Shown: piece by piece, positions 1-64,000 of the stretch
Layout: each line of letters opens with the position of its first letter
Position numbering within the stretch: the stretch's first letter is position 1
NCBI GenBank assembly: GCA_964505185.1
Contig: CAZDGM010000001.1
Span: forward strand, 263,734 to 327,733
DNA length: 64,000 nucleotides
Origin: an uncultured Thermodesulfobacteriota bacterium
Lineage (GTDB): Bacteria; Desulfobacterota; JBBIRW01
Direction: 5' to 3'
The notes under the pieces: model-generated
Database searches by the model: none
Seen by the model: the letters and a program-made list of their open reading frames with translations, nothing else
Told to the model about the DNA's origin: nothing
Made by a program: the position numbers and the translations under genes

Positions 1-608
1 TCCGCAATAGATACGGGGAGATTGGCAACGGATGAACAGCCTTCGATCCTTTTTAATCTCCCCCTCTCGAGGATTTCTACTGGTGAGATCGACTCTACAG
101 GATATATTTCAGCCTCTATTGAGCCACCTCCTTTAGGATAGAAGCCGTATGATCTGATCCTTAAACTGATCCTGATCCCTAACATATTTAGAAAATCTGC
201 GAACACCTTCTCAGCATAATCGTAAATGGGACTGAAGGGAACATGTGTTCCGCCTTTTATAAAGATCCTTGAAACATCTCCGGCAAAGATAAGGGAAGGT
301 ATAAGGGTTTGAAGGAGCAGTATAGATGATCCCGCGGTGCCTATATTAAATGAATACTCTCCTGCCTTTATCCTTCTGGGTGAAAAAATCAGTTCTGTTG
401 AGCCTATGGACCCTCCCTCCATATCTGCATCAGAAATTTCCTTTGCTGCCTTTATGGAGGCGAGATGCTGTGGCATGAGGCCTGGTTTTTCCCTGCCCTT
501 CCTTATGTTAAATATTCTGAAGGGTTTTCCTGTTATACAGGAAATACTGAGGGCGGTTCTCAGGATCTGCCCACCACCTTCACCATAGCTTCCATCTATA
601 ACTATCAT
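1..608 (-). CDS. rtcA: RNA 3'-terminal phosphate cyclase RtcA (N-terminal part; gene runs off the window start)
   Basis: Reverse-strand translation from ATG (rc of 606-608) reads MIVIDGSYGEGGGQILRTALSISCITGKPFRIFNIRKGREKPGL.QHL, the conserved RtcA N-terminus. There is no stop before the window edge. This ORF is not in the six-frame track because it is open-ended. Confidence 0.8.
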   Translation of the reverse strand, partial: MIVIDGSYGEGGGQILRTALSISCITGKPFRIFNIRKGREKPGLMPQHLASIKAAKEISDADMEGGSIGSTELIFSPRRIKAGEYSFNIGTAGSSILLLQTLIPSLIFAGDVSRIFIKGGTHVPFSPIYDYAEKVFADFLNMLGIRISLRIRSYGFYPKGGGSIEAEIYPVESISPVEILERGRLKRIEGCSSVANLPVSIA

Positions 609-687
609 ACTCACTAATATACCAGAAAATTCGGATGCTTGAATGTCCACCTATGAGGGTTTAAGTTATTTACTGAGGGAGGTTTTT

Positions 688-2145
688 ATGCCACATGCAC
701 TTCCATTTCGAAAAATAAAAGATTTTACCTATGAGATTCCGAAGGATTTCAAAGATGGGATGCGCGTTCCAGCCAGGATATATGTAACAGAGAAACTGAT
801 GAAAGAGATGGACTCGCAGGTCTTTGAACAGATAACAAATGTTGCAACACTTCCGGGTATTGTAAATTATGCCCTCTGTATGCCAGATGCACACTCCGGT
901 TATGGATTTCCCATCGGTGGTGTTGCTGCAATGGATCTGGAGGAAGGTGTAATATCACCAGGGGGTATTGGTTTTGATATAAACTGTGGAATGAGACTTG
1001 TTCTTACTTCCCTGACATTTGATGATATTAAATCAAGGATCAAAGAGATTGTTGATCTATTATTTGAAAGGGTTCCCTGTGGTGTGGGAAGCACCGGATT
1101 TCTGAAACTTAACAGAAATGAATTCATGGAGGTTCTTTCTGAAGGAGCAAGGTGGTGTGTAAGAAAGGGTTTTGGCTGGGAGGAGGATCTTGAAAGAACA
1201 GAAGAGGGGGGATGTATTCAGGGTGCGGATCCATCAAAGATCAGTGAAAAGGCAGTTGAAAGGGGAATAAATCAAATAGGAACCCTAGGATCAGGCAACC
1301 ACTATCTTGAGATTCAGATAGCAAAACCTGAAAACATATACGATGAAAGACTGGCAAAGATCTTCGGCATATCAATACCTGATCAGGTTGTAGTGATGTT
1401 TCACTGTGGTAGTCGTGGATTCGGGCATCAGGTTGCAACTGATTATCTTCAAATATTTCTTAAGGTTATGGAGAAGAAATACGGAATCAGCGTAAGGGAT
1501 AGGGAACTTGCCTGTGCACCCTTTGATTCTCCTGAAGGTCAGGATTATTTTGCTGCCATGAAGTGCGGGATAAATATGTCATTTGCAAACAGACAGGTAA
1601 TAACCCATAGAATAAGAGAGGTTTTTGAAAAGGTATTCAAGGAGGATGCAAAGAAGCTCGGGATGCAGATGGTTTACGATGTTTCACACAATACAGCAAA
1701 GCTTGAAAAACATTTTGTTAATGGAAAGGAGACGCAGCTTATTGTTCACAGAAAGGGAGCTACACGTGCCTTTGCTCCTGGAATGGAAGGGTTGCCTGAA
1801 ATCTACAGAGAAACAGGTCAGCCTGTTATTATTGGCGGGAGCATGGAGACAGGGAGCTATCTACTTGCAGGGATAAGTTCGGGGGCAAAGAGTTTCTTCT
1901 CAACAGCGCATGGTAGTGGAAGGACGATGAGCAGAACGAAGGCAAAGAAGTTATTTGAAGGAAGGGCTCTCCAGAGACAGATGGAAGAAAAGGGAATTTA
2001 CGTGAGAACGGCGTCCTTTTCAGGACTTGCTGAGGAAGCTGGTGCTGCTTACAAGAATATAGATGAAGTAGTTGATGCCACGGAGTTCGCAGGACTTTCA
2101 AAAAAGGTTGTGAGATTCATTCCAGTTGGAAACATCAAGGGTTAA
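688..2145 (+). CDS. rtcB: RNA-splicing ligase RtcB (3'-phosphate/5'-OH RNA ligase)
   Basis: The 500-aa frame carries RtcB hallmarks (MPDAHSGYGFPIGGV, GGIGFDINCGMRL, GSGNHYLE, HNTAKLE). Likely true start is ATG 688, preceded by AGGGAGG. The upstream ATG 643 has no RBS. The alignment to archaeal RtcB begins near Met16. Confidence 0.9.
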   Translation: MPHALPFRKIKDFTYEIPKDFKDGMRVPARIYVTEKLMKEMDSQVFEQITNVATLPGIVNYALCMPDAHSGYGFPIGGVAAMDLEEGVISPGGIGFDINCGMRLVLTSLTFDDIKSRIKEIVDLLFERVPCGVGSTGFLKLNRNEFMEVLSEGARWCVRKGFGWEEDLERTEEGGCIQGADPSKISEKAVERGINQIGTLGSGNHYLEIQIAKPENIYDERLAKIFGISIPDQVVVMFHCGSRGFGHQVATDYLQIFLKVMEKKYGISVRDRELACAPFDSPEGQDYFAAMKCGINMSFANRQVITHRIREVFEKVFKEDAKKLGMQMVYDVSHNTAKLEKHFVNGKETQLIVHRKGATRAFAPGMEGLPEIYRETGQPVIIGGSMETGSYLLAGISSGAKSFFSTAHGSGRTMSRTKAKKLFEGRALQRQMEEKGIYVRTASFSGLAEEAGAAYKNIDEVVDATEFAGLSKKVVRFIPVGNIKG

Positions 2146-2159
2146 ATTATTGTTTACAT

Positions 2160-3473
2160 ATGATCACAAAAACTCCTCTTACGCTGATAACGGGATATCT
2201 CGGCAGTGGCAAGACAACCCTTCTTAGAAATATCGTAAGGGATGCAAGGAAAAAGATTGCCATTGTCGTAAATGAATTCGGGGAGATCCCCATAGATAGC
2301 AAGGTTCTGGAGGGGAAGAATATCAGGATGGCTGAGCTCGCCGGAGGATGTGTATGCTGTTCACTATCAGGGGAATTTGAGGCAGCAGTTGAGGAGATAA
2401 TAAATGAAATAGGACCCGATATAATTTTTGTTGAGACGACTGGTCTTGCTGAACCGGATTCACTAATAGATATCATAGGTGAGGCATTAAAGATGGTGAA
2501 ACTTGACACAGTGGTCACTGTTGTTGATGCGGATGCCATGGTTAGATTTCCGGAAATAGGCTATACAGGGAGGATACAGATTGAATCGGCTGATGTAATT
2601 TTAATAAATAAGATAGATCTGGTCCATGAAGAGGATCTCTTACAGGTTGAGGAAAGGGTAAAGGAAATTAACAGAAGGGCAACCCTTTTCAGAACCTCTT
2701 TCTGCAATATAGATACAGAGCTTTTATCTGGGATGGGAATAGAGAGATATTTATCACATGCTGTTCATGCCCAACATGATATGGATTACTTTACTTTCTG
2801 TACAAATGAGATAATCAAAAGGGAAAGATTTGAGGAGATGGTAAAGGGCCTCTCTGGAAAGATATACAGGGCAAAGGGATTTGTAAAATTTTCCGATGGT
2901 TCCTACCTGTTCAATTATGTCTCTGATCGATGGGATTTTGAAGAATTTGAGTCAGAGGGTACGCGTCTTGTATTTATCGGTCACCGGGCTGGTCAAATAA
3001 AGGACGAGGTGATTTCTCAATTAGAAAGCATGAAATTGAAATTTGAGTACAGATTTCTTGAAGATCTGGCCACCGCGGATGTCGCATTTGAGGCAAAGGG
3101 TGATACGATTGAGGAACTTTTTATTTCCTCTGCGCTTGCAACAACAAATATTATGATACTTCAAACAGGTCAGATTGATCTTAAAGATAGAAGAGAGATA
3201 GAAATTGAGGCTGAAGAACTGGATCTTCTCCTTTTTAATCTTCTTCAGGAGATGATCTTTTTCAAAGATACAGAAAAACTGATCTTTGGAGAGTTTAATG
3301 TGAAAATTGGAAAGAAGGGCGATAAATGGATGCTCAGGATGAAGGCAGCCGGGGAAAGGATCAATCCGGAAAAACATATGCTTCATCTTGATGTGAAGGC
3401 AGTGACACTGCACATGCTTGAGGTGAGGAAAGATAATAATGGATGGATAGCTCATGTTATTCTTGATGTTTAG
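2160..3473 (+). CDS. Fusion protein: COG0523/CobW-type G3E GTPase (putative metallochaperone) N-terminal, archease C-terminal
   Basis: N-terminal part has P-loop GYLGSGKTTLL, VNEFGE, the GCVCC metal-binding motif and the CobW_C-like KGFVKFSDGSY...LVFIG. C-terminal ~146 aa align along their whole length with archease (ATADVAFEAKGDTIEELF...INPEKH...KAVTLH...GWIAHVILDV). Confidence 0.85.
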   Translation: MITKTPLTLITGYLGSGKTTLLRNIVRDARKKIAIVVNEFGEIPIDSKVLEGKNIRMAELAGGCVCCSLSGEFEAAVEEIINEIGPDIIFVETTGLAEPDSLIDIIGEALKMVKLDTVVTVVDADAMVRFPEIGYTGRIQIESADVILINKIDLVHEEDLLQVEERVKEINRRATLFRTSFCNIDTELLSGMGIERYLSHAVHAQHDMDYFTFCTNEIIKRERFEEMVKGLSGKIYRAKGFVKFSDGSYLFNYVSDRWDFEEFESEGTRLVFIGHRAGQIKDEVISQLESMKLKFEYRFLEDLATADVAFEAKGDTIEELFISSALATTNIMILQTGQIDLKDRREIEIEAEELDLLLFNLLQEMIFFKDTEKLIFGEFNVKIGKKGDKWMLRMKAAGERINPEKHMLHLDVKAVTLHMLEVRKDNNGWIAHVILDV

Positions 3474-3499
3474 AAGCATTTATAGAATGATGAGGGGTA

Positions 3500-5383
3500 A
3501 TGTGGCGGAAATTCGATAAGGCAGAAACCGTATCCCTTCCTGAAATTTACGAATCAGTGAAGATCCCCCATTACTGGAAATGGTGGAAGCGTCTCTTTGC
3601 TTTCCTTGGTCCTGCATATCTTGTTTCTGTGGGATACATGGATCCGGGTAACTGGGCGACGGATCTTGAAGGGGGAGCGAAATTTGGATACAGGCTCATA
3701 TGGGTTCTCCTTGCGAGCAATCTGATGGCTGTTTTGCTGCAAATGCTTTCTGCTCGTCTGGGTCTTGTCACGAGATGCGATCTCGCACAGGCATGTCGTG
3801 AAGCATATCCGCCTTTTGTATACTATCCTCTGTGGATCATCTGTGAACTTGCAATAGCTGCATGCGATCTCGCTGAAGTCCTTGGAACGGCGATAGGTTT
3901 GAATCTTCTTTTTGGGATTCCGCTTATAATCGGTGTCAGTTTAACAGCTCTTGATACAATCCTTCTCCTCTTTATACAGCGATACGGGATTCGCAAATTT
4001 GAAGGGATGATCCTCGGTCTCGTATTTGTCGTAGGTTGTTGCTTCGTTGTTGAAATCTTTCTTGCTAAACCTGACTTCAGATCAATTATAGGTGGTTTTA
4101 TTCCCACAATTGACAGAGAAAGCCTCTATGTTGCACTGGGCATGCTCGGGGCAACTGTTATGCCACACAACCTTTACCTTCATTCAGCGCTTGTTCAGAG
4201 CAGAGCAGTTGAGCGAACAGATAAGGGCATCCGGGCAGCAGTGCGCTTTAATCTTATAGATACATTTATTGCTCTCAATGCTGCTTTCTTTGTGAATTCA
4301 GCAATACTTGTTCTCTCATCTTCTGTTTTTTATTCTCGAGGTATTGAGGTGGTTGAGATTCAGCAGGCGCACGAACTTCTCTCACCACTGCTGGGAACAG
4401 GTCTTGCCTCTACTGCCTTTGCTGTTGCCCTTCTTGCTGCAGGTCAATCTTCGACACTCACAGGAACACTTGCAGGGCAGGTTGTGATGGAGGGGTTTAT
4501 CCGGATAAAGATTCAGCCATGGGCAAGAAGACTCATTTCTCGATTACTTGCGATCATTCCTGCAGTTATTGTTATTGCAATAAGCGGAAGCCATGGGACA
4601 TACAGGCTTCTTATACTGAGTCAGGTGATTCTCTCTTTGCAGCTTCCCTTTGCAATTGTTCCCCTTATCCAATTCACAAGTGATCGTGAATGGATGGGAA
4701 AATTTGTGAGCCCTCTATGGGTAAGGGTCCTTTCATGGCTTGTTGCACTTTTTATCATAAGTCTTAATGTCTGGCTTGTTTGGGTGACGGTGTCTGAATG
4801 GAGGATGAAAGCTATGTGGGTTGATTTTATAGTAATTCCAATTGGTGCATATTTGATGCTATTATTGGGGTATATGGGATTTGGACCGTTTATTAAGAAA
4901 TTATTAGAAAAGAAACCACCCTCTGTACCGGAACCCGTGCTACCATCCATTCAGGAGGACACTGGGTATGGGAAGATAGGGGTTGCTCTTGAGGTGAGGG
5001 AAACGGACCAAAAGATACTCAAGCATGCACTTGCCCTTGCAACGAGATACAATGCAGAGATTATTCTGATTCATATTGTTGAGAGTGCAACTGCTCAGGT
5101 CTGGGGCGGAACTGTGGAGGATAGGGAAAGAACAGAGGACGAGGATTATCTAATAAAACTTTCAGAAAAGATCAGGGCACAGGGAATAAGGGCGAGTTTC
5201 CGAATAGGATTTGGAAATGCAGCAAAAGGGGTTGTAAAAATAGCGAAAGAAGAGAATCTTGACCTTCTTGTCCTCGGGAGTCATGGCCACAAACATATAA
5301 AAGACTGGATATATGGTTCAACAGTTTCTGCTGTTCAACATGATATAGGTGATATACCCATCCTCGTTGTAAAAGGGACATAA
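3500..5383 (+). CDS. mntH: NRAMP-family divalent metal (Mn2+/Fe2+) transporter MntH fused to a C-terminal universal stress protein (UspA) domain
   Basis: GYMDPGNWATDLEGG (DPGN motif) and 11-12 TM helices. The C-terminal ~140 aa have the Usp fold signature (ILIHIVES..., LLVLGSHGH..., ILVV). Confidence 0.85.
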   Translation: MWRKFDKAETVSLPEIYESVKIPHYWKWWKRLFAFLGPAYLVSVGYMDPGNWATDLEGGAKFGYRLIWVLLASNLMAVLLQMLSARLGLVTRCDLAQACREAYPPFVYYPLWIICELAIAACDLAEVLGTAIGLNLLFGIPLIIGVSLTALDTILLLFIQRYGIRKFEGMILGLVFVVGCCFVVEIFLAKPDFRSIIGGFIPTIDRESLYVALGMLGATVMPHNLYLHSALVQSRAVERTDKGIRAAVRFNLIDTFIALNAAFFVNSAILVLSSSVFYSRGIEVVEIQQAHELLSPLLGTGLASTAFAVALLAAGQSSTLTGTLAGQVVMEGFIRIKIQPWARRLISRLLAIIPAVIVIAISGSHGTYRLLILSQVILSLQLPFAIVPLIQFTSDREWMGKFVSPLWVRVLSWLVALFIISLNVWLVWVTVSEWRMKAMWVDFIVIPIGAYLMLLLGYMGFGPFIKKLLEKKPPSVPEPVLPSIQEDTGYGKIGVALEVRETDQKILKHALALATRYNAEIILIHIVESATAQVWGGTVEDRERTEDEDYLIKLSEKIRAQGIRASFRIGFGNAAKGVVKIAKEENLDLLVLGSHGHKHIKDWIYGSTVSAVQHDIGDIPILVVKGT

Positions 5384-5396
5384 ATAAGCAGGAAAT

Positions 5397-6431
5397 CTAA
5401 TTATTTCTTCTGATCGTTAGAATCATAAGGGCTGCCATAATGATTGATTGAGAGATTACTTTTGCAGGATTTAGCTCAACAGATGGAAGAAGGAATAGCA
5501 ATCTTTCAAGAAATATACCTATAAGTATCAATACCGATATAATTGAGACGATCGATGGAATCGTTTTTGCCTTTCTTGAAAGGAGTGTTAGAAAAGGGAG
5601 GAAGAATAGCGAGGGGAGTATAACAAGCGAGATATTCCTGTAGGGCGATAATTGAGTCCTCACAAACAGAAAGCTTACCTCTTCAGGAATGTTTCCATAC
5701 CAGATGACAAGGAACTGCGCATAGAAAAGTCCTGCCCAAAGTAAGCTGAACCCGAAAATTAGTGTAGCAATATCCCTCAAAGTTTTGATTAAGCCTTCAC
5801 TTGACTGGCTTTCGGTTTTTCTCATAAGAAACAAACATATAATCCCTGAAATTGCAATACCGGAATATATGGATTCAATGAAAAAATAACCTCCAAAGAG
5901 AGTGCTGTACCACGGATATTCGAGAGACATTATCCAGTCAATGGCAATCATTGATTGTGATGCAACAAAGAACGCTATATAGATTGAGCCATAGATGTTT
6001 TTTCTTTCACTATCAATTAATGATTCCCTGGAGAACTTTCGTGCAGATAAAAAGGAAAGAAAAAGCAGGAAGAAGTTTCTTGCTATAAAGAATGGCCTGT
6101 TTAACCATAATCCTTCACTTTTAACCCATGGATATATATCCAGCTCATGAATAAGAAAGAGGAAAAGGATTGAGTGAAGCAATAACAACGGGTAAACGGA
6201 AAGAAGGTATCTCTTCAGCGGAGCTATCCATTTAGCCTTTGCAATATTAGCTGCTGCAACAAGGGCAATGCAGCCCTGCGTGATGGCTATCCAATATGAA
6301 AGAGTGAAGAGAAGTGAACCCTTTGTTATCCCTGCAAAAAACTCAATAGCAACAATAAAAAATCCACCGATAAAGAGATATAAGAAGTAATAGTTAATCC
6401 TCATCTCCTTTTCCATCATCTTCTCCATCAT
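5397..6431 (-). CDS. actF: Alternative complex III membrane subunit, ActF-like (NrfD/PsrC family polytopic protein)
   Basis: Polytopic membrane protein at the distal end of the act cluster. NrfD-like motifs (FLVIWYGNIPEE). Overlaps actD stop. Confidence 0.5.
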   Translation of the reverse strand: MMEKMMEKEMRINYYFLYLFIGGFFIVAIEFFAGITKGSLLFTLSYWIAITQGCIALVAAANIAKAKWIAPLKRYLLSVYPLLLLHSILFLFLIHELDIYPWVKSEGLWLNRPFFIARNFFLLFLSFLSARKFSRESLIDSERKNIYGSIYIAFFVASQSMIAIDWIMSLEYPWYSTLFGGYFFIESIYSGIAISGIICLFLMRKTESQSSEGLIKTLRDIATLIFGFSLLWAGLFYAQFLVIWYGNIPEEVSFLFVRTQLSPYRNISLVILPSLFFLPFLTLLSRKAKTIPSIVSIISVLILIGIFLERLLFLLPSVELNPAKVISQSIIMAALMILTIRRNN

Positions 6432-6849
6432 CTATCACTATTGTGAATCTGTTATCAAATTCCATGGGATTAATAATCCATCGAATATCAGGGAGGCGTG
6501 AGAGTAAAAGGAATCCGAGAAATGATGTGATCGCTCCAAAAAGAATTGTCAATTCAAATGCAATAATAACAAATGCAGGGATGGATATCAGTGGCTTTCC
6601 TCCTGTTATAAGAGGCCAGCTTAAAACTGTATAAGTCGTGAATCCGAAGCCTGTAATAGTTCCAGTGATAGCACCAAGAAGGGTAATGATATTCAGTTTG
6701 CTAACCGGCCTTCCAAGGATCTCTTCTACTTCTTCGACGGGGAAAGGGAGATATATTTGCATCCGATCAGCAGGTACACCTTTTTTTAAAAGCTCCTTAA
6801 GTTTTTCGATAAATTCGTGTTTGTCTTCAAATAAATATTCCTTTTTCAT
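6394..6849 (-). CDS. actD: Alternative complex III subunit ActD (membrane-anchored)
   Basis: About 150-aa protein with a central TM pair. Start ATG overlaps actC stop (ATGA), with GAGG RBS. Position is between actC and actF. The track ORF starts 45 codons upstream without an RBS. Confidence 0.55.
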   Translation of the reverse strand: MKKEYLFEDKHEFIEKLKELLKKGVPADRMQIYLPFPVEEVEEILGRPVSKLNIITLLGAITGTITGFGFTTYTVLSWPLITGGKPLISIPAFVIIAFELTILFGAITSFLGFLLLSRLPDIRWIINPMEFDNRFTIVIDDGEDDGKGDED

Positions 6850-8159
6850 TCGTGAACCTCTTTTAATTCTGTAATGGAAAGGATCGGAAGGACCTTCGCA
6901 AATATGAGAAAAAGCATGAAAAACATTCCGAAACTTCCAAGCGTGATTCCTATAGCAACAGGGCTGAATGATGGGAGTCCCCATGCGTAAGGATCAAAGT
7001 CTCTGGAAAGGGAAGTAACTATTATTACGAATCTTTCCATCCACATACCAACATTAACAAAAAGTGATGATATGAATAAGAATTTTATGTTTCTTCTTAA
7101 TTTTCCTATGAAGAGAAAGAGCGGGATAATGGAGTTGCAGATAATCATTATGGCGAAAAATATCCAGAAATCACCAAATGCCCTGTACCTGAATACTTCC
7201 ATCTCGAATATATTTCCACCATAAAATGCCATGGAGAACTCCACGATATATGAGTAGGTTACTATAAGTGATGTAAGAAGCAGTATTTTAGCGATACTAT
7301 CAAAGTGATCTAAGGTTATATATTTTTCAAGGGAAAAGAACTTTCTCATCGGAACAACAAGCGTTATTACCATTGCTGTTCCAGAAAATATAGCACCAGC
7401 AACAAAATATGGTGCAAATATGGTTGTATGCCAACCAGGAATAATGCTCATAGCAAAGTCCCATGAAACAACAGAATGAACTGAAACAACCAGTGGAGTT
7501 GCAAATGATGCAAGAAACATGTATAGTCTGTTATAGTGCCTCCATTGATCCGGTGTTCCCTGCCATCCAAGTGAGAGGAAAGAGTACAGGCGTTTCTTCC
7601 ATCCCGTTGAATATCTTCTTGCAATAGCGAGATCGGGAATCATACCAACGTAAAAGAAAATAAGGCTTACCGTAAAATAAGTCCCTACAGCGAAAACATC
7701 CCATATAAGCGGGGATCGAAAGTTAACCCAGAGCATTCTCTCATTTGGGTATGGAAGTAACCAGTAGAAAAGCCACGGTCTTCCAAGATGGATTATAGGG
7801 AAGAGTCCGGCAGTCATAATGGCAAAAACGGTCATCGCCTCCGCAGATCTATTGAAACTGCTTCTGAATCCTGCGCGGAATAGAAAAAGAACAGCTGATA
7901 TAAGTGTTCCTGAATGGGCGATTCCAACCCAGAATACGAAATTTGTTATATACATATACCATCCAACAGGATGTGTTTTACCGGAGACACCCATCCCTGT
8001 TTTTATCTGGTAGTACCAGAGAGACATGCCTGTTATAAACAGGATTGCAGAGATGCAAAGGAAGATCCAGTACTGGATATTCGGTTTCTTCATTGCAGCA
8101 AGAACATCCTTTTCAATCTGATAACGAAACTCAATGGCTTTGGAAATTGCGTTATTCAT
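6846..8159 (-). CDS. actC: Alternative complex III quinol-binding membrane subunit ActC (NrfD/PsrC family)
   Basis: About 10 TM helices in an NrfD-family polytopic protein directly after actB. True start MNNAISK has an AAAGAGGAAAAGAG RBS. The longer track ORF would overlap actB by 164 nt. Confidence 0.75.
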   Translation of the reverse strand: MNNAISKAIEFRYQIEKDVLAAMKKPNIQYWIFLCISAILFITGMSLWYYQIKTGMGVSGKTHPVGWYMYITNFVFWVGIAHSGTLISAVLFLFRAGFRSSFNRSAEAMTVFAIMTAGLFPIIHLGRPWLFYWLLPYPNERMLWVNFRSPLIWDVFAVGTYFTVSLIFFYVGMIPDLAIARRYSTGWKKRLYSFLSLGWQGTPDQWRHYNRLYMFLASFATPLVVSVHSVVSWDFAMSIIPGWHTTIFAPYFVAGAIFSGTAMVITLVVPMRKFFSLEKYITLDHFDSIAKILLLTSLIVTYSYIVEFSMAFYGGNIFEMEVFRYRAFGDFWIFFAIMIICNSIIPLFLFIGKLRRNIKFLFISSLFVNVGMWMERFVIIVTSLSRDFDPYAWGLPSFSPVAIGITLGSFGMFFMLFLIFAKVLPILSITELKEVHE

Positions 8160-10968
8160 CTCTTTTCCTCTTTCCAAGATAATATATTGATGGTTCTGTT
8201 CCGAGTTGCTCAAATATGCGATATGAACGGTCTGACTTTGAAAGTCTGTATAGAAATGAATTCTTATCAAGAATATTACCAAATGTAATTGCACGGGTTG
8301 GGCATGTCTGAGCACATGCAGGGATCACTTCCCCATCCCGTATGGACCTGCCTTCGTCCTTTGCTATATCACGTGCCCTTCTTATACGTTGTATGCAGAA
8401 TGTGCACTTTTCCATTACACCTGCCTGCCTTGCCGATACCTCAGGATTTAACATTCTGTCCCTTGGATATTCCCATTCATGAGGATACCAGTTAAATCTT
8501 CTGACCTTATATGGACAGTTATTCGAGCAGTATCTTGTTCCAACACATCTGTTATAGATTTGTGCATTTATTCCTTCAGGATTATGATATGTTGCATAAA
8601 CAGGGCAGACAGGCTCACATGGTGCATAATCACATTGCTGACATAGCATGAGATGGAATCTTATTCCATCCTTTTCATCATAAAATGGCTCAAGCCTGAT
8701 CCAGGACATCTCTCTTCCTTTGAGATGCTCATCAATTCCTACAATAGGAACATTGTTTTCGATATAACAAGCAGCAACACATGCAGAGCATCCTATACAG
8801 AGATCGAGATCGATAGCCATAGCCCATCGGTAATTTTCATGTTTATGTTCAGGATATAAACTCTCTTTGTGTTTTTTATTATTTTCCCTTCTATGTATGG
8901 GATAAGGTATTATACCCCTCCCTTCCTGTGACATTGAGCCTGAAAGGATTGGTATGGAAACCTTTTTTCCCGTTTTTCTTATATTTATACCTTCAATGTA
9001 TGAAAGGATTTCACCGCTTCTGGGATCGGTCAGGCCACTGTAATCTATCGATCCTCCGATCTGGACAATAAATATATCCTCTCCTATTCCTCTCTGAATC
9101 TTTGCAGGAACTCTTATAGACCATCGGTCCTTGCTAATTTCAAGCTCATCCCTTTCTGAGATATTCAATCTTTTTGCCGTTTCCTCTGAAAGGGAGACCC
9201 AGCTTCCATATGATATCGTGCTTATAGGATCTGGAATCTCCTTTAAGAGCTCGAGATCAGAAGATCTCCCATCAAAAAACCTCAGGGAAGGAGAAAAAAT
9301 AAGAAGGGGGGTTTTCATCGCTTCTGGATATTTGAGATCCCTGAGGAAGAGTTGTGCATTCTTTTCATTTAGTGATACCCTTACAGTGGAGGGGTTTTCT
9401 TCATGATAACCTTTTTCGATAAACATGTTTAGAGAATCTTTTCCATATCTTTTCTGGTAATTTCCCAAAACAAAGGATTTAAAATCTTCAGAAACAACTC
9501 TTCCACTTCTCCTCATAATTTCGATGATTAGGTCACCATCCGATTTTGTATTGAAAATGGCTTTTGTTGCAGGCTGCATAAGATTAACAAGTCCTCTTCT
9601 TGGATTTGCATCTCCCCATGATTCAAGAGAGTGAGAAAGAGGGAGGATAAGATCGCATAGTTTTGTTGTCTCATTGAAGGAGTCCGAAAGGGAGATCTTA
9701 AATCTTGCCCTAAGGAGTTTTTCTTTAATTCCAAGATGCGGAGGAAAGATAGAAACAGGATCTGTTTTAAGGAGAAAGAGTAAACCTATATCATTCTCAT
9801 CGATTGTTTTAAGGAGATTAACAAATTCCTCTGTTGTTCCTACCCTTGAGTAATTCTCTTCTCTGCTGAAATCAACAAGGCTACCAATAGATCCTGAAGC
9901 CCACTGGATTAATCCTGAGAGAACAGCCACGTCAAATCCACTGTTACTGCTGGTTGATACGCCGCCTGTTATAAGAAGCGGCTTTTTTGAATTAAGATAA
10001 GCATCCCTTATGAGAAGGATTTCTTCCTCTCTGAGCCCTGTTTTCTCTATCAGGAGATCCATAGAAAGAGGAGGAATTAATTGACCGACTGAAGCAGGAA
10101 TGTTGCCGATTGTTTTTCTTTTTTGAATAGAAGTTAGGATATAAATGAGAAGATATATCTCCGTTCCAGGATTGATTATAAATCTTTTATCAGAACATAT
10201 TCCTGTTAATGAAAGGTGTGGTTCAACATGAAACCACCTCAGGTTATTGTTTTTCCGTGCAATGGAGAATTGAACTGCATGTGAAACGGGACTGATAAAT
10301 GTCTCAAAAATATCAGCACCGATTGTTAAAAGAAAATCAGCATCCTTAATGTTATAGTAAGGTATCGAATATTTGCCGAAAAGAAATGAATTTGCCCTTC
10401 TGATTGCAGAATAATTATATATCTCAAGTTCCGGAAGTCTCTTTATATTGAATTCATGACAGAATTCATCAATGAGTGAGGAGAGGGAACCTGTTGTTCT
10501 TGATGAGAGAAAGAGGTTGTATTTTTTATCGGTCTTATGTTTTTCGATCTCCGAAATTATGGTCTGAAATGCTTGATCCCAGCTTATTGATCTGAAAACT
10601 CCATCCCTGTCCTTAGCCATGGGATTTTTTATACGGTGGGGGTTGTAGAGTCGTGTTATGGAGGCCTGACCCCTTATACATAGTGTGCCATCATTGATGG
10701 GATGATCCGGTATACCTTCAAGCTTTACAGGGTAAATACCCCTTTCCGTATCAAAGATCTTCTCATATGCTTTAACCTGAATCCCGCAGAGGGCAGGGCA
10801 TTCCGTGCAGGTTGTGTTGTAAAATACTGTCTCACCAGGTATGATCTCCTTTTCGGGTGGTATAGCGTAGGAAATGATTTTTCTTATACCTTTGTCAATG
10901 CCACAGGATGTAAGAAATGTTGATCCTGTAATAAAGCCAAGGAACTTCATGAAGTTTCTTCTATTCAT
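8152..10968 (-). CDS. actB: Alternative complex III subunit ActB (Tat-targeted molybdopterin-oxidoreductase-like domain fused to 4Fe-4S ferredoxin domain)
   Basis: Twin-arginine signal MNRRNFMKFLGF...TSCG. The N-terminal ~650 aa are molybdopterin-oxidoreductase fold. The C-terminal has 4x Cys clusters (CIGCSACVAAC, CQQCDYAPC, CPYK...). The 938-aa fused architecture is typical of ActB. Confidence 0.8.
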   Translation of the reverse strand: MNRRNFMKFLGFITGSTFLTSCGIDKGIRKIISYAIPPEKEIIPGETVFYNTTCTECPALCGIQVKAYEKIFDTERGIYPVKLEGIPDHPINDGTLCIRGQASITRLYNPHRIKNPMAKDRDGVFRSISWDQAFQTIISEIEKHKTDKKYNLFLSSRTTGSLSSLIDEFCHEFNIKRLPELEIYNYSAIRRANSFLFGKYSIPYYNIKDADFLLTIGADIFETFISPVSHAVQFSIARKNNNLRWFHVEPHLSLTGICSDKRFIINPGTEIYLLIYILTSIQKRKTIGNIPASVGQLIPPLSMDLLIEKTGLREEEILLIRDAYLNSKKPLLITGGVSTSSNSGFDVAVLSGLIQWASGSIGSLVDFSREENYSRVGTTEEFVNLLKTIDENDIGLLFLLKTDPVSIFPPHLGIKEKLLRARFKISLSDSFNETTKLCDLILPLSHSLESWGDANPRRGLVNLMQPATKAIFNTKSDGDLIIEIMRRSGRVVSEDFKSFVLGNYQKRYGKDSLNMFIEKGYHEENPSTVRVSLNEKNAQLFLRDLKYPEAMKTPLLIFSPSLRFFDGRSSDLELLKEIPDPISTISYGSWVSLSEETAKRLNISERDELEISKDRWSIRVPAKIQRGIGEDIFIVQIGGSIDYSGLTDPRSGEILSYIEGINIRKTGKKVSIPILSGSMSQEGRGIIPYPIHRRENNKKHKESLYPEHKHENYRWAMAIDLDLCIGCSACVAACYIENNVPIVGIDEHLKGREMSWIRLEPFYDEKDGIRFHLMLCQQCDYAPCEPVCPVYATYHNPEGINAQIYNRCVGTRYCSNNCPYKVRRFNWYPHEWEYPRDRMLNPEVSARQAGVMEKCTFCIQRIRRARDIAKDEGRSIRDGEVIPACAQTCPTRAITFGNILDKNSFLYRLSKSDRSYRIFEQLGTEPSIYYLGKRKRDE

Positions 10969-10980
10969 ATATCGCTCCGT

Positions 10981-11493
10981 TCATTTATGGCATGTGAGAC
11001 AATCTGTTGGTGCATCATTTACCCTGTGACATCTCACACACCAGCCCATCTTTAAAGTTCTTACTTTTCTTACCCTGTCCATGATCTGTACTTCACCGTG
11101 GCACTGCGAGCATTCTATCCCCTTCTTTATATGTCTTTTGTGTGAGAAATATACATGATCGGGAAGTTTGTGAATCCGGATCCATTCTATGGGTTTACGC
11201 TGTTCCCAGTATGAAGTAAGTTTCTTTATTTCAGGCCTTTCTGTGGCAACTGCCCTGTGGCAATCCATACATTTCTGGATATGAGGGATTCCCGCATTTT
11301 TTGATTTATCAGCGTAAACATGACAGAAGTTGCAGGGAAGACCAACCTTTGTGACATGTATACGGTGGCTGAAGGCAATGGGCTGAATGGGTGACCCATC
11401 ATAGTAGTAGTTGTAATAGCCCATTGCTAAAAATATGATGGAGAAGATGGATGCATAGCATGAAATGGTGGCAAGAACAAGGGATCTTCTCAC
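10981..11493 (-). CDS. actA: Alternative complex III pentahaem cytochrome c subunit ActA
   Basis: Five CxxCH motifs (CNFCH, CMDCH, CSQCH, CVRCH, CLTCH) in 170 aa with an N-terminal TM anchor. Confidence 0.8.
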   Translation of the reverse strand: MRRSLVLATISCYASIFSIIFLAMGYYNYYYDGSPIQPIAFSHRIHVTKVGLPCNFCHVYADKSKNAGIPHIQKCMDCHRAVATERPEIKKLTSYWEQRKPIEWIRIHKLPDHVYFSHKRHIKKGIECSQCHGEVQIMDRVRKVRTLKMGWCVRCHRVNDAPTDCLTCHK

Positions 11494-11502
11494 ATTCTCC
11501 TC

Positions 11503-12738
11503 CTACTTTTTCTCTCCGATCTCCTTCAGGAGATAGAATGAGACAGCCTCAATTTCATCATCTGGAAGTCCCAGGTTCGGCATTGGAGGATAGGATGGAT
11601 CTTTTTTCACAGGATTCTTTATGAATTTTTTAAGCTCATCAACCTTATTCCTGTAAGATGGAATAACAGCATTTAAAGGAGGACCAACAACCCTTTGGGT
11701 GAAGCTGTGACAGGCTGAGCAGATTGTTTTGAAAACCTTCTCGCCCTTTTCAAGGATTGCCTTCTCATCCAATTCAACCTTTTTCTTTTCAGCCCTTACC
11801 TCTTCTTTAACAGCCTGTGCTTTTGCTAATAATAACATGGTATTTTCTCTATGTGATGTTTCTCTTTCGATATATTCCATGCCGGAAACAATCATAAATT
11901 GCAATATGAAAAGGATGAGTATGCTATATTTGTATTCGGATTTTATTCCATCAAGGCGGTTGTAAAGGAGCCAAATGGAGATAGATGATGCCAGTGTTAA
12001 GAGTATTGATAGCAGAAATATAAAGGGTGATAGAGAAGGCTCAGGGAGGGTATAGATATACCAGAGGGAAAGCGGAGGTATAAAGATAAGCAATATCAGT
12101 GAGGAATAGGTTATGGCATTTCTGAGGTTAAAAAAAACTGCAAAGGTTGAGAAGGCAAATGAAAGCGCAAGAACAATAATCCGCAGGTATCTTACAACCG
12201 CATTCCATGAGATAAGCGGATCAATTGGATTCAAAAATAGATGGACCCTCTCCCTGTTTGATAGTGATGAAAGAACAGATGAGAGGATGTAAAGGGAGAA
12301 AAGCAGTGTCAGGATTGAGAAGATGGATGAAAGCAGTGCGATTGCGGGTTTTGTGCGAATAAGGTTTACTGTTGATCGATAAATATAAAGAAATATAAAT
12401 GAAACGAAGAGAAGGATATTGGAGAATAATGAAAGATTGACGAGATTCTTGTTCTCTATCATACCTGTTTCAATAAAAACAAGGAGTGCTATAATTGGCG
12501 GCAGGAGTCCTGCAAGAAATAAAAGACCCTTGCTCTTTGCAATGGTATTTATGATCGAGTGGGCGAGTTCAGATGAGAAGTGATTAGTTCCCCTGCCTCG
12601 GAGAAGAAGGAGGGAGAGGATCAAATATCCGAGAATAATGGATATGAAGGGGTAGAAGATAACAAATGCAAGTATTGAAATGTATCGAAGCGTTATTATA
12701 TGTTCAGGTTTGATAGCGATGGGATACTCCTGCATCAT
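11503..12738 (-). CDS. Polytopic membrane protein (~8 TM) with C-terminal monohaem class-I cytochrome c domain (CSACH...PPMP)
   Basis: Hydrophobic helices across ~300 aa, then a coiled-coil linker (EEVRAEKKKVELDEKAILEKGEK), then CSACH and a Met ligand region (SYPPMP). Located between coxB and actA. Confidence 0.6.
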   Translation of the reverse strand: MMQEYPIAIKPEHIITLRYISILAFVIFYPFISIILGYLILSLLLLRGRGTNHFSSELAHSIINTIAKSKGLLFLAGLLPPIIALLVFIETGMIENKNLVNLSLFSNILLFVSFIFLYIYRSTVNLIRTKPAIALLSSIFSILTLLFSLYILSSVLSSLSNRERVHLFLNPIDPLISWNAVVRYLRIIVLALSFAFSTFAVFFNLRNAITYSSLILLIFIPPLSLWYIYTLPEPSLSPFIFLLSILLTLASSISIWLLYNRLDGIKSEYKYSILILFILQFMIVSGMEYIERETSHRENTMLLLAKAQAVKEEVRAEKKKVELDEKAILEKGEKVFKTICSACHSFTQRVVGPPLNAVIPSYRNKVDELKKFIKNPVKKDPSYPPMPNLGLPDDEIEAVSFYLLKEIGEKK

Positions 12739-12801
12739 CAGGATTTTAATTTATATTATAGAAAAATAATAAAATTCATTCCCTATTTTAATTTTTTAAT
12801 A

Positions 12802-13395
12802 TCACTGCCCCGCTTCATACCATTTTACAAAGTCCTCTTCCGGCACCACAATTAGCTTTGAAAGCATATAGGAATGTCTGAGACCACAATACTCAGCACA
12901 TAATATATCGTATTCTCCCTGTATGTCTGTTTTAAACCAGAGGTGCGTTTTCATACCGGGGACAGCATCCTGTTTTATTCTTAAGGCGGGTATATATAGG
13001 CTGTGGATTACATCCATTGATGTAATGGTTAGCTTTACTGGCCTGCCGGCTGGCACATAAAGTTGATCGCTTTCTTTTCCATTTTCATACCTGAATGTCC
13101 ATGACCACATGCGTGCCGTAACATTTACATCCATCGATCCTTCGGGTATTTTACCCAGAACCCTATACCCTGTCCATCCGTAATAGAACATCGATAATAC
13201 AAGGATTATCGGGATAATGGTCCATGCGATCTCGAGGTAGGGATTTTCTGTGATATCAGCGGGCACCGGATTTCTCTTTCTGTTGAACCTGATAAGACAG
13301 TAGATCATGAAAACAGTGATTGAAATTAGAAGAAAGACTGAGATACCAGCTATATAGAAGAATGTGTTATCTACTCTTTCTGCAAAATTTTCCAT
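12802..13395 (-). CDS. coxB: Cytochrome c oxidase subunit II (CuA cupredoxin domain; no fused cytochrome c domain)
   Basis: Two N-terminal TM helices. CuA ligands HSLYIP ... CAEYCGLRHSYM. Confidence 0.85.
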   Translation of the reverse strand: MENFAERVDNTFFYIAGISVFLLISITVFMIYCLIRFNRKRNPVPADITENPYLEIAWTIIPIILVLSMFYYGWTGYRVLGKIPEGSMDVNVTARMWSWTFRYENGKESDQLYVPAGRPVKLTITSMDVIHSLYIPALRIKQDAVPGMKTHLWFKTDIQGEYDILCAEYCGLRHSYMLSKLIVVPEEDFVKWYEAGQ

Positions 13396-13403
13396 AAGTA
13401 ACT

Positions 13404-13697
13404 CTACCTAAAAGAGATATCAAAAAATGTGAATCCTATAATTATCGCAAGGGTAATAACAGAAAGAAGGAGCATGAAATGGAATAGGCGATCCTCATAT
13501 TTCAGATGCATAAAGAAGTTAAGAACCAGTAATGATTTGAATGATGCGATTGATAGCGCTGTGAGAACAGCAATTTTTCCGAGATTAAGAGCTGCTATAG
13601 TGACTGTAAATGCGGTGAGAACAATGAGAGATATCCACACGAAAAAATATGTCAAAAAGCCTGCTTCGTTTCTTTCGTTTTCCATTCCGATCCTCAT
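13404..13697 (-). CDS. coxD: Cytochrome c oxidase subunit IV (small bacterial CoxD/CtaF type)
   Basis: A 97-aa protein with 3 TM helices between coxB and coxC, overlapping coxC by 4 nt. Confidence 0.55.
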   Translation of the reverse strand: MRIGMENERNEAGFLTYFFVWISLIVLTAFTVTIAALNLGKIAVLTALSIASFKSLLVLNFFMHLKYEDRLFHFMLLLSVITLAIIIGFTFFDISFR

Positions 13698-14323
13698 GTT
13701 ATCAGATAAAAAAGTGGAAAGAGGTATATCCAGATTATATCCACAAAATGCCAGTATAGCCCTGTATTTTCAAGTTTAACAAAGTCATGCCTGTTTATAT
13801 TTTCCCTAAGGAGTAATACAAAAATTATGAAAAGGACAAAGATGCCTGCAAGAACATGTAAGGCATGAAGCCCTGTCATAACAAAGTAAAGATTGTAAAA
13901 AAGGACAACAGATGAATCTATGCCGGAAAGTGCTCCTGATCCCGGATAGATACCGTGTTCAATCTTATCCCCCCATTCAAAATATTTGTTCAAAAGGAAT
14001 AAAAGTCCGAAGATGATGGTGATCATGAGAAAGGAAGCGGATCTTATTCTACTTCCATTTTTTATAGAGAATATCGAGATAGCCATTGTGAGGCTGCTTG
14101 TAAGAAGAATTATTGTGTTTAACGTGCCTATTGCTATGTTGAGATCCTTTGCTGCAACATGGAATGAGATGGGATACTTTGCCCTGTATGTGGAATAAAG
14201 GAGAAAAAGACCGCCAAAAAGAAGCATTTCCGTAAATAAAAATAACCACATACCGATCTTTGAGCCAGTATAATCAGTGTGTTTTTCAACAGAAAAAGAA
14301 GTAATACCGAACATGAAAATCAC
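13694..14323 (-). CDS. coxC: Cytochrome c oxidase subunit III
   Basis: 209 aa with 5 TM helices and C-terminal [11 protein letters not shown], the conserved HxVDVVW motif. Confidence 0.8.
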
Positions 14324-15945
14324 CTTTTGAAATCATAGGGTCCTGCGCTGACAGCAGGTATATGCTCGAAGTTCTCAGGGGGCGGAGGAGACTGTATCTG
14401 CCATTCAAGCGTGCTTCCACCCCATAGATTATGTTCTGCCTTTTCACCATATTTCAGAGAATATATAAAATTGTAAAACATAATGATAAGACCAGTTGCA
14501 AGGATCCAGGAGCCAATGGTTGACATCAGATGAAGGGTATGGAATCTCGGAAGATAGTCATAATATCTCCTCGGCATTCCCTCCCATCCAAGAATAAACA
14601 TGGGAAAGTATAAAATATTAAAACCTGTAAAAAGAATGAGCCAGGCAATATTTGCAAGTCTTATGTTATACATCTTTCCAAACATCTTTGGAAACCAGTA
14701 GTGAAGTGCACCGAAAAAGGCAAAGGCAGTTCCCCCAAACATCGTATAATGGAAATGGCCAACGACAAAATATGTATCATGTATATGAACATCAGTGGCG
14801 AGTGCTCCATTTATAAGACCAGTTAAACCACCTATGGAAAACGCAAATATGAACGAGAGTGCATATAGCAGTGGAGGGGCAATTTCAATTGATCCTCCAT
14901 ACAGTGTTGCAACCCAGTTGAATGTCTTAACTCCACTTGGTATTGCTACGAGAAATGTTAACAGGGAAAATACCCACTTTGCAGTATCACTCATTCCGCT
15001 TGTGAACATGTGGTGTCCCCATACAAGATATCCAACGAGTGCTATGGAAAGACTCGAGAATGCTATTGCCTTATATCCGAATATATTCTTCTTTGAAAAA
15101 ACGGGGATTATTTCTGAGATAACACCCATCGCAGGAAGGATCATTATGTAAACAGCAGGGTGTGAATAGATCCAGAAGAGATGCTGAAACAGTAGAGGAT
15201 CACCCCCCTTTGCTGGATCAAAAAAGCCGATCCCAAAAAATCTTTCGCATATGATAAGAATTAGTGTTATTCCAACAACAGGTGTTGCAAGAAGCTGGAC
15301 CCAGCCTGTTGCATAAAGTGACCATACAAAAAGGGGCATGCGGAACCATCCCATTCCAGGTGCCCTCAATCTGTGTATGGTTGTCACGAAATTAAGTCCT
15401 GTTAGTATTGAGGAAAATCCAATTAAAAATGCACCCAAGACAGCGAGGGACACATTTGTTCCTGTTCTTATGCTGTATGGTGCATAGAACGTCCATCCTG
15501 TGTCAATAGGACCACCGCCTGTAAAAAGTGATATCACAGCAAGTGTTGCTCCTCCCATGAAGAAATACCATGACAGAAGATTTATCCTCGGAAACGATAC
15601 ATCCCTTGCACCTATGTGTATGGGAAGAAAGAAATTCCCGAAGGCAGCAGGTATTCCAGGGATAACAAATAAAAATATCATTATGACCCCATGAAGGGTG
15701 AATATGGAATTATACGTCTGCGGACCCATTATGGTTCTTCCTGGTGCAATAAGCTCAAGCCTCATAAGAAGTCCAAGGATAACACCGATAGAGAAGAAAG
15801 AAAGCATGGAGAGAAGGTAGAGTATGCCTATCCTCTTATGGTTCGTTGATAGGATCCAGGAAAGTATCCCCTGATATCTCCCTTTTTCTTCAAGGAAGCT
15901 AATCGTGTGCAGTCTCTGGAGATTGGACTCCTTTGTCATATTCAA
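14320..15945 (-). CDS. coxA: Cytochrome c oxidase subunit I (haem-copper oxidase catalytic subunit)
   Basis: 541 aa with 12 TM helices. Motifs [34 protein letters not shown]. Confidence 0.9.
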
Positions 15946-16754
15946 CCCCTGCTTCCCCTGTTTCTCAAAAGAAATATTGAGAATCCAGCAAGTGAAAGTA
16001 GTATGATTACACCTCCAATCCTTGTTATATTAAGCACGTATCTCCTGGCTTCGGGATCATAACTGTAGCAAAGAAGAAGCACTTTATTTATAGTCGCCCC
16101 CGTTCTTCCTTCAGATGCCTCCGCAATAGCCATTTTCAGATCGAATGGAAGGAGTGCCTTTCCAGGAACATAACGGATAATTTTACCGTCACTTGAAAGA
16201 ACAAGCAGTGAAACAGGATGTATAAATTCATCACCCTTTCTTTTGAAATTAAACCCGATTGCATCGGTGAGCCTTTTAATCGATTCTCTATCTCCTGTGA
16301 GAAATTTCCACGAATCATCAGGAATCTTTTTCTTGATAATCTTTTGAAAAATCCTCTTTTTTTCAAATGCCTTTTCCGGCTTATCATTTTCATCAAAGCT
16401 AAATGTTATTATGGAGTAGTCTCTTCCTGGTTCTGCCTCCATCTTATCAACGAGACGTGCAATCTCTTCAAGGAGAAGATTGCAAACATTGGGACAGCTG
16501 AAGTAAACAGGAGAAAGTATCACCGGCGTCTTAAAGAGTTCCTTGATCGAAACAACCTTCCCATTCTCATCGGTAAAAACCAGATCCAGAGGGATAAATT
16601 TACCTGTTCTATCCTCTATAATTACCTCTTCCCTCTCTTCCATCGCATCCGTATGTGCCTTTAACGGATATGTGGAAGAGATTAACAGAATAGTTATTAT
16701 GGGCAGATATTCTCCTAAGAATGCAAAGATTTTTCGCAAAAATACTCTTATCAT
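15942..16754 (-). CDS. sco: SCO1/SenC family copper chaperone (thioredoxin-like, CPNVC motif)
   Basis: N-terminal TM helix. FSCPNVC (CxxxC), a conserved H later. First gene of the cox operon, overlapping coxA start. Confidence 0.75.
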
Positions 16755-16876
16755 CTCCAGAGATTAATATAATCACTGAATCGCCCAGAATCAATCACTG
16801 GCAAGGAGGTCATTTAATTGAGGGAGATCGTATCATATAATAAAAAATTGGGTTGATATTGGAAAAGGAGGTTTTC

Positions 16877-17278
16877 ATGAAGGGTGTAGTATTGTTACTT
16901 TCAAGGGTATTTATTTCGATTATCTTTATCATTTCATGTATAACAAAGATAATCGACCCATCAGGGACGATAAACTATATGAGGGCATATGGAATGCCTT
17001 ATCCGGGTTTTTTCCTAATAGGTGCAATTTTACTCGAGGGGATCGGAGGTCTTTCCCTTCTACTTGGAATCAGGACAAAATGGGGAAGTTTAATGCTGCT
17101 GATCTTTTTAATACCAACAACAATAATCTTCCATACAGACTTCTCTCAGCGGCTTCAGGCAATCATGTTTTTAAAAAATCTTGCGATAATGGGTGGTCTG
17201 TTAACATACCTCTATGCTGAACCTGGCCCATTGAGTTTGGATTATAGATTTTTGAAAGAATATAAAGGAGAATCCTGA
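16877..17278 (+). CDS. doxX: DoxX family membrane protein
   Basis: Four-TM DoxX-like hydrophobic profile. AAGGAGG RBS before ATG 16877. Stop overlaps ndh start (TGATG). Confidence 0.7.
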   Translation: MKGVVLLLSRVFISIIFIISCITKIIDPSGTINYMRAYGMPYPGFFLIGAILLEGIGGLSLLLGIRTKWGSLMLLIFLIPTTIIFHTDFSQRLQAIMFLKNLAIMGGLLTYLYAEPGPLSLDYRFLKEYKGES

Positions 17279-18537
17279 TGCCTGAAGCCCCAAGGATTGT
17301 TATAATAGGCGCTGGTTTTGGTGGACTGTGGGCACTGAAATCGCTGAGTAGAATAGATGCAGAGATAGTTCTTATAGACAGGAATAATTATCATACCTTC
17401 TTTCCACTTCTATATCAAATTGCTGCCTCAGAGCTTGAACCCGAGGATATTGTCTATCCTGTAAGGAGTATTCTAAGAAAATTTCAGTCAGTAAAGTTTA
17501 TAATGGGTGAGGTAAAGGGTATCGATATAAAGAAAAGAATGATTGTTGGTGATGACTTCACTATTGGCTATGATTACCTGGTAATCGCATCAGGAAGCAT
17601 ATCGAATTTTTTTAATGTGAAGGGTGCAGCCGAATATAGTTTTCCCTTAAAGACGCTGGATGATGCCATTTACCTAAGGAACCATATACTCTCATGCTTT
17701 GAACATGCAGTTCACGAAAGGGATGGGGGAAAGAGAGGAAGGATGCTTACATTCTGTATAGTTGGAGGTGGCCCAACAGGTGTGGAGTTTGCAGGAGCGC
17801 TGGCAGAGCTTATAAGGGGTCCTATTGCAAAGGATTTTCCATCCATTGATATGAGTGAAGTAAAACTGATCCTCATTGAGGCCGGAGGGTTTCTTCTCCC
17901 TGGCATCCCGGAGAAACTGTCCCGTTATACAGCTGAAAGACTTAAATCAATGGGTGTTGATGTAAGATTGAACAGTATTGTTACGGAGATAGGGGCTGAT
18001 TATATTTTAATAAAGGAAGGGAAGAGGATTGATACAGAGACTGTTGTATGGACAGCAGGTGTTCGTGGAAGCAGATTAGCAGAGGAATCAGGTTTGAAAA
18101 CTATTAAAGGTGGAAGGGTTCCTGTTCTGCCCACACTTCAGGTGATGGAAGATCAAAGGGTTTATGTTATAGGCGATCTTGCTTATCTTGAGGAAGATGG
18201 AAAAGTTCTTCCCATGATTGCCCCTGTTGCAATTCAGCAGGGACTCCAGACAGGAAGAAACATAGCTTGTCAGATTCATGGCACTGATCCTATTCCTTTC
18301 AGATATAATGATAAGGGAACAATGGTTACAATAGGCCGCAACAAGGCTGTTGCACATCTGAGGGGTTTTGGATTTACTGGTTTCCCTGCGTGGGTAATAT
18401 GGCTTAGTGTTCATCTTTTTAACCTTATCGGATTCAGAAACAGGCTTATAGTTTTGATAAACTGGGCATGGGATTATATCTTTTATGAAAGGGCAATAAG
18501 ATTAATACTTCCAAAAAACATGAAGGTAAAAGGATGA
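17278..18537 (+). CDS. ndh: Type II NADH:quinone oxidoreductase (NDH-2) / FAD-dependent pyridine nucleotide-disulfide oxidoreductase
   Basis: [12 protein letters not shown] dinucleotide fold. HTFFPLLYQ motif. Second GG motif [14 protein letters not shown]. Confidence 0.75.
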
Positions 18538-18707
18538 TCGATACATTTTTGAGATACAGGTGCACAGTCTGTGGATATGTTTATGATCCTGAGAAGGGGG
18601 ATCCGGAATCAGATGTTAGAGAAGGGACACCCTTTGATCAACTTCCCGAAGACTGGGTCTGTCCCGTCTGTGGGGCACCCAAGAGCGAATTTGTATGCGA
18701 AATATAA
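18534..18707 (+). CDS. Rubredoxin (57 aa)
   Basis: [57 protein letters not shown] has two CxxCG knuckles. ATG overlaps ndh stop (ATGA). Not in the ORF track because it is under 60 aa. Confidence 0.85.
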
Positions 18708-18786
18708 TCAGAATATGATTTCGCTCATAGATTTAGTCCGAAGATGGATTTAACATGTTGAAAATTTCAGATGGGAGGTTTTCAAT

Positions 18787-19350
18787 ATGAAACCAACTGA
18801 ACAACTTAAAGAGGAACATAAGGCAATAAAGCTTATGCTAAAAATCCTGGAGAAGGTTTGTGAGATGCTTCAGAAAAACGAGAGGGTAAAGTCAAATGAT
18901 ATCGAAAAGATTATCGATTTCATCAGAACATTTGCCGATAGGTGTCACCATGGGAAGGAGGAGGACCTTCTATTCCCTGCCTTTGAGGAGTTGGGCATTC
19001 CCAAGGAAGGGGGTCCAATCGGTGTTATGCTTAATGAACATGAAATGGGTCGGAGTTATCTGAGGGGTATGAATGATGCCTTTTCGAGATACAGGGGTGG
19101 TGATGAAAAGGCTTCTGCAGATCTTGTAAAAAACGCAAGGGGCTATATTTCACTCCTTACTGATCACATCTACAAGGAGGACAACATCCTTTACCCTATG
19201 GGTGAGATGCGCCTTTCGGTTGAAAAGGAGAAGGAGCTTTTGGAGAATTTTGAAAAGATTGAGAGGGAGAGGATCGGTCCAGGAAAACATGAGGAATATC
19301 AAAGGCTTTTGCATCATCTAAGTGAAGTCTATCTTGGTGAACATTACTGA
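18787..19350 (+). CDS. Hemerythrin-like (HHE cation-binding domain) protein
   Basis: H..HHGKEEDLLFPAFEE, NEHEMGRSYL and LLTDHIYKEDN fit the hemerythrin/HHE His/Glu ligand pattern. GGAGG RBS. Confidence 0.7.
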   Translation: MKPTEQLKEEHKAIKLMLKILEKVCEMLQKNERVKSNDIEKIIDFIRTFADRCHHGKEEDLLFPAFEELGIPKEGGPIGVMLNEHEMGRSYLRGMNDAFSRYRGGDEKASADLVKNARGYISLLTDHIYKEDNILYPMGEMRLSVEKEKELLENFEKIERERIGPGKHEEYQRLLHHLSEVYLGEHY

Positions 19351-19383
19351 AGGAGAAATTTGTTGCAGATAAAAAAATTTATA

Positions 19384-19413
19384 TTGAATGATATGGATAT
19401 CTCCTGCTATAAT
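19384..19413 (+). promoter_or_regulatory. Sigma70-like promoter for bfr (TTGAAT-18-TATAAT)
   Basis: TTGAAT at 19384-19389 and a perfect TATAAT at 19408-19413, about 55 nt upstream of the bfr start. Confidence 0.45.
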
Positions 19414-19469
19414 GTGCAGAGTATCCTATCAGAGGTATACATTTGTATACAGAAATAAAGGAGGTATCC

Positions 19470-19907
19470 ATGTCAAGAGAGAAACTTATAAAGGCACTAA
19501 ATGATGATCTCGCACTGGAACTTGCTGCTATAACACAGTATATGTGGCATCATGTTATGGCAGAAGGACTGGAAAGCCCTGAGATTTCCGAGATGTTTAG
19601 AAAGATTGCCATCGATGAGATGAAACATGCTGAGAAACTTGCAGAGAGGGTAAACTACCTTGGTGGAACACCTATTACAAAACCGGGAGAGATAAAGGTT
19701 GGTGGTGATCTCAAAAAGATGATAAAAGATGACATCGATGGCGAAAGGATGGCAATAAAGCTGTACAAAGAACATCTGAAGCTTGCAGAGGAAACAGGTG
19801 ATCCTGTGACAAAGAGAATCCTTGAGGAGATTATAATGGATGAAGAAGGGCATGATGATAAATTCAGTGCCATCCTCAAAATTAAGACCCTTGCCGAAGA
19901 ACAATGA
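19470..19907 (+). CDS. bfr: Bacterioferritin (Bfr family ferritin-like di-iron protein)
   Basis: Aligns to Bfr through the LN..LA.ELAAI.QY..H block, IDEMKHAE (haem-axial Met position) and DEEGH. AAGGAGG RBS before ATG 19470. Confidence 0.75.
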   Translation: MSREKLIKALNDDLALELAAITQYMWHHVMAEGLESPEISEMFRKIAIDEMKHAEKLAERVNYLGGTPITKPGEIKVGGDLKKMIKDDIDGERMAIKLYKEHLKLAEETGDPVTKRILEEIIMDEEGHDDKFSAILKIKTLAEEQ

Positions 19908-19913
19908 TCAAGA

Positions 19914-19951
19914 GGGGAGGGATCTGTGATAGGAAATATGGATCCCTCCTT
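19914..19951 (+). terminator. Hairpin (9-bp GGAGGGATC stem, 16-nt loop) after bfr; possible terminator lacking a U-tract
   Basis: GGAGGGATC (19916-19924) pairs with GATCCCTCC (19941-19949). The downstream sequence is not T-rich. Confidence 0.3.
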
Positions 19952-20076
19952 CCCGCATATTAAAGATATTTAATCTTAGAGAAGGTATTGAATTTAGGAA
20001 GATCCATTGATATTTATTATTTTAAGTTTTAATGCTATCGCTAAGTAAAAATACAAAGAATCAAAAGGAGGATCTT

Positions 20077-20655
20077 ATGAGCTACAATCCAAAAGATTAC
20101 AGCAGGCTTATAGGTATTGAAGGCTTCAGTGAAACACTGCTCAAGAATCACTTCACCCTTTATCAGGGATATGTAACAAACACAAACAAATTAATTGATA
20201 CGTTAAACAGTATGTTGAAAGATGGGAAGGCGGGAACTCCCGAGTATGCGGAGCTCAAAAGGAGGCTTGGATGGGAATTCAATGGGATGAGGCTTCACGA
20301 ATATTACTTTGAAAATCTCGGTGGCAAGGGCGGAATAAAGAAGGAAAGCAGGATCGCAAGAAAGATTGCCGAGGATTTTGGAAGCTATGAGCAATGGGAG
20401 AGGGATTTCAAATCATGCGGGACAATGAGGGGTATTGGCTGGGTGATACTTTATCAGGATCCTGCAAATGGAAAGCTCATAAATTTCTGGATAAACGAAC
20501 ATGACGTTTCTCATCCTGCTGGATGTAATCCTATCCTAATAATGGATGTCTTTGAGCACGCATTCATGATAGATTATGGATTAAAGAGGGCAGATTATAT
20601 TGAGGCATTTTTCAGAAATATAAACTGGGATGTTGTTGAAGGAAGGTTAAAGTAG
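20077..20655 (+). CDS. sod: Fe/Mn-family superoxide dismutase (divergent N-terminus)
   Basis: C-terminal DVFEHAFMIDYGLKRADYIEAFFRNINWDVV matches the SOD DVWEHAYY signature. All four metal-ligand positions appear retained, but the HHxKHH gateway is replaced by NHFTLYQ. AAGGAGG RBS at ATG 20077. Confidence 0.75.
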   Translation: MSYNPKDYSRLIGIEGFSETLLKNHFTLYQGYVTNTNKLIDTLNSMLKDGKAGTPEYAELKRRLGWEFNGMRLHEYYFENLGGKGGIKKESRIARKIAEDFGSYEQWERDFKSCGTMRGIGWVILYQDPANGKLINFWINEHDVSHPAGCNPILIMDVFEHAFMIDYGLKRADYIEAFFRNINWDVVEGRLK

Positions 20656-20664
20656 TTAAAAACA

Positions 20665-21326
20665 ATGAAAGACGAAATGCCTGAGATCGGGAAGATATCA
20701 CAGCAGATCTTTGATGAGATAATACTGCCTCATCTTGGCAGAAGGATGAAGTAGGTTCTTGTAAGTCCGATGCATGGGGTTGATGTTGGTATTGTTGAGA
20801 TAAGTGAGGATCATGTAATGGCATTGACAACCGATCCTGTTTTCATTGTTCCGGAGTATGGATGGGAGAGATCCGCATGGTTAGCTGTTCACATTCTTGC
20901 TTCAGATGCAGCAACATCAGGGTTGAAGCCAGTATACATGTGAGGGATCAGGGTGTCACTGCAATGCACGATGAAACGGAATGCGGGGTTCTTGGGGGAC
21001 TATATGAGATCGCAGAGGCATCAAAAGTCGGGATGATTGTGGATAAGGATAAGATAATCGTAAAGGATTTGGTAAAGAAGATATGCGAGCTATTTCGGAT
21101 AGATCCTTCCAGCTCAATAAGTGAGGGAACGCTCATCATCACAGTAAGACCATATCGGGCAAAGGAGGTGGATCTCCTCATCAATAGTTGGTGAGATTCT
21201 TCCAAGGGAGGAAGGGATCCATATTATGGAAGGCGGGGTAAAGAGGGAGCTTCAGCACCCCAGGGTGGATCCCTTCTGGGCTGCATTCGAGAGGGAATTA
21301 AGGGTGGCGAGGGAGTGCAGTAGGTG
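20665..21326 (+). pseudogene. Decayed PurM/AIR-synthase-related (ThiL/HypE/SelD-like) gene broken into four frame fragments
   Basis: PurM-like N-domain text (GVDVGIVEI.EDHVMALTTDPVFIV..ASDAATSG) and C-domain text (ECGVLGGLYEIAEASKVGMIVD, then GGVKRELQHPRVDP) lie in three different frames. These are interrupted by TAG 20752, TGA 20940 and TGA 21192. Total length (~220 codons) is shorter than intact family members. Confidence 0.6.
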
Positions 21327-21329
21327 AAT

Positions 21330-21869
21330 TTAACTACTTGTTATCTCCTCAAGGACCCTTTTGTGTATGGAAAACGCCTTATCATCATAGAGGACAAAGC
21401 GGACAAGCTCTATCCCTTCGTTTTCCTTTAGAAAATCGATTACAGCCCTGATGGCAACCCTTGCTGCATCCTCCATGGGATATCCAAATACACCTGTGCT
21501 TATTGCGGGAAAGGCTATTGTTTTTATCCCGCGGGATTTTGCAAGCTTAAGTGAATTTATGTAGCACGATCGCAGATCTTTTTCATCCTGCTCTGATCCA
21601 CTGTAAACAGGACCCACCGTATGTATCACATATCTGTTAGGGAGCCTGTAGGCAGATGTAATCTTTGCCTCTCCTGTTTCACATCCTCCAAGACTTCTGC
21701 ACTCCTCCCAGAGTTCCGGTCCTGCCGCACGGTGGATCGCTCCTGCTACTCCACCTCCAGGGGCAAGAGCCTTATTGGCTGCATTAACTATTGCCTCTGT
21801 ATCCTGTTTTGTAATATCACCCTTTACAAGCTCGATAACTGAATCATTGATTCTTTTGCTGACCTTCAT
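21330..21869 (-). CDS. Macro-domain protein (ADP-ribose/O-acetyl-ADP-ribose processing, YmdB-like)
   Basis: IVNAANKALAPGGGVAGAIHRAAGP and TSAYRLPNRYVIHTVGP are the conserved macro-domain motifs. Confidence 0.85.
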   Translation of the reverse strand: MKVSKRINDSVIELVKGDITKQDTEAIVNAANKALAPGGGVAGAIHRAAGPELWEECRSLGGCETGEAKITSAYRLPNRYVIHTVGPVYSGSEQDEKDLRSCYINSLKLAKSRGIKTIAFPAISTGVFGYPMEDAARVAIRAVIDFLKENEGIELVRFVLYDDKAFSIHKRVLEEITSS

Positions 21870-21889
21870 ACTTTAGCTATAAAGATTAA

Positions 21890-22681
21890 TTACTTCTGTT
21901 CTTTTTCAGTTGAAGGAATTTCTACACTTCCTGTTATATTCTTTTTTGCAAGACTGTCAGTAATAATAAGCACTGCCTGGGCTATCACATCCCTCGTTGC
22001 CTCTTCAAGCGGTGTGTTCTTGAAGGACTCAAACCATCCGGCAGCACCGCCTCCCCCAAACCATCCAAATCCTCCTACGCCGAAATTCCATCTGCCGGAT
22101 TTTCCCTCGACTGCCTTACTAACGGTAATCTTTGCATCCTTGACTCTTATTACCCTCATATCAAGGCCTATATGTGCCTCACTTTTTCCTGCTTTAAGAC
22201 CAACCCCACCTATGAATGGAAGTGGCACAACTATACCACCTCCTCCTCCACCCACTCCAGATGCCTGAAGTTCAAGAGCAGTTATTGAGCCTGTTATCAA
22301 GAAATCAGCACCTTTTAGAACCTGTTCCGGATCCTTGCCAAGCATACGAAGTTCTTCTTTTACCTCCTCAAGGGCTTCTCTTTCATAAACCTCAAAACAA
22401 CCTGTTTCAGCAAGTGCCGTAAGGAGCATATCTGAAAGACCGTCTCCAAGGGCACGGGGTGAGACCTGAATTACATAGTTTCCACCAAATACGAGTCTTT
22501 CCCCCTGACAGGATGCTGCCTTGCATTTAAATCCCCTGGCCACAACCTTTCCAATGGGCTTATCACACTTTGGCAGCTTCAATGTTCTTTCTTTAACCTG
22601 CTCGGCATATTCATCTGCAAAAGATGGGACAGGAAGAAACATTAATAGTGCACATATCAGTAGAGGCATTATTTTTTTCAT
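21890..22681 (-). CDS. Secreted/lipoprotein of CsgG-like family (tentative), Gly-rich segment
   Basis: Signal peptide. LSDMLLTALAETGCFEVYEREALEEVK resembles the CsgG-family core. Poly-Gly run GVGGGGGGI. Confidence 0.35.
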   Translation of the reverse strand: MKKIMPLLICALLMFLPVPSFADEYAEQVKERTLKLPKCDKPIGKVVARGFKCKAASCQGERLVFGGNYVIQVSPRALGDGLSDMLLTALAETGCFEVYEREALEEVKEELRMLGKDPEQVLKGADFLITGSITALELQASGVGGGGGGIVVPLPFIGGVGLKAGKSEAHIGLDMRVIRVKDAKITVSKAVEGKSGRWNFGVGGFGWFGGGGAAGWFESFKNTPLEEATRDVIAQAVLIITDSLAKKNITGSVEIPSTEKEQK

Positions 22682-22807
22682 TCTTTCTCCTCCTCAAGGG
22701 GTGAAAACTTATATAAATTTTTTAAATTATATGGATAGTTGCTCCAATTATCAAATATTTTATGCTATTATTAGATCCCTGGAAACGCAGGACTTCCTAA
22801 ATTCGAT

Positions 22808-24190
22808 ATGAAATCATATCTTAACAGAGAAAAGATATTAGATGATCTTGACCAGTATATATCATCTTCCAGGATGTCATTTGAAGAGAAGCTTTCCGTA
22901 ATGGTAGGGATTGCTACTATTAGCGCTGATCCTGCCTGCCGAGGGCACATTGATCGAGCAGCGGATTTTGCAGTTGATCTAATAAAGAATTTTGGAGGTC
23001 GTGGAGAAAGATTTGATGCAGGCGGAAATCCAGTTGTTGTTGGGTCCTTTCAAATTTCGGAGAAAGCACCATGGATAACTATATATAATCATCTTGATGT
23101 TCAGCCGGCAGGCGAAGAGGGCTGGGAAACCGATCCTTTTAATTTCTGTAAAAAGGGCGATGTCTATTATGGAAGGGGGTGCACGGATGATAAAGGTCCT
23201 GCACTTACTGCACTCTTTGCTGCAAGATATGCATTTGAAAAGAAAATTCCCGTAAACATGAGGCTGCTCTGGGAATGTGAGGAAGAAATAGGTAGCCCTT
23301 CCTTTGACGATTTTCTCAAAACGCACAGAGGGGTGTTGAGGTCTGATTGTATCCTTGTTTCCGATACTGTATGGATTTCGAGGAAGAGACCCGCAATATC
23401 CTATTTTCTACGCGGCCTTCTTGCTGTGTCCATGAGACTTGAGACTGCAGAAAGAGAAAGTCACTCAGGGTTAACCGGAGGAGCTGCAAGGAACCCTTTA
23501 GCAGAGCTTTGCGATGTTATTTCAAAACTTCACGATGCGCGTTCTGGAAAAGTTAAGATTCCGGGATTTTACAGAAATGTAAAAAGAGTTGAAGAAAGGG
23601 AGATGAAAGATTTTATTTTATCAGGATTCAGTTTAAGGGAGTTCATGCGGGTTCATGGTCTAAGGTCTCTCAGGTCCAGGGACAGGAGAGAAACCCTTCT
23701 GAAAATATGGGGAAATCCAACCTTTGAGGTCCATGTAATAAACAGTTCCTATCCGGGTCCTGCTCTTAAAACAGTCGTTCCCTCCTGGGCAGAGGCAAAG
23801 ATAAGCATGAGACTTGTTCCTGATCAGGATCCACATGATATATTTCGGATCTTGAAGAGTCACTTGAAAAGATTAAATCCTGATATAAAACTCAAGGGTC
23901 TTGCCTTCCTCCATCCATTTTCCGGAGAAAGGAGCGGTGTATATGCTGATGCCGTGGCGAGGGCTATAGAATATGGATTCGGGAAAAGGCCGGTTTTTGT
24001 CCGCGAAGGAGGATCCATAGGAGCGGTGCTTTCAATGAAAAGATATCTGAAGGCACCTGTAATATTTATGGGTCTCAGTTTACCAGAGCACAACTATCAT
24101 GGTCCCAATGAAAATTTCGATTGGGGACAGGCAAGTGGCGGCATTAGGAGTTTTGTATATTTATTCTCTGAATTGTCAAAAGTGTGTTAA
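22808..24190 (+). CDS. M20-family metallopeptidase (dipeptidase/ArgE/DapE-like)
   Basis: ITIYNHLDVQPAGEEGWETDPF and YGRGCTDDKGP carry the M20 metal-binding and catalytic motifs. Confidence 0.8.
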   Translation: MKSYLNREKILDDLDQYISSSRMSFEEKLSVMVGIATISADPACRGHIDRAADFAVDLIKNFGGRGERFDAGGNPVVVGSFQISEKAPWITIYNHLDVQPAGEEGWETDPFNFCKKGDVYYGRGCTDDKGPALTALFAARYAFEKKIPVNMRLLWECEEEIGSPSFDDFLKTHRGVLRSDCILVSDTVWISRKRPAISYFLRGLLAVSMRLETAERESHSGLTGGAARNPLAELCDVISKLHDARSGKVKIPGFYRNVKRVEEREMKDFILSGFSLREFMRVHGLRSLRSRDRRETLLKIWGNPTFEVHVINSSYPGPALKTVVPSWAEAKISMRLVPDQDPHDIFRILKSHLKRLNPDIKLKGLAFLHPFSGERSGVYADAVARAIEYGFGKRPVFVREGGSIGAVLSMKRYLKAPVIFMGLSLPEHNYHGPNENFDWGQASGGIRSFVYLFSELSKVC

Positions 24191-24200
24191 AGATGGACCT

Positions 24201-24578
24201 TTAAGGTATATTGATATTTAGATCATATGTTCCCAGTGAAACTTTACTAACAAGGGCCTCTTTCCATAAGATATCCATAACTTTACTTTTAAGATCCTTT
24301 GGAATCATAATGATAAGTTTTACTCCAAGATTGGAAAGGGTCTTCCACTGGGATATTTTTTCAGGGTCTATAGAATGGGCAGTTTCAACTTCCATAACGG
24401 CCAGGGTTACACCATAATTTCCAAGGATGAGATCCGGAAAACAACCCTTAAAATCATGCTTTTTCATCCCTGTCACATTTATCTTTATGTCATTGAAATC
24501 CCTTGAGAGTCTCTCTGCCAGATACTCTATCATCCAATCGTGAAATATCTGCTCTTTCTTATCCATTATCACATCCAC
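24201..24578 (-). CDS. Hypothetical protein (125 aa)
   Basis: ORF with no recognisable motif. A PDLIL...MEVE stretch only hints at a PD-(D/E)xK-like fold. Confidence 0.3.
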   Translation of the reverse strand: MDVIMDKKEQIFHDWMIEYLAERLSRDFNDIKINVTGMKKHDFKGCFPDLILGNYGVTLAVMEVETAHSIDPEKISQWKTLSNLGVKLIIMIPKDLKSKVMDILWKEALVSKVSLGTYDLNINIP

Positions 24579-24629
24579 TCTATCATTTTTAGTAAGTATA
24601 CCATAGGATCAAAACTGCTCATATCAAAA

Positions 24630-24884
24630 CTATATTTTTCTTTTAAATATCAACTGCCACCATCCCCTGCCGGCAAGAAATACACCTGCTGAGAAAAGTG
24701 CCCAGCTTACTAAAGAACCTATAGTTGACACTACAATCTTTAGGGTTGAGGAAAGAGGAAGGAAAGGGATGACTGCATATAAAGGATATATGAGAAAGCT
24801 TGTCCCGATAAGTATTATGCCTGAAATGATTTTCCATAAAGGGATCGATTTTCCGGGGGAGGCTTTAATATTATCTCTTTCCAT
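24630..24884 (-). CDS. Small membrane protein (2 TM, 84 aa)
   Basis: Hydrophobic helices only. Weak coding evidence. Confidence 0.3.
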   Translation of the reverse strand: MERDNIKASPGKSIPLWKIISGIILIGTSFLIYPLYAVIPFLPLSSTLKIVVSTIGSLVSWALFSAGVFLAGRGWWQLIFKRKI

Positions 24885-24981
24885 ATAATCAATTTCTTGG
24901 AGACCTTGCTTATAAAGGATTCATTTAAGATGTAAAGCCTGCTCCTTGAAGCATCTCCATATTTAACATAATATTACTGAT

Positions 24982-25803
24982 ATGAGGATTAAAAAAGTCA
25001 TCTGCAAGTCCATCCTTACGAGGTCTGCGCTTGCCGATTATACCATAAATTGTTATACCGGATGTCAGCATGGATGTATTTACTGCTATGCACGTTTCAT
25101 GATGAAGTTTAAAGGATATACAGATCCATGGGGAAGCTTTGTCGATGTAAAAATAAACGCACCCGATCTGCTTAAAAAAGAAATTGTAAAATCGAGAAGA
25201 GGAACCGTTTTTATAAGCAGTGTGTGCGATGGATGGCAACCGCTTGAGGAGGAGTTCAGGCTGACGAGGAAGTGTTTGGAGATTTTAAAAGATCATGGCT
25301 TTCCGGTAAGGGTCCTTACAAAAAGTTCCCTTATCATTAGGGATATGAATATTCTTTCAGGATACAGGAACTGCGAGATAGGTGTAACAATAACAACGCT
25401 TAATGATTCCGTGCGGAAGGATTTTGAACCACAAGCCTCATCTGTATTTGATAGAATAGGCGTTCTGAAAGAGTCAAAGTCAGCGGGTCTTAAGACCTAC
25501 CTCTTCTTTGGTCCTCTCCTTCCAGGTATATCCGACAGTAAAGATGAAATTGATTCTATGGTAGAACTTGTAAAGAAAATAGGTGTTGATTTTTTCTTTG
25601 TTGATATAATGAACCCTCACTGGCAGATCTGGTCCTCGATGAAGGGAGTGCTTTTGAACAGATACCCCCATGCAGTGGATAATATGAGGGATGTGCTTTA
25701 CAACATTAACATAAGAAGGTTCTATGCAATGAGGATAAAGGCCGTTTTCAGAGAAAAATGTATCCATTACGATCTTAACAAAAAAGTGATTTTCTGTTTT
25801 TAA
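24982..25803 (+). CDS. Radical SAM protein, SPL/SplB-like (COG1533 family)
   Basis: CYTGCQHGCIYCYARF (CxxxCxxC) near the N-terminus. About 270-aa size typical of the spore-photoproduct-lyase-like family. Confidence 0.7.
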   Translation: MRIKKVICKSILTRSALADYTINCYTGCQHGCIYCYARFMMKFKGYTDPWGSFVDVKINAPDLLKKEIVKSRRGTVFISSVCDGWQPLEEEFRLTRKCLEILKDHGFPVRVLTKSSLIIRDMNILSGYRNCEIGVTITTLNDSVRKDFEPQASSVFDRIGVLKESKSAGLKTYLFFGPLLPGISDSKDEIDSMVELVKKIGVDFFFVDIMNPHWQIWSSMKGVLLNRYPHAVDNMRDVLYNINIRRFYAMRIKAVFREKCIHYDLNKKVIFCF

Positions 25804-27029
25804 TGCATTTCGCGGTAAAAGAGGCTTCTTTTAAGGTACCTGAAGAGTTCAAAGAAGTGGTTTTTCTGCTTAAGTATTATGATGGTAGAAAGGGCCAGGT
25901 AGATAAAAGAGTATATGTAGCGATTATGAACCGATGTAACAAAGAGCTGTGTTACAAAGAGCATAAAGAGGACTGTAACCTCAAGAATGGAGATTCTGAG
26001 GTTTACCAGTATGCTCAAAGCAAAAAGGGACTGTGCGGCGGTAAGCAAAACCTCCTCCCTTGCCCTTTCCAGAAGTTGGATAGAGGATGGGTTTCCTGAG
26101 GATATGCTGAAGGCAAGCGGGAGGGAGGCAATAAGCAGTGTCCACTGGTTGATCTTTGAAGATATCACTGCTGTCATTGATGATGTTGAGAAACCTTTCA
26201 AAGCAAAGTAAGAGATTATTATGAGTTCAGGTGATTCTGATGCAAGTGGGGCAATCCACTGGATGAGTAAGAATTCATCGACTCCAGCTATCTTCCCTAT
26301 CTTTATTAGACCTTCTGCAAAGGCCTCCGTTGATATAAATATTATGGAAGCAGAGTATATAAATATCGTAATAATCAGTAGCCTCCTCCACAGAGGTTTA
26401 AGCAGGGATAACAGGTGGAGCATCCCCTCTATTTCAGGTTCTTTATGTGGCATGCGCAAGGCAGTTAGTATGTAGAGGAAAAATATAGATGAGAGGAGAA
26501 CTGTATCCACAAGCGAAATAGTCCCTTTAATGGGGAGAATGAAGCAGTAAAAGGTTGCAATGCTCAAGAAACCTATCTCTGCGGAGAGATCCTTTTCAAG
26601 GATTATATGGAATATATCCCTGTTGATCTTTCCCTTTGATCGGAGCGCCCACCAGCTCAGCAATGTGGTAACTGACCATCCAATTCCTATAAGCAACCTG
26701 TTTGCACCGGTCATATTTGCTGAAACAAGAGGGATATAAAGGGGGTTCTTCCCTGCACTCCAGGCAAGGTATATATCAACTGCATATTCAGGGAAAACAG
26801 CAATCAGTGCAATTAATGCCATTGCAAAGGATCTTGACAGATCGAACTGCGCGAGTTCAGATGCCCATGAGATGAGAAAAGATGCACCTACAATAGCAAG
26901 CCCGCTTAAAAGGACCTCAGCATAGGCTCCTGCATGATAACCAAGGAATCTTACGGTTACCCATGGAATGGGACAGGAGAATGTGAACAAAAAGATACCC
27001 GCATATAAGAGAATTGGCCTTTTTTTCAA
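25800..27029 (-). CDS. Polytopic membrane protein, CaCA (cation/Ca2+ exchanger)-like with two alpha-repeat-like segments
   Basis: AVFPEYAVDIYLA and LASESPELIIISYFA resemble the paired G-S/T-x-PE alpha repeats. About 11 TM helices. Confidence 0.4.
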   Translation of the reverse strand: MKKRPILLYAGIFLFTFSCPIPWVTVRFLGYHAGAYAEVLLSGLAIVGASFLISWASELAQFDLSRSFAMALIALIAVFPEYAVDIYLAWSAGKNPLYIPLVSANMTGANRLLIGIGWSVTTLLSWWALRSKGKINRDIFHIILEKDLSAEIGFLSIATFYCFILPIKGTISLVDTVLLSSIFFLYILTALRMPHKEPEIEGMLHLLSLLKPLWRRLLIITIFIYSASIIFISTEAFAEGLIKIGKIAGVDEFLLIQWIAPLASESPELIIISYFALKGFSTSSMTAVISSKINQWTLLIASLPLAFSISSGNPSSIQLLERAREEVLLTAAQSLFALSILVNLRISILEVTVLFMLFVTQLFVTSVHNRYIYSFIYLALSTIIILKQKNHFFELFRYLKRSLFYREMH

Positions 27030-27141
27030 ACCTTCCTTTCCCTGAATAAAATCCTATTAATTACCTGTTATTGCACCTTTGTGTTCCTCAAGTGATGCAT
27101 ATCCAAAAGATAAGATTCCCACCCCGGCTCCTTTTAGGAAT

Positions 27142-27828
27142 TCAGTTTTGTTTTCCTATTTCCCTTTTCAGTATCTCTATATTTTTTCTCGCAAGGATAT
27201 TTTCAGGGTCGAGTTCAAGGACATCCTGAAATTCCGAAAGCGCATCATTGAATCTTCCAACCCTTGCATATGCAACGCCAAGATTTACCTTTGCAATGAT
27301 AGAATTTGGTCTTATATCCTTTGCCCTTTCAAACGCCCTGATGGCCTGCTCATGCTCATCTCTCATGCTGTAAATAACACCCATGTTGTAGTGTGCAAGA
27401 AAATGTCCTGGATCAAGTTTCACTGCATTCATCTGTGCATTCAGGGCTTCATCAAGCATTCCCATGCGTAGAAAGACAACGCCAAGGTTTGTATAAACCT
27501 CGGCTGCAGGGGAAATTCGGAGTGCCTCATTTAGCTCTTCAAGGGCTTCATTCAGCTGACCATTGTCTGAATAGGCTATACCGAGGCAGAGATGGCCCGC
27601 AGAGGCATCAGGATTTATACGAATTGCCTCATGGAATTCATTTATTGCAAGATTATACTTCTGCGTCCTGTGATAGATTATTCCAAGATTCATATGTGCT
27701 TCAAAACAGTCGGGATTGTAATGAATCGCCTCCTGGAGCAGATCAACAGCTTGTGAATAATCTCCGCCTTCAATCATGGAGAGTGCCTTTTTGAGATAGA
27801 TAAAAGAGAGGGTCTTATTATTCATCAA
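27142..27828 (-). CDS. Tetratricopeptide-repeat (TPR) protein
   Basis: Six tandem 34-residue repeats with the A..YN.G..Y....Y..AI..F..A pattern. Confidence 0.8.
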   Translation of the reverse strand: MMNNKTLSFIYLKKALSMIEGGDYSQAVDLLQEAIHYNPDCFEAHMNLGIIYHRTQKYNLAINEFHEAIRINPDASAGHLCLGIAYSDNGQLNEALEELNEALRISPAAEVYTNLGVVFLRMGMLDEALNAQMNAVKLDPGHFLAHYNMGVIYSMRDEHEQAIRAFERAKDIRPNSIIAKVNLGVAYARVGRFNDALSEFQDVLELDPENILARKNIEILKREIGKQN

Positions 27829-27892
27829 TTTTCTTTTCTTATCCGGACTTTAATTATATTATATACGAAAATCCTTTCGTAAAAGTAAATAT

Positions 27893-28546
27893 TTGAGGAT
27901 GAAAACCAATACCACCTTTTTGGTTCTCCTCGCTGTTTTTTTCAGTTCCTGCTCTTTAATCAGATACAAGCCTGTAGTTCCTTATGAAGAAAGAGGGTAT
28001 GCATCATGGTACGGACCGGGATTCCATGGAAAGAGAACAGCTTCCGGTGAGGTATTCGATATGTATGAGTTGACAGCAGCATCAAGAACACTTCCTGTGG
28101 GTAGCTATGCAATGGTAACAAATCTTGAGAATGGAAAGAGCGTTGTTGTTAGAATAAATGATTTTGGACCTTTTGTGGAAGGGAGAATAATCGATCTTTC
28201 CTATGCAGCTGCGAAACAGCTTGAAATGATTGGTAAGGGTGTTGTTCCTGTGGTTGTTCAGCCTATAAGTGTTCCTGCATCTTTTGAGTCCGAAAGTCTT
28301 AAAAAGGAGAGATACACACTTCAGGTGGGATCATTCATATCATATGAGTATGCAGTGAGGCTTAAGAAGGAGCTGGAGGTCAAGTTCAAAGGGGCTTATA
28401 TGGAGGAAAAGGTAATAGGTGGGAGAACCTTCTACAGGGTAAGGGTTGGATTCTTTAGCGATTACGGAAAGGCAAGGTCTACAGCTACAAAGTTAGCATC
28501 AAAAGGTTACCAGGTAATAATTATTGATAGATCAAAGGATTTTTAA
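27893..28546 (+). CDS. rlpA: Septal-ring lytic transglycosylase RlpA-like (DPBB domain) with C-terminal SPOR domain
   Basis: Signal peptide. [22 protein letters not shown]...VRINDFGP is the RlpA double-psi beta-barrel. The C-terminal YTLQVGSF....A..L block is a SPOR domain. Confidence 0.8.
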
Positions 28547-28626
28547 TTAAAAGAAAATCCTGGTAAAGGGCGGGATTAAAATGTATAATTCCTGAAAATA
28601 GAAAATGGTTTTAAAAGGAGGATCCC

Positions 28627-29109
28627 ATGCCTGCCTTTCTTCAGATCGATCCTTCAAGATGCACCGCTTGCAGGCTCTGTGAACTTGCCTGCTCCTTTGA
28701 AAAATTTCGTGAATTCAACCCTGAAAAATCATGTATCAGGGAGGTTGTACTCCTTGAGGAGGCATTTTACATACCTGTGGTATGCTACCAGTGCGATGAG
28801 GCCTGGTGTATGAAAGTATGCCCATCTGTTGCTCTAACAAGAAATCGTGAACTGGGTATTATTGAATTAAATGAAACAAGATGCACGGGATGCAGGATGT
28901 GCACCATGGCGTGTCCTTTTGGCGTTATGTTTTATTCCGCCGAGAAGGGGAAGGTATTCAAATGCGATCTCTGCAGGGGCAATCCTGCCTGCGCAAGGAT
29001 ATGTCCTACAAAGGCTATTGAATACAGGGAAGAAGATCTAACACTTCAGCGAAAGAGGAAGATTTACAGCATGAAACTCATGGATGCATACAGGGAGGTG
29101 CAGAGATGA
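28627..29109 (+). CDS. aorA: Poly-4Fe-4S ferredoxin-like electron-transfer subunit of aldehyde oxidoreductase (AorA-like)
   Basis: Four CxxCxxCxxxCP-type clusters. The stop overlaps the AOR start. Confidence 0.75.
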   Translation: MPAFLQIDPSRCTACRLCELACSFEKFREFNPEKSCIREVVLLEEAFYIPVVCYQCDEAWCMKVCPSVALTRNRELGIIELNETRCTGCRMCTMACPFGVMFYSAEKGKVFKCDLCRGNPACARICPTKAIEYREEDLTLQRKRKIYSMKLMDAYREVQR

Positions 29110-30911
29110 GGGGTTATGCAGGAAGGATTTTAAGGGTTGATCTTTCCAGCGGAGATATAAGAGAGGAGGAGATAAATTATGATGTTGCGAGGAAATTTAT
29201 TGGGGGAAGGGGTTTTGGAAGTAAGCTACTTTTTGATGAGATAGATCCAGCGATTGATCCGTTTGATGAAAGAAACAAACTCATTATGGTTACGGGACCC
29301 CTTACAGCTACCTTTGCTCCCACTGGTGGAAGATATATGGTTGTTACAAAATCACCGCTGACGGGAACAGTTGCATGCTCAAATTCGGGTGGCTACTTTG
29401 GTCCAGAATTAAAGTTTGCAGGCTATGATGCTTTGATCGTGGAGGGGAAATCGCGGAGTCCTGTTTATTTATGGATAAAGAATGGAAAGGTTGAGATAAG
29501 AAATGCGGAAAAATTGAGTATGAAGAGCACACATCAAACAGAGGATATCATCAGAGATGAGACGGATCCTGATGCAAAGATAGCAAGTATCGGTCCTGCA
29601 GGTGAAAAACTTGTGAGGCTCTCGTGCATAATAAACGATAAACACAGAGCTGCAGGCAGATCCGGTGTTGGTGCTGTTATGGGGTCAAAGAACTTGAAGG
29701 CGATTGCAGTGAGGGGATCACGCGGAATAAGGGTATTTGATCCTGATGGATTTATACAGGCTGTAAAGGCAGCAAATGAAAAGATATACTCATCGGCTGT
29801 TACATCAAAAGGGCTTCCTGCATATGGAACTGCAATACTTGTTAATATAATTAATGAGTGCGGGCTCTTTCCAACAAATAACTTTCAAAGAGGTGTTTTT
29901 GAATATGCATCAAAAATAAGCGGTGAAACTATGGCAGAGACTATTCTCATCAGAAACAAGGCATGCTTTGCATGCAGCATAGGGTGTGGGAGGATAACTG
30001 AAGTAAAAACTGATGGTCATAAGGTGAAGGGTGAGGGACCCGAGTATGAAAACATATTCGGTCTTGGATCGTGTGTTGGTGTATCTGATCTTGAAGCAAT
30101 TGCAAAGGGTAACTATCTGTGTAATGAACTGGGACTTGATCCAATATCTGCAGGTGCAACAATAGCATGCGCAATGGAACTATTTGAGAAAGGACATATT
30201 GATGAAAAGACAACAGGTCTTCCGCTGAGATTTGGTGATGCAGATCTTCTGATAAATCTTATAAAGATGATAGGAAAGAGGGAGGGTTTTGGCGATATCC
30301 TTGCTGAGGGCTCATACAGAATGGCAGAGCGCTTTGGATATCCTGAGTTATCCATAACAGTAAAACGACAGGAACTTGCTGCATATGATCCAAGGGGAGC
30401 GAAAGGGATGGGTCTCGGATATGCAACTGCAAACAGGGGAGCATGCCATCTCAGAAGCTATACGATTTCACCGGAAATACTTGGCCTTCCGGAGAAGCTT
30501 GATCCCTTTGCAATCGAGGGGAAGCATAACTGGGTAAAGGGATTTCAGGATTTTACATCCGTTGTGGATTCAACAGGTCTTTGCATTTTTAGCACATTTG
30601 CAATAGGGCAGAAGGAGATACTGAATCTTCTCAATACAGCAACAGGATTTAACTATACATCTGAGGAGATTTCAATTATTGGGGAGAGGATTTGGAATCT
30701 TGAAAGGTTGTTTAACATCCGATGTGGATTCAGCAGGAAGGACGATACCCTTCCATCCAGATTCTTGATGGAACCACTCCCTTCAGGCGCAGCTAAGGGG
30801 CAGGTTGTTGAGCTTGATCCCATGCTCGATAAGTATTATGAAATAAGGGGGTGGGATGAGAACGGTATTCCCAAGCAAGAAACATTAAGGAGGCTTGGTC
30901 TGAGTGGATGA
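29106..30911 (+). CDS. aorB: Tungsten-containing aldehyde:ferredoxin oxidoreductase (AOR family) catalytic subunit
   Basis: AOR N-domain (GYAGRILRVDLS...GGRG...TGPLT). AOR C-domain with the Fe-S/pterin region CFACSIGCGR. 601 aa. Confidence 0.85.
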   Translation: MRGYAGRILRVDLSSGDIREEEINYDVARKFIGGRGFGSKLLFDEIDPAIDPFDERNKLIMVTGPLTATFAPTGGRYMVVTKSPLTGTVACSNSGGYFGPELKFAGYDALIVEGKSRSPVYLWIKNGKVEIRNAEKLSMKSTHQTEDIIRDETDPDAKIASIGPAGEKLVRLSCIINDKHRAAGRSGVGAVMGSKNLKAIAVRGSRGIRVFDPDGFIQAVKAANEKIYSSAVTSKGLPAYGTAILVNIINECGLFPTNNFQRGVFEYASKISGETMAETILIRNKACFACSIGCGRITEVKTDGHKVKGEGPEYENIFGLGSCVGVSDLEAIAKGNYLCNELGLDPISAGATIACAMELFEKGHIDEKTTGLPLRFGDADLLINLIKMIGKREGFGDILAEGSYRMAERFGYPELSITVKRQELAAYDPRGAKGMGLGYATANRGACHLRSYTISPEILGLPEKLDPFAIEGKHNWVKGFQDFTSVVDSTGLCIFSTFAIGQKEILNLLNTATGFNYTSEEISIIGERIWNLERLFNIRCGFSRKDDTLPSRFLMEPLPSGAAKGQVVELDPMLDKYYEIRGWDENGIPKQETLRRLGLSG

Positions 30912-32158
30912 AGGGTGCAAAAAGGGTTGTTATTATCGGTCAGAGCGCAGCAGGGTTAAGTGCCCTTGAGAGCTTCAGACTCCATGATAAACATTCCGAA
31001 GTAATACTTATCTCAAAGGAAAAATGGCCACCATATACAAGGGTTTTTCTCCACTACTTCCTTGATGGTTCTATATCTGAGGATGTGCTTTATATAAGGG
31101 ATAGATCCTATTTCAAAGATCAGAAAGTAAAATACATAAATGGAAAAGTTCTCTTGATCGATCCTTTGCGATCAAAAATTTTCCTTGACAGCAGCAGAGA
31201 AATCTCATTTGACCAGCTACTCATTACAACAGGAGCTTCTCCCATCATCCCAGATATACCAGGTATCAGTGGAAAAGATGTATTTACGTTCTGGACTCTT
31301 GATGATTTAAAGAGGATAAAAAGGAGGATTGGAAGGATAAACAGTGTTGCGATTATCGGTGGTGGACTTATTGGTATCCAGGCGATGCAGGCATTTATTA
31401 ATCAAGGGAAGGAGGTTTATATTATTGAGGCAACAGAACAGCTACTTTCAAGAATCGCTGACAGAAGGCTTTCCCATATGATCGAGGATTTCCTGAAGGG
31501 CAGTGGTGTTCACTTAAGAAAAAAAGAAAGGGTTATGGAAATAAAGAGAAAAGGAAGGAAAAACATAGTGATTCTTTCAGGTGGTGATGAAATTGTTGTT
31601 GATGCAGTTATTGTTGCTATTGGTGCAAAACCGAATTTTCCCAAATTCACAGGAGAGAAAGTTCAAACAAGAACGGGAATAGTTGTTGATGAGAGGATGA
31701 GGAGCAGCATTAATAACATATTTGCAGCAGGGGATGTTGCTGAATCAACTGATATGATAACAGGCAGGAAGGAGGTTCACGGGCTATGGAGTATCGCAGT
31801 GGAACAGGGAAAGATTGCAGGTGAAAATATGGCCGGTAAGGATTCTTTATATGAAGGAGCACTCCCCTGGAATACACTTAAGGTCTTTAAGCTTGAGGTA
31901 GCATCCTTTGGATATATTGAAGATGGAGAATATGATTCCAGGGTTTATGAAAACAGGGATGAGCTCATTTACAGGAAGCTCATTTTCAGAGATGACAGGA
32001 TTATCGGTGGCTTATTCTTGAATGCGTCCTCAGATGCGGGTATTTTATATACACTATCAAAGAGGGGTATAGGTGTAGGTATCTGGAAGGAGGTCCTTCA
32101 CAGATCCAACTTCAATTATGGGAAAATTTTGAATGCCTCTATGAAATTATTAATTTAG
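30908..32158 (+). CDS. aorC: FAD/NAD(P)-binding pyridine nucleotide-disulfide oxidoreductase (AorC-like subunit)
   Basis: VVIIGQSAAGLSA and VAIIGGGLIGIQA Rossmann motifs. AAGDVAE. Translationally coupled to aorB. Confidence 0.7.
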   Translation: MKGAKRVVIIGQSAAGLSALESFRLHDKHSEVILISKEKWPPYTRVFLHYFLDGSISEDVLYIRDRSYFKDQKVKYINGKVLLIDPLRSKIFLDSSREISFDQLLITTGASPIIPDIPGISGKDVFTFWTLDDLKRIKRRIGRINSVAIIGGGLIGIQAMQAFINQGKEVYIIEATEQLLSRIADRRLSHMIEDFLKGSGVHLRKKERVMEIKRKGRKNIVILSGGDEIVVDAVIVAIGAKPNFPKFTGEKVQTRTGIVVDERMRSSINNIFAAGDVAESTDMITGRKEVHGLWSIAVEQGKIAGENMAGKDSLYEGALPWNTLKVFKLEVASFGYIEDGEYDSRVYENRDELIYRKLIFRDDRIIGGLFLNASSDAGILYTLSKRGIGVGIWKEVLHRSNFNYGKILNASMKLLI

Positions 32159-32167
32159 GGGGTCGAT

Positions 32168-34159
32168 ATGAGCAGACATGAGCTTGATTGCATTTTCAGA
32201 CCTGATTGTATTGCAGTAGTTGGTGCATCCAATAATCCGGAAAAATTCGGATACAAGATTTTTAAAAACATACTCGATGCAGGTTTTCAAGGGGAGGTTT
32301 TTCCGGTAAACCCGAAAGGTGAGGAGATACTTGGAAGAAGAAGCCTGCGGTCTGTTGATGAACTGCCGGAGGGTGTTGATCTTGCTGTTATTATAATTCC
32401 GGCAAAGTCTGTTCCTGATGCGATTTTGCGCTGTGGAAAAAGAGGTGTAAAGGCATCAATCATCATAACAGGTGGATTCAGCGAGGCAGGAAGGGAAGGG
32501 GAGATTCTGCAGCAGGAAGTGTTGAGGAACGCACGCGATTTTGGGATAAGGCTGATTGGTCCGAACTGTCAGGGTGTTAATTACCCATACCATCACCTTT
32601 GTGCATCCTGGCCATTGATAACGCTGAAAGGTGATATTGCAATCATTTCACAGAGCGGAACTGTTGGTGCAGCACTTATCGACTGGGCATCCCAGGAAAA
32701 ACTGGGTTTTTCTGCATTTGTAAGTATGGGAAACAGGGCGGATGTTGATGAATCGGATCTTATAGAATATTTCTCTCAGGATACAAACACAAAAGTGATA
32801 GCACTGTATATTGAAGGTATTAAAGATGCAGGGAAATTTTTCCGTGTGATGAAGAACTGTAGAAAACCTGTTGTTATATTAAAATCTGGAAGGACAGAAA
32901 GAGGAATTATAGCGGCAGAATCGCATACAAAATCGCTTGCTGGAAGGGATGAGGTTTACGATGCATTATTCAAGAAGTTTGGTATACACAGGGCGTTGGA
33001 TCTTGAGGAGCTTTACGATATCTCCAAGGCACTTGCCTATGTTAAGAAGCCAGCAGGAAGAAGGATGCTTATTGTTACAAGCTCCGGGGGTTCAGGCATA
33101 ATAGCGACTGACACTGCTGAAGAGTGTGGATTTGATGTAGCTCCTCTTCCAGAGGAACTGGAGAAGAAATTGAGGGAGATGCTTCCTCCACACTTTATCA
33201 TATCAAATCCACTGGATCTTACAGGTGATGCTGATGCTCAAACATACAAAAGAGTGATCCAGGAGGCAGGTCCATATTACGACATTGTTACCATTGTTTT
33301 TGGTGACCCCATAGAGAATGCGTCATCTGTTGTAAACAGGGATCGTTGCGAGCTTGTGATATTCCTCGGAGGAGCTGATGTGGAAAGAAGGGAGAAGGAG
33401 ATCATGCACATGAGCAAGATTGCTGTGTTTCCAACACCTGAGAGAGGGATAAAGGCAGCATCACATCATTTATCAACGAGGAAAAAGACGATCACGATTC
33501 CAAAGGTTACTCCCACAGGAAAGGGGAAAAGGCTTCTTTCACCGTATGAGGCACTTCAATTTCTCTCATCAAGGGGTATTATTACTGCAAAAAGCTTTAA
33601 GACAAACACTCTGGAAGATGCATTATCCTTTGCATCAAATGTTGGTTATCCTGTTGTATTGAAGATAAATTCAAAATCAGTCAGTCATAAGAGTGATGTT
33701 GGAGGAGTTATTCTTGATATAAGGGACGAGATTGCTCTAAGAAGTGGCTTTTCAAAACTGATCTCACTTGGCTTGGAAACGGATGGTTTACTCATATCGG
33801 AGATGGTGAAATCTGACATCGAGGTAATAGTAGGTGCCTTCAGAGATCTGCAGTTTGGGCCTGTTGCGATGTTTGGTCTGGGTGGCATAATGGTTGAGGT
33901 GATACGCGATGTTTCATTCAGGATTGCGCCTCTGAGTGAAAGGGATGCACTCGAAATGATCGATGAGATTAAGGGATCAAGGGTTCTACATGATTTTAGA
34001 GGGAAGGGGATGAGGGATAAAGGGGCATTAGCTAATCTTATTGTTGATATTTCGAAGATCATGATGGAGGATCAATCCATTGATGAGATAGATCTGAACC
34101 CTGTGGCATCATTTGAAAAGGGATATAAAGTGCTTGATGCAAGGATTGTAATGAGTTAG
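32168..34159 (+). CDS. acd: Acetyl-/acyl-CoA synthetase (ADP-forming), fused alpha-beta (CoA-binding + ligase-CoA + ATP-grasp)
   Basis: PDCIAVVGASNNPEKFGYKIF (CoA-binding). Central succinyl-CoA-synthetase-like fold. C-terminal ATP-grasp (GYPVVLKI...). Confidence 0.8.
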   Translation: MSRHELDCIFRPDCIAVVGASNNPEKFGYKIFKNILDAGFQGEVFPVNPKGEEILGRRSLRSVDELPEGVDLAVIIIPAKSVPDAILRCGKRGVKASIIITGGFSEAGREGEILQQEVLRNARDFGIRLIGPNCQGVNYPYHHLCASWPLITLKGDIAIISQSGTVGAALIDWASQEKLGFSAFVSMGNRADVDESDLIEYFSQDTNTKVIALYIEGIKDAGKFFRVMKNCRKPVVILKSGRTERGIIAAESHTKSLAGRDEVYDALFKKFGIHRALDLEELYDISKALAYVKKPAGRRMLIVTSSGGSGIIATDTAEECGFDVAPLPEELEKKLREMLPPHFIISNPLDLTGDADAQTYKRVIQEAGPYYDIVTIVFGDPIENASSVVNRDRCELVIFLGGADVERREKEIMHMSKIAVFPTPERGIKAASHHLSTRKKTITIPKVTPTGKGKRLLSPYEALQFLSSRGIITAKSFKTNTLEDALSFASNVGYPVVLKINSKSVSHKSDVGGVILDIRDEIALRSGFSKLISLGLETDGLLISEMVKSDIEVIVGAFRDLQFGPVAMFGLGGIMVEVIRDVSFRIAPLSERDALEMIDEIKGSRVLHDFRGKGMRDKGALANLIVDISKIMMEDQSIDEIDLNPVASFEKGYKVLDARIVMS

Positions 34160-34161
34160 AT

Positions 34162-35154
34162 ATGAAAGGGTGGAAGATTATTAAATGTGATAAGAAAACG
34201 TCCGCTCTCAAAAAATTTACATTTGGCTGCATGAAGGATCTTTATGCGATAAACATCACATCTGGATGTATCCATGATTGTATTTATTGTTATGCAAAAT
34301 CATATAGCAATTCACCTCCTCCATACTCAATCTATCTTTACAAGAATATACAAACAATGCTTGAAAAAGATCTGGATTCACTGACAAGAAGATCGCGCTC
34401 GATTTATGTTATCTTCAATACCGCCTCGGATTCCTTTCAGCCAGCAGCTGAAGTTCTTGAAATTACCTACAAGGCGATGCGTATCCTTATTGAAAGGGAT
34501 ATACCATTTTCCTTTCTAACAAAGGGCAATATACCTGAAGATTTTATCGACCTCTTTAGATTAAAGCCACATCTTATTCATGCCCGTATAGGAATTGTGA
34601 GCCTTTCCGATTATTATCATGATGTATTTGAGCCAAATACAGCAACGCCATACAAGAGGTTGAAGAATATAAGGATGCTAAAGGAAGCAGGTATCGATGT
34701 TGAGGTGAGGGTAGATCCGATTATTCCATCTGCAACCGACAGTTTTTTCGAAATAAAGAGACTCGTATCTGCCCTGAATGAGCATGGTGTAAGGAAGATT
34801 TCAATTAGCTGCCTTCATCTAAGGCCAAATATCATTTATGAGATGAGGAACAAACTGGGAAAGAGAGAGCTAAGCAGGATACTTTCATATTTTGTGAATG
34901 AGCCCTGGAGGGAGGTTTGCACTTCTAAAAAAACAAAGCTTGTTCCTTTTACAGAGAGGGCAAGTATATACGGGTTTATAAAGGACATTTCGTCGCATTC
35001 AGGGATTGAGGCACATATCTGTATCTGCAAAAATCCAGATTTTGATGGGGAGCCATGTAATGCTCTGCCGAAAAAATCTTTGATCACAGAAAAAGATCCA
35101 CTCCAGCCATTGTTACCTGGATTTTTTGACACCCACCTTCAGGCAGAATTGTGA
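34162..35154 (+). CDS. Radical SAM protein, SPL/SplB-like (second paralogue)
   Basis: ITSGCIHDCIYCYAKSY (CxxxCxxC). 330 aa. Starts 3 nt after the acd stop. Confidence 0.7.
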   Translation: MKGWKIIKCDKKTSALKKFTFGCMKDLYAINITSGCIHDCIYCYAKSYSNSPPPYSIYLYKNIQTMLEKDLDSLTRRSRSIYVIFNTASDSFQPAAEVLEITYKAMRILIERDIPFSFLTKGNIPEDFIDLFRLKPHLIHARIGIVSLSDYYHDVFEPNTATPYKRLKNIRMLKEAGIDVEVRVDPIIPSATDSFFEIKRLVSALNEHGVRKISISCLHLRPNIIYEMRNKLGKRELSRILSYFVNEPWREVCTSKKTKLVPFTERASIYGFIKDISSHSGIEAHICICKNPDFDGEPCNALPKKSLITEKDPLQPLLPGFFDTHLQAEL

Positions 35155-35775
35155 TATCTTGCAGATACTGCATAGTGGAATTACGGGTTTACAGATATGC
35201 TGACCGTAGCTTACAAGCAGACTGTTGAATTCTCTCCAGTATCTTTTAGGAAGCTTCTTTCTGAGCTCAAATTCTGTCTCTTCTGGATTTTTCGTTTTAA
35301 CATAGCCCCACCTGTTAACTATACGATGGACATGTGTATCGACGCATATGCCAAATTTATTATAACCAAGAGTGATTACAAGGTTGGCGGTTTTTCTTCC
35401 AACACCTTTAAGTTCCAGAAGATCGTTGAGGTTATCAGGAACCTTTCCATTGTATTTCTCAATAAGACTTTTACAGATCGATTTGATGAAGCGCGCTTTC
35501 TGGCGGTAAAATCCACAGGGATATATCGACTTTTCAATCTCCTCAATGGAAAGCAAGCTCATCTTGTATGGGTCTGATGCGAGCTGAAAGAGACGTGTTG
35601 AACAGTCACGGGTTATGTTATCTTTGGTTCGAAGAGAGAGGATACAGGAGATCAGGATCCTGAATGGATCCATTGAGCGGGCGACCATTGAGACAGCAGG
35701 TATTTGGAGATCTTCTGTTTCCTTTCTTATGATAGATATGATCCTGTTGATTTTCCATAATGATGATGCCTTCAT
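35113..35775 (-). CDS. nth: Endonuclease III (HhH-GPD DNA glycosylase with 4Fe-4S cluster)
   Basis: LLELKGVGRKTANLV (HhH-GPD). C-terminal CKPVIPLCSICKISQFC Fe-S cluster loop. Confidence 0.85.
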   Translation of the reverse strand: MKASSLWKINRIISIIRKETEDLQIPAVSMVARSMDPFRILISCILSLRTKDNITRDCSTRLFQLASDPYKMSLLSIEEIEKSIYPCGFYRQKARFIKSICKSLIEKYNGKVPDNLNDLLELKGVGRKTANLVITLGYNKFGICVDTHVHRIVNRWGYVKTKNPEETEFELRKKLPKRYWREFNSLLVSYGQHICKPVIPLCSICKISQFCLKVGVKKSR

Positions 35776-35816
35776 GTTTGTCAGTATTATATAATTAATT
35801 TTGAGGGGATTGAAGG

Positions 35817-37496
35817 ATGAATGGCGAGCTTGTAAGAATATCGCTTCTGGATGAGGATGGAGATTGTGAAGCTCTATTTATGGAAGTTCTGAAGGGGAAG
35901 GACTTTAAGCTTTCTGTCTCAGCCACACTGGATGAGGTCATTGAAGAGGTAGAAAAAGGGGGTGTTGATCTGCTTGTAATCGATTCCCCTAAAGGGACAG
36001 ACATGCTGAATGAACTTTATTTCAGGTTGATATCACTTCCACCCATTTCTCAAATCCCAATGCTCATGCTTTTAAATGAGGGTATAACCGATGAGACCAT
36101 CGAAAAGATTATCCAGCACGGAACTTCCGATTATTTGAAAAAGCCATTGAAACCTTATGAACTGTTATCAAAGATAAGGATACTCTCAAATCTCGCCCTG
36201 GAAAGGAAAAGATTATCGCAGTTTGAGAGAAAATACAGGCTTATCCTTGAGTCCATAAGGGAAGGCGTTTTTCTGAGCAGCAGGGATGGAAGGTTTATTG
36301 AATGCAATGATGCCCTTGCACGTATGCTTGGATATGAAAGTAAGGATGAATTGATGAAGGTAAATATTCCAAAGGATATATATGTGAATCCTGATGACAG
36401 AAAACTCTTCCAATATCTCATAGAGAAGAATGGTTTTGTTAATGACTTCAAAGTCAACTTCAAAAGAAAGGACGGAAGTATCATCACGGTTCTTATCTCG
36501 GGTCAGCTTGTAAGGGATGAGAAAGGCGAGATCATCGGTTATGAGGGTATAAACATAGGCCTGGATTCTGAAACCAACATGTGGGTGGAATCAAAAGAAA
36601 AAGGTGGAAGGGTAAGGAGGTTTCTTTTAAATATACTGAGCAATCTTATTCCCATCGAGAGGAATTTTATATGTATAAAAAGGATGTCAGAGCTTATCGC
36701 TGATAGGTACGAAAAGATTGAGAAACTTGGTGATGGGACTTTCTCGGAGATATGGAAGGCAAGGGATATTATGAATATGAACAGGGATGAATTTTGTGTG
36801 CTGAAGATACCGAAGAGCGAAAGATACAATAGAAGATTTTTAAAAGAGGCGTTGATATGCAAGAAACTTGAGCCACACAGAAATGCTGTATCAGTTAAGG
36901 ATATATTGAAGCACAATGAAAGGATAGTCATTGTTCAGGAGTTTGTCGATGGAATAACACTTAGTGATAAAATCAGGATTGGAATAAGTGAAGGTGATAA
37001 GAGGTTTTATATCAGTCAGCTTGTGGATATTGTTTCCCATGCCCACAGCAGAAATGTTGTTCATAGAGACATAAAGCCTGAGAATATACTGATAAGGAAT
37101 GATGGCATACTGAAGTTACTTGATTATGGAACAGCAAAGGAGCTACGGGATGAGGAGATAAGCAAAACCGTTATAGGGACAAGACCATATATGGCACCGG
37201 AACAGATACTGGGGAAAAGTGAAAAGAGGAGTGATATATGGGCCCTGGGGGTTATCATGTATCAGGTTCATACAGGGAGACTTCCATTTTATGATCCTGT
37301 TGAGAAAAACCTTATGGACAAAATCCTTGGAGAGGAACCCGAGAGACCCATAGTCATTGACCCGTCAATTGGAGAGGAGCTGGACAATATCATAATGAAG
37401 TGCTTAAGAAAGGATGTGAAGGAAAGATTTTCCAGTGGTGGCGAACTTAAGGAGGCATTGAAGTCCATATCTTACTATATAGAAAATCCATCCTAA
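35817..37496 (+). CDS. Hybrid signalling protein: receiver (REC) domain + PAS domain + Hanks-type Ser/Thr protein kinase
   Basis: REC: DLLVID (phospho-acceptor Asp) and DYLKKP. PAS: ILESIREGVFLSSRDGRFIECNDALARMLGY. Kinase: VHRDIKPENILI, DYGTAKE, TRPYMAPE. Confidence 0.8.
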   Translation: MNGELVRISLLDEDGDCEALFMEVLKGKDFKLSVSATLDEVIEEVEKGGVDLLVIDSPKGTDMLNELYFRLISLPPISQIPMLMLLNEGITDETIEKIIQHGTSDYLKKPLKPYELLSKIRILSNLALERKRLSQFERKYRLILESIREGVFLSSRDGRFIECNDALARMLGYESKDELMKVNIPKDIYVNPDDRKLFQYLIEKNGFVNDFKVNFKRKDGSIITVLISGQLVRDEKGEIIGYEGINIGLDSETNMWVESKEKGGRVRRFLLNILSNLIPIERNFICIKRMSELIADRYEKIEKLGDGTFSEIWKARDIMNMNRDEFCVLKIPKSERYNRRFLKEALICKKLEPHRNAVSVKDILKHNERIVIVQEFVDGITLSDKIRIGISEGDKRFYISQLVDIVSHAHSRNVVHRDIKPENILIRNDGILKLLDYGTAKELRDEEISKTVIGTRPYMAPEQILGKSEKRSDIWALGVIMYQVHTGRLPFYDPVEKNLMDKILGEEPERPIVIDPSIGEELDNIIMKCLRKDVKERFSSGGELKEALKSISYYIENPS

Positions 37497-38269
37497 TGAT
37501 CCATTGCCTCTATAAATCCCTTGATTTTCTCCATTCCAACCTCTACATCCTCCCTTGAATGGGCCTCAAGTGTGAGGATAGGTTTTGAAGGGAGTTTTGA
37601 GATAAGGGAGAAAAGGGTGTTGAAATCAATATTTCCACTTCCCGGTGCAAGATGTTCATCCCATTTTCCCCTGTTATCATGAAGATGAACCTCCATTATA
37701 AATTCGCCGAGATCATCAAACCACTTTCCAATAGGAATCTTGCCGAATATATGGAAATGTCCCACATCAAAACAATGCCCCATCTTTTTTGAACCGATCT
37801 CCTGGATAAGATTTTTTATAAGTGAGGTATCCTCCTCAAAGACATTTTCAAGTGCAATCGGGATATCTAACTTTTCTGCCTCACTGATAATCCTTTTCCA
37901 TGTTTTTTTACTACTCCTGAAGAACTCATCATAAAGACCCGCATACCTCCATTTCTCATAACCGGTGTGGACAACTATGAGTGCAGGATATAGATCCTTT
38001 GAGAGGTTCAGGACCTGAAGGATTCTTTTTTCCGATACCTTCCTTATTTTCTGGTCAAGGGCACCTGCCGAGAGGTCCATAAAGGGCGCATGGAAGGTGA
38101 TTGAAGGTTTATAATTAAGGGTGCTGATGATCTTCTGGAATTCTCCCCTTTTCATCTTATCGAGGGATCTTGCGTTAAAGGCGATCTCAAGATCAATTCT
38201 CATTTTCAATATGTTTTCCATATATGCTGTGAGCATATCAAAAGGGATGTGGACATGAATTTTATACAT
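37493..38269 (-). CDS. Sugar-phosphate isomerase/epimerase (xylose-isomerase-like TIM barrel)
   Basis: IALENV...GHCFDVGHFHIF metal-ligand pattern of the AP-endonuclease-2/xylose-isomerase TIM barrel fold. Confidence 0.55.
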   Translation of the reverse strand: MYKIHVHIPFDMLTAYMENILKMRIDLEIAFNARSLDKMKRGEFQKIISTLNYKPSITFHAPFMDLSAGALDQKIRKVSEKRILQVLNLSKDLYPALIVVHTGYEKWRYAGLYDEFFRSSKKTWKRIISEAEKLDIPIALENVFEEDTSLIKNLIQEIGSKKMGHCFDVGHFHIFGKIPIGKWFDDLGEFIMEVHLHDNRGKWDEHLAPGSGNIDFNTLFSLISKLPSKPILTLEAHSREDVEVGMEKIKGFIEAMDH

Positions 38270-38367
38270 CTTTTTTCCTCAGGGTTAAATGAAAAAAATA
38301 TTGAAGCAAAAAAAATCATAATGTAAAAAGAAAGGACATTCAAACAATTTTAAACTGAGGGTATTTC

Positions 38368-39066
38368 ATGCTTAGGGCGATCATATTTGACTTTGATGGG
38401 GTGATTGCTGATACAGAGGCACTACATTTGAGGGCATTCCAGAAGACATTGAGACAGGAGGGTATTGAGCTTACAGAAAAGGAATATTATGAAAAATACC
38501 TTGCCCTTGATGATAAGGGATGTTTCAGGGAGGTTTTCCTATCACATGGAAGGGAAATTAGCGGAGAGAAGATCAGGGAGCTTATAGAGAGAAAAAGCTT
38601 ATACTATGAGGAGGTAATGAGGGAAGGTGTGAGATTTTATGAAGGATCGATCGATTTTATTAAAGATGCCTCACGGAAATTTCCGCTTGCAATTGCATCA
38701 GGTGCAATGAAAAAGGAGATAGTCTTTTTATTGGAAAAGGGTGGTATTAAGGATTGTTTCTCCGTTATCGTTTCTGCTGATGATGTAGAAAAGGGAAAAC
38801 CCGATCCTGAATCTTATATAAAGGCACTTGATCAGCTCAATAAAATGTTAAAATTAAACCCACCCATTATTCCTTCAGAGTGTGTTGTTATAGAGGATTC
38901 AATTCATGGGATAAAGGCTGCAACAGAGGCCGGTATGTTCTGTATAGCTGTTACAAATTCCTACGCCAGGGAGAGGCTTGAGAAACTCTCCCCTCTTATT
39001 ATCCTGGATTCACTAAGAGAGATAGACCTTTCCCAGCTTGAAAGGATTATTTTAGGGTTAGAGTAG
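38368..39066 (+). CDS. HAD-superfamily hydrolase (beta-phosphoglucomutase-like subfamily)
   Basis: IIFDFDGVIADTE (motif I DxDG), a S/T motif II, and K...D motif III/IV. Confidence 0.8.
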   Translation: MLRAIIFDFDGVIADTEALHLRAFQKTLRQEGIELTEKEYYEKYLALDDKGCFREVFLSHGREISGEKIRELIERKSLYYEEVMREGVRFYEGSIDFIKDASRKFPLAIASGAMKKEIVFLLEKGGIKDCFSVIVSADDVEKGKPDPESYIKALDQLNKMLKLNPPIIPSECVVIEDSIHGIKAATEAGMFCIAVTNSYARERLEKLSPLIILDSLREIDLSQLERIILGLE

Positions 39067-39576
39067 CTCCTTGAGCCCGATTTCTGTCCATGTTGCTGAT
39101 ATAGCAAGCCATCGCCCCCTTTCCTTTTTAAAGGAGATTTCGAACATATAGATACCGAGTGCACTCTTGATAAGCTCTTGAATCTCCTGCGATGGCTTTT
39201 TTTCACCGGTAAAGATGACCTTGATTCTTGCCTTTCCCTTTTCCCCGCCTGCCTCTATCTCCTCCTTTACTATAAAAATTGATATCTTTTCATTTCTCGC
39301 AAAATGATAAAGAAGGATGCCCTTTATACCATCCCTGTCATTTCCCATGGGGTCCTTGTAGGATGTTGAAATATGTTTAAGAAAACCTTTTAAATCCTTT
39401 GCCTGTGCTGCCTGTGCTGCTTCCCTTATTGTCCGGCTTATAAGCTCCTCATCAGGGGTATGTTTTTTTGAGCACGAAATGAGGGAAAGAAGGATGAGTA
39501 AGAAAATAAAATGTCTGTGTGCGTAACATTTACTTATTTTTATTCTATCTGCTATCATTAATAAACTATCTATCAA
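39058..39576 (-). CDS. Lipoprotein of unknown function
   Basis: Signal peptide ending in a lipobox (LISCS). No other recognisable motif. Confidence 0.45.
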   Translation of the reverse strand: MIDSLLMIADRIKISKCYAHRHFIFLLILLSLISCSKKHTPDEELISRTIREAAQAAQAKDLKGFLKHISTSYKDPMGNDRDGIKGILLYHFARNEKISIFIVKEEIEAGGEKGKARIKVIFTGEKKPSQEIQELIKSALGIYMFEISFKKERGRWLAISATWTEIGLKELL

Positions 39577-39600
39577 ATTATAAGCAATGGAGGTACAGAG

Positions 39601-40317
39601 ATGAAGAGGTCTATTTTGATCCTGCTAATTTCAATACTGTTTTTAATAATTTCAGAAAATGGATATGCAATGGGAATTGGTAAACCGACTGTTTCTCTAC
39701 CCTATGGTAAAGCGCAGCTTGAAATGGGTTACGATTTCTCTATAAGGGAAATGGATTTTGATGAGATCCCCAGTGAGGATATCATCGTGCAAAGATTCTA
39801 TGTAAGGCCATCATTTACAATAGATAGAAACCTTGAGCTATTTTTTTCAATAGGTGCTGCCTGGGCCGAGTCTGACAACAGCATCCTTGGTAGTGATTTC
39901 AATGGTGATGTGGGATTAGGAATTGGCGGTGGTGCTGCAGTGAATCTTCTTGAGATTGAGGGGAAGCCCTTCTGGGGTATTAAGGCCGAACTTTTTTATT
40001 TCGAAAGTGAAGATGAGGATTTTATAGGTTCACTCGGTGGGAAGATAAAGCAACTTAACTGGGAGATTTCAACGGGTGTTCAGTTCCATCAGATGGCAAA
40101 GACTTCTCCCTTCACCCCATATATGGGAATTGCATTAAGCGGTGTGGAAGGAACCCTTAAAATTGAAGGTCTCCCTGATAGGGATTACAGGCAGGACGAG
40201 CTTATAAAGGTATTCGGAGGGGTCGAGTACAGGATCTCGCCACTTGCATCCCTCCTTGCTGAAATTGATATTGGAGCGGAAACAGCTTTTATGACAAGTG
40301 TTATCTGGAGATTTTAA
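39601..40317 (+). CDS. Outer-membrane beta-barrel protein (putative)
   Basis: Signal peptide. Alternating amphipathic strands. C-terminal aromatic (..IWRF). Confidence 0.45.
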   Translation: MKRSILILLISILFLIISENGYAMGIGKPTVSLPYGKAQLEMGYDFSIREMDFDEIPSEDIIVQRFYVRPSFTIDRNLELFFSIGAAWAESDNSILGSDFNGDVGLGIGGGAAVNLLEIEGKPFWGIKAELFYFESEDEDFIGSLGGKIKQLNWEISTGVQFHQMAKTSPFTPYMGIALSGVEGTLKIEGLPDRDYRQDELIKVFGGVEYRISPLASLLAEIDIGAETAFMTSVIWRF

Positions 40318-40343
40318 TAGAAAGGATTTTTAAGGGAGAAAGA

Positions 40344-41177
40344 TTGAATCTTGGCGCTCATATCTCTATCAGCGGGGGACTGTGGAGGGCACTTATAAGG
40401 GGGAAGGAGATCGGATGCAATGTAATTCAGATATTCTTGCGGAATCAGGTAAGATGGGATTTTCCACCACTTGAAGAATCCCAAATAGCACTTTTTGATA
40501 GGGCATGGAAAGAAACAGGGATAAAGGATGTCATTGCCCATTCAAGCTACCTTATAAACCTGGCATCTCCGGATGAAAAATTGTGGAAGAGGTCCATAGA
40601 TGCATCCATCGAAGAGATAAGGAGGTGTTCACGATTGGGCATCTCCTACTGGATTGTCCATTGCGGCTCTCATGGTGGAATGGGGGTGAGGTGGGGGATC
40701 AGGAGGTGTGGCTCCGCTATCGCCAAAATTATTGATGAAATACGGGATACTTCAACCATAATACTTCTTGAAAATACAGCAGGTCAGGGCTCCTCCATTG
40801 GATCAAGGCTGGAGGAGATCTTTGATCTATTTAATAGTGTGAAAAATACTAAAAGATTGGGTGTATGCCTTGATACATGCCATCTTTTTGCTGCTGGATA
40901 CAGGCTTAACCATAAAGGCTGGGATAAGATTTTCAAAATAATCGATTCATTTGCGGGCTTCTCGAGAATAAAGGTTTTCCATCTTAATGATTCGAAGATG
41001 CCTTTTAACTCAAAAGTGGATCGCCATGAGCACATAGGCAGAGGCTACATCGGGATCGAGTCTTTCCGGTTAATTCTTTCAAACGAAAGATTCAGGGATA
41101 CACCAATGGTTATAGAAACACCAAAAGAAGGCGATATGGACAGGGAGAACCTCAAGGTACTCAGGGGTCTGTTTTAA
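40344..41177 (+). CDS. nfo: Endonuclease IV (AP endonuclease family 2)
   Basis: TTG start with GGGAGAAAGA RBS. NLGAHISISGG, HSSYLINLAS, HCGSH, LLENTAGQGSS and HLNDSK are the Nfo metal-binding motifs. Confidence 0.85.
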   Translation: MNLGAHISISGGLWRALIRGKEIGCNVIQIFLRNQVRWDFPPLEESQIALFDRAWKETGIKDVIAHSSYLINLASPDEKLWKRSIDASIEEIRRCSRLGISYWIVHCGSHGGMGVRWGIRRCGSAIAKIIDEIRDTSTIILLENTAGQGSSIGSRLEEIFDLFNSVKNTKRLGVCLDTCHLFAAGYRLNHKGWDKIFKIIDSFAGFSRIKVFHLNDSKMPFNSKVDRHEHIGRGYIGIESFRLILSNERFRDTPMVIETPKEGDMDRENLKVLRGLF

Positions 41178-41297
41178 AATAAAACGGGATTATATAAAAT
41201 GCCTTTTTTAAAGAATATTTTTAAAGAAAATTGTTGACAAGATTTGTAAGAGAAGATTTATTTTATAGATAACCTAAACTGATAAGGAGGAATAACA

Positions 41298-42878
41298 ATG
41301 AGTTTTAGCAGGGATATCAATAGGGGATCTATAACATCCACAAGATTAAGGATTCCCGAGGCTTCCCCATCTTCGGGCATCTGTTCTGTGTGCCTTGATG
41401 GATGCCCCGGCACATGTGAGATAGCAAAATCATCATTCAGAGGCAGGGAAGTTATATATCCAGAGCCATTTGGCAAGGTTACAGCAGGTGCAACAAAGGA
41501 TTATCCTGTTGATTTTTCCCATTTCAATATCCACGGCTCATGTGTAGGTGCATATGGTATTGAGGCAGACCCTGATAAGGCGATTTTTCCCAATGTAAAT
41601 GTGGAAACCATAATCGGAAAGGGGGATTATAAGATAAAGCTGCAGGTTCCCATTTTTACAGGTGCCCTTGGATCCACTGATATTGCAAGGAACAACTGGG
41701 AGGGTATGGCTATCGGATCAGCAATATCCGGCATTACGCTTGTAATAGGTGAGAATGTATGTGGTATGGATCCCGATGCAGAATTCAGAAACGGGAGGGT
41801 TATAAAATCGCCCGAGCTGGAAAGAAGGGTGAGGCTTTTTCAAGAATGGTATGAGGGGTATGGGGAGATCCTGGTTCAGCACAATGTCGAGGATGGAAGG
41901 GCAAGGGTGCCTGAATATGCTGTTGAAAAACTCGGTGTTAAGGCAATCGAGATAAAGTGGGGGCAGGGTGCAAAGGATATAGGTGGAGAGGTAAAGCTTT
42001 CCACCCTGGATCTTGCCCTCGAGTTAAAGGAAAGGGGGTATGTGGTTCTGCCTGATCCAGAGGATAGGGTGATTCAGAAGGCATTCAGGGATGGTGTTTT
42101 TAAAGAATTTGAAAGGCATTCAAGACTTGGCATGGTTAATGAGGAGGAGTTCATTAAGGAAGTGGAATATCTGAGGAAGATAGGTGTTAAGTTCGTATCC
42201 CTTAAAACCGGTGCCTACAGACCAAGGGACCTTGCCCTGGCACTTAAGCTTTGTTCCATAGCAAAGGTTGATCTCCTTACTGTTGATGGCGCCGGTGGAG
42301 GAACAGGAATGAGTCCATGGAGAATGATGAATGAATGGGGTATCCCGACTGTGCATATAGAATGTCTCCTTTATCAGTACGCAAAGAGGCTTCACGAAAA
42401 GGGTAAATATATACCTTCCCTTGCGATAGGTGGGGGGATTTCTTTTGAGGATCATATCTTTAAGGCGCTTGCCCTTGGTGCACCATTCGTTAAGGCCGTT
42501 TGCATGGGAAGGGCAACCATGATCCCTGCAATGGTTGGAAAGAATATAGGTATCTGGATAAAGGAGGGGAAGCTTCCGAAGAACATCTCACAATTTGGCA
42601 CTGACATAGAACACATATTTGTAACTGCAGAGATCCTTGAAAGCAAATATGGGAATAAATACAGGATGATCCCCCCTGGTGCTATAGGTCTCTATACATA
42701 TATAGACAGGATAAAAACAGGACTTCAGCAGCTTATGGCTGGAGCAAGGAAATTCACGATCGATCACATCTCAAGGGATGATATCTTTGCACTTACAAAA
42801 GAGGCATCGGAGATTTCAGGTATCCCCTACGTTATGGAGTGTGATCGGGAAGAGGCGGAAAAGATCCTCGATTTTTGA
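41298..42878 (+). CDS. Glutamate-synthase-related FMN-domain protein (GltS domain 2 family, stand-alone)
   Basis: N-terminal Cys cluster CSVCLDGCPGTCE. LTVDGAGGGTGMSP (FMN/substrate motif). GGGISFEDHIFKALALGA. Confidence 0.7.
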   Translation: MSFSRDINRGSITSTRLRIPEASPSSGICSVCLDGCPGTCEIAKSSFRGREVIYPEPFGKVTAGATKDYPVDFSHFNIHGSCVGAYGIEADPDKAIFPNVNVETIIGKGDYKIKLQVPIFTGALGSTDIARNNWEGMAIGSAISGITLVIGENVCGMDPDAEFRNGRVIKSPELERRVRLFQEWYEGYGEILVQHNVEDGRARVPEYAVEKLGVKAIEIKWGQGAKDIGGEVKLSTLDLALELKERGYVVLPDPEDRVIQKAFRDGVFKEFERHSRLGMVNEEEFIKEVEYLRKIGVKFVSLKTGAYRPRDLALALKLCSIAKVDLLTVDGAGGGTGMSPWRMMNEWGIPTVHIECLLYQYAKRLHEKGKYIPSLAIGGGISFEDHIFKALALGAPFVKAVCMGRATMIPAMVGKNIGIWIKEGKLPKNISQFGTDIEHIFVTAEILESKYGNKYRMIPPGAIGLYTYIDRIKTGLQQLMAGARKFTIDHISRDDIFALTKEASEISGIPYVMECDREEAEKILDF

Positions 42879-42960
42879 TCAAAGATCCCGTTCACTTTAA
42901 AGGCAGGGCTGCATTGGCTCTCATGTTATACCTCTGATATAAATCGATCGGGGTGGAGAA

Positions 42961-44007
42961 ATGTTATTAAAGATGATCCCGAGGCCTACTTTTACCTTAG
43001 TAACCGCCCTTGCTGTGCTTATAATAGGATATATCATAAGGCATCTACTTTTTAACATCCTTCATAAGTGGGCGAAAAAAACAGAATCAAAGTTAGATGA
43101 TATAATACTCAATGCAACAGGCAGGGCATCGATCTTCTGGATTGTTCTTCTTGCTATCTACATGACAGTAAGAACGATGGATCTTGAATTGAGAACTTCT
43201 CTCCTTTTTGAGAAAGGGTTAATATCACTCCTTATCTTCAGTGTTTCTCTTGTCATTGCAAAGATAGTCGGTGATTTCATTGAATCCTACGGAGAGAGAT
43301 TTGAAGGAATAATGCCGATAACTACACTTACAAGAAATATCTCTCGATGGGTAATTATCATAATAGGTCTCTTAATAATACTGAACATGCTCGATATCTC
43401 AATCACGCCCATCCTTACAGCACTCGGTGTTGGCGGTCTTGCAGTTGCACTCGGTCTTCAGGACACCCTCTCAAACCTTTTTGCAGGTATTTACATAACG
43501 ATTTCAAAACAGATAAGGGTTGGTGATTATATAAAACTTGACACAGGAGATGAGGGCTATGTTGTTGATATTGGTTGGAGGGCTACGAGGATAAGGACTC
43601 TCCCAAACAATCTTGTAATAATCCCCAATGCAAAACTTTCCCAATCCATAATTACAAACTACTACCTTCCTGAAAAAAGGATGTCCCTTCTCATACCGAT
43701 TTCTGTAAGTTATGAGAGCGATCCTGAAAGAATTGAACGGATTCTTATTGATGAGGCAAAAAAGGCGACAAAGGAGATTCCAGGAATGGTTGAAGAGTCA
43801 GAGCCGTTTGTAAGATTTATTCCGGGCTTTGGCGATTTTTCACTCAATTTTACGCTAATCTGTCAGGTAAAGGAGTTTGTGGATCAGTATTATGTGCAGC
43901 ATGAGATGAGAAAGAGGATATTCAGGCGTTTCAAGGAGGAAGGTATTGAAATCCCTTTTCCTATAAGGACTGTTTATCTGAGATCAGATTCCATGTCTGA
44001 AAAATAA
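42961..44007 (+). CDS. Mechanosensitive ion channel, MscS family
   Basis: Three TM helices then the MscS beta-domain (VGDYIKLDTGDEGYVVDIGWRATRIRTLPNNLVIIPN). Confidence 0.8.
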   Translation: MLLKMIPRPTFTLVTALAVLIIGYIIRHLLFNILHKWAKKTESKLDDIILNATGRASIFWIVLLAIYMTVRTMDLELRTSLLFEKGLISLLIFSVSLVIAKIVGDFIESYGERFEGIMPITTLTRNISRWVIIIIGLLIILNMLDISITPILTALGVGGLAVALGLQDTLSNLFAGIYITISKQIRVGDYIKLDTGDEGYVVDIGWRATRIRTLPNNLVIIPNAKLSQSIITNYYLPEKRMSLLIPISVSYESDPERIERILIDEAKKATKEIPGMVEESEPFVRFIPGFGDFSLNFTLICQVKEFVDQYYVQHEMRKRIFRRFKEEGIEIPFPIRTVYLRSDSMSEK

Positions 44008-44078
44008 CCGTAATGCTCTCAATTTTAAGGGTTAGACTGTATAATAAGAATGATATAGAATATAAGTGCTTTTAATGT

Positions 44079-44438
44079 ATGAACGAGATAAAGATTTTCA
44101 AAAGAAGCAGAGAAGAGGCGATAAGAGAGCTGGAGAATTATATCTGGAGCGAGATTTCAAACACAATAAAGCATGAATTAGAGCTGCTCCAGGCAATGGA
44201 AAAGAGGGCATGTAATATCTACGACCTCGCCTCAAGGTTAAGGGAAAAAGAGTTGATGCAGCTTTTCAGTTCAAGGAGGAGGAAGAAGTTTTATATGATG
44301 ATGAGGGCTATAATCAAGATGAAGGATGGGACATATGGATTGTGTGAAGATTGCGGTGAGCCAATAGCCCTTAAACGCCTAAAGGCCATCCCATATGCCA
44401 CCCTCTGCTTCTCCTGTCAGTTGAGGAAGGAGAGGTAA
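44079..44438 (+). CDS. DksA/TraR-family C4 zinc-finger protein
   Basis: C-terminal CEDCGEPI...CFSCQ four-Cys finger after a coiled-coil region. Confidence 0.65.
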   Translation: MNEIKIFKRSREEAIRELENYIWSEISNTIKHELELLQAMEKRACNIYDLASRLREKELMQLFSSRRRKKFYMMMRAIIKMKDGTYGLCEDCGEPIALKRLKAIPYATLCFSCQLRKER

Positions 44439-44558
44439 CTTTTCCTTGCAATTTAGGTTTTCTTGGATTTAAATAGAGAAAAATAGAACCTTTCAAAGTC
44501 TTACGGGAAGCAAGCGGGCATTTAAGCCCGGAGGAATCCCTGGTTCTTTGGAGGTATT

Positions 44559-44873
44559 TTGGAGGAAGGTATGCCAACCAAACTTTATGTAGGTAACCTC
44601 TCTTTTAAAGTAACAGAGAGTGAGCTTCAGGAATTATTTCAGAAAGTAGGAGAGGTGAGATCAGTAAAAATCATAACGGATCGCTACACAGGTCAAAGCC
44701 GTGGCTTTGGATTTGTCGAAATGGCAAATGCTGAGGATGCAAGTAAGGCTATCTCCGAATTGAACGGAAAGTCATTTAAAGAGAGACAGATAATCGTTAA
44801 CGAGGCAAGACCGGAGAGGGAAGACAGAAGGTCAGGCAGAAGAGAAGGGAAAGGGAAGGGCAGGAGATATTAA
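44559..44873 (+). CDS. RRM-type RNA-binding protein (RNP-1/RNP-2), Gly/Arg-rich tail
   Basis: KLYVGNLSF (RNP-2). RGFGFVEM (RNP-1). C-terminal RRSGRREGKGKGRRY. Confidence 0.85.
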   Translation: MEEGMPTKLYVGNLSFKVTESELQELFQKVGEVRSVKIITDRYTGQSRGFGFVEMANAEDASKAISELNGKSFKERQIIVNEARPEREDRRSGRREGKGKGRRY

Positions 44874-44909
44874 TTGCCCTTATGAGATAGAGACAGTATC
44901 CTCTCTGCT

Positions 44910-46106
44910 TTGAAATTTTGTCCAGAAATTAAAGGCCCCGGTATCTGGGGAAAAGATCAGCGACATATAGTTATGTTCAGAATCATTGAGAAGTATGTTG
45001 ATATCTTACCATCTCAAAATGGAGAATTTTTTGCACATCTTGCACAGATCCCATGTAGCCTTAAGGTAAAGGATTTTTACTGGAAGATTGAGGATCCCGA
45101 ATCCCACTGGCATTGCATGAAATCCATTCTTCAGATAATATCGCAATGTGAAAAAGGAAAGGATTTTCTGAACTTTGTTATTTTTCCAGAAGCATCTGTT
45201 CCACATCTATTTATAAAGGATTTCATTGAATTTGCGAGAAAAGATTTAAGGAAAAACAGTATTGTCATAGCAGGTATTGAACATATCTCCCTCTATGAGT
45301 ATGAAAATCTTCTTGAGGAGTTTGCGATCGATAATTGTGAGGCACTTACTGAGGTAAGAAGGGATGCTGAGTCTGAAGAAAAAGAAAAGCCGGTTAACTG
45401 CTGTATGATAATAGTCAAGGAAGTAAATGATAACTTTCATATTTTCTTTGAAGCAAAAACACATCCATTTAGAGGTGAGGAACATATAAGCCATTTTATA
45501 GATCTCTACCGCGGAAAACATATATATCTATTCAGATCGGAGCAGTATTCCTTCAATTTTATAGTCCTCCTGTGTTTCGATTATGTATATAGAGATTTGA
45601 GATATTCAAATATTCAGACTATAATCGAAAGGGCTAATAATCTATTTTTTGATGAAAGGCAGGATCTTGATCTCCTGATAATAATACAGAACAATCCAAA
45701 ACCAGAGCATAAGGCTTTTATCGACACAGTTGCTGGATTTTATGGAGAATTTCTCAGCTATAATCCTGGTGTAAGGAATGCATTAACCATTTTCTTGAAT
45801 ACATCGGGCGAGGTTTATCCTGAGGAAAGCAATCTATATGGTTATAGTTCTGTTTGTTTTAATGAAAGATTTAAACTAAGGGATATAAATACAGCAGAGT
45901 ATTCAACAGATGATTTCTATGGGGCAAGGGTCTGCAGGGTAAGATTTGGAAGGAACACAAGGCTTTATCTATTAAAATTGATACTTGAGCACGAGATTGA
46001 TCCGAGGACAGTAAGGATCCCAATAAGGGTTATCGATATCTATAAACAGGAGGATGGAAGGTGGAGAAAGATGCTTGTTGATGAGATTATCTATGGAAAA
46101 AAATGA
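44910..46106 (+). CDS. Nitrilase-superfamily (carbon-nitrogen hydrolase) fold protein with N- and C-terminal extensions; function unknown
   Basis: FVIFPEASVP (catalytic Glu context), EAKTHPF (catalytic Lys context, cf. YrKiHLF) and IVLLCFDYVY (catalytic Cys context, cf. ICyDlrFPE), in the right order and spacing for the E-K-C triad. Confidence 0.5.
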   Translation: MKFCPEIKGPGIWGKDQRHIVMFRIIEKYVDILPSQNGEFFAHLAQIPCSLKVKDFYWKIEDPESHWHCMKSILQIISQCEKGKDFLNFVIFPEASVPHLFIKDFIEFARKDLRKNSIVIAGIEHISLYEYENLLEEFAIDNCEALTEVRRDAESEEKEKPVNCCMIIVKEVNDNFHIFFEAKTHPFRGEEHISHFIDLYRGKHIYLFRSEQYSFNFIVLLCFDYVYRDLRYSNIQTIIERANNLFFDERQDLDLLIIIQNNPKPEHKAFIDTVAGFYGEFLSYNPGVRNALTIFLNTSGEVYPEESNLYGYSSVCFNERFKLRDINTAEYSTDDFYGARVCRVRFGRNTRLYLLKLILEHEIDPRTVRIPIRVIDIYKQEDGRWRKMLVDEIIYGKK

Positions 46107-46572
46107 TATATCCCTTCTTGAAGATAAGATAAAATATTATTTTCATAACAGAGAACTCCTTCATCAGTGTCTTACACACCCATCGTATTCAAATGAAAAT
46201 CCTTCGAGCAAGAGCAACAGGCGACTTGAATTTTTAGGCGATGCTGTTCTTAATAGCATAGTGACAATAATTCTTTACAAGATATTCCCAGGTCTTCGGG
46301 AGGGGGCCTTGAGTTATATGAGATCAATGCTCGTTAGTAAACAGGAATTGTTTGAGATAGGTAAATCTATCTCCCTTCAGGAATTCATATTTCTTGGAAA
46401 GGGTGAAGAAAAAACGGATGGAAGAAATAAGATATCCATTGTTGCTGGTTCACTTGAGGCATTAATAGGAGCGGTTTTCCTCGATGGTGGTTTTGAAAGG
46501 GTCTTTGAAGTTGTAAAGCATCTTTACAATGAAAGGGTAGAACGCATCCTATATAAGGAAAAAATCGAGTAA
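46093..46572 (+). CDS. RNase III catalytic-domain protein lacking a dsRNA-binding domain (159 aa)
   Basis: NRRLEFLGDAVL (RNase III signature) and EALIGAVFLDGG. The protein ends about 25 aa after the catalytic domain. ATG 46093 overlaps the upstream gene by 14 nt. Confidence 0.75.
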   Translation: MEKNDISLLEDKIKYYFHNRELLHQCLTHPSYSNENPSSKSNRRLEFLGDAVLNSIVTIILYKIFPGLREGALSYMRSMLVSKQELFEIGKSISLQEFIFLGKGEEKTDGRNKISIVAGSLEALIGAVFLDGGFERVFEVVKHLYNERVERILYKEKIE

Positions 46573-46637
46573 TTATTTAAATTTTTGTTGAGTCAATATA
46601 CAGATCCAGTATATAATGCAAACAAAAGGAGTTCTCT

Positions 46638-48110
46638 ATGGCAGTTGTGATAAGAAAGGATCCGAGGCTTCCAGTTTCCATTCCTGTTACGCTGGAGAGC
46701 AAGGAAAATAAGGAAGGTAGGATTGCAATTGCAAAAAATGTGAGCCTTTCAGGAATGTATATCGAAGGAATGGTGCCTTCCCCACCTGATGACCTTGTGA
46801 AGGTGAGATTCAATCTTCCAGGTTTTGATATGGATGTGGAGGTTGTGGGGAGGATTGTCAGAAGGGATGAGAAAGGAGGCGCTATAAGTTTTCTGGATTT
46901 TCAGGAGCCCTTGAAGATAAAACTCTGGGATTTCATGAGGGAGAAACTTATTCAGGAGAGACACTGCCCCTACTGTGGTGAGTATTTTGAGGTAAGACCA
47001 AGGATATGCAGGGAGTGTGGACTGAGTCTTGCGTTTGAGGAGCCTGATTACCTGCAGTTCCATAAAAGGGATTCCCTTAAAAGAAGGCTTATAGAAAGGA
47101 TCAGCCTGCTTCCTGATGAGAAGATCGTCGAGATAATAAATGCATTGGGCAGGGAGATGAAAAGGGTACAGAGTGAAGCGACTACTGAATTTGAAGGAAT
47201 GATCGGTATGTCTGAATCGATGGGCGATATATTTCAATTAATTAGAAATGTGGCCCATACAGATCTTCCCGTGCTTATAATCGGTGAGAATGGAACGGGG
47301 AAGGAACTTGCAGCATATACTATCCATAAAAAGAGTTTGAGAAAGGATAAGCCATTTGTTGTTGTTAACTGTTCAAATGTTCCTGAAGCATTTATAGAAA
47401 AGGAACTATTTGGAACAGAGGGTTCTTCCGGATTGTCGGAAAGCTTAACCGCTATGGGAAAATTCGCATATACAAGGGGTGGGACCCTTTACTTTGATGA
47501 GGTTGGTAATCTCCCCCTTTCGATACAGGACAGGATCCTTAATTTTATGAAATGCGAAGCATTCTCCTCACTCAATGTGAGGATAATATCAGGAACGAGT
47601 AGAGAGATTTCGAGGGATGTGGAGGAAGGGAGATTTCGAAATGAGCTTTTCCAGAGGCTTGCAGCAATCACGATCAAGATGCCTCCGCTTCGTGAAAGGG
47701 GTGAGGATATTATACTCCTTGCAAAATACTATCTCGAAAGGTTAACAAGGGATATAAAAAAGGAAACAAAAGGCTTTACTGAAGAAGCGTTAAGATTGCT
47801 TAAAGATCATTCGTGGCCTGGGAATGTAGCAGAGCTTATAAACAGGATAAGAAGGGCAATAATAATGTCTGTTGGTGAATATATAAGTGGTGAAGACCTT
47901 GGACTTATTCATGTTGAGAGCTCAAAGGGTCTTTATACACTCAAACAGGCAAAGAACATAGCTGAAGGTGAGATAATAAAGAAGACCCTTTATCATTTTG
48001 GCGGAAATATATCAAGGGCGTCAAAAAGTCTCGGTGTAAGTAGAACCTGCCTTTACCGTCTTATCAAGAAGCATCGTCTTGAAGCCATCGAGATAAAGAA
48101 AAAGAAGTAA
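46638..48110 (+). CDS. PilZ domain – zinc ribbon – AAA+ sigma54-activator-like domain (GAFTGA absent) – Fis-type HTH regulator
   Basis: PilZ motifs RKDPR ... NVSLSG. CPYCGEYFEVRPRICRECG zinc ribbon. Walker A GENGTGKE, Walker B LYFDEV, R-finger LNVRIISGTSR. The GAFTGA position reads GTEGSSGLSESLTAM. C-terminal HTH. Confidence 0.75.
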   Translation: MAVVIRKDPRLPVSIPVTLESKENKEGRIAIAKNVSLSGMYIEGMVPSPPDDLVKVRFNLPGFDMDVEVVGRIVRRDEKGGAISFLDFQEPLKIKLWDFMREKLIQERHCPYCGEYFEVRPRICRECGLSLAFEEPDYLQFHKRDSLKRRLIERISLLPDEKIVEIINALGREMKRVQSEATTEFEGMIGMSESMGDIFQLIRNVAHTDLPVLIIGENGTGKELAAYTIHKKSLRKDKPFVVVNCSNVPEAFIEKELFGTEGSSGLSESLTAMGKFAYTRGGTLYFDEVGNLPLSIQDRILNFMKCEAFSSLNVRIISGTSREISRDVEEGRFRNELFQRLAAITIKMPPLRERGEDIILLAKYYLERLTRDIKKETKGFTEEALRLLKDHSWPGNVAELINRIRRAIIMSVGEYISGEDLGLIHVESSKGLYTLKQAKNIAEGEIIKKTLYHFGGNISRASKSLGVSRTCLYRLIKKHRLEAIEIKKKK

Positions 48111-48156
48111 TCCATGAAAGATTCTTTTAATTTATGGTAAATGAAAGGGGGAAACT

Positions 48157-48345
48157 ATGTCTGACCAGAGGGAGATAATTCTCGATCTTCTTACAATGAT
48201 TGGGATTAGCTGTAATACCTGTAAAAAGGCACTTTACATTGAGCCTCTTCCTAAGAATATAATAGTTGGAAATCTTGACTGCATCATTAAAATAACAGAT
48301 GTTATAAAAGAGGCCCTTCAGATTCATCCGGCCTCCAGAGAGTAA
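48157..48345 (+). CDS. Small hypothetical protein (62 aa)
   Basis: Strong RBS AAGGGGGAA 7 nt upstream of ATG. Sits in the gap between the regulator and the FabI-like gene. Confidence 0.4.
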   Translation: MSDQREIILDLLTMIGISCNTCKKALYIEPLPKNIIVGNLDCIIKITDVIKEALQIHPASRE

Positions 48346-48366
48346 TGATCAGCAAGGGGGTAAAAA

Positions 48367-49176
48367 GTGGAAGTTTTAACTGATGCCTATGAGGGTCAAT
48401 GGGCACTTATCCTTGGTGCATCAAGTGGATTTGGAGAGGCAATAAGCATTGAGCTTGCAAGGTGGGGGATGAATATATTTGGTGTTCATCTGGACAGAAG
48501 GGCGACGCTTCCAAATGTTGAGAGGATTATGGAGGTTATAAAATCAATGGGAAGGCAGGCGGTTTTTTTCAACATCAATGCTGCGGATGCGGGCAAAAGA
48601 AGGGGTGCGCTTGATGAAATGGAGGAGATCCTCAAAAGGGAAGATTCCACAATAAGGGTTTTTGTTCATTCACTTGCCTTTGCTTCCCTTAAGCCATTTG
48701 TAGGAGAAGGGCCGCAGGAATCGATTACGGAGATTCAGATGACAATGACAATGGATGTAATGGCACATACCCTTGTTTACTGGGTCCAGGAACTCGTCTG
48801 GAGGGGGATGATGGGAAGGGATGGAAGGATCTTTGCACTCACAAGTTCTGGTTCCCAGAGGGTATGGCCGAGTTATGGTGCAACATCAGGGGCGAAGGCT
48901 GCGCTTGAATCCCATATAAGGCAGCTTGCCCTCGAGCTTGCGCCCCTTGGCATTACGGCAAATGCAATTAAGGCAGGTGTTACGGATACCCCGGCATTAA
49001 GAAAGATCCCGGGTCATGAGAGACTTATGGAAAGGGCGATGGAGAAAAACCCCATGGGCAGGCTCACAAGGCCTGAGGATGTTGCAAAGGCAATTGCTGT
49101 TCTCTCACATCCAAACACATACTGGATGACAGGAAACGTTATCGCTGTGGATGGGGGAGAGGATATAACAGGTTGA
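48367..49176 (+). CDS. SDR-superfamily enoyl-reductase-like protein (FabI/FabL-like Y-x6-K active site)
   Basis: GTG start with AAGGGGG RBS. GASSGFGEA Rossmann motif. YGATSGAKAAL (Tyr-x6-Lys, as in FabI rather than the classical SDR YxxxK). Confidence 0.55.
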   Translation: MEVLTDAYEGQWALILGASSGFGEAISIELARWGMNIFGVHLDRRATLPNVERIMEVIKSMGRQAVFFNINAADAGKRRGALDEMEEILKREDSTIRVFVHSLAFASLKPFVGEGPQESITEIQMTMTMDVMAHTLVYWVQELVWRGMMGRDGRIFALTSSGSQRVWPSYGATSGAKAALESHIRQLALELAPLGITANAIKAGVTDTPALRKIPGHERLMERAMEKNPMGRLTRPEDVAKAIAVLSHPNTYWMTGNVIAVDGGEDITG

Positions 49177-49185
49177 GATAATGCT

Positions 49186-50067
49186 ATGAAGAAGACAACA
49201 ATCCTAAAGAAGAAGCTTCTTGAAAGAAGAGGGCTAGTGATGCCTGGCTGTTATGATGCACTCAGTGCAAAACTGATAGAAATATGTGGTTTTGAGGCCC
49301 TTCAGGTAAGTGGATTTGCACTGTCCGCATCGATGCTTGGTTTACCTGATATGGGTCTGATTTCATTCTATGAGGTGCTCATGCAGACAAGGAATATAGT
49401 GAATGCAGTGGATATACCTGTAATGGCGGATGCGGACACTGGCTATGGAAATGCCATAAATGTAATAAGGACTGTCAGGGAATTTGAAAGGATAGGTTGT
49501 GCAGGTATAAATATTGAGGATCAGATTTTTCCAAAGAAATGCGGACATATGGAGGGGAAGAGGCTGATATCTGAAGAGGAGATGGTCCTTAAGATTATGG
49601 CAGCAAGGAATGCCCTGAAGGATCCTGATTTTGTGATAAATGCAAGGACAGATGCCATCTCCGTTTATGGGATCGAGGAGGCGATAAAAAGGGGCAATAG
49701 CTATGCAAAGGCAGGTGCTGATGTCATTTTCGTTGAGGCCCCTGAGAGGATCGAGGATATAAAAAGGATCGTTAAGGAGATTGATGCACCAGTTAGCATA
49801 AACCTGTTTGATGCGGTCACAGGAGGAAAGACACCACTTGTTTCCATAGAAGAGCTGAGGGAGATGGGTGTTGCAAGGATAAGTATTCCAGTAGGTCCCG
49901 TATTTGCAGCTACAAGGGGTATGATGAATTTTCTCATTGCATTGAAGAAGGAGGGGATACTGCCTTCAAGGACTGACCTTGTTGTTTCCTTCGATGAATT
50001 CAAATCAATCACGGGATATGGTGAAATAAAAGCGATGGAGGAGAGATATCTTCCCCGTGATGGATAA
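49186..50067 (+). CDS. Isocitrate lyase/PEP mutase superfamily enzyme, 2-methylisocitrate-lyase (PrpB)-like
   Basis: VMADADTGYG. EDQIFPKKCGHMEGKRL (the K-K-C-G-H lyase signature rather than the PEP-mutase variant). 293 aa. Confidence 0.7.
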   Translation: MKKTTILKKKLLERRGLVMPGCYDALSAKLIEICGFEALQVSGFALSASMLGLPDMGLISFYEVLMQTRNIVNAVDIPVMADADTGYGNAINVIRTVREFERIGCAGINIEDQIFPKKCGHMEGKRLISEEEMVLKIMAARNALKDPDFVINARTDAISVYGIEEAIKRGNSYAKAGADVIFVEAPERIEDIKRIVKEIDAPVSINLFDAVTGGKTPLVSIEELREMGVARISIPVGPVFAATRGMMNFLIALKKEGILPSRTDLVVSFDEFKSITGYGEIKAMEERYLPRDG

Positions 50068-50934
50068 TTTCCCGACCCAGATGTCTATGATCCGGGAAAG
50101 CTCCTCTTCATATCCCCTGAAATCGTGATCAGCCCCTTCAATAATTGAAAGCTCAGAAAATTCCCTTCTTTCACCCCATAATCTTTTTGAAACATCAGGA
50201 TCTGCAAGTTTGTCCTTTGAGCCATGAATAATAAGGATGGGGATGTTTATTTTTCCAATATTCTTAAAGGGATCAGAGGGGGAGTCAGGATCCCTGAGAC
50301 TTAAAAGATGCTGAGGAGAATACAGATTCTTTCCAAGGGGACCAAGATCAACAACCATGAGTTCCTCTCTTTTCTCCTTCAGCATTTCCTTTGCCTTATT
50401 TAAATCTGCAAGGACCTTTTCCCTTCCAAAGAATTTTACATTCCATTCAAAGAGGTTACCTGGTGATGCAATGAGGATGAGTCCTTTTATTTGATTGTAG
50501 TTTTTTCTCGCAGCAAAGAAGAGGACTTTGTTTGCTCCCATACTCTCTCCGATAAGAAAGATCTCTTTAGCTCCCCTCTTTATAGAAAAGAGAATAGCTG
50601 ACTCTATATCCTTTATGCAATCATCAAAGATTGAGATCTTTGGACCCCTTCCATGATCCCTCATATTCACGCTTAGAGAAACAAACCCTCTTTTCGCCAT
50701 TGCTTCCGGCAGAAATGCGTTAATCCCTGAATAGAAATCTCCACCATATCCGTGGATAAATATGAGCCAGGGTCTTTGGGGATCAGGATCACCATATAAT
50801 GCACCCCTCAATATATGACCGTCATCTGTTGTGATTGTTATAAGTTCAACACAAAGTCTTTTTTCAGAGGCTTGAATAGATGTTGTTGCAATAAATAAAA
50901 ATAAAATGGAAACAAGAATCTTCAAAGCTCTCAT
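50005..50934 (-). CDS. Secreted alpha/beta-hydrolase
   Basis: Signal peptide. GESMGAN nucleophile elbow (GxSxG). Downstream D and H. Confidence 0.65.
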   Translation of the reverse strand: MRALKILVSILFLFIATTSIQASEKRLCVELITITTDDGHILRGALYGDPDPQRPWLIFIHGYGGDFYSGINAFLPEAMAKRGFVSLSVNMRDHGRGPKISIFDDCIKDIESAILFSIKRGAKEIFLIGESMGANKVLFFAARKNYNQIKGLILIASPGNLFEWNVKFFGREKVLADLNKAKEMLKEKREELMVVDLGPLGKNLYSPQHLLSLRDPDSPSDPFKNIGKINIPILIIHGSKDKLADPDVSKRLWGERREFSELSIIEGADHDFRGYEEELSRIIDIWVGKLSITGKISLLHRFYFTISRD

Positions 50935-50943
50935 ATCTTTACC

Positions 50944-51672
50944 TCAGAAAGAAAAGATATTAAGGAATGAAAGATACGACGCTATAACTGATAAGCTGTT
51001 TGTAAGGATCAGTATTCCCATTATAATAAGCAGAATACCTGACCCCATTTCAATCCATCTCACATATCCCTTTATACGGGAAAACGTCCTGAAGAATAGA
51101 TCAATTGCAGCTGCTGAGAGAAGAAACGGTATACCAAGTCCCATTGAATAGAAGAATAGAAGGTAGATCCCCTCGAAGAGGGTTTTTCTCGTGCTTGCAA
51201 AAAGCAGGATTGATCCAAGGATTGGTCCGATACAGGGAGTCCATCCGAAGGCGAATGCCATACCCACGAGAAGGGATCCTAAGAGCCCGGGTGGTTTCTT
51301 TTCGATGGATAATCTTTTTTCCCTGTAGAGAAACGAAATCCTGAAAAGACCTGTGAGATGAAGACCAAAGATTATGATAACAATAGAAGCAATTTTTGAT
51401 AATATGAATGAGTTACTTTTGAGGATCTGTCCTATGGATGTTGCAGAGGCACCAAAAAGCACGAATATCATTGTGAATCCGAGAACAAAGAAAAATGCAT
51501 TAAAAAAAACAAAGGGATCCTTCCTCCCCCCTTCCTTTTCCATGAGTTTTTCAACTGCTGTGCCTGCAATGAAGGATATATAGCCGGGAACAAGGGGGAG
51601 CACACAGGGGGATAGAAAGGATACAACCCCCGCAATAAATGAAGTTAAAATACCTATATCCCTCATTTCCAT
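50944..51672 (-). CDS. ccdA: Cytochrome c biogenesis/thiol-disulfide transporter CcdA (DsbD transmembrane-domain family)
   Basis: FLSPCVLPLVPGY and GWTPCIGPILGSIL: two conserved Cys in a 6-TM protein. Confidence 0.8.
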   Translation of the reverse strand: MEMRDIGILTSFIAGVVSFLSPCVLPLVPGYISFIAGTAVEKLMEKEGGRKDPFVFFNAFFFVLGFTMIFVLFGASATSIGQILKSNSFILSKIASIVIIIFGLHLTGLFRISFLYREKRLSIEKKPPGLLGSLLVGMAFAFGWTPCIGPILGSILLFASTRKTLFEGIYLLFFYSMGLGIPFLLSAAAIDLFFRTFSRIKGYVRWIEMGSGILLIIMGILILTNSLSVIASYLSFLNIFSF

Positions 51673-51776
51673 CAGAAAATGTTAATATCTAAAAGGATAA
51701 AATTAAAGTATAAACTTTGAAAATAAAAAATTATCGGCAATATAATAGCTTAAAAACACGATCCGGAGGATTGTTT

Positions 51777-52292
51777 ATGGACCTGCTGAATATAATAAAG
51801 GAGAGAAGAAGCATAAGGAATTTTCTTTCAAGGCCAGTGCCCGATGAAATAATATCACAACTTGTTGAGGCCCTGATCTGGGCGCCCAGCGCGGGAAATC
51901 TTCAGAGAAGAAGGTTTTATTTTGTTTTCAATGCAGAGATAAAGAGGGCACTTGCAGGGGCTGCATACGGGCAGGATTTTATATACGAAGCACCACTTGC
52001 AATTGTTGGATGCCTTGACAAAAGGATTGAATGGGATTATGGGAAGAGGGGGAGAGACCTCTATGCCATTCAGGATGTTTCTGCAAGCATACAGAATATG
52101 CTTCTTATTGCACATGCCCTTGGTCTTGGAACTGTATGGGTTGGTGCCTTTAACGAAGAGAAGGTTTCAGAGATACTTAAACTTCCCAACTATCTAAGGC
52201 CTATTGCAATTGTGCCTGTTGGTTATCCCGCAGAGAAACCGTCACCACCACCAAGGGTAAGTGCTGAGGAGGCTGTTGAATTCATAAGATAA
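51777..52292 (+). CDS. Nitroreductase-family protein
   Basis: MDLLNIIKERRSIRNF N-terminal signature. GGAGG RBS before ATG 51777. Confidence 0.8.
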   Translation: MDLLNIIKERRSIRNFLSRPVPDEIISQLVEALIWAPSAGNLQRRRFYFVFNAEIKRALAGAAYGQDFIYEAPLAIVGCLDKRIEWDYGKRGRDLYAIQDVSASIQNMLLIAHALGLGTVWVGAFNEEKVSEILKLPNYLRPIAIVPVGYPAEKPSPPPRVSAEEAVEFIR

Positions 52293-52355
52293 GGTGGATA
52301 ATGATAATGAGGGATTTATGGTGTTTAAATCGTTAGATTTTTAAAGGGGGAGTTA

Positions 52356-52526
52356 ATGGGGAAGGAGGAGAAGAATAAAAAGGAAAAGAAGGGAAAATGC
52401 ATGATATGTGGTGCACCCTCAGATGAGAGTATATGTGAGACATGCAAGGCGAAGATAAGGGGCGAAGCGCTGGAAAAAAAGCTTCAGGATGAAAAGAAAG
52501 GTAAGACGGACACAGGGAGAAAATAG
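52356..52526 (+). CDS. Small lysine-rich zinc-ribbon protein (56 aa)
   Basis: MGKEEKNKKEKKGKCMICGAPSDESICETCKAKIRGE... with CxxC-x8-CxxC. AAGGGGGA RBS. Missing from the track because it is under 60 aa. Confidence 0.4.
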   Translation: MGKEEKNKKEKKGKCMICGAPSDESICETCKAKIRGEALEKKLQDEKKGKTDTGRK

Positions 52527-52531
52527 AGGAT

Positions 52532-53929
52532 TTACTGGGATAATAACCCTTTAATCCCGTCAGGGATCTCGGGCATTTTTACTACAGGTTTTATATAATC
52601 ATCGATCAACCCTTTAGTATTGGAAACTTTTAACTGATCGAAGAGGAAAAGAAATTTTTCCTCAAGACTTTTAGCTATCTCCTTTCGTGCGTTTTCTGGA
52701 ATATCCCAGATTTCCCTTTTGAATGGTCCTAATGCCTTCTTCCTTGTTTTATATAGAAACTGCGCCTCGGTTTCTCCATGCTTTCTTTCATCGGAAAATT
52801 CCCTTTTGAGGAAATTGTATATCGTTGAAAGGAGATCCTTAGGAAAATAGACCGAATCAAGGATTATATTCTGAAATTCAGTTGCAAGATGTATCTCTGC
52901 TGTTTCTACTTCAGGGAATTTATGAAAGAGTTGAGGAGGAAGGGTGGATGCACCATGCTGGACAGCACCTGCCATCTGGAATTCCTCCCTTGCTACCCTT
53001 GATAATTCATAAAGCGTATTGAAATCGAGGTTGATTTTTGCAACACTACCATCGGGAAGCACTATCCCGCCGTGAGCAGTTCCCGTCTGAACACTGATCT
53101 TACTGATCCCTATCCTATCAGAAGAAAGTAGCTTTCTGTAACCTTTCATAAAGGCACGAAGCTCTTCAACAGTTGAATTTTTGGCACCGACCTCACCGAT
53201 CTCACCCCCAATGGATATATTTATCCCTTCAGGCTGATGCTTCCTTATAAAATCTGTGAAGTGGGCACAGATTTCGAAGTTTAACCTTTGCTGTTCCTCA
53301 ATTGTATCCTTCTCAAGGTCAACAAGTGTTGATGTATCTATGTCTATGTTATAGAAACCCGCAGATATAGATTCCACAATTAGCTTCTCAATAGCATCGA
53401 TCTCCTTCTCGGGGTCTTTTTTAAAGATCGATTTACTTATCTGGTAGTGATCACCCTGAAGGAAGATGGGTCCCTTAAAACCTTCTCTTAATGCAGCTGC
53501 CATTATGACCGTAGTATACTCTTCAGGTCTCTGGTTTGTGTATGAGATTTCGGAACGGGCTATTTCAAAGATAAATGCACCGCAATTACTTCTCATTGCA
53601 GCCCTGAAAACTGCTCTTGCAACATCATAGGTAAGGCACCTTATATTTATTGCAGGGACTGTGAAACCTGAAACAGATCCTTTTCCCCTTGCTTCGTAGA
53701 GGGGTTGTATTGAGGATGGAATTATGCCCCTGTTGATGGCTGTTGCCCTTATGATATATAGGGAAAGCCTCTTTGCAAGATCATCACCGAAGGCGGATGC
53801 ACGGGCAAGACTATCTATGATCTCATGAAGATCTTCCCTTCTTCCTTTGATTAGGAGGGTTGCGGGAAAACTTTTATTCTCCTCTATGAAATCGAGAAGT
53901 TCGCTTCCTTTTTCAAAATCATACTTCAT
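52532..53929 (-). CDS. Class II (metal-dependent) aldolase-like protein (FBA/tagatose-bisphosphate aldolase superfamily), extended 465-aa form
   Basis: FTVPAINIRCLTYDVARAVFRAA...GAFIFEIARSE, LQGDHYQ, IGGEIGEVG and VQTGTAHGG mirror the class II aldolase motifs (HLDH, GELG, GnvHG). Confidence 0.45.
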   Translation of the reverse strand: MKYDFEKGSELLDFIEENKSFPATLLIKGRREDLHEIIDSLARASAFGDDLAKRLSLYIIRATAINRGIIPSSIQPLYEARGKGSVSGFTVPAINIRCLTYDVARAVFRAAMRSNCGAFIFEIARSEISYTNQRPEEYTTVIMAAALREGFKGPIFLQGDHYQISKSIFKKDPEKEIDAIEKLIVESISAGFYNIDIDTSTLVDLEKDTIEEQQRLNFEICAHFTDFIRKHQPEGINISIGGEIGEVGAKNSTVEELRAFMKGYRKLLSSDRIGISKISVQTGTAHGGIVLPDGSVAKINLDFNTLYELSRVAREEFQMAGAVQHGASTLPPQLFHKFPEVETAEIHLATEFQNIILDSVYFPKDLLSTIYNFLKREFSDERKHGETEAQFLYKTRKKALGPFKREIWDIPENARKEIAKSLEEKFLFLFDQLKVSNTKGLIDDYIKPVVKMPEIPDGIKGLLSQ

Positions 53930-53980
53930 CGCTACCTCCTTTTCTCTAATTATATCAATAATGGATTGATAAAAAGAGGG

Positions 53981-54232
53981 TTACTTTTTTTCGCTTTTAC
54001 CCTTAATATCTTTTGCAGGGCCGGGGATTAGCCTCACGTTGGGCTTTCTGGGGATTGTCCTTTCCATATACATCTCTTCAGATATTCTTAACGCTTCTTT
54101 ATAAAGTTTTATTGTCTTATTTATCTCCGCTCTCAGGGTAATGAGCCTTTTTATCTCCTCCCTGTATTTTCTAATGGTCTCTTTAAGATTTTCAGTCGAG
54201 TCAATTGAGGTATTGTCTGTTCCTTTTTTCAT
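53981..54232 (-). CDS. Small coiled-coil hypothetical protein (83 aa)
   Basis: ORF directly downstream of the aldolase-like gene. No motif. Confidence 0.3.
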   Translation of the reverse strand: MKKGTDNTSIDSTENLKETIRKYREEIKRLITLRAEINKTIKLYKEALRISEEMYMERTIPRKPNVRLIPGPAKDIKGKSEKK

Positions 54233-54430
54233 AATCGGGAAAAGAATTTAATTTGAGATTATGATGATCAGCAATTATAGGGAGTGAGATGAGATATTTC
54301 AAACTATTTTTTCTCATGGAATATTAATATTTTACATTCAATTTTAGTTAACTTTCAGTGATAATACTCCCGGTGATCATAAAGGATTTTTAAAAAATAA
54401 GGATGGACAGGATGGGGTGGATTGGATATC

Positions 54431-54458
54431 TTGACATTACTGGAAAAATCTATATCAT
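54431..54458 (+). promoter_or_regulatory. Sigma70-like promoter driving the 5S rRNA gene (TTGACA-16-TATCAT)
   Basis: Perfect -35 TTGACA at 54431-54436. 5/6 -10 TATCAT at 54453-54458. The predicted transcription start is about 7 nt downstream, coincident with the 5S 5' end. Confidence 0.6.
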
Positions 54459-54463
54459 ATATT

Positions 54464-54587
<124 letters not shown>

Positions 54588-54589
54588 TA

Positions 54590-55174
54590 TTATTTTCCCC
54601 CCTTCAAGGGTTCTTCTCGTTTTTCTGATACTGGCTCAAATGATGAAATCACCATGAAAACATCCATATACCTGGGATCATCAAACCGTGATTTCATATT
54701 TAACCTTTTTATCCTCATATAAATAGGAGAGTGTTCAATCTCGTAAAGGAGGTTTGTTATCTGTGAGATATTGAGCGATTCCCATCGTGATTCTAGGGTA
54801 ACTTCCCTGTATTCTCCCATCGTCTGCGTTATAGATGGCTTTGCATAGACAAGATATTCTCTAACCCTTACCCTTGTTGAAGCCTCTTCAAGCTGGGATA
54901 GGACGGAAGCATGGCGAGATCCATTTACCCTCTTTTCTATATCATCAATTAATGCCTTCAGCCGGAGGTATTCTACCCTTATTGACTCAAGTTCCCTTAT
55001 GGACCTTTCTGTGGATGCTATCTTCTTATCAAGTCCATGAAAATACCCAAGAAGAGGATTTATAAGAAATTCATATAAGAGGAAGATTATTATCAGGCAT
55101 GATCCAGAGATAACGATAATCCTCTCCCTTTTTGAGAACCTTCTGTATAGATTTATAATATCATCTATCTTCAT
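54590..55174 (-). CDS. gspM: Type II secretion system protein GspM-like (PilO-like bitopic inner-membrane protein)
   Basis: Single N-terminal TM helix, coiled coil, periplasmic domain. Last gene of the gsp operon. Confidence 0.55.
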   Translation of the reverse strand: MKIDDIINLYRRFSKRERIIVISGSCLIIIFLLYEFLINPLLGYFHGLDKKIASTERSIRELESIRVEYLRLKALIDDIEKRVNGSRHASVLSQLEEASTRVRVREYLVYAKPSITQTMGEYREVTLESRWESLNISQITNLLYEIEHSPIYMRIKRLNMKSRFDDPRYMDVFMVISSFEPVSEKREEPLKGGK

Positions 55175-56586
55175 CTCTTCCCTCTGATCTTCATGGTTAT
55201 TTTAAAAAGAACGGATTTTTTATCACTGGAAGCCCTTGTCTCTGTAACGCTAACTTCGGAGAATCCTTTTGCCCTTTGTAATCCCTCCCTTATTCGATCC
55301 AGCGAATCAAAGGTATCAGTTTTCCCCTCCATCCACACACTTTCTCCATCCCAGTTCCATTCATTGATATCGATCTTTACTCCATCGGGGATGTTCAATG
55401 ATATTTCTCTTAGCGCATCAAGTGGGGATCTTATCGAATCTTCCACTATCCCCAGATCCCTTGCCTTCTTTTTTAGATTTTCCATTTTTTCTCGTGCCTG
55501 CTCAACCTCATTCACAATCCTCTGCACATCTGTGAATGTTTCTCGAAACAGCAACTGTGATTGGTTCTTTAACAGATTATAACGCGATGATTTGAGATAG
55601 ATCCTCAGTGTGAAATCAGTAATTGCAAGTGAGAGGAGAATGGAGCCCATGATACCGAATCTCACGAGCTGTGATTTTTTTATATCCCTGACCTTTTCTC
55701 TTCTGAATTCTTCCTTTCTCAGATCAACACCCCTATTTGAAACACCTTTCCAGCCTTTAATAGCGAGGGAAAGGCTGAGAAGCATTGATGGGCTTACAGG
55801 TTTCGGGGCTTTTATCGATTCCGTAAGGATATCGGCGGTTGATACATCCGTTCCTGCTTCCCTTTTGATTATGCTTAAAAAATCACTGTCCAGCGCACCT
55901 CCGCCTGCAATAAACCACCTCTCAACCATCCTTTTCTCTTTAACTTCAAAGGTTCTTACACTCTGAAGGATGGTTTTCGAGAGAAGAGCAGGAGAATCAA
56001 TTCCATAAGGTATCCTTTTTGTATAAAGGACAGAATCCCTGACTGCTATAAGTATGTTTGTTTTGGATGATCCTGCATCAATGATTGCAGCGACTTTTTC
56101 ATTTTCATGATATTGTTGATAGAGATGGATGAGTGCCAATCCTTCTGCTTCCAGCATCCATGGGTTTATCGATGCATCCTTCAGTAATTCTAAAAAGTCT
56201 TTTAGGTCATCTTTTTTTGTGAATATAACTAATAGTTGAAATCCGGAGGGAGTCTCTCCTATAATATGGAAGTCAGCTACTATCTCTTCGATCGAAAAAG
56301 GGATTATATCCTCAATTTCAAATTTGAGAATCTTTTCTATTTTTTTTCTTTCAGAGAAAGGGAGTACAATCTTTCTTTGTGAATAATGACTTGAGGGATA
56401 TGAAACAATAACCTCGCCATTGAAGGAAGGAGGGATAATATCTTTAAGTATTTTTGTTACATTCCCATTTTCAGCAACAACCTCTTCCCTCTGTTCAATG
56501 ATCTTAAACTCCTTCCAGTATGCTTCTATGATTGTTACTTTTATTGAATGGCTACCTATATCGATTCCTGCAATAAGCTTTGGCAA
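55171..56586 (-). CDS. gspL: Type II secretion system protein GspL-like (actin-like cytoplasmic domain + TM + periplasmic domain; PilM/PilN-type fusion)
   Basis: N-terminal LIAGIDIGSHSIKVTII actin-like ATPase fold start. Central TM segment. Confidence 0.6.
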   Translation of the reverse strand: MPKLIAGIDIGSHSIKVTIIEAYWKEFKIIEQREEVVAENGNVTKILKDIIPPSFNGEVIVSYPSSHYSQRKIVLPFSERKKIEKILKFEIEDIIPFSIEEIVADFHIIGETPSGFQLLVIFTKKDDLKDFLELLKDASINPWMLEAEGLALIHLYQQYHENEKVAAIIDAGSSKTNILIAVRDSVLYTKRIPYGIDSPALLSKTILQSVRTFEVKEKRMVERWFIAGGGALDSDFLSIIKREAGTDVSTADILTESIKAPKPVSPSMLLSLSLAIKGWKGVSNRGVDLRKEEFRREKVRDIKKSQLVRFGIMGSILLSLAITDFTLRIYLKSSRYNLLKNQSQLLFRETFTDVQRIVNEVEQAREKMENLKKKARDLGIVEDSIRSPLDALREISLNIPDGVKIDINEWNWDGESVWMEGKTDTFDSLDRIREGLQRAKGFSEVSVTETRASSDKKSVLFKITMKIRGKR

Positions 56587-56592
56587 TTTCTA

Positions 56593-57588
56593 TCAACCTC
56601 CTCTTTCCATTCGATGGACTATAACTTTCCCCTTCCCATCGATCTCAACAAGGACCTTAAGTGTTAATTTCACCGGAGGAATATTAGCTCCTTCATGAGA
56701 TATTATGGCAGAAGAAAAAATTTTAAAAAAGCGACTTTTTACATCTATAAGGGGAAAAATCCCGGGATAAATCTTGCTCATCCTTGCTTCATCAACCCTT
56801 TTTATCTCCTCTTTTCTCCTGAAAGGCCCATTTTCTCTCCTGTTTCTTATTATAGCCTCAGCCAGATATGAATCTATTTCATACTCCCTTCCTGCTGAGA
56901 TGATCTGAAAAATGCGTGGATCCTGAACGGTATTGATGTTAATGTATGTTTCACCCTGTTTGTAGGGGTAAACGGTAAAAACATCCTGCAATTTAGCAAT
57001 ATCATCGATCTTGAAATCCTTCAGAAGAACAAGCTCATAGAGTGAATCAAGGAAATTGTTTTTGCATTTATAGGGAGGAATAAGCCCCATATAGTAGGAA
57101 TTTTCCGCACCTGAGTATTCTGGAACATTGTTGCTATCTATCCAGTCAACTATTACAGGAATGCGTTCGAGTGGAATGCCGCAAAGAAGGAAACCTCTTT
57201 CAAATTTTGGAATGTATATTATGTTCTTTGCGCTCCTGCTTGGAGTAACTATCATATTTAAATTTATTTTGCTGTTTTCATCAACAATCGAAACATCGAT
57301 TATTCCCTGCTCCGTTTCTATTCTGAAAGCCTTCGCCCAGGGCTGGTCGAGATGGTGATAGGTTTCTGACGGGATTGTTGTTTTAAGGAGGAGGAGTGCT
57401 TGATTGATCCCGCCTTTTGCGAGCCAGTATGCCTTTGTTTCATCTCTGAGATTGGTAGATTTTCTTATGTTTACGCGAACAGAGTAGTTGAAATCCATGA
57501 TCAGAAAGGTAAGGATTGAAACTATGATAATTGCTATAATAAGGGCAGCCCCATCTTCTTTTTTTATATATGTTGAGTAACTTATCAT
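56593..57588 (-). CDS. gspK: Type II secretion minor pseudopilin GspK
   Basis: DGAALIIAIIIVSILTFLIM N-terminal hydrophobic segment with the GspK pattern. YININTV motif. 331 aa. Confidence 0.65.
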   Translation of the reverse strand: MISYSTYIKKEDGAALIIAIIIVSILTFLIMDFNYSVRVNIRKSTNLRDETKAYWLAKGGINQALLLLKTTIPSETYHHLDQPWAKAFRIETEQGIIDVSIVDENSKINLNMIVTPSRSAKNIIYIPKFERGFLLCGIPLERIPVIVDWIDSNNVPEYSGAENSYYMGLIPPYKCKNNFLDSLYELVLLKDFKIDDIAKLQDVFTVYPYKQGETYININTVQDPRIFQIISAGREYEIDSYLAEAIIRNRRENGPFRRKEEIKRVDEARMSKIYPGIFPLIDVKSRFFKIFSSAIISHEGANIPPVKLTLKVLVEIDGKGKVIVHRMERGG

Positions 57589-57977
57589 TTCAGATCCGCA
57601 ATGTATGTAATCAATTCAACTCGATCTTCACTGTTTCCTTCATTGAAGATAACCTGGACCTTTAACTCCCTTACAGACGGATTTGAAGTAGGAGATATCT
57701 GTTCCTTCCATCTGAATATGGGAAATTCATTTCCGAAGTCGCCCTCCCTTTCTCCCGTCGCGGGAAATCCTTCTGCCTCTATCTCCGACATCTTTGAGGA
57801 TGCAAGAAATGTTGCAGTATCGATGTTTCTAATCTTTGCAGATGCCCTGAGGCTTAATATTTCTGAATAAAGGATGGTGCTGAGGGCAACTGCGATAATG
57901 AAAACTGCTATCATTATTTCAAGTAAACTGAATCCACTTATATTATTGATTGGTTTTCTTTTGCTTGTATCCCTCAT
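57585..57977 (-). CDS. gspI: Type II secretion minor pseudopilin GspI-like
   Basis: Prepilin-peptidase site GFSLLEIMIAVFII. 130 aa. Confidence 0.6.
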   Translation of the reverse strand: MRDTSKRKPINNISGFSLLEIMIAVFIIAVALSTILYSEILSLRASAKIRNIDTATFLASSKMSEIEAEGFPATGEREGDFGNEFPIFRWKEQISPTSNPSVRELKVQVIFNEGNSEDRVELITYIADLK

Positions 57978-58506
57978 ATACTGTTACTTTTCCTGAGTAT
58001 GGATGCAGATAAACTGTATATTGCATGTTATTTCCTGCTTTAATATGGATAAATGTTTCATCGGCATATCCTGATGGTCTCAATTCTATATAAGCAATCT
58101 GTCCCTCCATAAACTTTCCCCTGTTTACAACATCGACATCTTCAAAGTTTATTCCAGCAGGAAGGGTAAATGTTTCTTGTTTGATTGGAGTGAGATTGCC
58201 TTCTCTGTCCAGAGTAAGGTAGGATGTCCAGTATTTTCCTTCCTTTATATCAAAGTAAATGCGATGGTTTGTTTTTCTGAAGACGGCTTCATCATACTGG
58301 AATTCGATGATGGTTTTTAATCTTCGAATAGCACTTTCCGCTGAGGATTCAGCGATATCCTGGAATTTCGGAGCAGCAAAGAAAAATACAAGTGAGATTA
58401 TGACAACAACAACTATAAGTTCAAGGAGTGTAAAAGCCTTATTCGAGATTCCAGCTTTCAATATCGGCATTTTTTCCTTCTCCTCCTGGTTCTCCATCAG
58501 CACCAT
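57943..58506 (-). CDS. gspH: Type II secretion minor pseudopilin GspH-like (or GspJ-like)
   Basis: Prepilin motif [17 protein letters not shown]. 187 aa. Positioned immediately after gspG. Confidence 0.55.
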
Positions 58507-58879
58507 AGGATATTATGTCATATTCGCCATGTTTTCCCGGACATATGTAGATATAGGGATTACCCCAGGGATCTTTTGGAATTCTATCTATGTATCCTTC
58601 CTCCCTGTATCTTGGCGGAATGGGCGAGACTGTGGGTTTTTTAACAAGTGCCTCAAGACCCTGTTCTGTGGTTGGATAGAAGCCATTGTCCAGCTTAAAG
58701 AGATCAAGGGCCTGCTGGAAGTTTCTTATCTGTATCTTTGCCTTTGTTCTTCTTGCCTCTTCAGGTCTTCCCATAAGTTTTGGAACAACAATGGATGCAA
58801 GTATTCCAAGGATGATTATGACAATCATTAATTCTATGAGTGTAAAGCCCTTTGATTGTTTCAGGTTTTTTATGGACAT
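58439..58879 (-). CDS. gspG: Type II secretion major pseudopilin GspG
   Basis: [28 protein letters not shown] and the PKDPWGNPY signature. Confidence 0.9.
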
Positions 58880-58891
58880 TTAGACCTCCGA

Positions 58892-60112
58892 TCATTTAAT
58901 AATGAGATTTGCCTGAAATAAAGGCAGAAGTATTGAAAAAACAACAAAGGCAACAATAGCTCCCATAAACAGGATCATAACTGGCTCAAGAAGTGAAGTC
59001 AGTCTTGAAATGTTCATCTCCATTTCATTTTCATAAGCATCAGATATCTTAAAAAGCATACTTTCAAGTTCACCTGTTTGCTCACCAATGGCTATCATCT
59101 GTGAAACCATTGGTGGAAATAGTCCACTTTGCCTTAGAGGTGCTGAAAGAGTGCCACCCTCTTTTATATGCTCCTTTGCGATTTCCATAGCTTTTGAAAG
59201 AAGTGTGTTTGTTGTAACAGATCTGGCAATATCGATAGCGGTAAGAAGGGGAACGCCACTGGATATAAGTGTTGCCAGCGTTCTCATAATCCTCGATATG
59301 GATGCGATCCTTACCAGCCTTCCAAAAACAGGAAGTTTCAGTGAGATCCTGTCATATAAAGCCCTCCCCTTTTCTGTCCTTATATATCTTTTTGTAATTA
59401 TAATTGAAATTATCAGCAATACTGCAAAAATCCACCACAGTTTAACTGTTATATGGGAAAAACCTATCAGGATACGTGTAGGAAGAGGAAGTGCGGTCCC
59501 CATATCTTCAAATATCCTTGTAATCTTCGGTATAACTGATGTCATCAGGAAGATGAGTATACCTGTCCCGACGATGAGCATAAGGATGGGATAGGCAAGC
59601 GCAGCCCTTATTCTGTTTCTTATTTTTCCCTGATTTTCGAGAAACTCTGCAAGTCTGAGAAGAACACTGTCAAGTGTACCGCTGGACTCTCCAGACCTTA
59701 TCATATTTACATATACATCCGAAAATACCTTTGGATATTCTTTTAAGGCATCTGCAAGTGAAACACCCTCAGTGACCCTTGTTCTTACATGAGATATAAC
59801 CTTCTTCAGGTAATTATTTTCTGTTTGTTCAATAAGGGAATGAAGGCTTTCAGAGAGGGGAACGCCCGAAGAGAGAAGTGTTGCAAGCTGTCTCGTCATA
59901 ATCGCTCTGTCCTCAAGTGTTACAGGAAAAAGAAATTCCCGAATACTGGATGCTGTTGAAAGTTTTTGCGTAACCTTTGGCTCAGAGATCTCAGTAAGAT
60001 AGATTCCCTTTTCTCTCAGGCGTTGCCTTACTTTCCTCTGATTATCAGCCTCTATGATACCTTTTACCTCTTTCCCCTTTATATCAATACCTCTATATTC
60101 ATAAATTGGCAT
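58892..60112 (-). CDS. gspF: Type II secretion inner-membrane platform protein GspF
   Basis: 406 aa. Duplicated GspF/PilC domain with 3 TM helices. Confidence 0.85.
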   Translation of the reverse strand: MPIYEYRGIDIKGKEVKGIIEADNQRKVRQRLREKGIYLTEISEPKVTQKLSTASSIREFLFPVTLEDRAIMTRQLATLLSSGVPLSESLHSLIEQTENNYLKKVISHVRTRVTEGVSLADALKEYPKVFSDVYVNMIRSGESSGTLDSVLLRLAEFLENQGKIRNRIRAALAYPILMLIVGTGILIFLMTSVIPKITRIFEDMGTALPLPTRILIGFSHITVKLWWIFAVLLIISIIITKRYIRTEKGRALYDRISLKLPVFGRLVRIASISRIMRTLATLISSGVPLLTAIDIARSVTTNTLLSKAMEIAKEHIKEGGTLSAPLRQSGLFPPMVSQMIAIGEQTGELESMLFKISDAYENEMEMNISRLTSLLEPVMILFMGAIVAFVVFSILLPLFQANLIIK

Positions 60113-60120
60113 ATCCCATC

Positions 60121-61422
60121 CTACTTTTCTAATATAATCTTCAATGGTGTTGTTCCGGCTGTAAAAGGAGACCCTGTAACCTGTGAAAAGTCAGAGGCTT
60201 TAAGAATGCTAAAGTTATTGGAGTTTGAATTCACAGCATAGATATGCTGCTTTGAAGAGAGATATAAAACGCCTTCTGGACCATTTCCCACGGAAACAGG
60301 TGTCCCTGGGATTGGTAAGAAGGTTGTTGCATCAAGAACTGTGAGAAGATTTGCTGAAGAGTTTGTTATGTAAATTCTGTTATTATCCTGATCGTATTCA
60401 GCTGCTGCAGGACTGGATCCCGCATTATACGGTGAATTCGGAAGCTCGGTAAGTGTTGATGCATCATAAACTGTTATGTTATTGCTCCCTCTATTAGAAA
60501 TAATTATTCTGTTTTTAGACTGTATATATAAAACATGGGAAGGGCTGTCTCCTGCCGGGAATGGGGATCCTGAGACAAAGTCTGGAGGGTCATTAATCGT
60601 GCTCAATACACTCATGTTATCGCTATATTCATTTGCAATATATATCCTTTTTTTAATTCCGTCATATGCAATAGATACGGGACCTGATCCATCAAGGCTC
60701 TTTGGTGACCACGATAGTTTGGTAAGTGTTTCCGCATCAAATGCGGAAATATTATTACTTTCCTTATTTACTACATAGATCCTATTTCTATCTGGATCAT
60801 AGGCAACATCGTAAGGGGATAGCCCGCCAGTTAAAATTGGTGAGCTTCCTATCGGTGTAAATGATGATCCATCAAGGATTGAAAGATTGTTGCTCTCTGT
60901 ATTGGCGATATATATCCTGTTATTGTTTATATCAAAGCAGATCCCCCTCGGAGAATTTATTCCATTTCCTATGGGAAATGGGGAGCCCGGGATCTGGATC
61001 ATGGATTCTGTATCAAAAACAGTAAGATCATTGCTATTACTATTTGTAATCAATATATACCTCGTTGCTTTAAATGTTAACTGATTGCTTTCTCTACTGT
61101 CTACGATTACCTTTACCATATTATCTCCGGGAGATACGGATGTAGGAACGCTGATTGTTATAGTTGTATTAGACCAGCTTAATGCAATACCCGCATTTAT
61201 TCCCCCTATGGAGACAATGCTTGATCCCTGAGATGCGCCGAATCCGGACCCATTTATTGTTATCTTTATACCAGGCGCACCTGATGAGGGATCTATGGAA
61301 TTAATAATAGGTGTTGATATCCCGACTGAAAGATTTACATCACCACATGCAAAAAAAGAGATTATTAATAGAAATGGAGCAAGGGGGGATAGGCGATTTC
61401 TTCTGAAAGTTCTAATTAGCAT
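60121..61422 (-). CDS. Lipoprotein with N-terminal IPT/TIG domain and a YVTN-type beta-propeller (6-7 blades), encoded inside the gsp operon
   Basis: Signal peptide plus lipobox-like SFFAC. IPT/TIG-like PIINSIDPSSGAPGIKITINGSGF...VKVIV. Repeated NRIY(I/V)xNxxSNN(I/L)S(V/I)(L/F)D blades. Confidence 0.65.
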   Translation of the reverse strand: MLIRTFRRNRLSPLAPFLLIISFFACGDVNLSVGISTPIINSIDPSSGAPGIKITINGSGFGASQGSSIVSIGGINAGIALSWSNTTITISVPTSVSPGDNMVKVIVDSRESNQLTFKATRYILITNSNSNDLTVFDTESMIQIPGSPFPIGNGINSPRGICFDINNNRIYIANTESNNLSILDGSSFTPIGSSPILTGGLSPYDVAYDPDRNRIYVVNKESNNISAFDAETLTKLSWSPKSLDGSGPVSIAYDGIKKRIYIANEYSDNMSVLSTINDPPDFVSGSPFPAGDSPSHVLYIQSKNRIIISNRGSNNITVYDASTLTELPNSPYNAGSSPAAAEYDQDNNRIYITNSSANLLTVLDATTFLPIPGTPVSVGNGPEGVLYLSSKQHIYAVNSNSNNFSILKASDFSQVTGSPFTAGTTPLKIILEK

Positions 61423-61462
61423 CCGATCTCTTCCCTCTCATCAGGATTTTCGGAAAGATGAT

Positions 61463-63175
61463 TTAGAGAAATGCCTCTTCCTGTGTTACACGAAATACCT
61501 CTTCGGCAGAGGTTATACCTTCAAGAACCTTTCTTCCTCCATCCTTTCTGAGCCCAACCATCCCTTTTGAGATGGCCTCCCTCCTTATCGTTGATGAATC
61601 AACCCCCCTTTTTATGAGATTTCTAATATCCTCATCCACTATCAGAAGTTCGTAGATTCCTGTTCTTCCCCAGTATCCTGTATTCATACACTTCTTGCAT
61701 CCGGATGCCCTGTACACTACTGTCTCCTTATCATGAGGGATCTCATCAGATAGCTCAAGTTCCTTCAATAATTCGGGTGAAGCCCTGTAAGGGATTTTGC
61801 ATTCGTTACAGAGTATTCTGACGAGCCTCTGCGCGAGGACAGCACGCAGGGATGATGCAACCAGATAGGGCTCAATCCCCATATCGAGGAGTCTTGTTAC
61901 AGCTCCTGCAGAGTCATTTGTATGGAGTGTGCTGAATACAAGGTGTCCTGTAAGTGATGCCTGGATCGCAATTTCGGCTGTCTCCCTGTCCCTTATCTCT
62001 CCAACAAGGATTACATCGGGATCCTGGCGGAGTATGGATCGGAGTCCCGCTGCAAAGGTAAGATCAATTTTTGGATTCACCTGCATCTGTCCGATACCGG
62101 TTAGTTGATACTCGATAGGATCTTCGATTGTTATGATGTTTTTTTCTGTTGTGTTTATCCTTGTAAGTGCAGCATAAAGTGTTGTTGTTTTTCCGCTACC
62201 TGTTGGTCCTGTAACAAGTATTATCCCATTAGAAAGGCTTATGAATTTGAGCAGCTTTCTCAGTGTATCAGGACCCATACCGAGTTCCTCAAGTTTGAGA
62301 AGAACCCGGCCTTTATCAAGGAGTCTCATCACTATCCTTTCTCCATGAATGGTCGGGATTATGGATACCCTTATATCAATATCGCGAGATGCTATTTTTA
62401 TCCTTATTCTCCCATCCTGAGGGAGGCGTTTTTCAGCAATGTTGAGACCCGCCATTATCTTTATCCTTGAGGATATGGATGGATGAAATCTTTTTGGCGG
62501 TGATACAATATCATATAGAAGCCCGTCAATCCTGAATCTCACAACAAGCTGCCTTTCGTAAGGTTCTATATGTATGTCTGTTGCTCTCTGTCTTACAGCC
62601 TGGTATAGGAGGCTGTTTACAAATCTTATGATTGGGGCTTCGTCATCCGCTTCAAGAAGATCCTTTGGTTCCTCCATTTCGTGTGCGATGATGCCAAGAT
62701 CAACACCGTTGAGCTCTTCCATTACAGTGACAGACCCCTCGGAAAGCTTTTCATATGCATTGTTTATTGCTGCATTGAGTTTTGCAGGTATGGTTAGAAT
62801 AGGAACAATGTCACTTTTAAAAATAAGTTTCAGATCGTCCAATACCTCATCATTCAGTGGATCAGAGATAAATACCTCTATTGCTCCATTTTTTTTCCTT
62901 ACGGGAAGGATAAGATGCTTTCTTGCATAGGATATGGGGATTGTCCTTATAAGGGGAGGCTCTATCTCTTCAATGTAGATCTCCTCCCTGTATTTCATAT
63001 CCCATTGAATGGACAGCGCCCTGTAGACCTCTTCCTCCGTACAGTAATTCATTTCGCAGAGTATCTCACCAATCCTGCCACCCTTTTCCTTCTGGATGGA
63101 TAGTGCCTCTGAGATTTTCAAGGGATCGATTGAGAATTTTTCAACGAGGATTTCTCCAAGAAGTTTTCTCTTCAT
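61463..63175 (-). CDS. gspE: Type II secretion ATPase GspE with tandem MshEN-type (c-di-GMP-binding) N-terminal motifs
   Basis: Walker A GPTGSGKTTT. Asp box, His box and tetra-Cys CKKC motifs. N-terminal LLGEILVEKFSIDPLKISEALSIQ and RIGEILCEMNYCTEEEVYRALSIQ. Confidence 0.9.
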   Translation of the reverse strand: MKRKLLGEILVEKFSIDPLKISEALSIQKEKGGRIGEILCEMNYCTEEEVYRALSIQWDMKYREEIYIEEIEPPLIRTIPISYARKHLILPVRKKNGAIEVFISDPLNDEVLDDLKLIFKSDIVPILTIPAKLNAAINNAYEKLSEGSVTVMEELNGVDLGIIAHEMEEPKDLLEADDEAPIIRFVNSLLYQAVRQRATDIHIEPYERQLVVRFRIDGLLYDIVSPPKRFHPSISSRIKIMAGLNIAEKRLPQDGRIRIKIASRDIDIRVSIIPTIHGERIVMRLLDKGRVLLKLEELGMGPDTLRKLLKFISLSNGIILVTGPTGSGKTTTLYAALTRINTTEKNIITIEDPIEYQLTGIGQMQVNPKIDLTFAAGLRSILRQDPDVILVGEIRDRETAEIAIQASLTGHLVFSTLHTNDSAGAVTRLLDMGIEPYLVASSLRAVLAQRLVRILCNECKIPYRASPELLKELELSDEIPHDKETVVYRASGCKKCMNTGYWGRTGIYELLIVDEDIRNLIKRGVDSSTIRREAISKGMVGLRKDGGRKVLEGITSAEEVFRVTQEEAFL

Positions 63176-64000
63176 TTTTTCCCGGGCTCCTCACCACTTC
63201 TGGTTTCCTCAGGTATGATAATGACCTTTCTTTTCGGTATACCCTCCTTCTTGAGAAACTCCTCCATAGCCTTCTCTTTGCCCTTTGATATTTCCTCTAT
63301 ATCTTTTTGCTCCTTGATTATGTGAGGGGTAAGAAATATAAGGAGGTTGGTCTTGCTCGTTGTCTGGGATTGATAACTAAAAAGCCATTTAATAATGGGA
63401 ATATCGCCCAGTATGGGAACCTTTGTTTCGTTTATTATCCTGTCATCCTTTATTAAGCCTCCTATAACAACTGTCTGCCCATTTTTTGCAACTATGCTAC
63501 TTTTTGCTGATCTCTTTGAGATAGTTGGTCCAACAAGGTTTGGGTCAAGTCCTGCAACCTGTGCAAGGGCAGAGATCTCCTGATATATATTGAGCTTTAT
63601 AAATTCACTTTCACTTATCTGTGGTGTTATACGAAGTGTAATGCCAACATCCCTTCTGTCAACAGTTGCTATGAGTGCGAGCCCGGTTGTATCCCTCTGC
63701 TGACTCACGATGAATGGAACATTCTGTCCAACAACGATCTCGGCTTCCTTGTTATCTGATGTGAGTATGTGCGGATTTGAGAGTATATTTACTCTTGAGT
63801 CAGCCTGAACAGCCCTGAGTATCACATTGAGTGCAGAAGTCTGTATAACCGTTCCATCAGGAAGTGTTATCTTTATAGGATCAAAGATACCAACTGTTGT
63901 AAGTCCTGAACCTGTTAGAGTAGGTAATGTTCCTGCTGTGATTGATGCAAGAAATGATGCAAGATTTCCCGGGGGAGGAACCAGATTCGTTCCACCACCT
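63172..64000 (-). CDS. gspD: Type II secretion secretin GspD (C-terminal secretin domain; N-terminus beyond window end)
   Basis: VPILGDIPIIKWLFSYQSQTTSKTNLLIFLTPHII secretin motif. The reading frame is open to the window edge. The stop overlaps gspE start. Confidence 0.85.
   Translation of the reverse strand, partial: GGGTNLVPPPGNLASFLASITAGTLPTLTGSGLTTVGIFDPIKITLPDGTVIQTSALNVILRAVQADSRVNILSNPHILTSDNKEAEIVVGQNVPFIVSQQRDTTGLALIATVDRRDVGITLRITPQISESEFIKLNIYQEISALAQVAGLDPNLVGPTISKRSAKSSIVAKNGQTVVIGGLIKDDRIINETKVPILGDIPIIKWLFSYQSQTTSKTNLLIFLTPHIIKEQKDIEEISKGKEKAMEEFLKKEGIPKRKVIIIPEETRSGEEPGKK

Follow-up and report, generated by a model that had tools for sequence, protein, structure and literature searches.

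Near the end of the window, the 64-kb stretch of DNA analyzed here, a gene referred to below as X (positions 60121 to 61422, minus strand; stop codon at 60121 to 60123) lies between gspE and gspF of a type II secretion system (T2SS). All the genes in question are on the minus strand. On one side of X are gspE (61463 to 63175), which codes for the ATPase of the system, a protein whose N-terminal domain is of the c-di-GMP-binding MshEN type (TIGR02533, 712 bits with a cutoff of 630; NF053729, 53.9 bits with a cutoff of 38; PF00437 and PF05157), and the 3' part of the secretin gene gspD (63172 to 64000; PF00263, E value of 1.6e-50), cut by the window end. On the other side are gspF, coding for the inner-membrane platform protein (58892 to 60112; TIGR02120, 466 bits with a cutoff of 424), and a downstream block (54590 to 58879) identified by NCBIfam and Pfam matches and comprising gspG (58439 to 58879), a gspH-like gene (57943 to 58506), gspI (57585 to 57977), gspK (56593 to 57588), a gspL/PilM-like gene (55171 to 56586), and a gspM-like gene (54590 to 55174). 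Judged by sequence, this order is that of a genuine gspD-E-X-F-G-H-I-K-L-M operon. The ORF, the domain profiles, and the profiles of the flanking genes bore out the description given in an earlier note on this DNA, namely, a predicted 433-amino-acid (aa) lipoprotein with an IPT/TIG domain and a propeller, encoded between gspE and gspF.

The gspE-X intergenic region (61423 to 61462) is 40 nucleotides (nt) long and carries a Shine-Dalgarno-like sequence, GAGGGAAG, 5' of the ATG. The X-gspF junction (60113 to 60120) has only 8 nt, and the Shine-Dalgarno sequence of gspF (AGGA) overlaps the TAG stop codon of X, which implies translational coupling of the two genes. The tight spacing reported earlier stands, but the gaps of 9 and 41 nt given at that time are coordinate differences rather than intergenic lengths. 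A scan around X gave no promoter or terminator signal above shuffled expectation, and an internal promoter or terminator setting X apart was ruled out on this basis. X is predicted to be co-transcribed with gspD, gspE, gspF, and the genes that follow and to be translationally coupled to gspF.

The window ends inside gspD. In L002, a locus whose GspE is 95.6% identical to that of the window, the cluster contains the full-length gspD ortholog (TIGR02517, 562 bits with a cutoff of 351) and encodes GspN (TIGR04411, 82 bits with a cutoff of 50) and a 177-aa TPR lipoprotein with weak matches to PilW (49.5 bits) and Tgl (36.5 bits); from these matches, the TPR lipoprotein is a better candidate for a pilotin than X. 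In the clade that carries X, the T2SS is otherwise complete (C, D, E, F, G, H, I, J, K, L, M, and N), and the gsp cluster is rearranged, with gspJ moved.

When X was compared with its two orthologs, in L002 and in a further locus, L005, dN/dS ranged between 0.11 and 0.17 with zero indels, and X is therefore a real gene under purifying selection. Its length is fixed at 433 aa across the orthologs at an identity of 75%, and it has been kept through a dS above 1 with no decay. The GC content (0.392), GC3 (0.318), and codon-usage distance (0.138) of X are all inside the range of the genes of the window, which rules out a recent horizontal insertion. No paralogs of X were found within the 64-kb window.

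Domain structure and predicted lipoprotein signal of X

The N terminus of X was inspected for a positively charged n-region, a hydrophobic core, and a lipobox of the form [LVI..][ASTG..][GAS]-C whose Cys lies at position 15 to 35. Residues 1 to 26 (61345 to 61422, minus strand; ending in ISFFA-C26) contain all of these, the sequence MLIRTFRRNRLSPLAPFLLIISFFA being followed by the Cys: the n-region carries R4, R7, R8, and R10, the h-region is LSPLAPFLLIISFFA, and the lipobox is FFA-C26. The PROSITE-style lipoprotein rule, applied to all three orthologs, matched each of them, with LFA-C in L002 and IFS-C in L005; the lipobox Cys is invariant among them, while the h-region drifts. X is thus a predicted substrate of SPase II with a Sec/SPase-II signal.

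The mature protein is laid out as a short tether, an Ig-like TIG stalk, and a seven-bladed YVTN propeller. The AlphaFold2 (AF2) model and the ortholog alignments were built without Met1 (60121 to 61419, minus strand), so that their numbering is the true residue number, used throughout here, minus 1. The tether (residues 27 to 37; 61312 to 61344, minus strand), which begins with G/E-D-V-N-L-S-V, is disordered in the AF2 model (pLDDT below 50) and is a candidate sorting signal in view of the orthologs and the motif described below. Residues D28 to V33 are identical in the three orthologs, but such a run of six has a chance of about 0.18 at an overall identity of 75%; it is therefore weak evidence for a sorting signal and was rejected as proof of one. 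The published sorting motif of T2SS lipoproteins, at positions P2' to P8', is rich in Gly/Ser or Asn/Asp (GGG, ND(N/D)) or of a "hybrid Gly/Asp" kind (PMC12802150). The corresponding stretch of X, GDVNLSV, has four Gly/Ser/Asp/Asn residues out of seven and that of the L005 ortholog, EDVNLSV, has three, the motif being defined only in Gamma- and Betaproteobacteria, groups far removed from this lineage. The match is partial, with hydrophobic V, L, and V interspersed and no GGG or ND(N/D) run. Other predicted lipoproteins in these loci have zero to three such residues at P2' to P8' (one of seven in the TPR lipoprotein of the gsp cluster), which makes X the highest among nine, a tiny sample. We infer by analogy that Asp28 of X, and Glu27 in the L005 ortholog, resemble residues for Lol avoidance and for the sorting of T2SS lipoproteins.

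The IPT/TIG (Ig-like) domain occupies residues 38 to 118 (61069 to 61311, minus strand). It matches PF01833 over profile positions 1 to 83 of 84 (46.2 bits, E value of 4.7e-12, cutoff of 20.9), forms a beta-sandwich of six strands in the AF2 model (pLDDT of 50 to 70), and, among PDB entries, resembles the E-domain of cyclodextrin glucanotransferases. The propeller takes up residues 119 to 433 (60124 to 61068, minus strand). The blade profile search suggested earlier gave matches above cutoff for both TIGR02276, the NCBIfam YVTN repeat (68.7 bits with a cutoff of 27.85), and PF10282, Lactonase (43.4 bits with a cutoff of 21.7), along with a weak Arylesterase match, and the NHL, Lactonase, and YNCE propeller models (among them PF01436 and PF21783) span residues 120 to 433, approximately. 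Seven repeats of the type RIYI.N..SNN.S..D start at residues 121, 169, 214, 259, 305, 349, and 393, and the AF2 model is a closed propeller of seven four-stranded blades with a pLDDT of about 97; the propeller predicted earlier is confirmed in this way and its count of 6 to 7 blades is fixed at seven. The blades are alike, with a mean mutual identity of 36%, and their common motif is structural. The best PDB fold match of the propeller is 1l0q (Foldseek E value of 3.4e-20). No Gsp, Pil, or secretin family was matched among the Pfam and NCBIfam matches of X, and none of these families was found among the best 50 PDB fold matches listed.

Distribution of the gspE-X-gspF arrangement

We surveyed 80 metagenomic loci with GspF relatives at 36 to 50% identity, 58 of which have gspE upstream. 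The two genes abut in 55 of these 58 loci and are separated in the other three by gaps of 214 to 330 nt without a credible gene; a gene inserted between gspE and gspF was found in none of the loci carrying both, and an X-like sequence was found in none of the 80. The two genes are also adjacent, and X is absent, in the outgroup loci L006 and L008, so that the earlier statement that the gspE-gspF pair is rarely interrupted holds for every locus surveyed outside the clade. The related T2SSs (58/58 loci, L006, and L008) lack X and are complete in their canonical parts.

Only three lineages, which form one tiny clade (the window, L002, and L005; GspF identity of 87% or more), show the arrangement. 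Outside this clade, no full-length relative of X was found in an exhaustive search of 1.84 billion protein representatives, in a word-indexed search, or in a scan of JGI metagenomes with the ortholog alignment, and thus none of the more distant orthologs sought in these three ways; a scan of genome contigs gave only one close relative. The top 150 matches of the exhaustive search beyond the cluster of X are proteins of 700 to 6,500 aa that consist of numerous TIG repeats or of several propellers. The operon comparison proposed in the earlier note showed gspE next to gspF, and no X, in every relative outside the narrow clade, which is the first half of what the note would take as a refutation; within the clade, the insert is kept in three lineages. 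As X is absent from all relatives outside the clade, it is not a general feature of this type of T2SS. The conserved position of X carries little weight, because the whole neighborhood, including unrelated downstream genes (those for FBP aldolase and nitroreductase), is syntenic in the window and L002.

Other genes are inserted in some further gsp operons. L008 has a ParA-like gene between gspD and gspE, and in Ralstonia the genes between gspE and gspF code for an MFS transporter in CMR15 and a hypothetical protein in Po82 (PMC5080846). The X locus is a rare gene arrangement, but the protein is of a known sort with very common domain families.

A lipoprotein that shares the layout of X, P0087 (466 aa, 24% identical to X), is encoded divergently beside HTH-pilMNOPQ. 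No pilus or secretion genes adjoin those of three other family members, P0254, P0241, and P0255, whose identity to P0087 is 32 to 43%; the adjacency of P0087 is a coincidence, and a recurrent link between TIG-plus-propeller lipoproteins and secretin machines was rejected.

Possible functions of X and relation to known systems

The explanation that we prefer, giving it slightly less than an even chance, is that X is a dedicated, operon-embedded surface lipoprotein cargo whose export would depend on the T2SS and GspN, by analogy with PulA, SslE, and InvL. The earlier note had listed a dedicated substrate, a surface-displayed cargo, and a pilotin-like component without ranking them. The first two are favored because the domains and fold of X are of a surface-protein type, because the cluster encodes GspN, as seen in L002, because the post-Cys residues partly match the sorting motif, and because the insertion is lineage specific in an otherwise complete T2SS. 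X is missing from the outgroups, a distribution that one would expect of a cargo gene rather than of a machine part. Further support comes from the embedding of X in a genuine operon without a promoter or terminator signal of its own, from the lipobox of all the orthologs, and from the lack of a match to any T2SS or T4P component family. A lipoprotein cargo gene inside a T2SS unit has a precedent in sslE-pppA-aspS-gspC..M, and GspN is required specifically for the T2SS transport of lipoproteins, for example, InvL and PulA (PMC12802150). A pilotin-like role is disfavored, since X, at 433 aa and 43 kDa, is an all-beta protein of two domains, Ig-like and propeller, with no similarity to pilotins, and the cluster encodes the TPR lipoprotein.

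In the mechanism that we propose, X would be exported by Sec and lipidated at Cys26, and the folded protein would then be held at the inner membrane. The T2SS would pick it up, with its acyl chains shielded by the AsmA-like GspN of the same cluster, and push it through the GspD secretin, so that X would end anchored in the outer leaflet, its TIG stalk holding the propeller away from the cell, where it would bind ligands or proteins. By analogy with Lp49, BtuG, and S-layer YVTN domains, the propeller could serve as an adhesin or in nutrient capture. Counting against the cargo reading are the mid-operon site and the tight coupling to gspF, which suggest a machine-like stoichiometry, and the location of T2SS cargo genes so far, at operon edges or elsewhere. 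In so narrow a clade, with GspF at least 87% identical, synteny would be kept by default, which also weakens the inference. Genes of no related function can also become inserted at this site, as in the two Ralstonia strains, and this counts against it as well, as do the incomplete match to the sorting motif, the tiny sample of lipoproteins compared, and the sighting of GspN in the close relative L002 only.

The same location would suit a T2SS lipoprotein of a new kind, specific to this lineage and accessory or structural in function, which could have the secretin, GspC, or the periplasmic parts of the GspL/M platform as its partner and could help in assembly, gating, or peptidoglycan crossing, an explanation that we hold to be rather improbable. 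X sits between the genes for the ATPase and the platform, 8 nt from gspF and with the overlap of the Shine-Dalgarno sequence and the stop codon, which points to machine-like co-expression; its identity and dN/dS are like those of the periplasmic GspH, GspI, GspK, GspL, and GspM (70 to 80% and 0.08 to 0.24), and its length is strictly kept. The acidic residue at +3 (and that at +2 in L005) might just as well serve to retain X at the inner membrane, a propeller is a classic scaffold for contacts between proteins, and a cluster with gspJ moved may belong to an idiosyncratic machine. A more specific form, in which the propeller would dock on the secretin, GspC, or the platform of a delta-type T2SS and alter its assembly, gating, or hand-over of substrate (lipoprotein), is likewise of low probability. 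Speaking against a machine part, X resembles no T2SS, T4P, or pilotin protein in sequence or fold (for the fold, among the 50 PDB matches listed), and all the related T2SSs described above do without it yet have every canonical part. The slot of a pilotin candidate is already filled by the TPR lipoprotein with weak PilW/Tgl similarity, the known pilotins are small (PMC3542185), and the other TIG-plus-propeller lipoprotein beside a secretin operon, P0087, owes its position to a non-conserved adjacency.

The unrelated contexts in which members of the P0087 family are encoded would fit a different view, on which X is a commonplace lipoprotein of the widespread TIG/YVTN-propeller class, either periplasmic or brought to the outer membrane by Lol, that works independently of the T2SS (for instance, in ligand binding as in YncE), landed once in the ancestor of the clade, and has stayed in place ever since. 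We consider this doubtful, if a real possibility. It agrees with the restriction of the insertion to one shallow clade with a syntenic neighborhood in the window and L002, with the ParA-like gene in L008, and with the unrelated or uncharacterized genes between gspE and gspF in Ralstonia CMR15 and Po82 (PMC5080846). However, the spacing is tight, X needs the operon promoter and gspF needs read-through, which places X within the T2SS expression unit; X has been retained undecayed through a dS above 1, and a cluster that contains both gspN and a lipoprotein gene agrees with the known link between GspN and lipoproteins. A periplasmic or secreted enzyme, that is, a propeller hydrolase of the lactonase, 6-phosphogluconolactonase, or arylesterase type, is suggested by the PF10282 and weak Arylesterase matches and by fold matches to 6-phosphogluconolactonases, among them 1ri6, 4qrj, and 6nau. 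Membership in the 6-phosphogluconolactonase/YncE families was rejected, with scores of 16.1 against a cutoff of 370 (NF008258) and 17.8 against 500 (NF050136) for the NCBIfam lactonase equivalogs, both far under cutoff, and of 37.9 against 400 for YncE (NF052280). The identity of X to lactonases is 11 to 12%, versus 22% to the S-layer YVTN propeller, its blades are mutually alike with a structural common motif, as in binding scaffolds, and PF10282 also holds protein-binding propellers such as Lp49 (PMC9218822). A lactonase-type role is unlikely, and for an enzyme of any of these types the probability is very small.

If X is indeed a lipoprotein cargo exported by its own machine, the locus would be a compact, self-contained unit of T2SS, GspN, and lipoprotein cargo in a bacterium that belongs to neither the Gamma- nor the Betaproteobacteria. 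The GspN-dependent route for lipoproteins, described only recently, would then reach into a distant lineage, and the locus would offer a simple natural pair with which to study, in that lineage, the handling of acylated cargo by a secretin machine and the form of the sorting signal. If X is a machine part instead, it would represent a new class of accessory component, one that a single lineage has added to the type IV filament machines. The impact is limited either way by the few uncultured genomes concerned and by the very common domain families.

Among known envelope lipoproteins, BamB, a propeller lipoprotein that acts as a scaffold in the BAM envelope machine, provides a functional model for X as an accessory; it is an 8-bladed PQQ/WD-like propeller without an Ig stalk or a T2SS link and was not among the best 50 PDB fold matches listed for X. 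The pilotins (PulS/OutS, AspS/YghG, and PilF/PilW/Tgl) are, like X, lipoproteins that can be encoded in the secretion operon (aspS), but they are proteins of small size with a helical, alpha/beta, or TPR fold, and they bind to the secretin's S-domain, whereas X is a 43-kDa all-beta protein of two domains. BtuG and BT1954 of Bacteroides (8bai, 8bmx, and 8okv), which are among the fold matches of X, are surface lipoproteins with a seven-bladed propeller for ligand capture; they differ from X in an identity of only 12 to 15%, in lacking a TIG stalk, in using the Bacteroidota export route for surface lipoproteins, and in having a TonB-dependent transporter as a partner.

The best match of the X propeller in both sequence and fold is the archaeal S-layer YVTN propeller of Methanosarcina mazei, 1l0q (phmmer E value of 1e-19, 22% identity, rmsd of 2.0 Å over 317 columns). 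It belongs to a cell-surface protein that, like X, joins its propeller to Ig-like domains, here of the PKD type; unlike X, this protein is archaeal, is not a lipoprotein, has the reverse order (propeller, then PKD), and has no link to a secretion system. The whole architecture of X recurs in Lp49 of Leptospira interrogans (LIC10793, 3bws), a lipoprotein about 430 aa long whose N-terminal domain is Ig-like and whose C-terminal part is a seven-bladed Lactonase/YVTN propeller; it is not known to be encoded in a gsp operon. Foldseek aligned X with 3bws_A over 411 columns (E value of 2.1e-14, TM of 0.53/0.56), the rmsd being high because the two domains differ in relative orientation. At about 15% identity and a phmmer E value of 2.1e-4 over 118 residues, Lp49 shares the architecture but is not an ortholog; it has been proposed to bind proteins (PMC9218822).

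The lipoproteins closest to X in the role that we favor, a T2SS cargo, are InvL of Acinetobacter baumannii, PulA of Klebsiella, and SslE/YghJ of E. coli. X has no sequence or fold relationship to them, carrying a YVTN propeller rather than a lectin, pullulanase, or M60 domain, it is encoded mid-operon (gspE-X-gspF) rather than at an edge, and its post-Cys motif matches theirs only in part. A lipobox signal peptide is nevertheless common to all, as is a GspN-containing T2SS, seen for the X clade in L002. The genes sslE and pulA are linked to their own gsp/pul clusters, sslE being co-transcribed with the machine, and InvL, validated as a T2SS cargo, is of comparable size (492 aa, versus 433 aa for X) and, like X, joins an Ig-like stalk to a C-terminal module, in its case a binding cap.

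Operon context of X and other features of the window

The open reading frame at 60121..61422 (-) is real and encodes the 433-aa predicted lipoprotein X, flanked upstream by gspE (61463..63175 (-); TIGR02533, 712 bits > 630) and downstream by gspF (58892..60112 (-); TIGR02120, 466 bits > 424). The 3' part of gspD lies 5' of gspE, and gspG, an H-like gene, gspI, gspK, a PilM-like gspL, and an M-like gene lie 3' of gspF; by its equivalog-level scores, the locus is a bona fide T2SS. The insertion is where the earlier note had placed it, with measured gaps of 40 nt (gspE-X) and 8 nt (X-gspF) instead of 41 and 9 nt. A Shine-Dalgarno-like GAGGGAAG precedes the X start codon, the AGGA of gspF overlaps the X stop codon (TAG), and promoter-like and terminator-like sites showed no excess over shuffled sequence. 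The short gaps and these features imply that X is cotranscribed with the T2SS genes and coupled in translation to gspF. Its composition (GC content, GC3, and codon usage) is native.

Within the same operon, the gene for the GspH-like pseudopilin, taken as its longest ORF (57943-58506 (-)), overlaps the end of gspG (58439-58879 (-)) by 68 nt; translation probably begins at the internal Met that precedes the prepilin motif, and gene callers give a product of 184 aa on related contigs. The N-terminal ~57 residues of GspE form an intact MshEN-type c-di-GMP-binding domain (NF053729, 53.9 bits > 38) with tandem R..LG..L…AL..Q motifs, and a PilZ-domain sigma-54 activator is encoded at 46638-48110 (+), ~13 kb from gspE, which together suggests that this T2SS is under c-di-GMP control. 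Directly 3' of the operon, on the opposite strand, lies an orphan 5S rRNA gene (54471-54583 (+); Rfam RF00001, 99.9 bits), just preceded by a sigma-70-like promoter (54431-54458, TTGACA-16-TATCAT, 11/12). Neither a 16S nor a 23S rRNA gene was found within the 64 kb, which suggests that the rRNA genes are unlinked. Elsewhere, the window encodes RtcB RNA ligase followed by a CobW/HypB-type GTPase-archease fusion protein (643-3473 (+)), archease being the RtcB cofactor. A cluster at 8152-16754 (-) encodes cytochrome oxidase subunit I, a c-type cytochrome, and a molybdopterin/4Fe-4S oxidoreductase that may carry a lipobox, and is similar to a respiratory module of alternative complex III plus oxidase; the same genome encodes an aldehyde:ferredoxin oxidoreductase at 29106-30911.

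Domain structure and likenesses of X

The N terminus of X, MLIRTFRRNRLSPLAPFLLIISFFA followed by the predicted lipidation residue Cys26, conforms to the PROSITE-style lipoprotein rule, as do those of both orthologs. An IPT/TIG domain occupies residues 38-118 (Pfam, 46.2 bits), and the remainder is covered by Pfam NHL, Lactonase, and YncE-type propeller models, with YVTN repeats scoring 68.7 bits (NCBIfam TIGR02276, cutoff 27.85). These matches bear out the earlier description of a lipoprotein with an IPT/TIG domain and a YVTN/NHL-type propeller; of the 6 or 7 blades it allowed, the repeats and the predicted structure both give 7. The seven repeats, which follow the pattern RIYI.N..SNN.S..D….SP…G…P….Y, begin at residues 121, 169, 214, 259, 305, 349, and 393, and the blades have a mean pairwise identity of 36%. 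The AlphaFold2 model, built from an 88-sequence alignment (its residue numbers are the true number minus 1), has a closed, 7-bladed propeller (pLDDT ~97), a TIG sandwich of lower certainty (pLDDT 50-70), and ~38 disordered N-terminal residues. As modeled, X comprises a tether, an Ig stalk, and a propeller of the binding type with 7 blades.

For the propeller, 1l0q, a YVTN domain of an archaeal S-layer protein, matched best (22% identity, rmsd 2.0 Å; phmmer E 1e-19, Foldseek E 3.4e-20). Further matches, at 11-15% identity, were to BtuG/BT1954, which are surface lipoproteins of Bacteroides, to the periplasmic YncE, and to 6-phosphogluconolactonases. The Leptospira lipoprotein antigen Lp49 (3bws) has the same overall two-domain layout, an Ig-like domain plus a 7-bladed propeller; PMC9218822, citing Giuseppe et al. 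2008, describes it as having two domains and a putative function in protein binding. The sole other match with the full lipobox, TIG, and propeller layout was P0087, a 466-aa lipoprotein (AASA/C, then a poly-Asp linker; L009 8001-9401, L010 4948-6348) from a family of ~30 members, several from Myxococcota. The P0087 gene is divergent from and adjoins an HTH-pilMNOPQ operon. A recurrent tie of such lipoproteins to secretin machines was rejected, as three other family members, compared on long contigs, had no pilus or secretion neighbors.

Distribution and evolution of X

GspF relatives dropped from 87-100% identity (five clusters) directly to <=52%, which indicates that the lineage carrying X is sparsely sampled; NCBI names two of the clade MAGs 'Deltaproteobacteria bacterium'. 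The order gspE-X-gspF was kept in all three distinguishable clade lineages, with X always 433 aa and 90% (L002/L003/L004) or 75% (L005) identical to that of the window. Its dN/dS of 0.11-0.17 (dS up to 1.3) was on par with GspL, GspI, and GspK and somewhat looser than that of GspE/GspF (0.06-0.08). A conserved insert, for which the earlier note proposed to compare relatives, was present within the clade but not beyond it: in the outgroup loci L006 and L008 gspE directly adjoins gspF, and X-like sequence was found in none of 80 metagenomic loci whose GspF relatives were 36-50% identical. In the 58 of these with gspE upstream of gspF, the two genes abutted in 55 and were separated by 214-330 nt without a credible gene in 3; none had an inserted gene (0/58), which confirms in numbers the rarity claimed by the earlier note. 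Two surveyed loci without gspE upstream (L035 3932-4981, L050 4007-4972) have a gene for a 321- to 349-aa predicted lipoprotein immediately before gspF, Gly/Ser-rich after the cysteine (…LMVG/CSESG… and …AGFAG/CSKFGGG…).

No full-length relative of X beyond its own cluster was found by a word-indexed protein search, by scanning JGI metagenomes with the alignment of orthologs, or by an exhaustive HMMER search of 1.84 billion representatives. In the last, the other top matches were proteins of 700-6,500 aa that carry numerous TIG repeats or more than one propeller. The absence of X outside the clade shows it to be a recent addition specific to this lineage, not a part conserved among T2SSs of this type. 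The arrangement is unusual, yet X is assembled from very common domains, and only a few uncultured genomes carry it.

Possible roles of X and known T2SS lipoproteins

The upstream gsp cluster, beyond the window end, was read in L002 (GspE 95.6% identical), where it is split and rearranged (L002 1501-5285, upstream of gspC): gspN (Leptospira-type TIGR04411, 82 bits > 50), a TPR lipoprotein gene, a gene for a 283-aa unknown, gspJ, displaced in the clade from its usual slot between gspI and gspK, an Rce1/CPBP-like protease gene on the opposite strand, gspC (delta-type NF041515, 155 bits > 150), and gspD. GspN, as read there, belongs to the clade gsp cluster. The 177-aa TPR lipoprotein (…LIHATSG/C), of a classic pilotin type and with PilW and Tgl among its best weak matches, is a candidate secretin pilotin, so X would not be needed as one. 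Known pilotins are small (PMC3542185), and X looks nothing like them; its size, the lack of a family or fold match, and the TPR lipoprotein speak against the pilotin-like role once proposed.

X is a conserved, lineage-specific lipoprotein gene that is predicted to be expressed as part of a complete T2SS operon and, among the matches listed, is unrelated to any machine part. Its mid-operon position, coupling to gspF, pace of evolution close to that of the periplasmic machine components, and acidic +2/+3 signature, which could equally mean inner-membrane retention, would fit an accessory component and a new lipoprotein class for T2SS; that is doubtful, as comparison with Pfam, NCBIfam, and PDB sequences and folds gave, among the matches listed, no family or fold of T2SS, T4P, or pilotin proteins. 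An unrelated hitchhiking insertion, in keeping with the shallow clade depth, is unlikely too, although Ralstonia carries an MFS transporter gene (strain CMR15) or a hypothetical-protein gene (strain Po82) between gspE and gspF (PMC5080846) and L008 a ParA/BcsQ/MipZ-like ATPase gene (3164-3988) between gspD and gspE, a lineage-specific interruption of the core; functionally unrelated insertions thus occur in gsp operons. That X is an enzyme seems very improbable: NCBIfam equivalog scores for lactonase and YncE were far below cutoffs and the blades are fairly symmetric, which argues for a binding scaffold.

We tentatively favor, at somewhat below even chances, X as a T2SS/GspN-dependent, surface-anchored lipoprotein cargo serving as an adhesin or capture module. 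It would be exported by Sec, lipidated, handed to the T2SS with GspN help, and passed through GspD to be anchored on the cell surface, its propeller held outwards. GspN, an AsmA-like beta-taco protein dispensable for soluble substrates, is needed for T2SS transport to the surface of lipoproteins including InvL and, via PulN, PulA, and such cargo carries a Gly/Ser- or Asn/Asp-rich sorting motif at P2'-P8', a 'hybrid Gly/Asp' one in Burkholderia and Shewanella (Roberts, Gura and Sandkvist, mBio 2025, PMC12802150). The post-cysteine stretch of X, G-D-V-N-L-S-V, has 4/7 motif-type residues and lacks a GGG or NDN run; that of L005, E-D-V-N-L-S-V, has 3/7, and the TPR lipoprotein has 1/7. Of the nine predicted lipoproteins encoded at these loci, a small sample, X had the highest or joint-highest count, which is only suggestive of the sorting motif.

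The most likely explanation is a further instance of the known T2SS-linked surface lipoproteins. With InvL, a 492-aa lipoprotein whose Ig-like stalk is capped by a binding domain (PMC9245377), X shares this design principle. In E. coli, yghJ-pppA-yghG-gspC..M encodes, along with the machine, both a lipoprotein cargo (SslE) and a lipoprotein pilotin (AspS), an arrangement termed a 'self-contained' secretin-pilotin-substrate unit (PMC3542185, PMC3707838).
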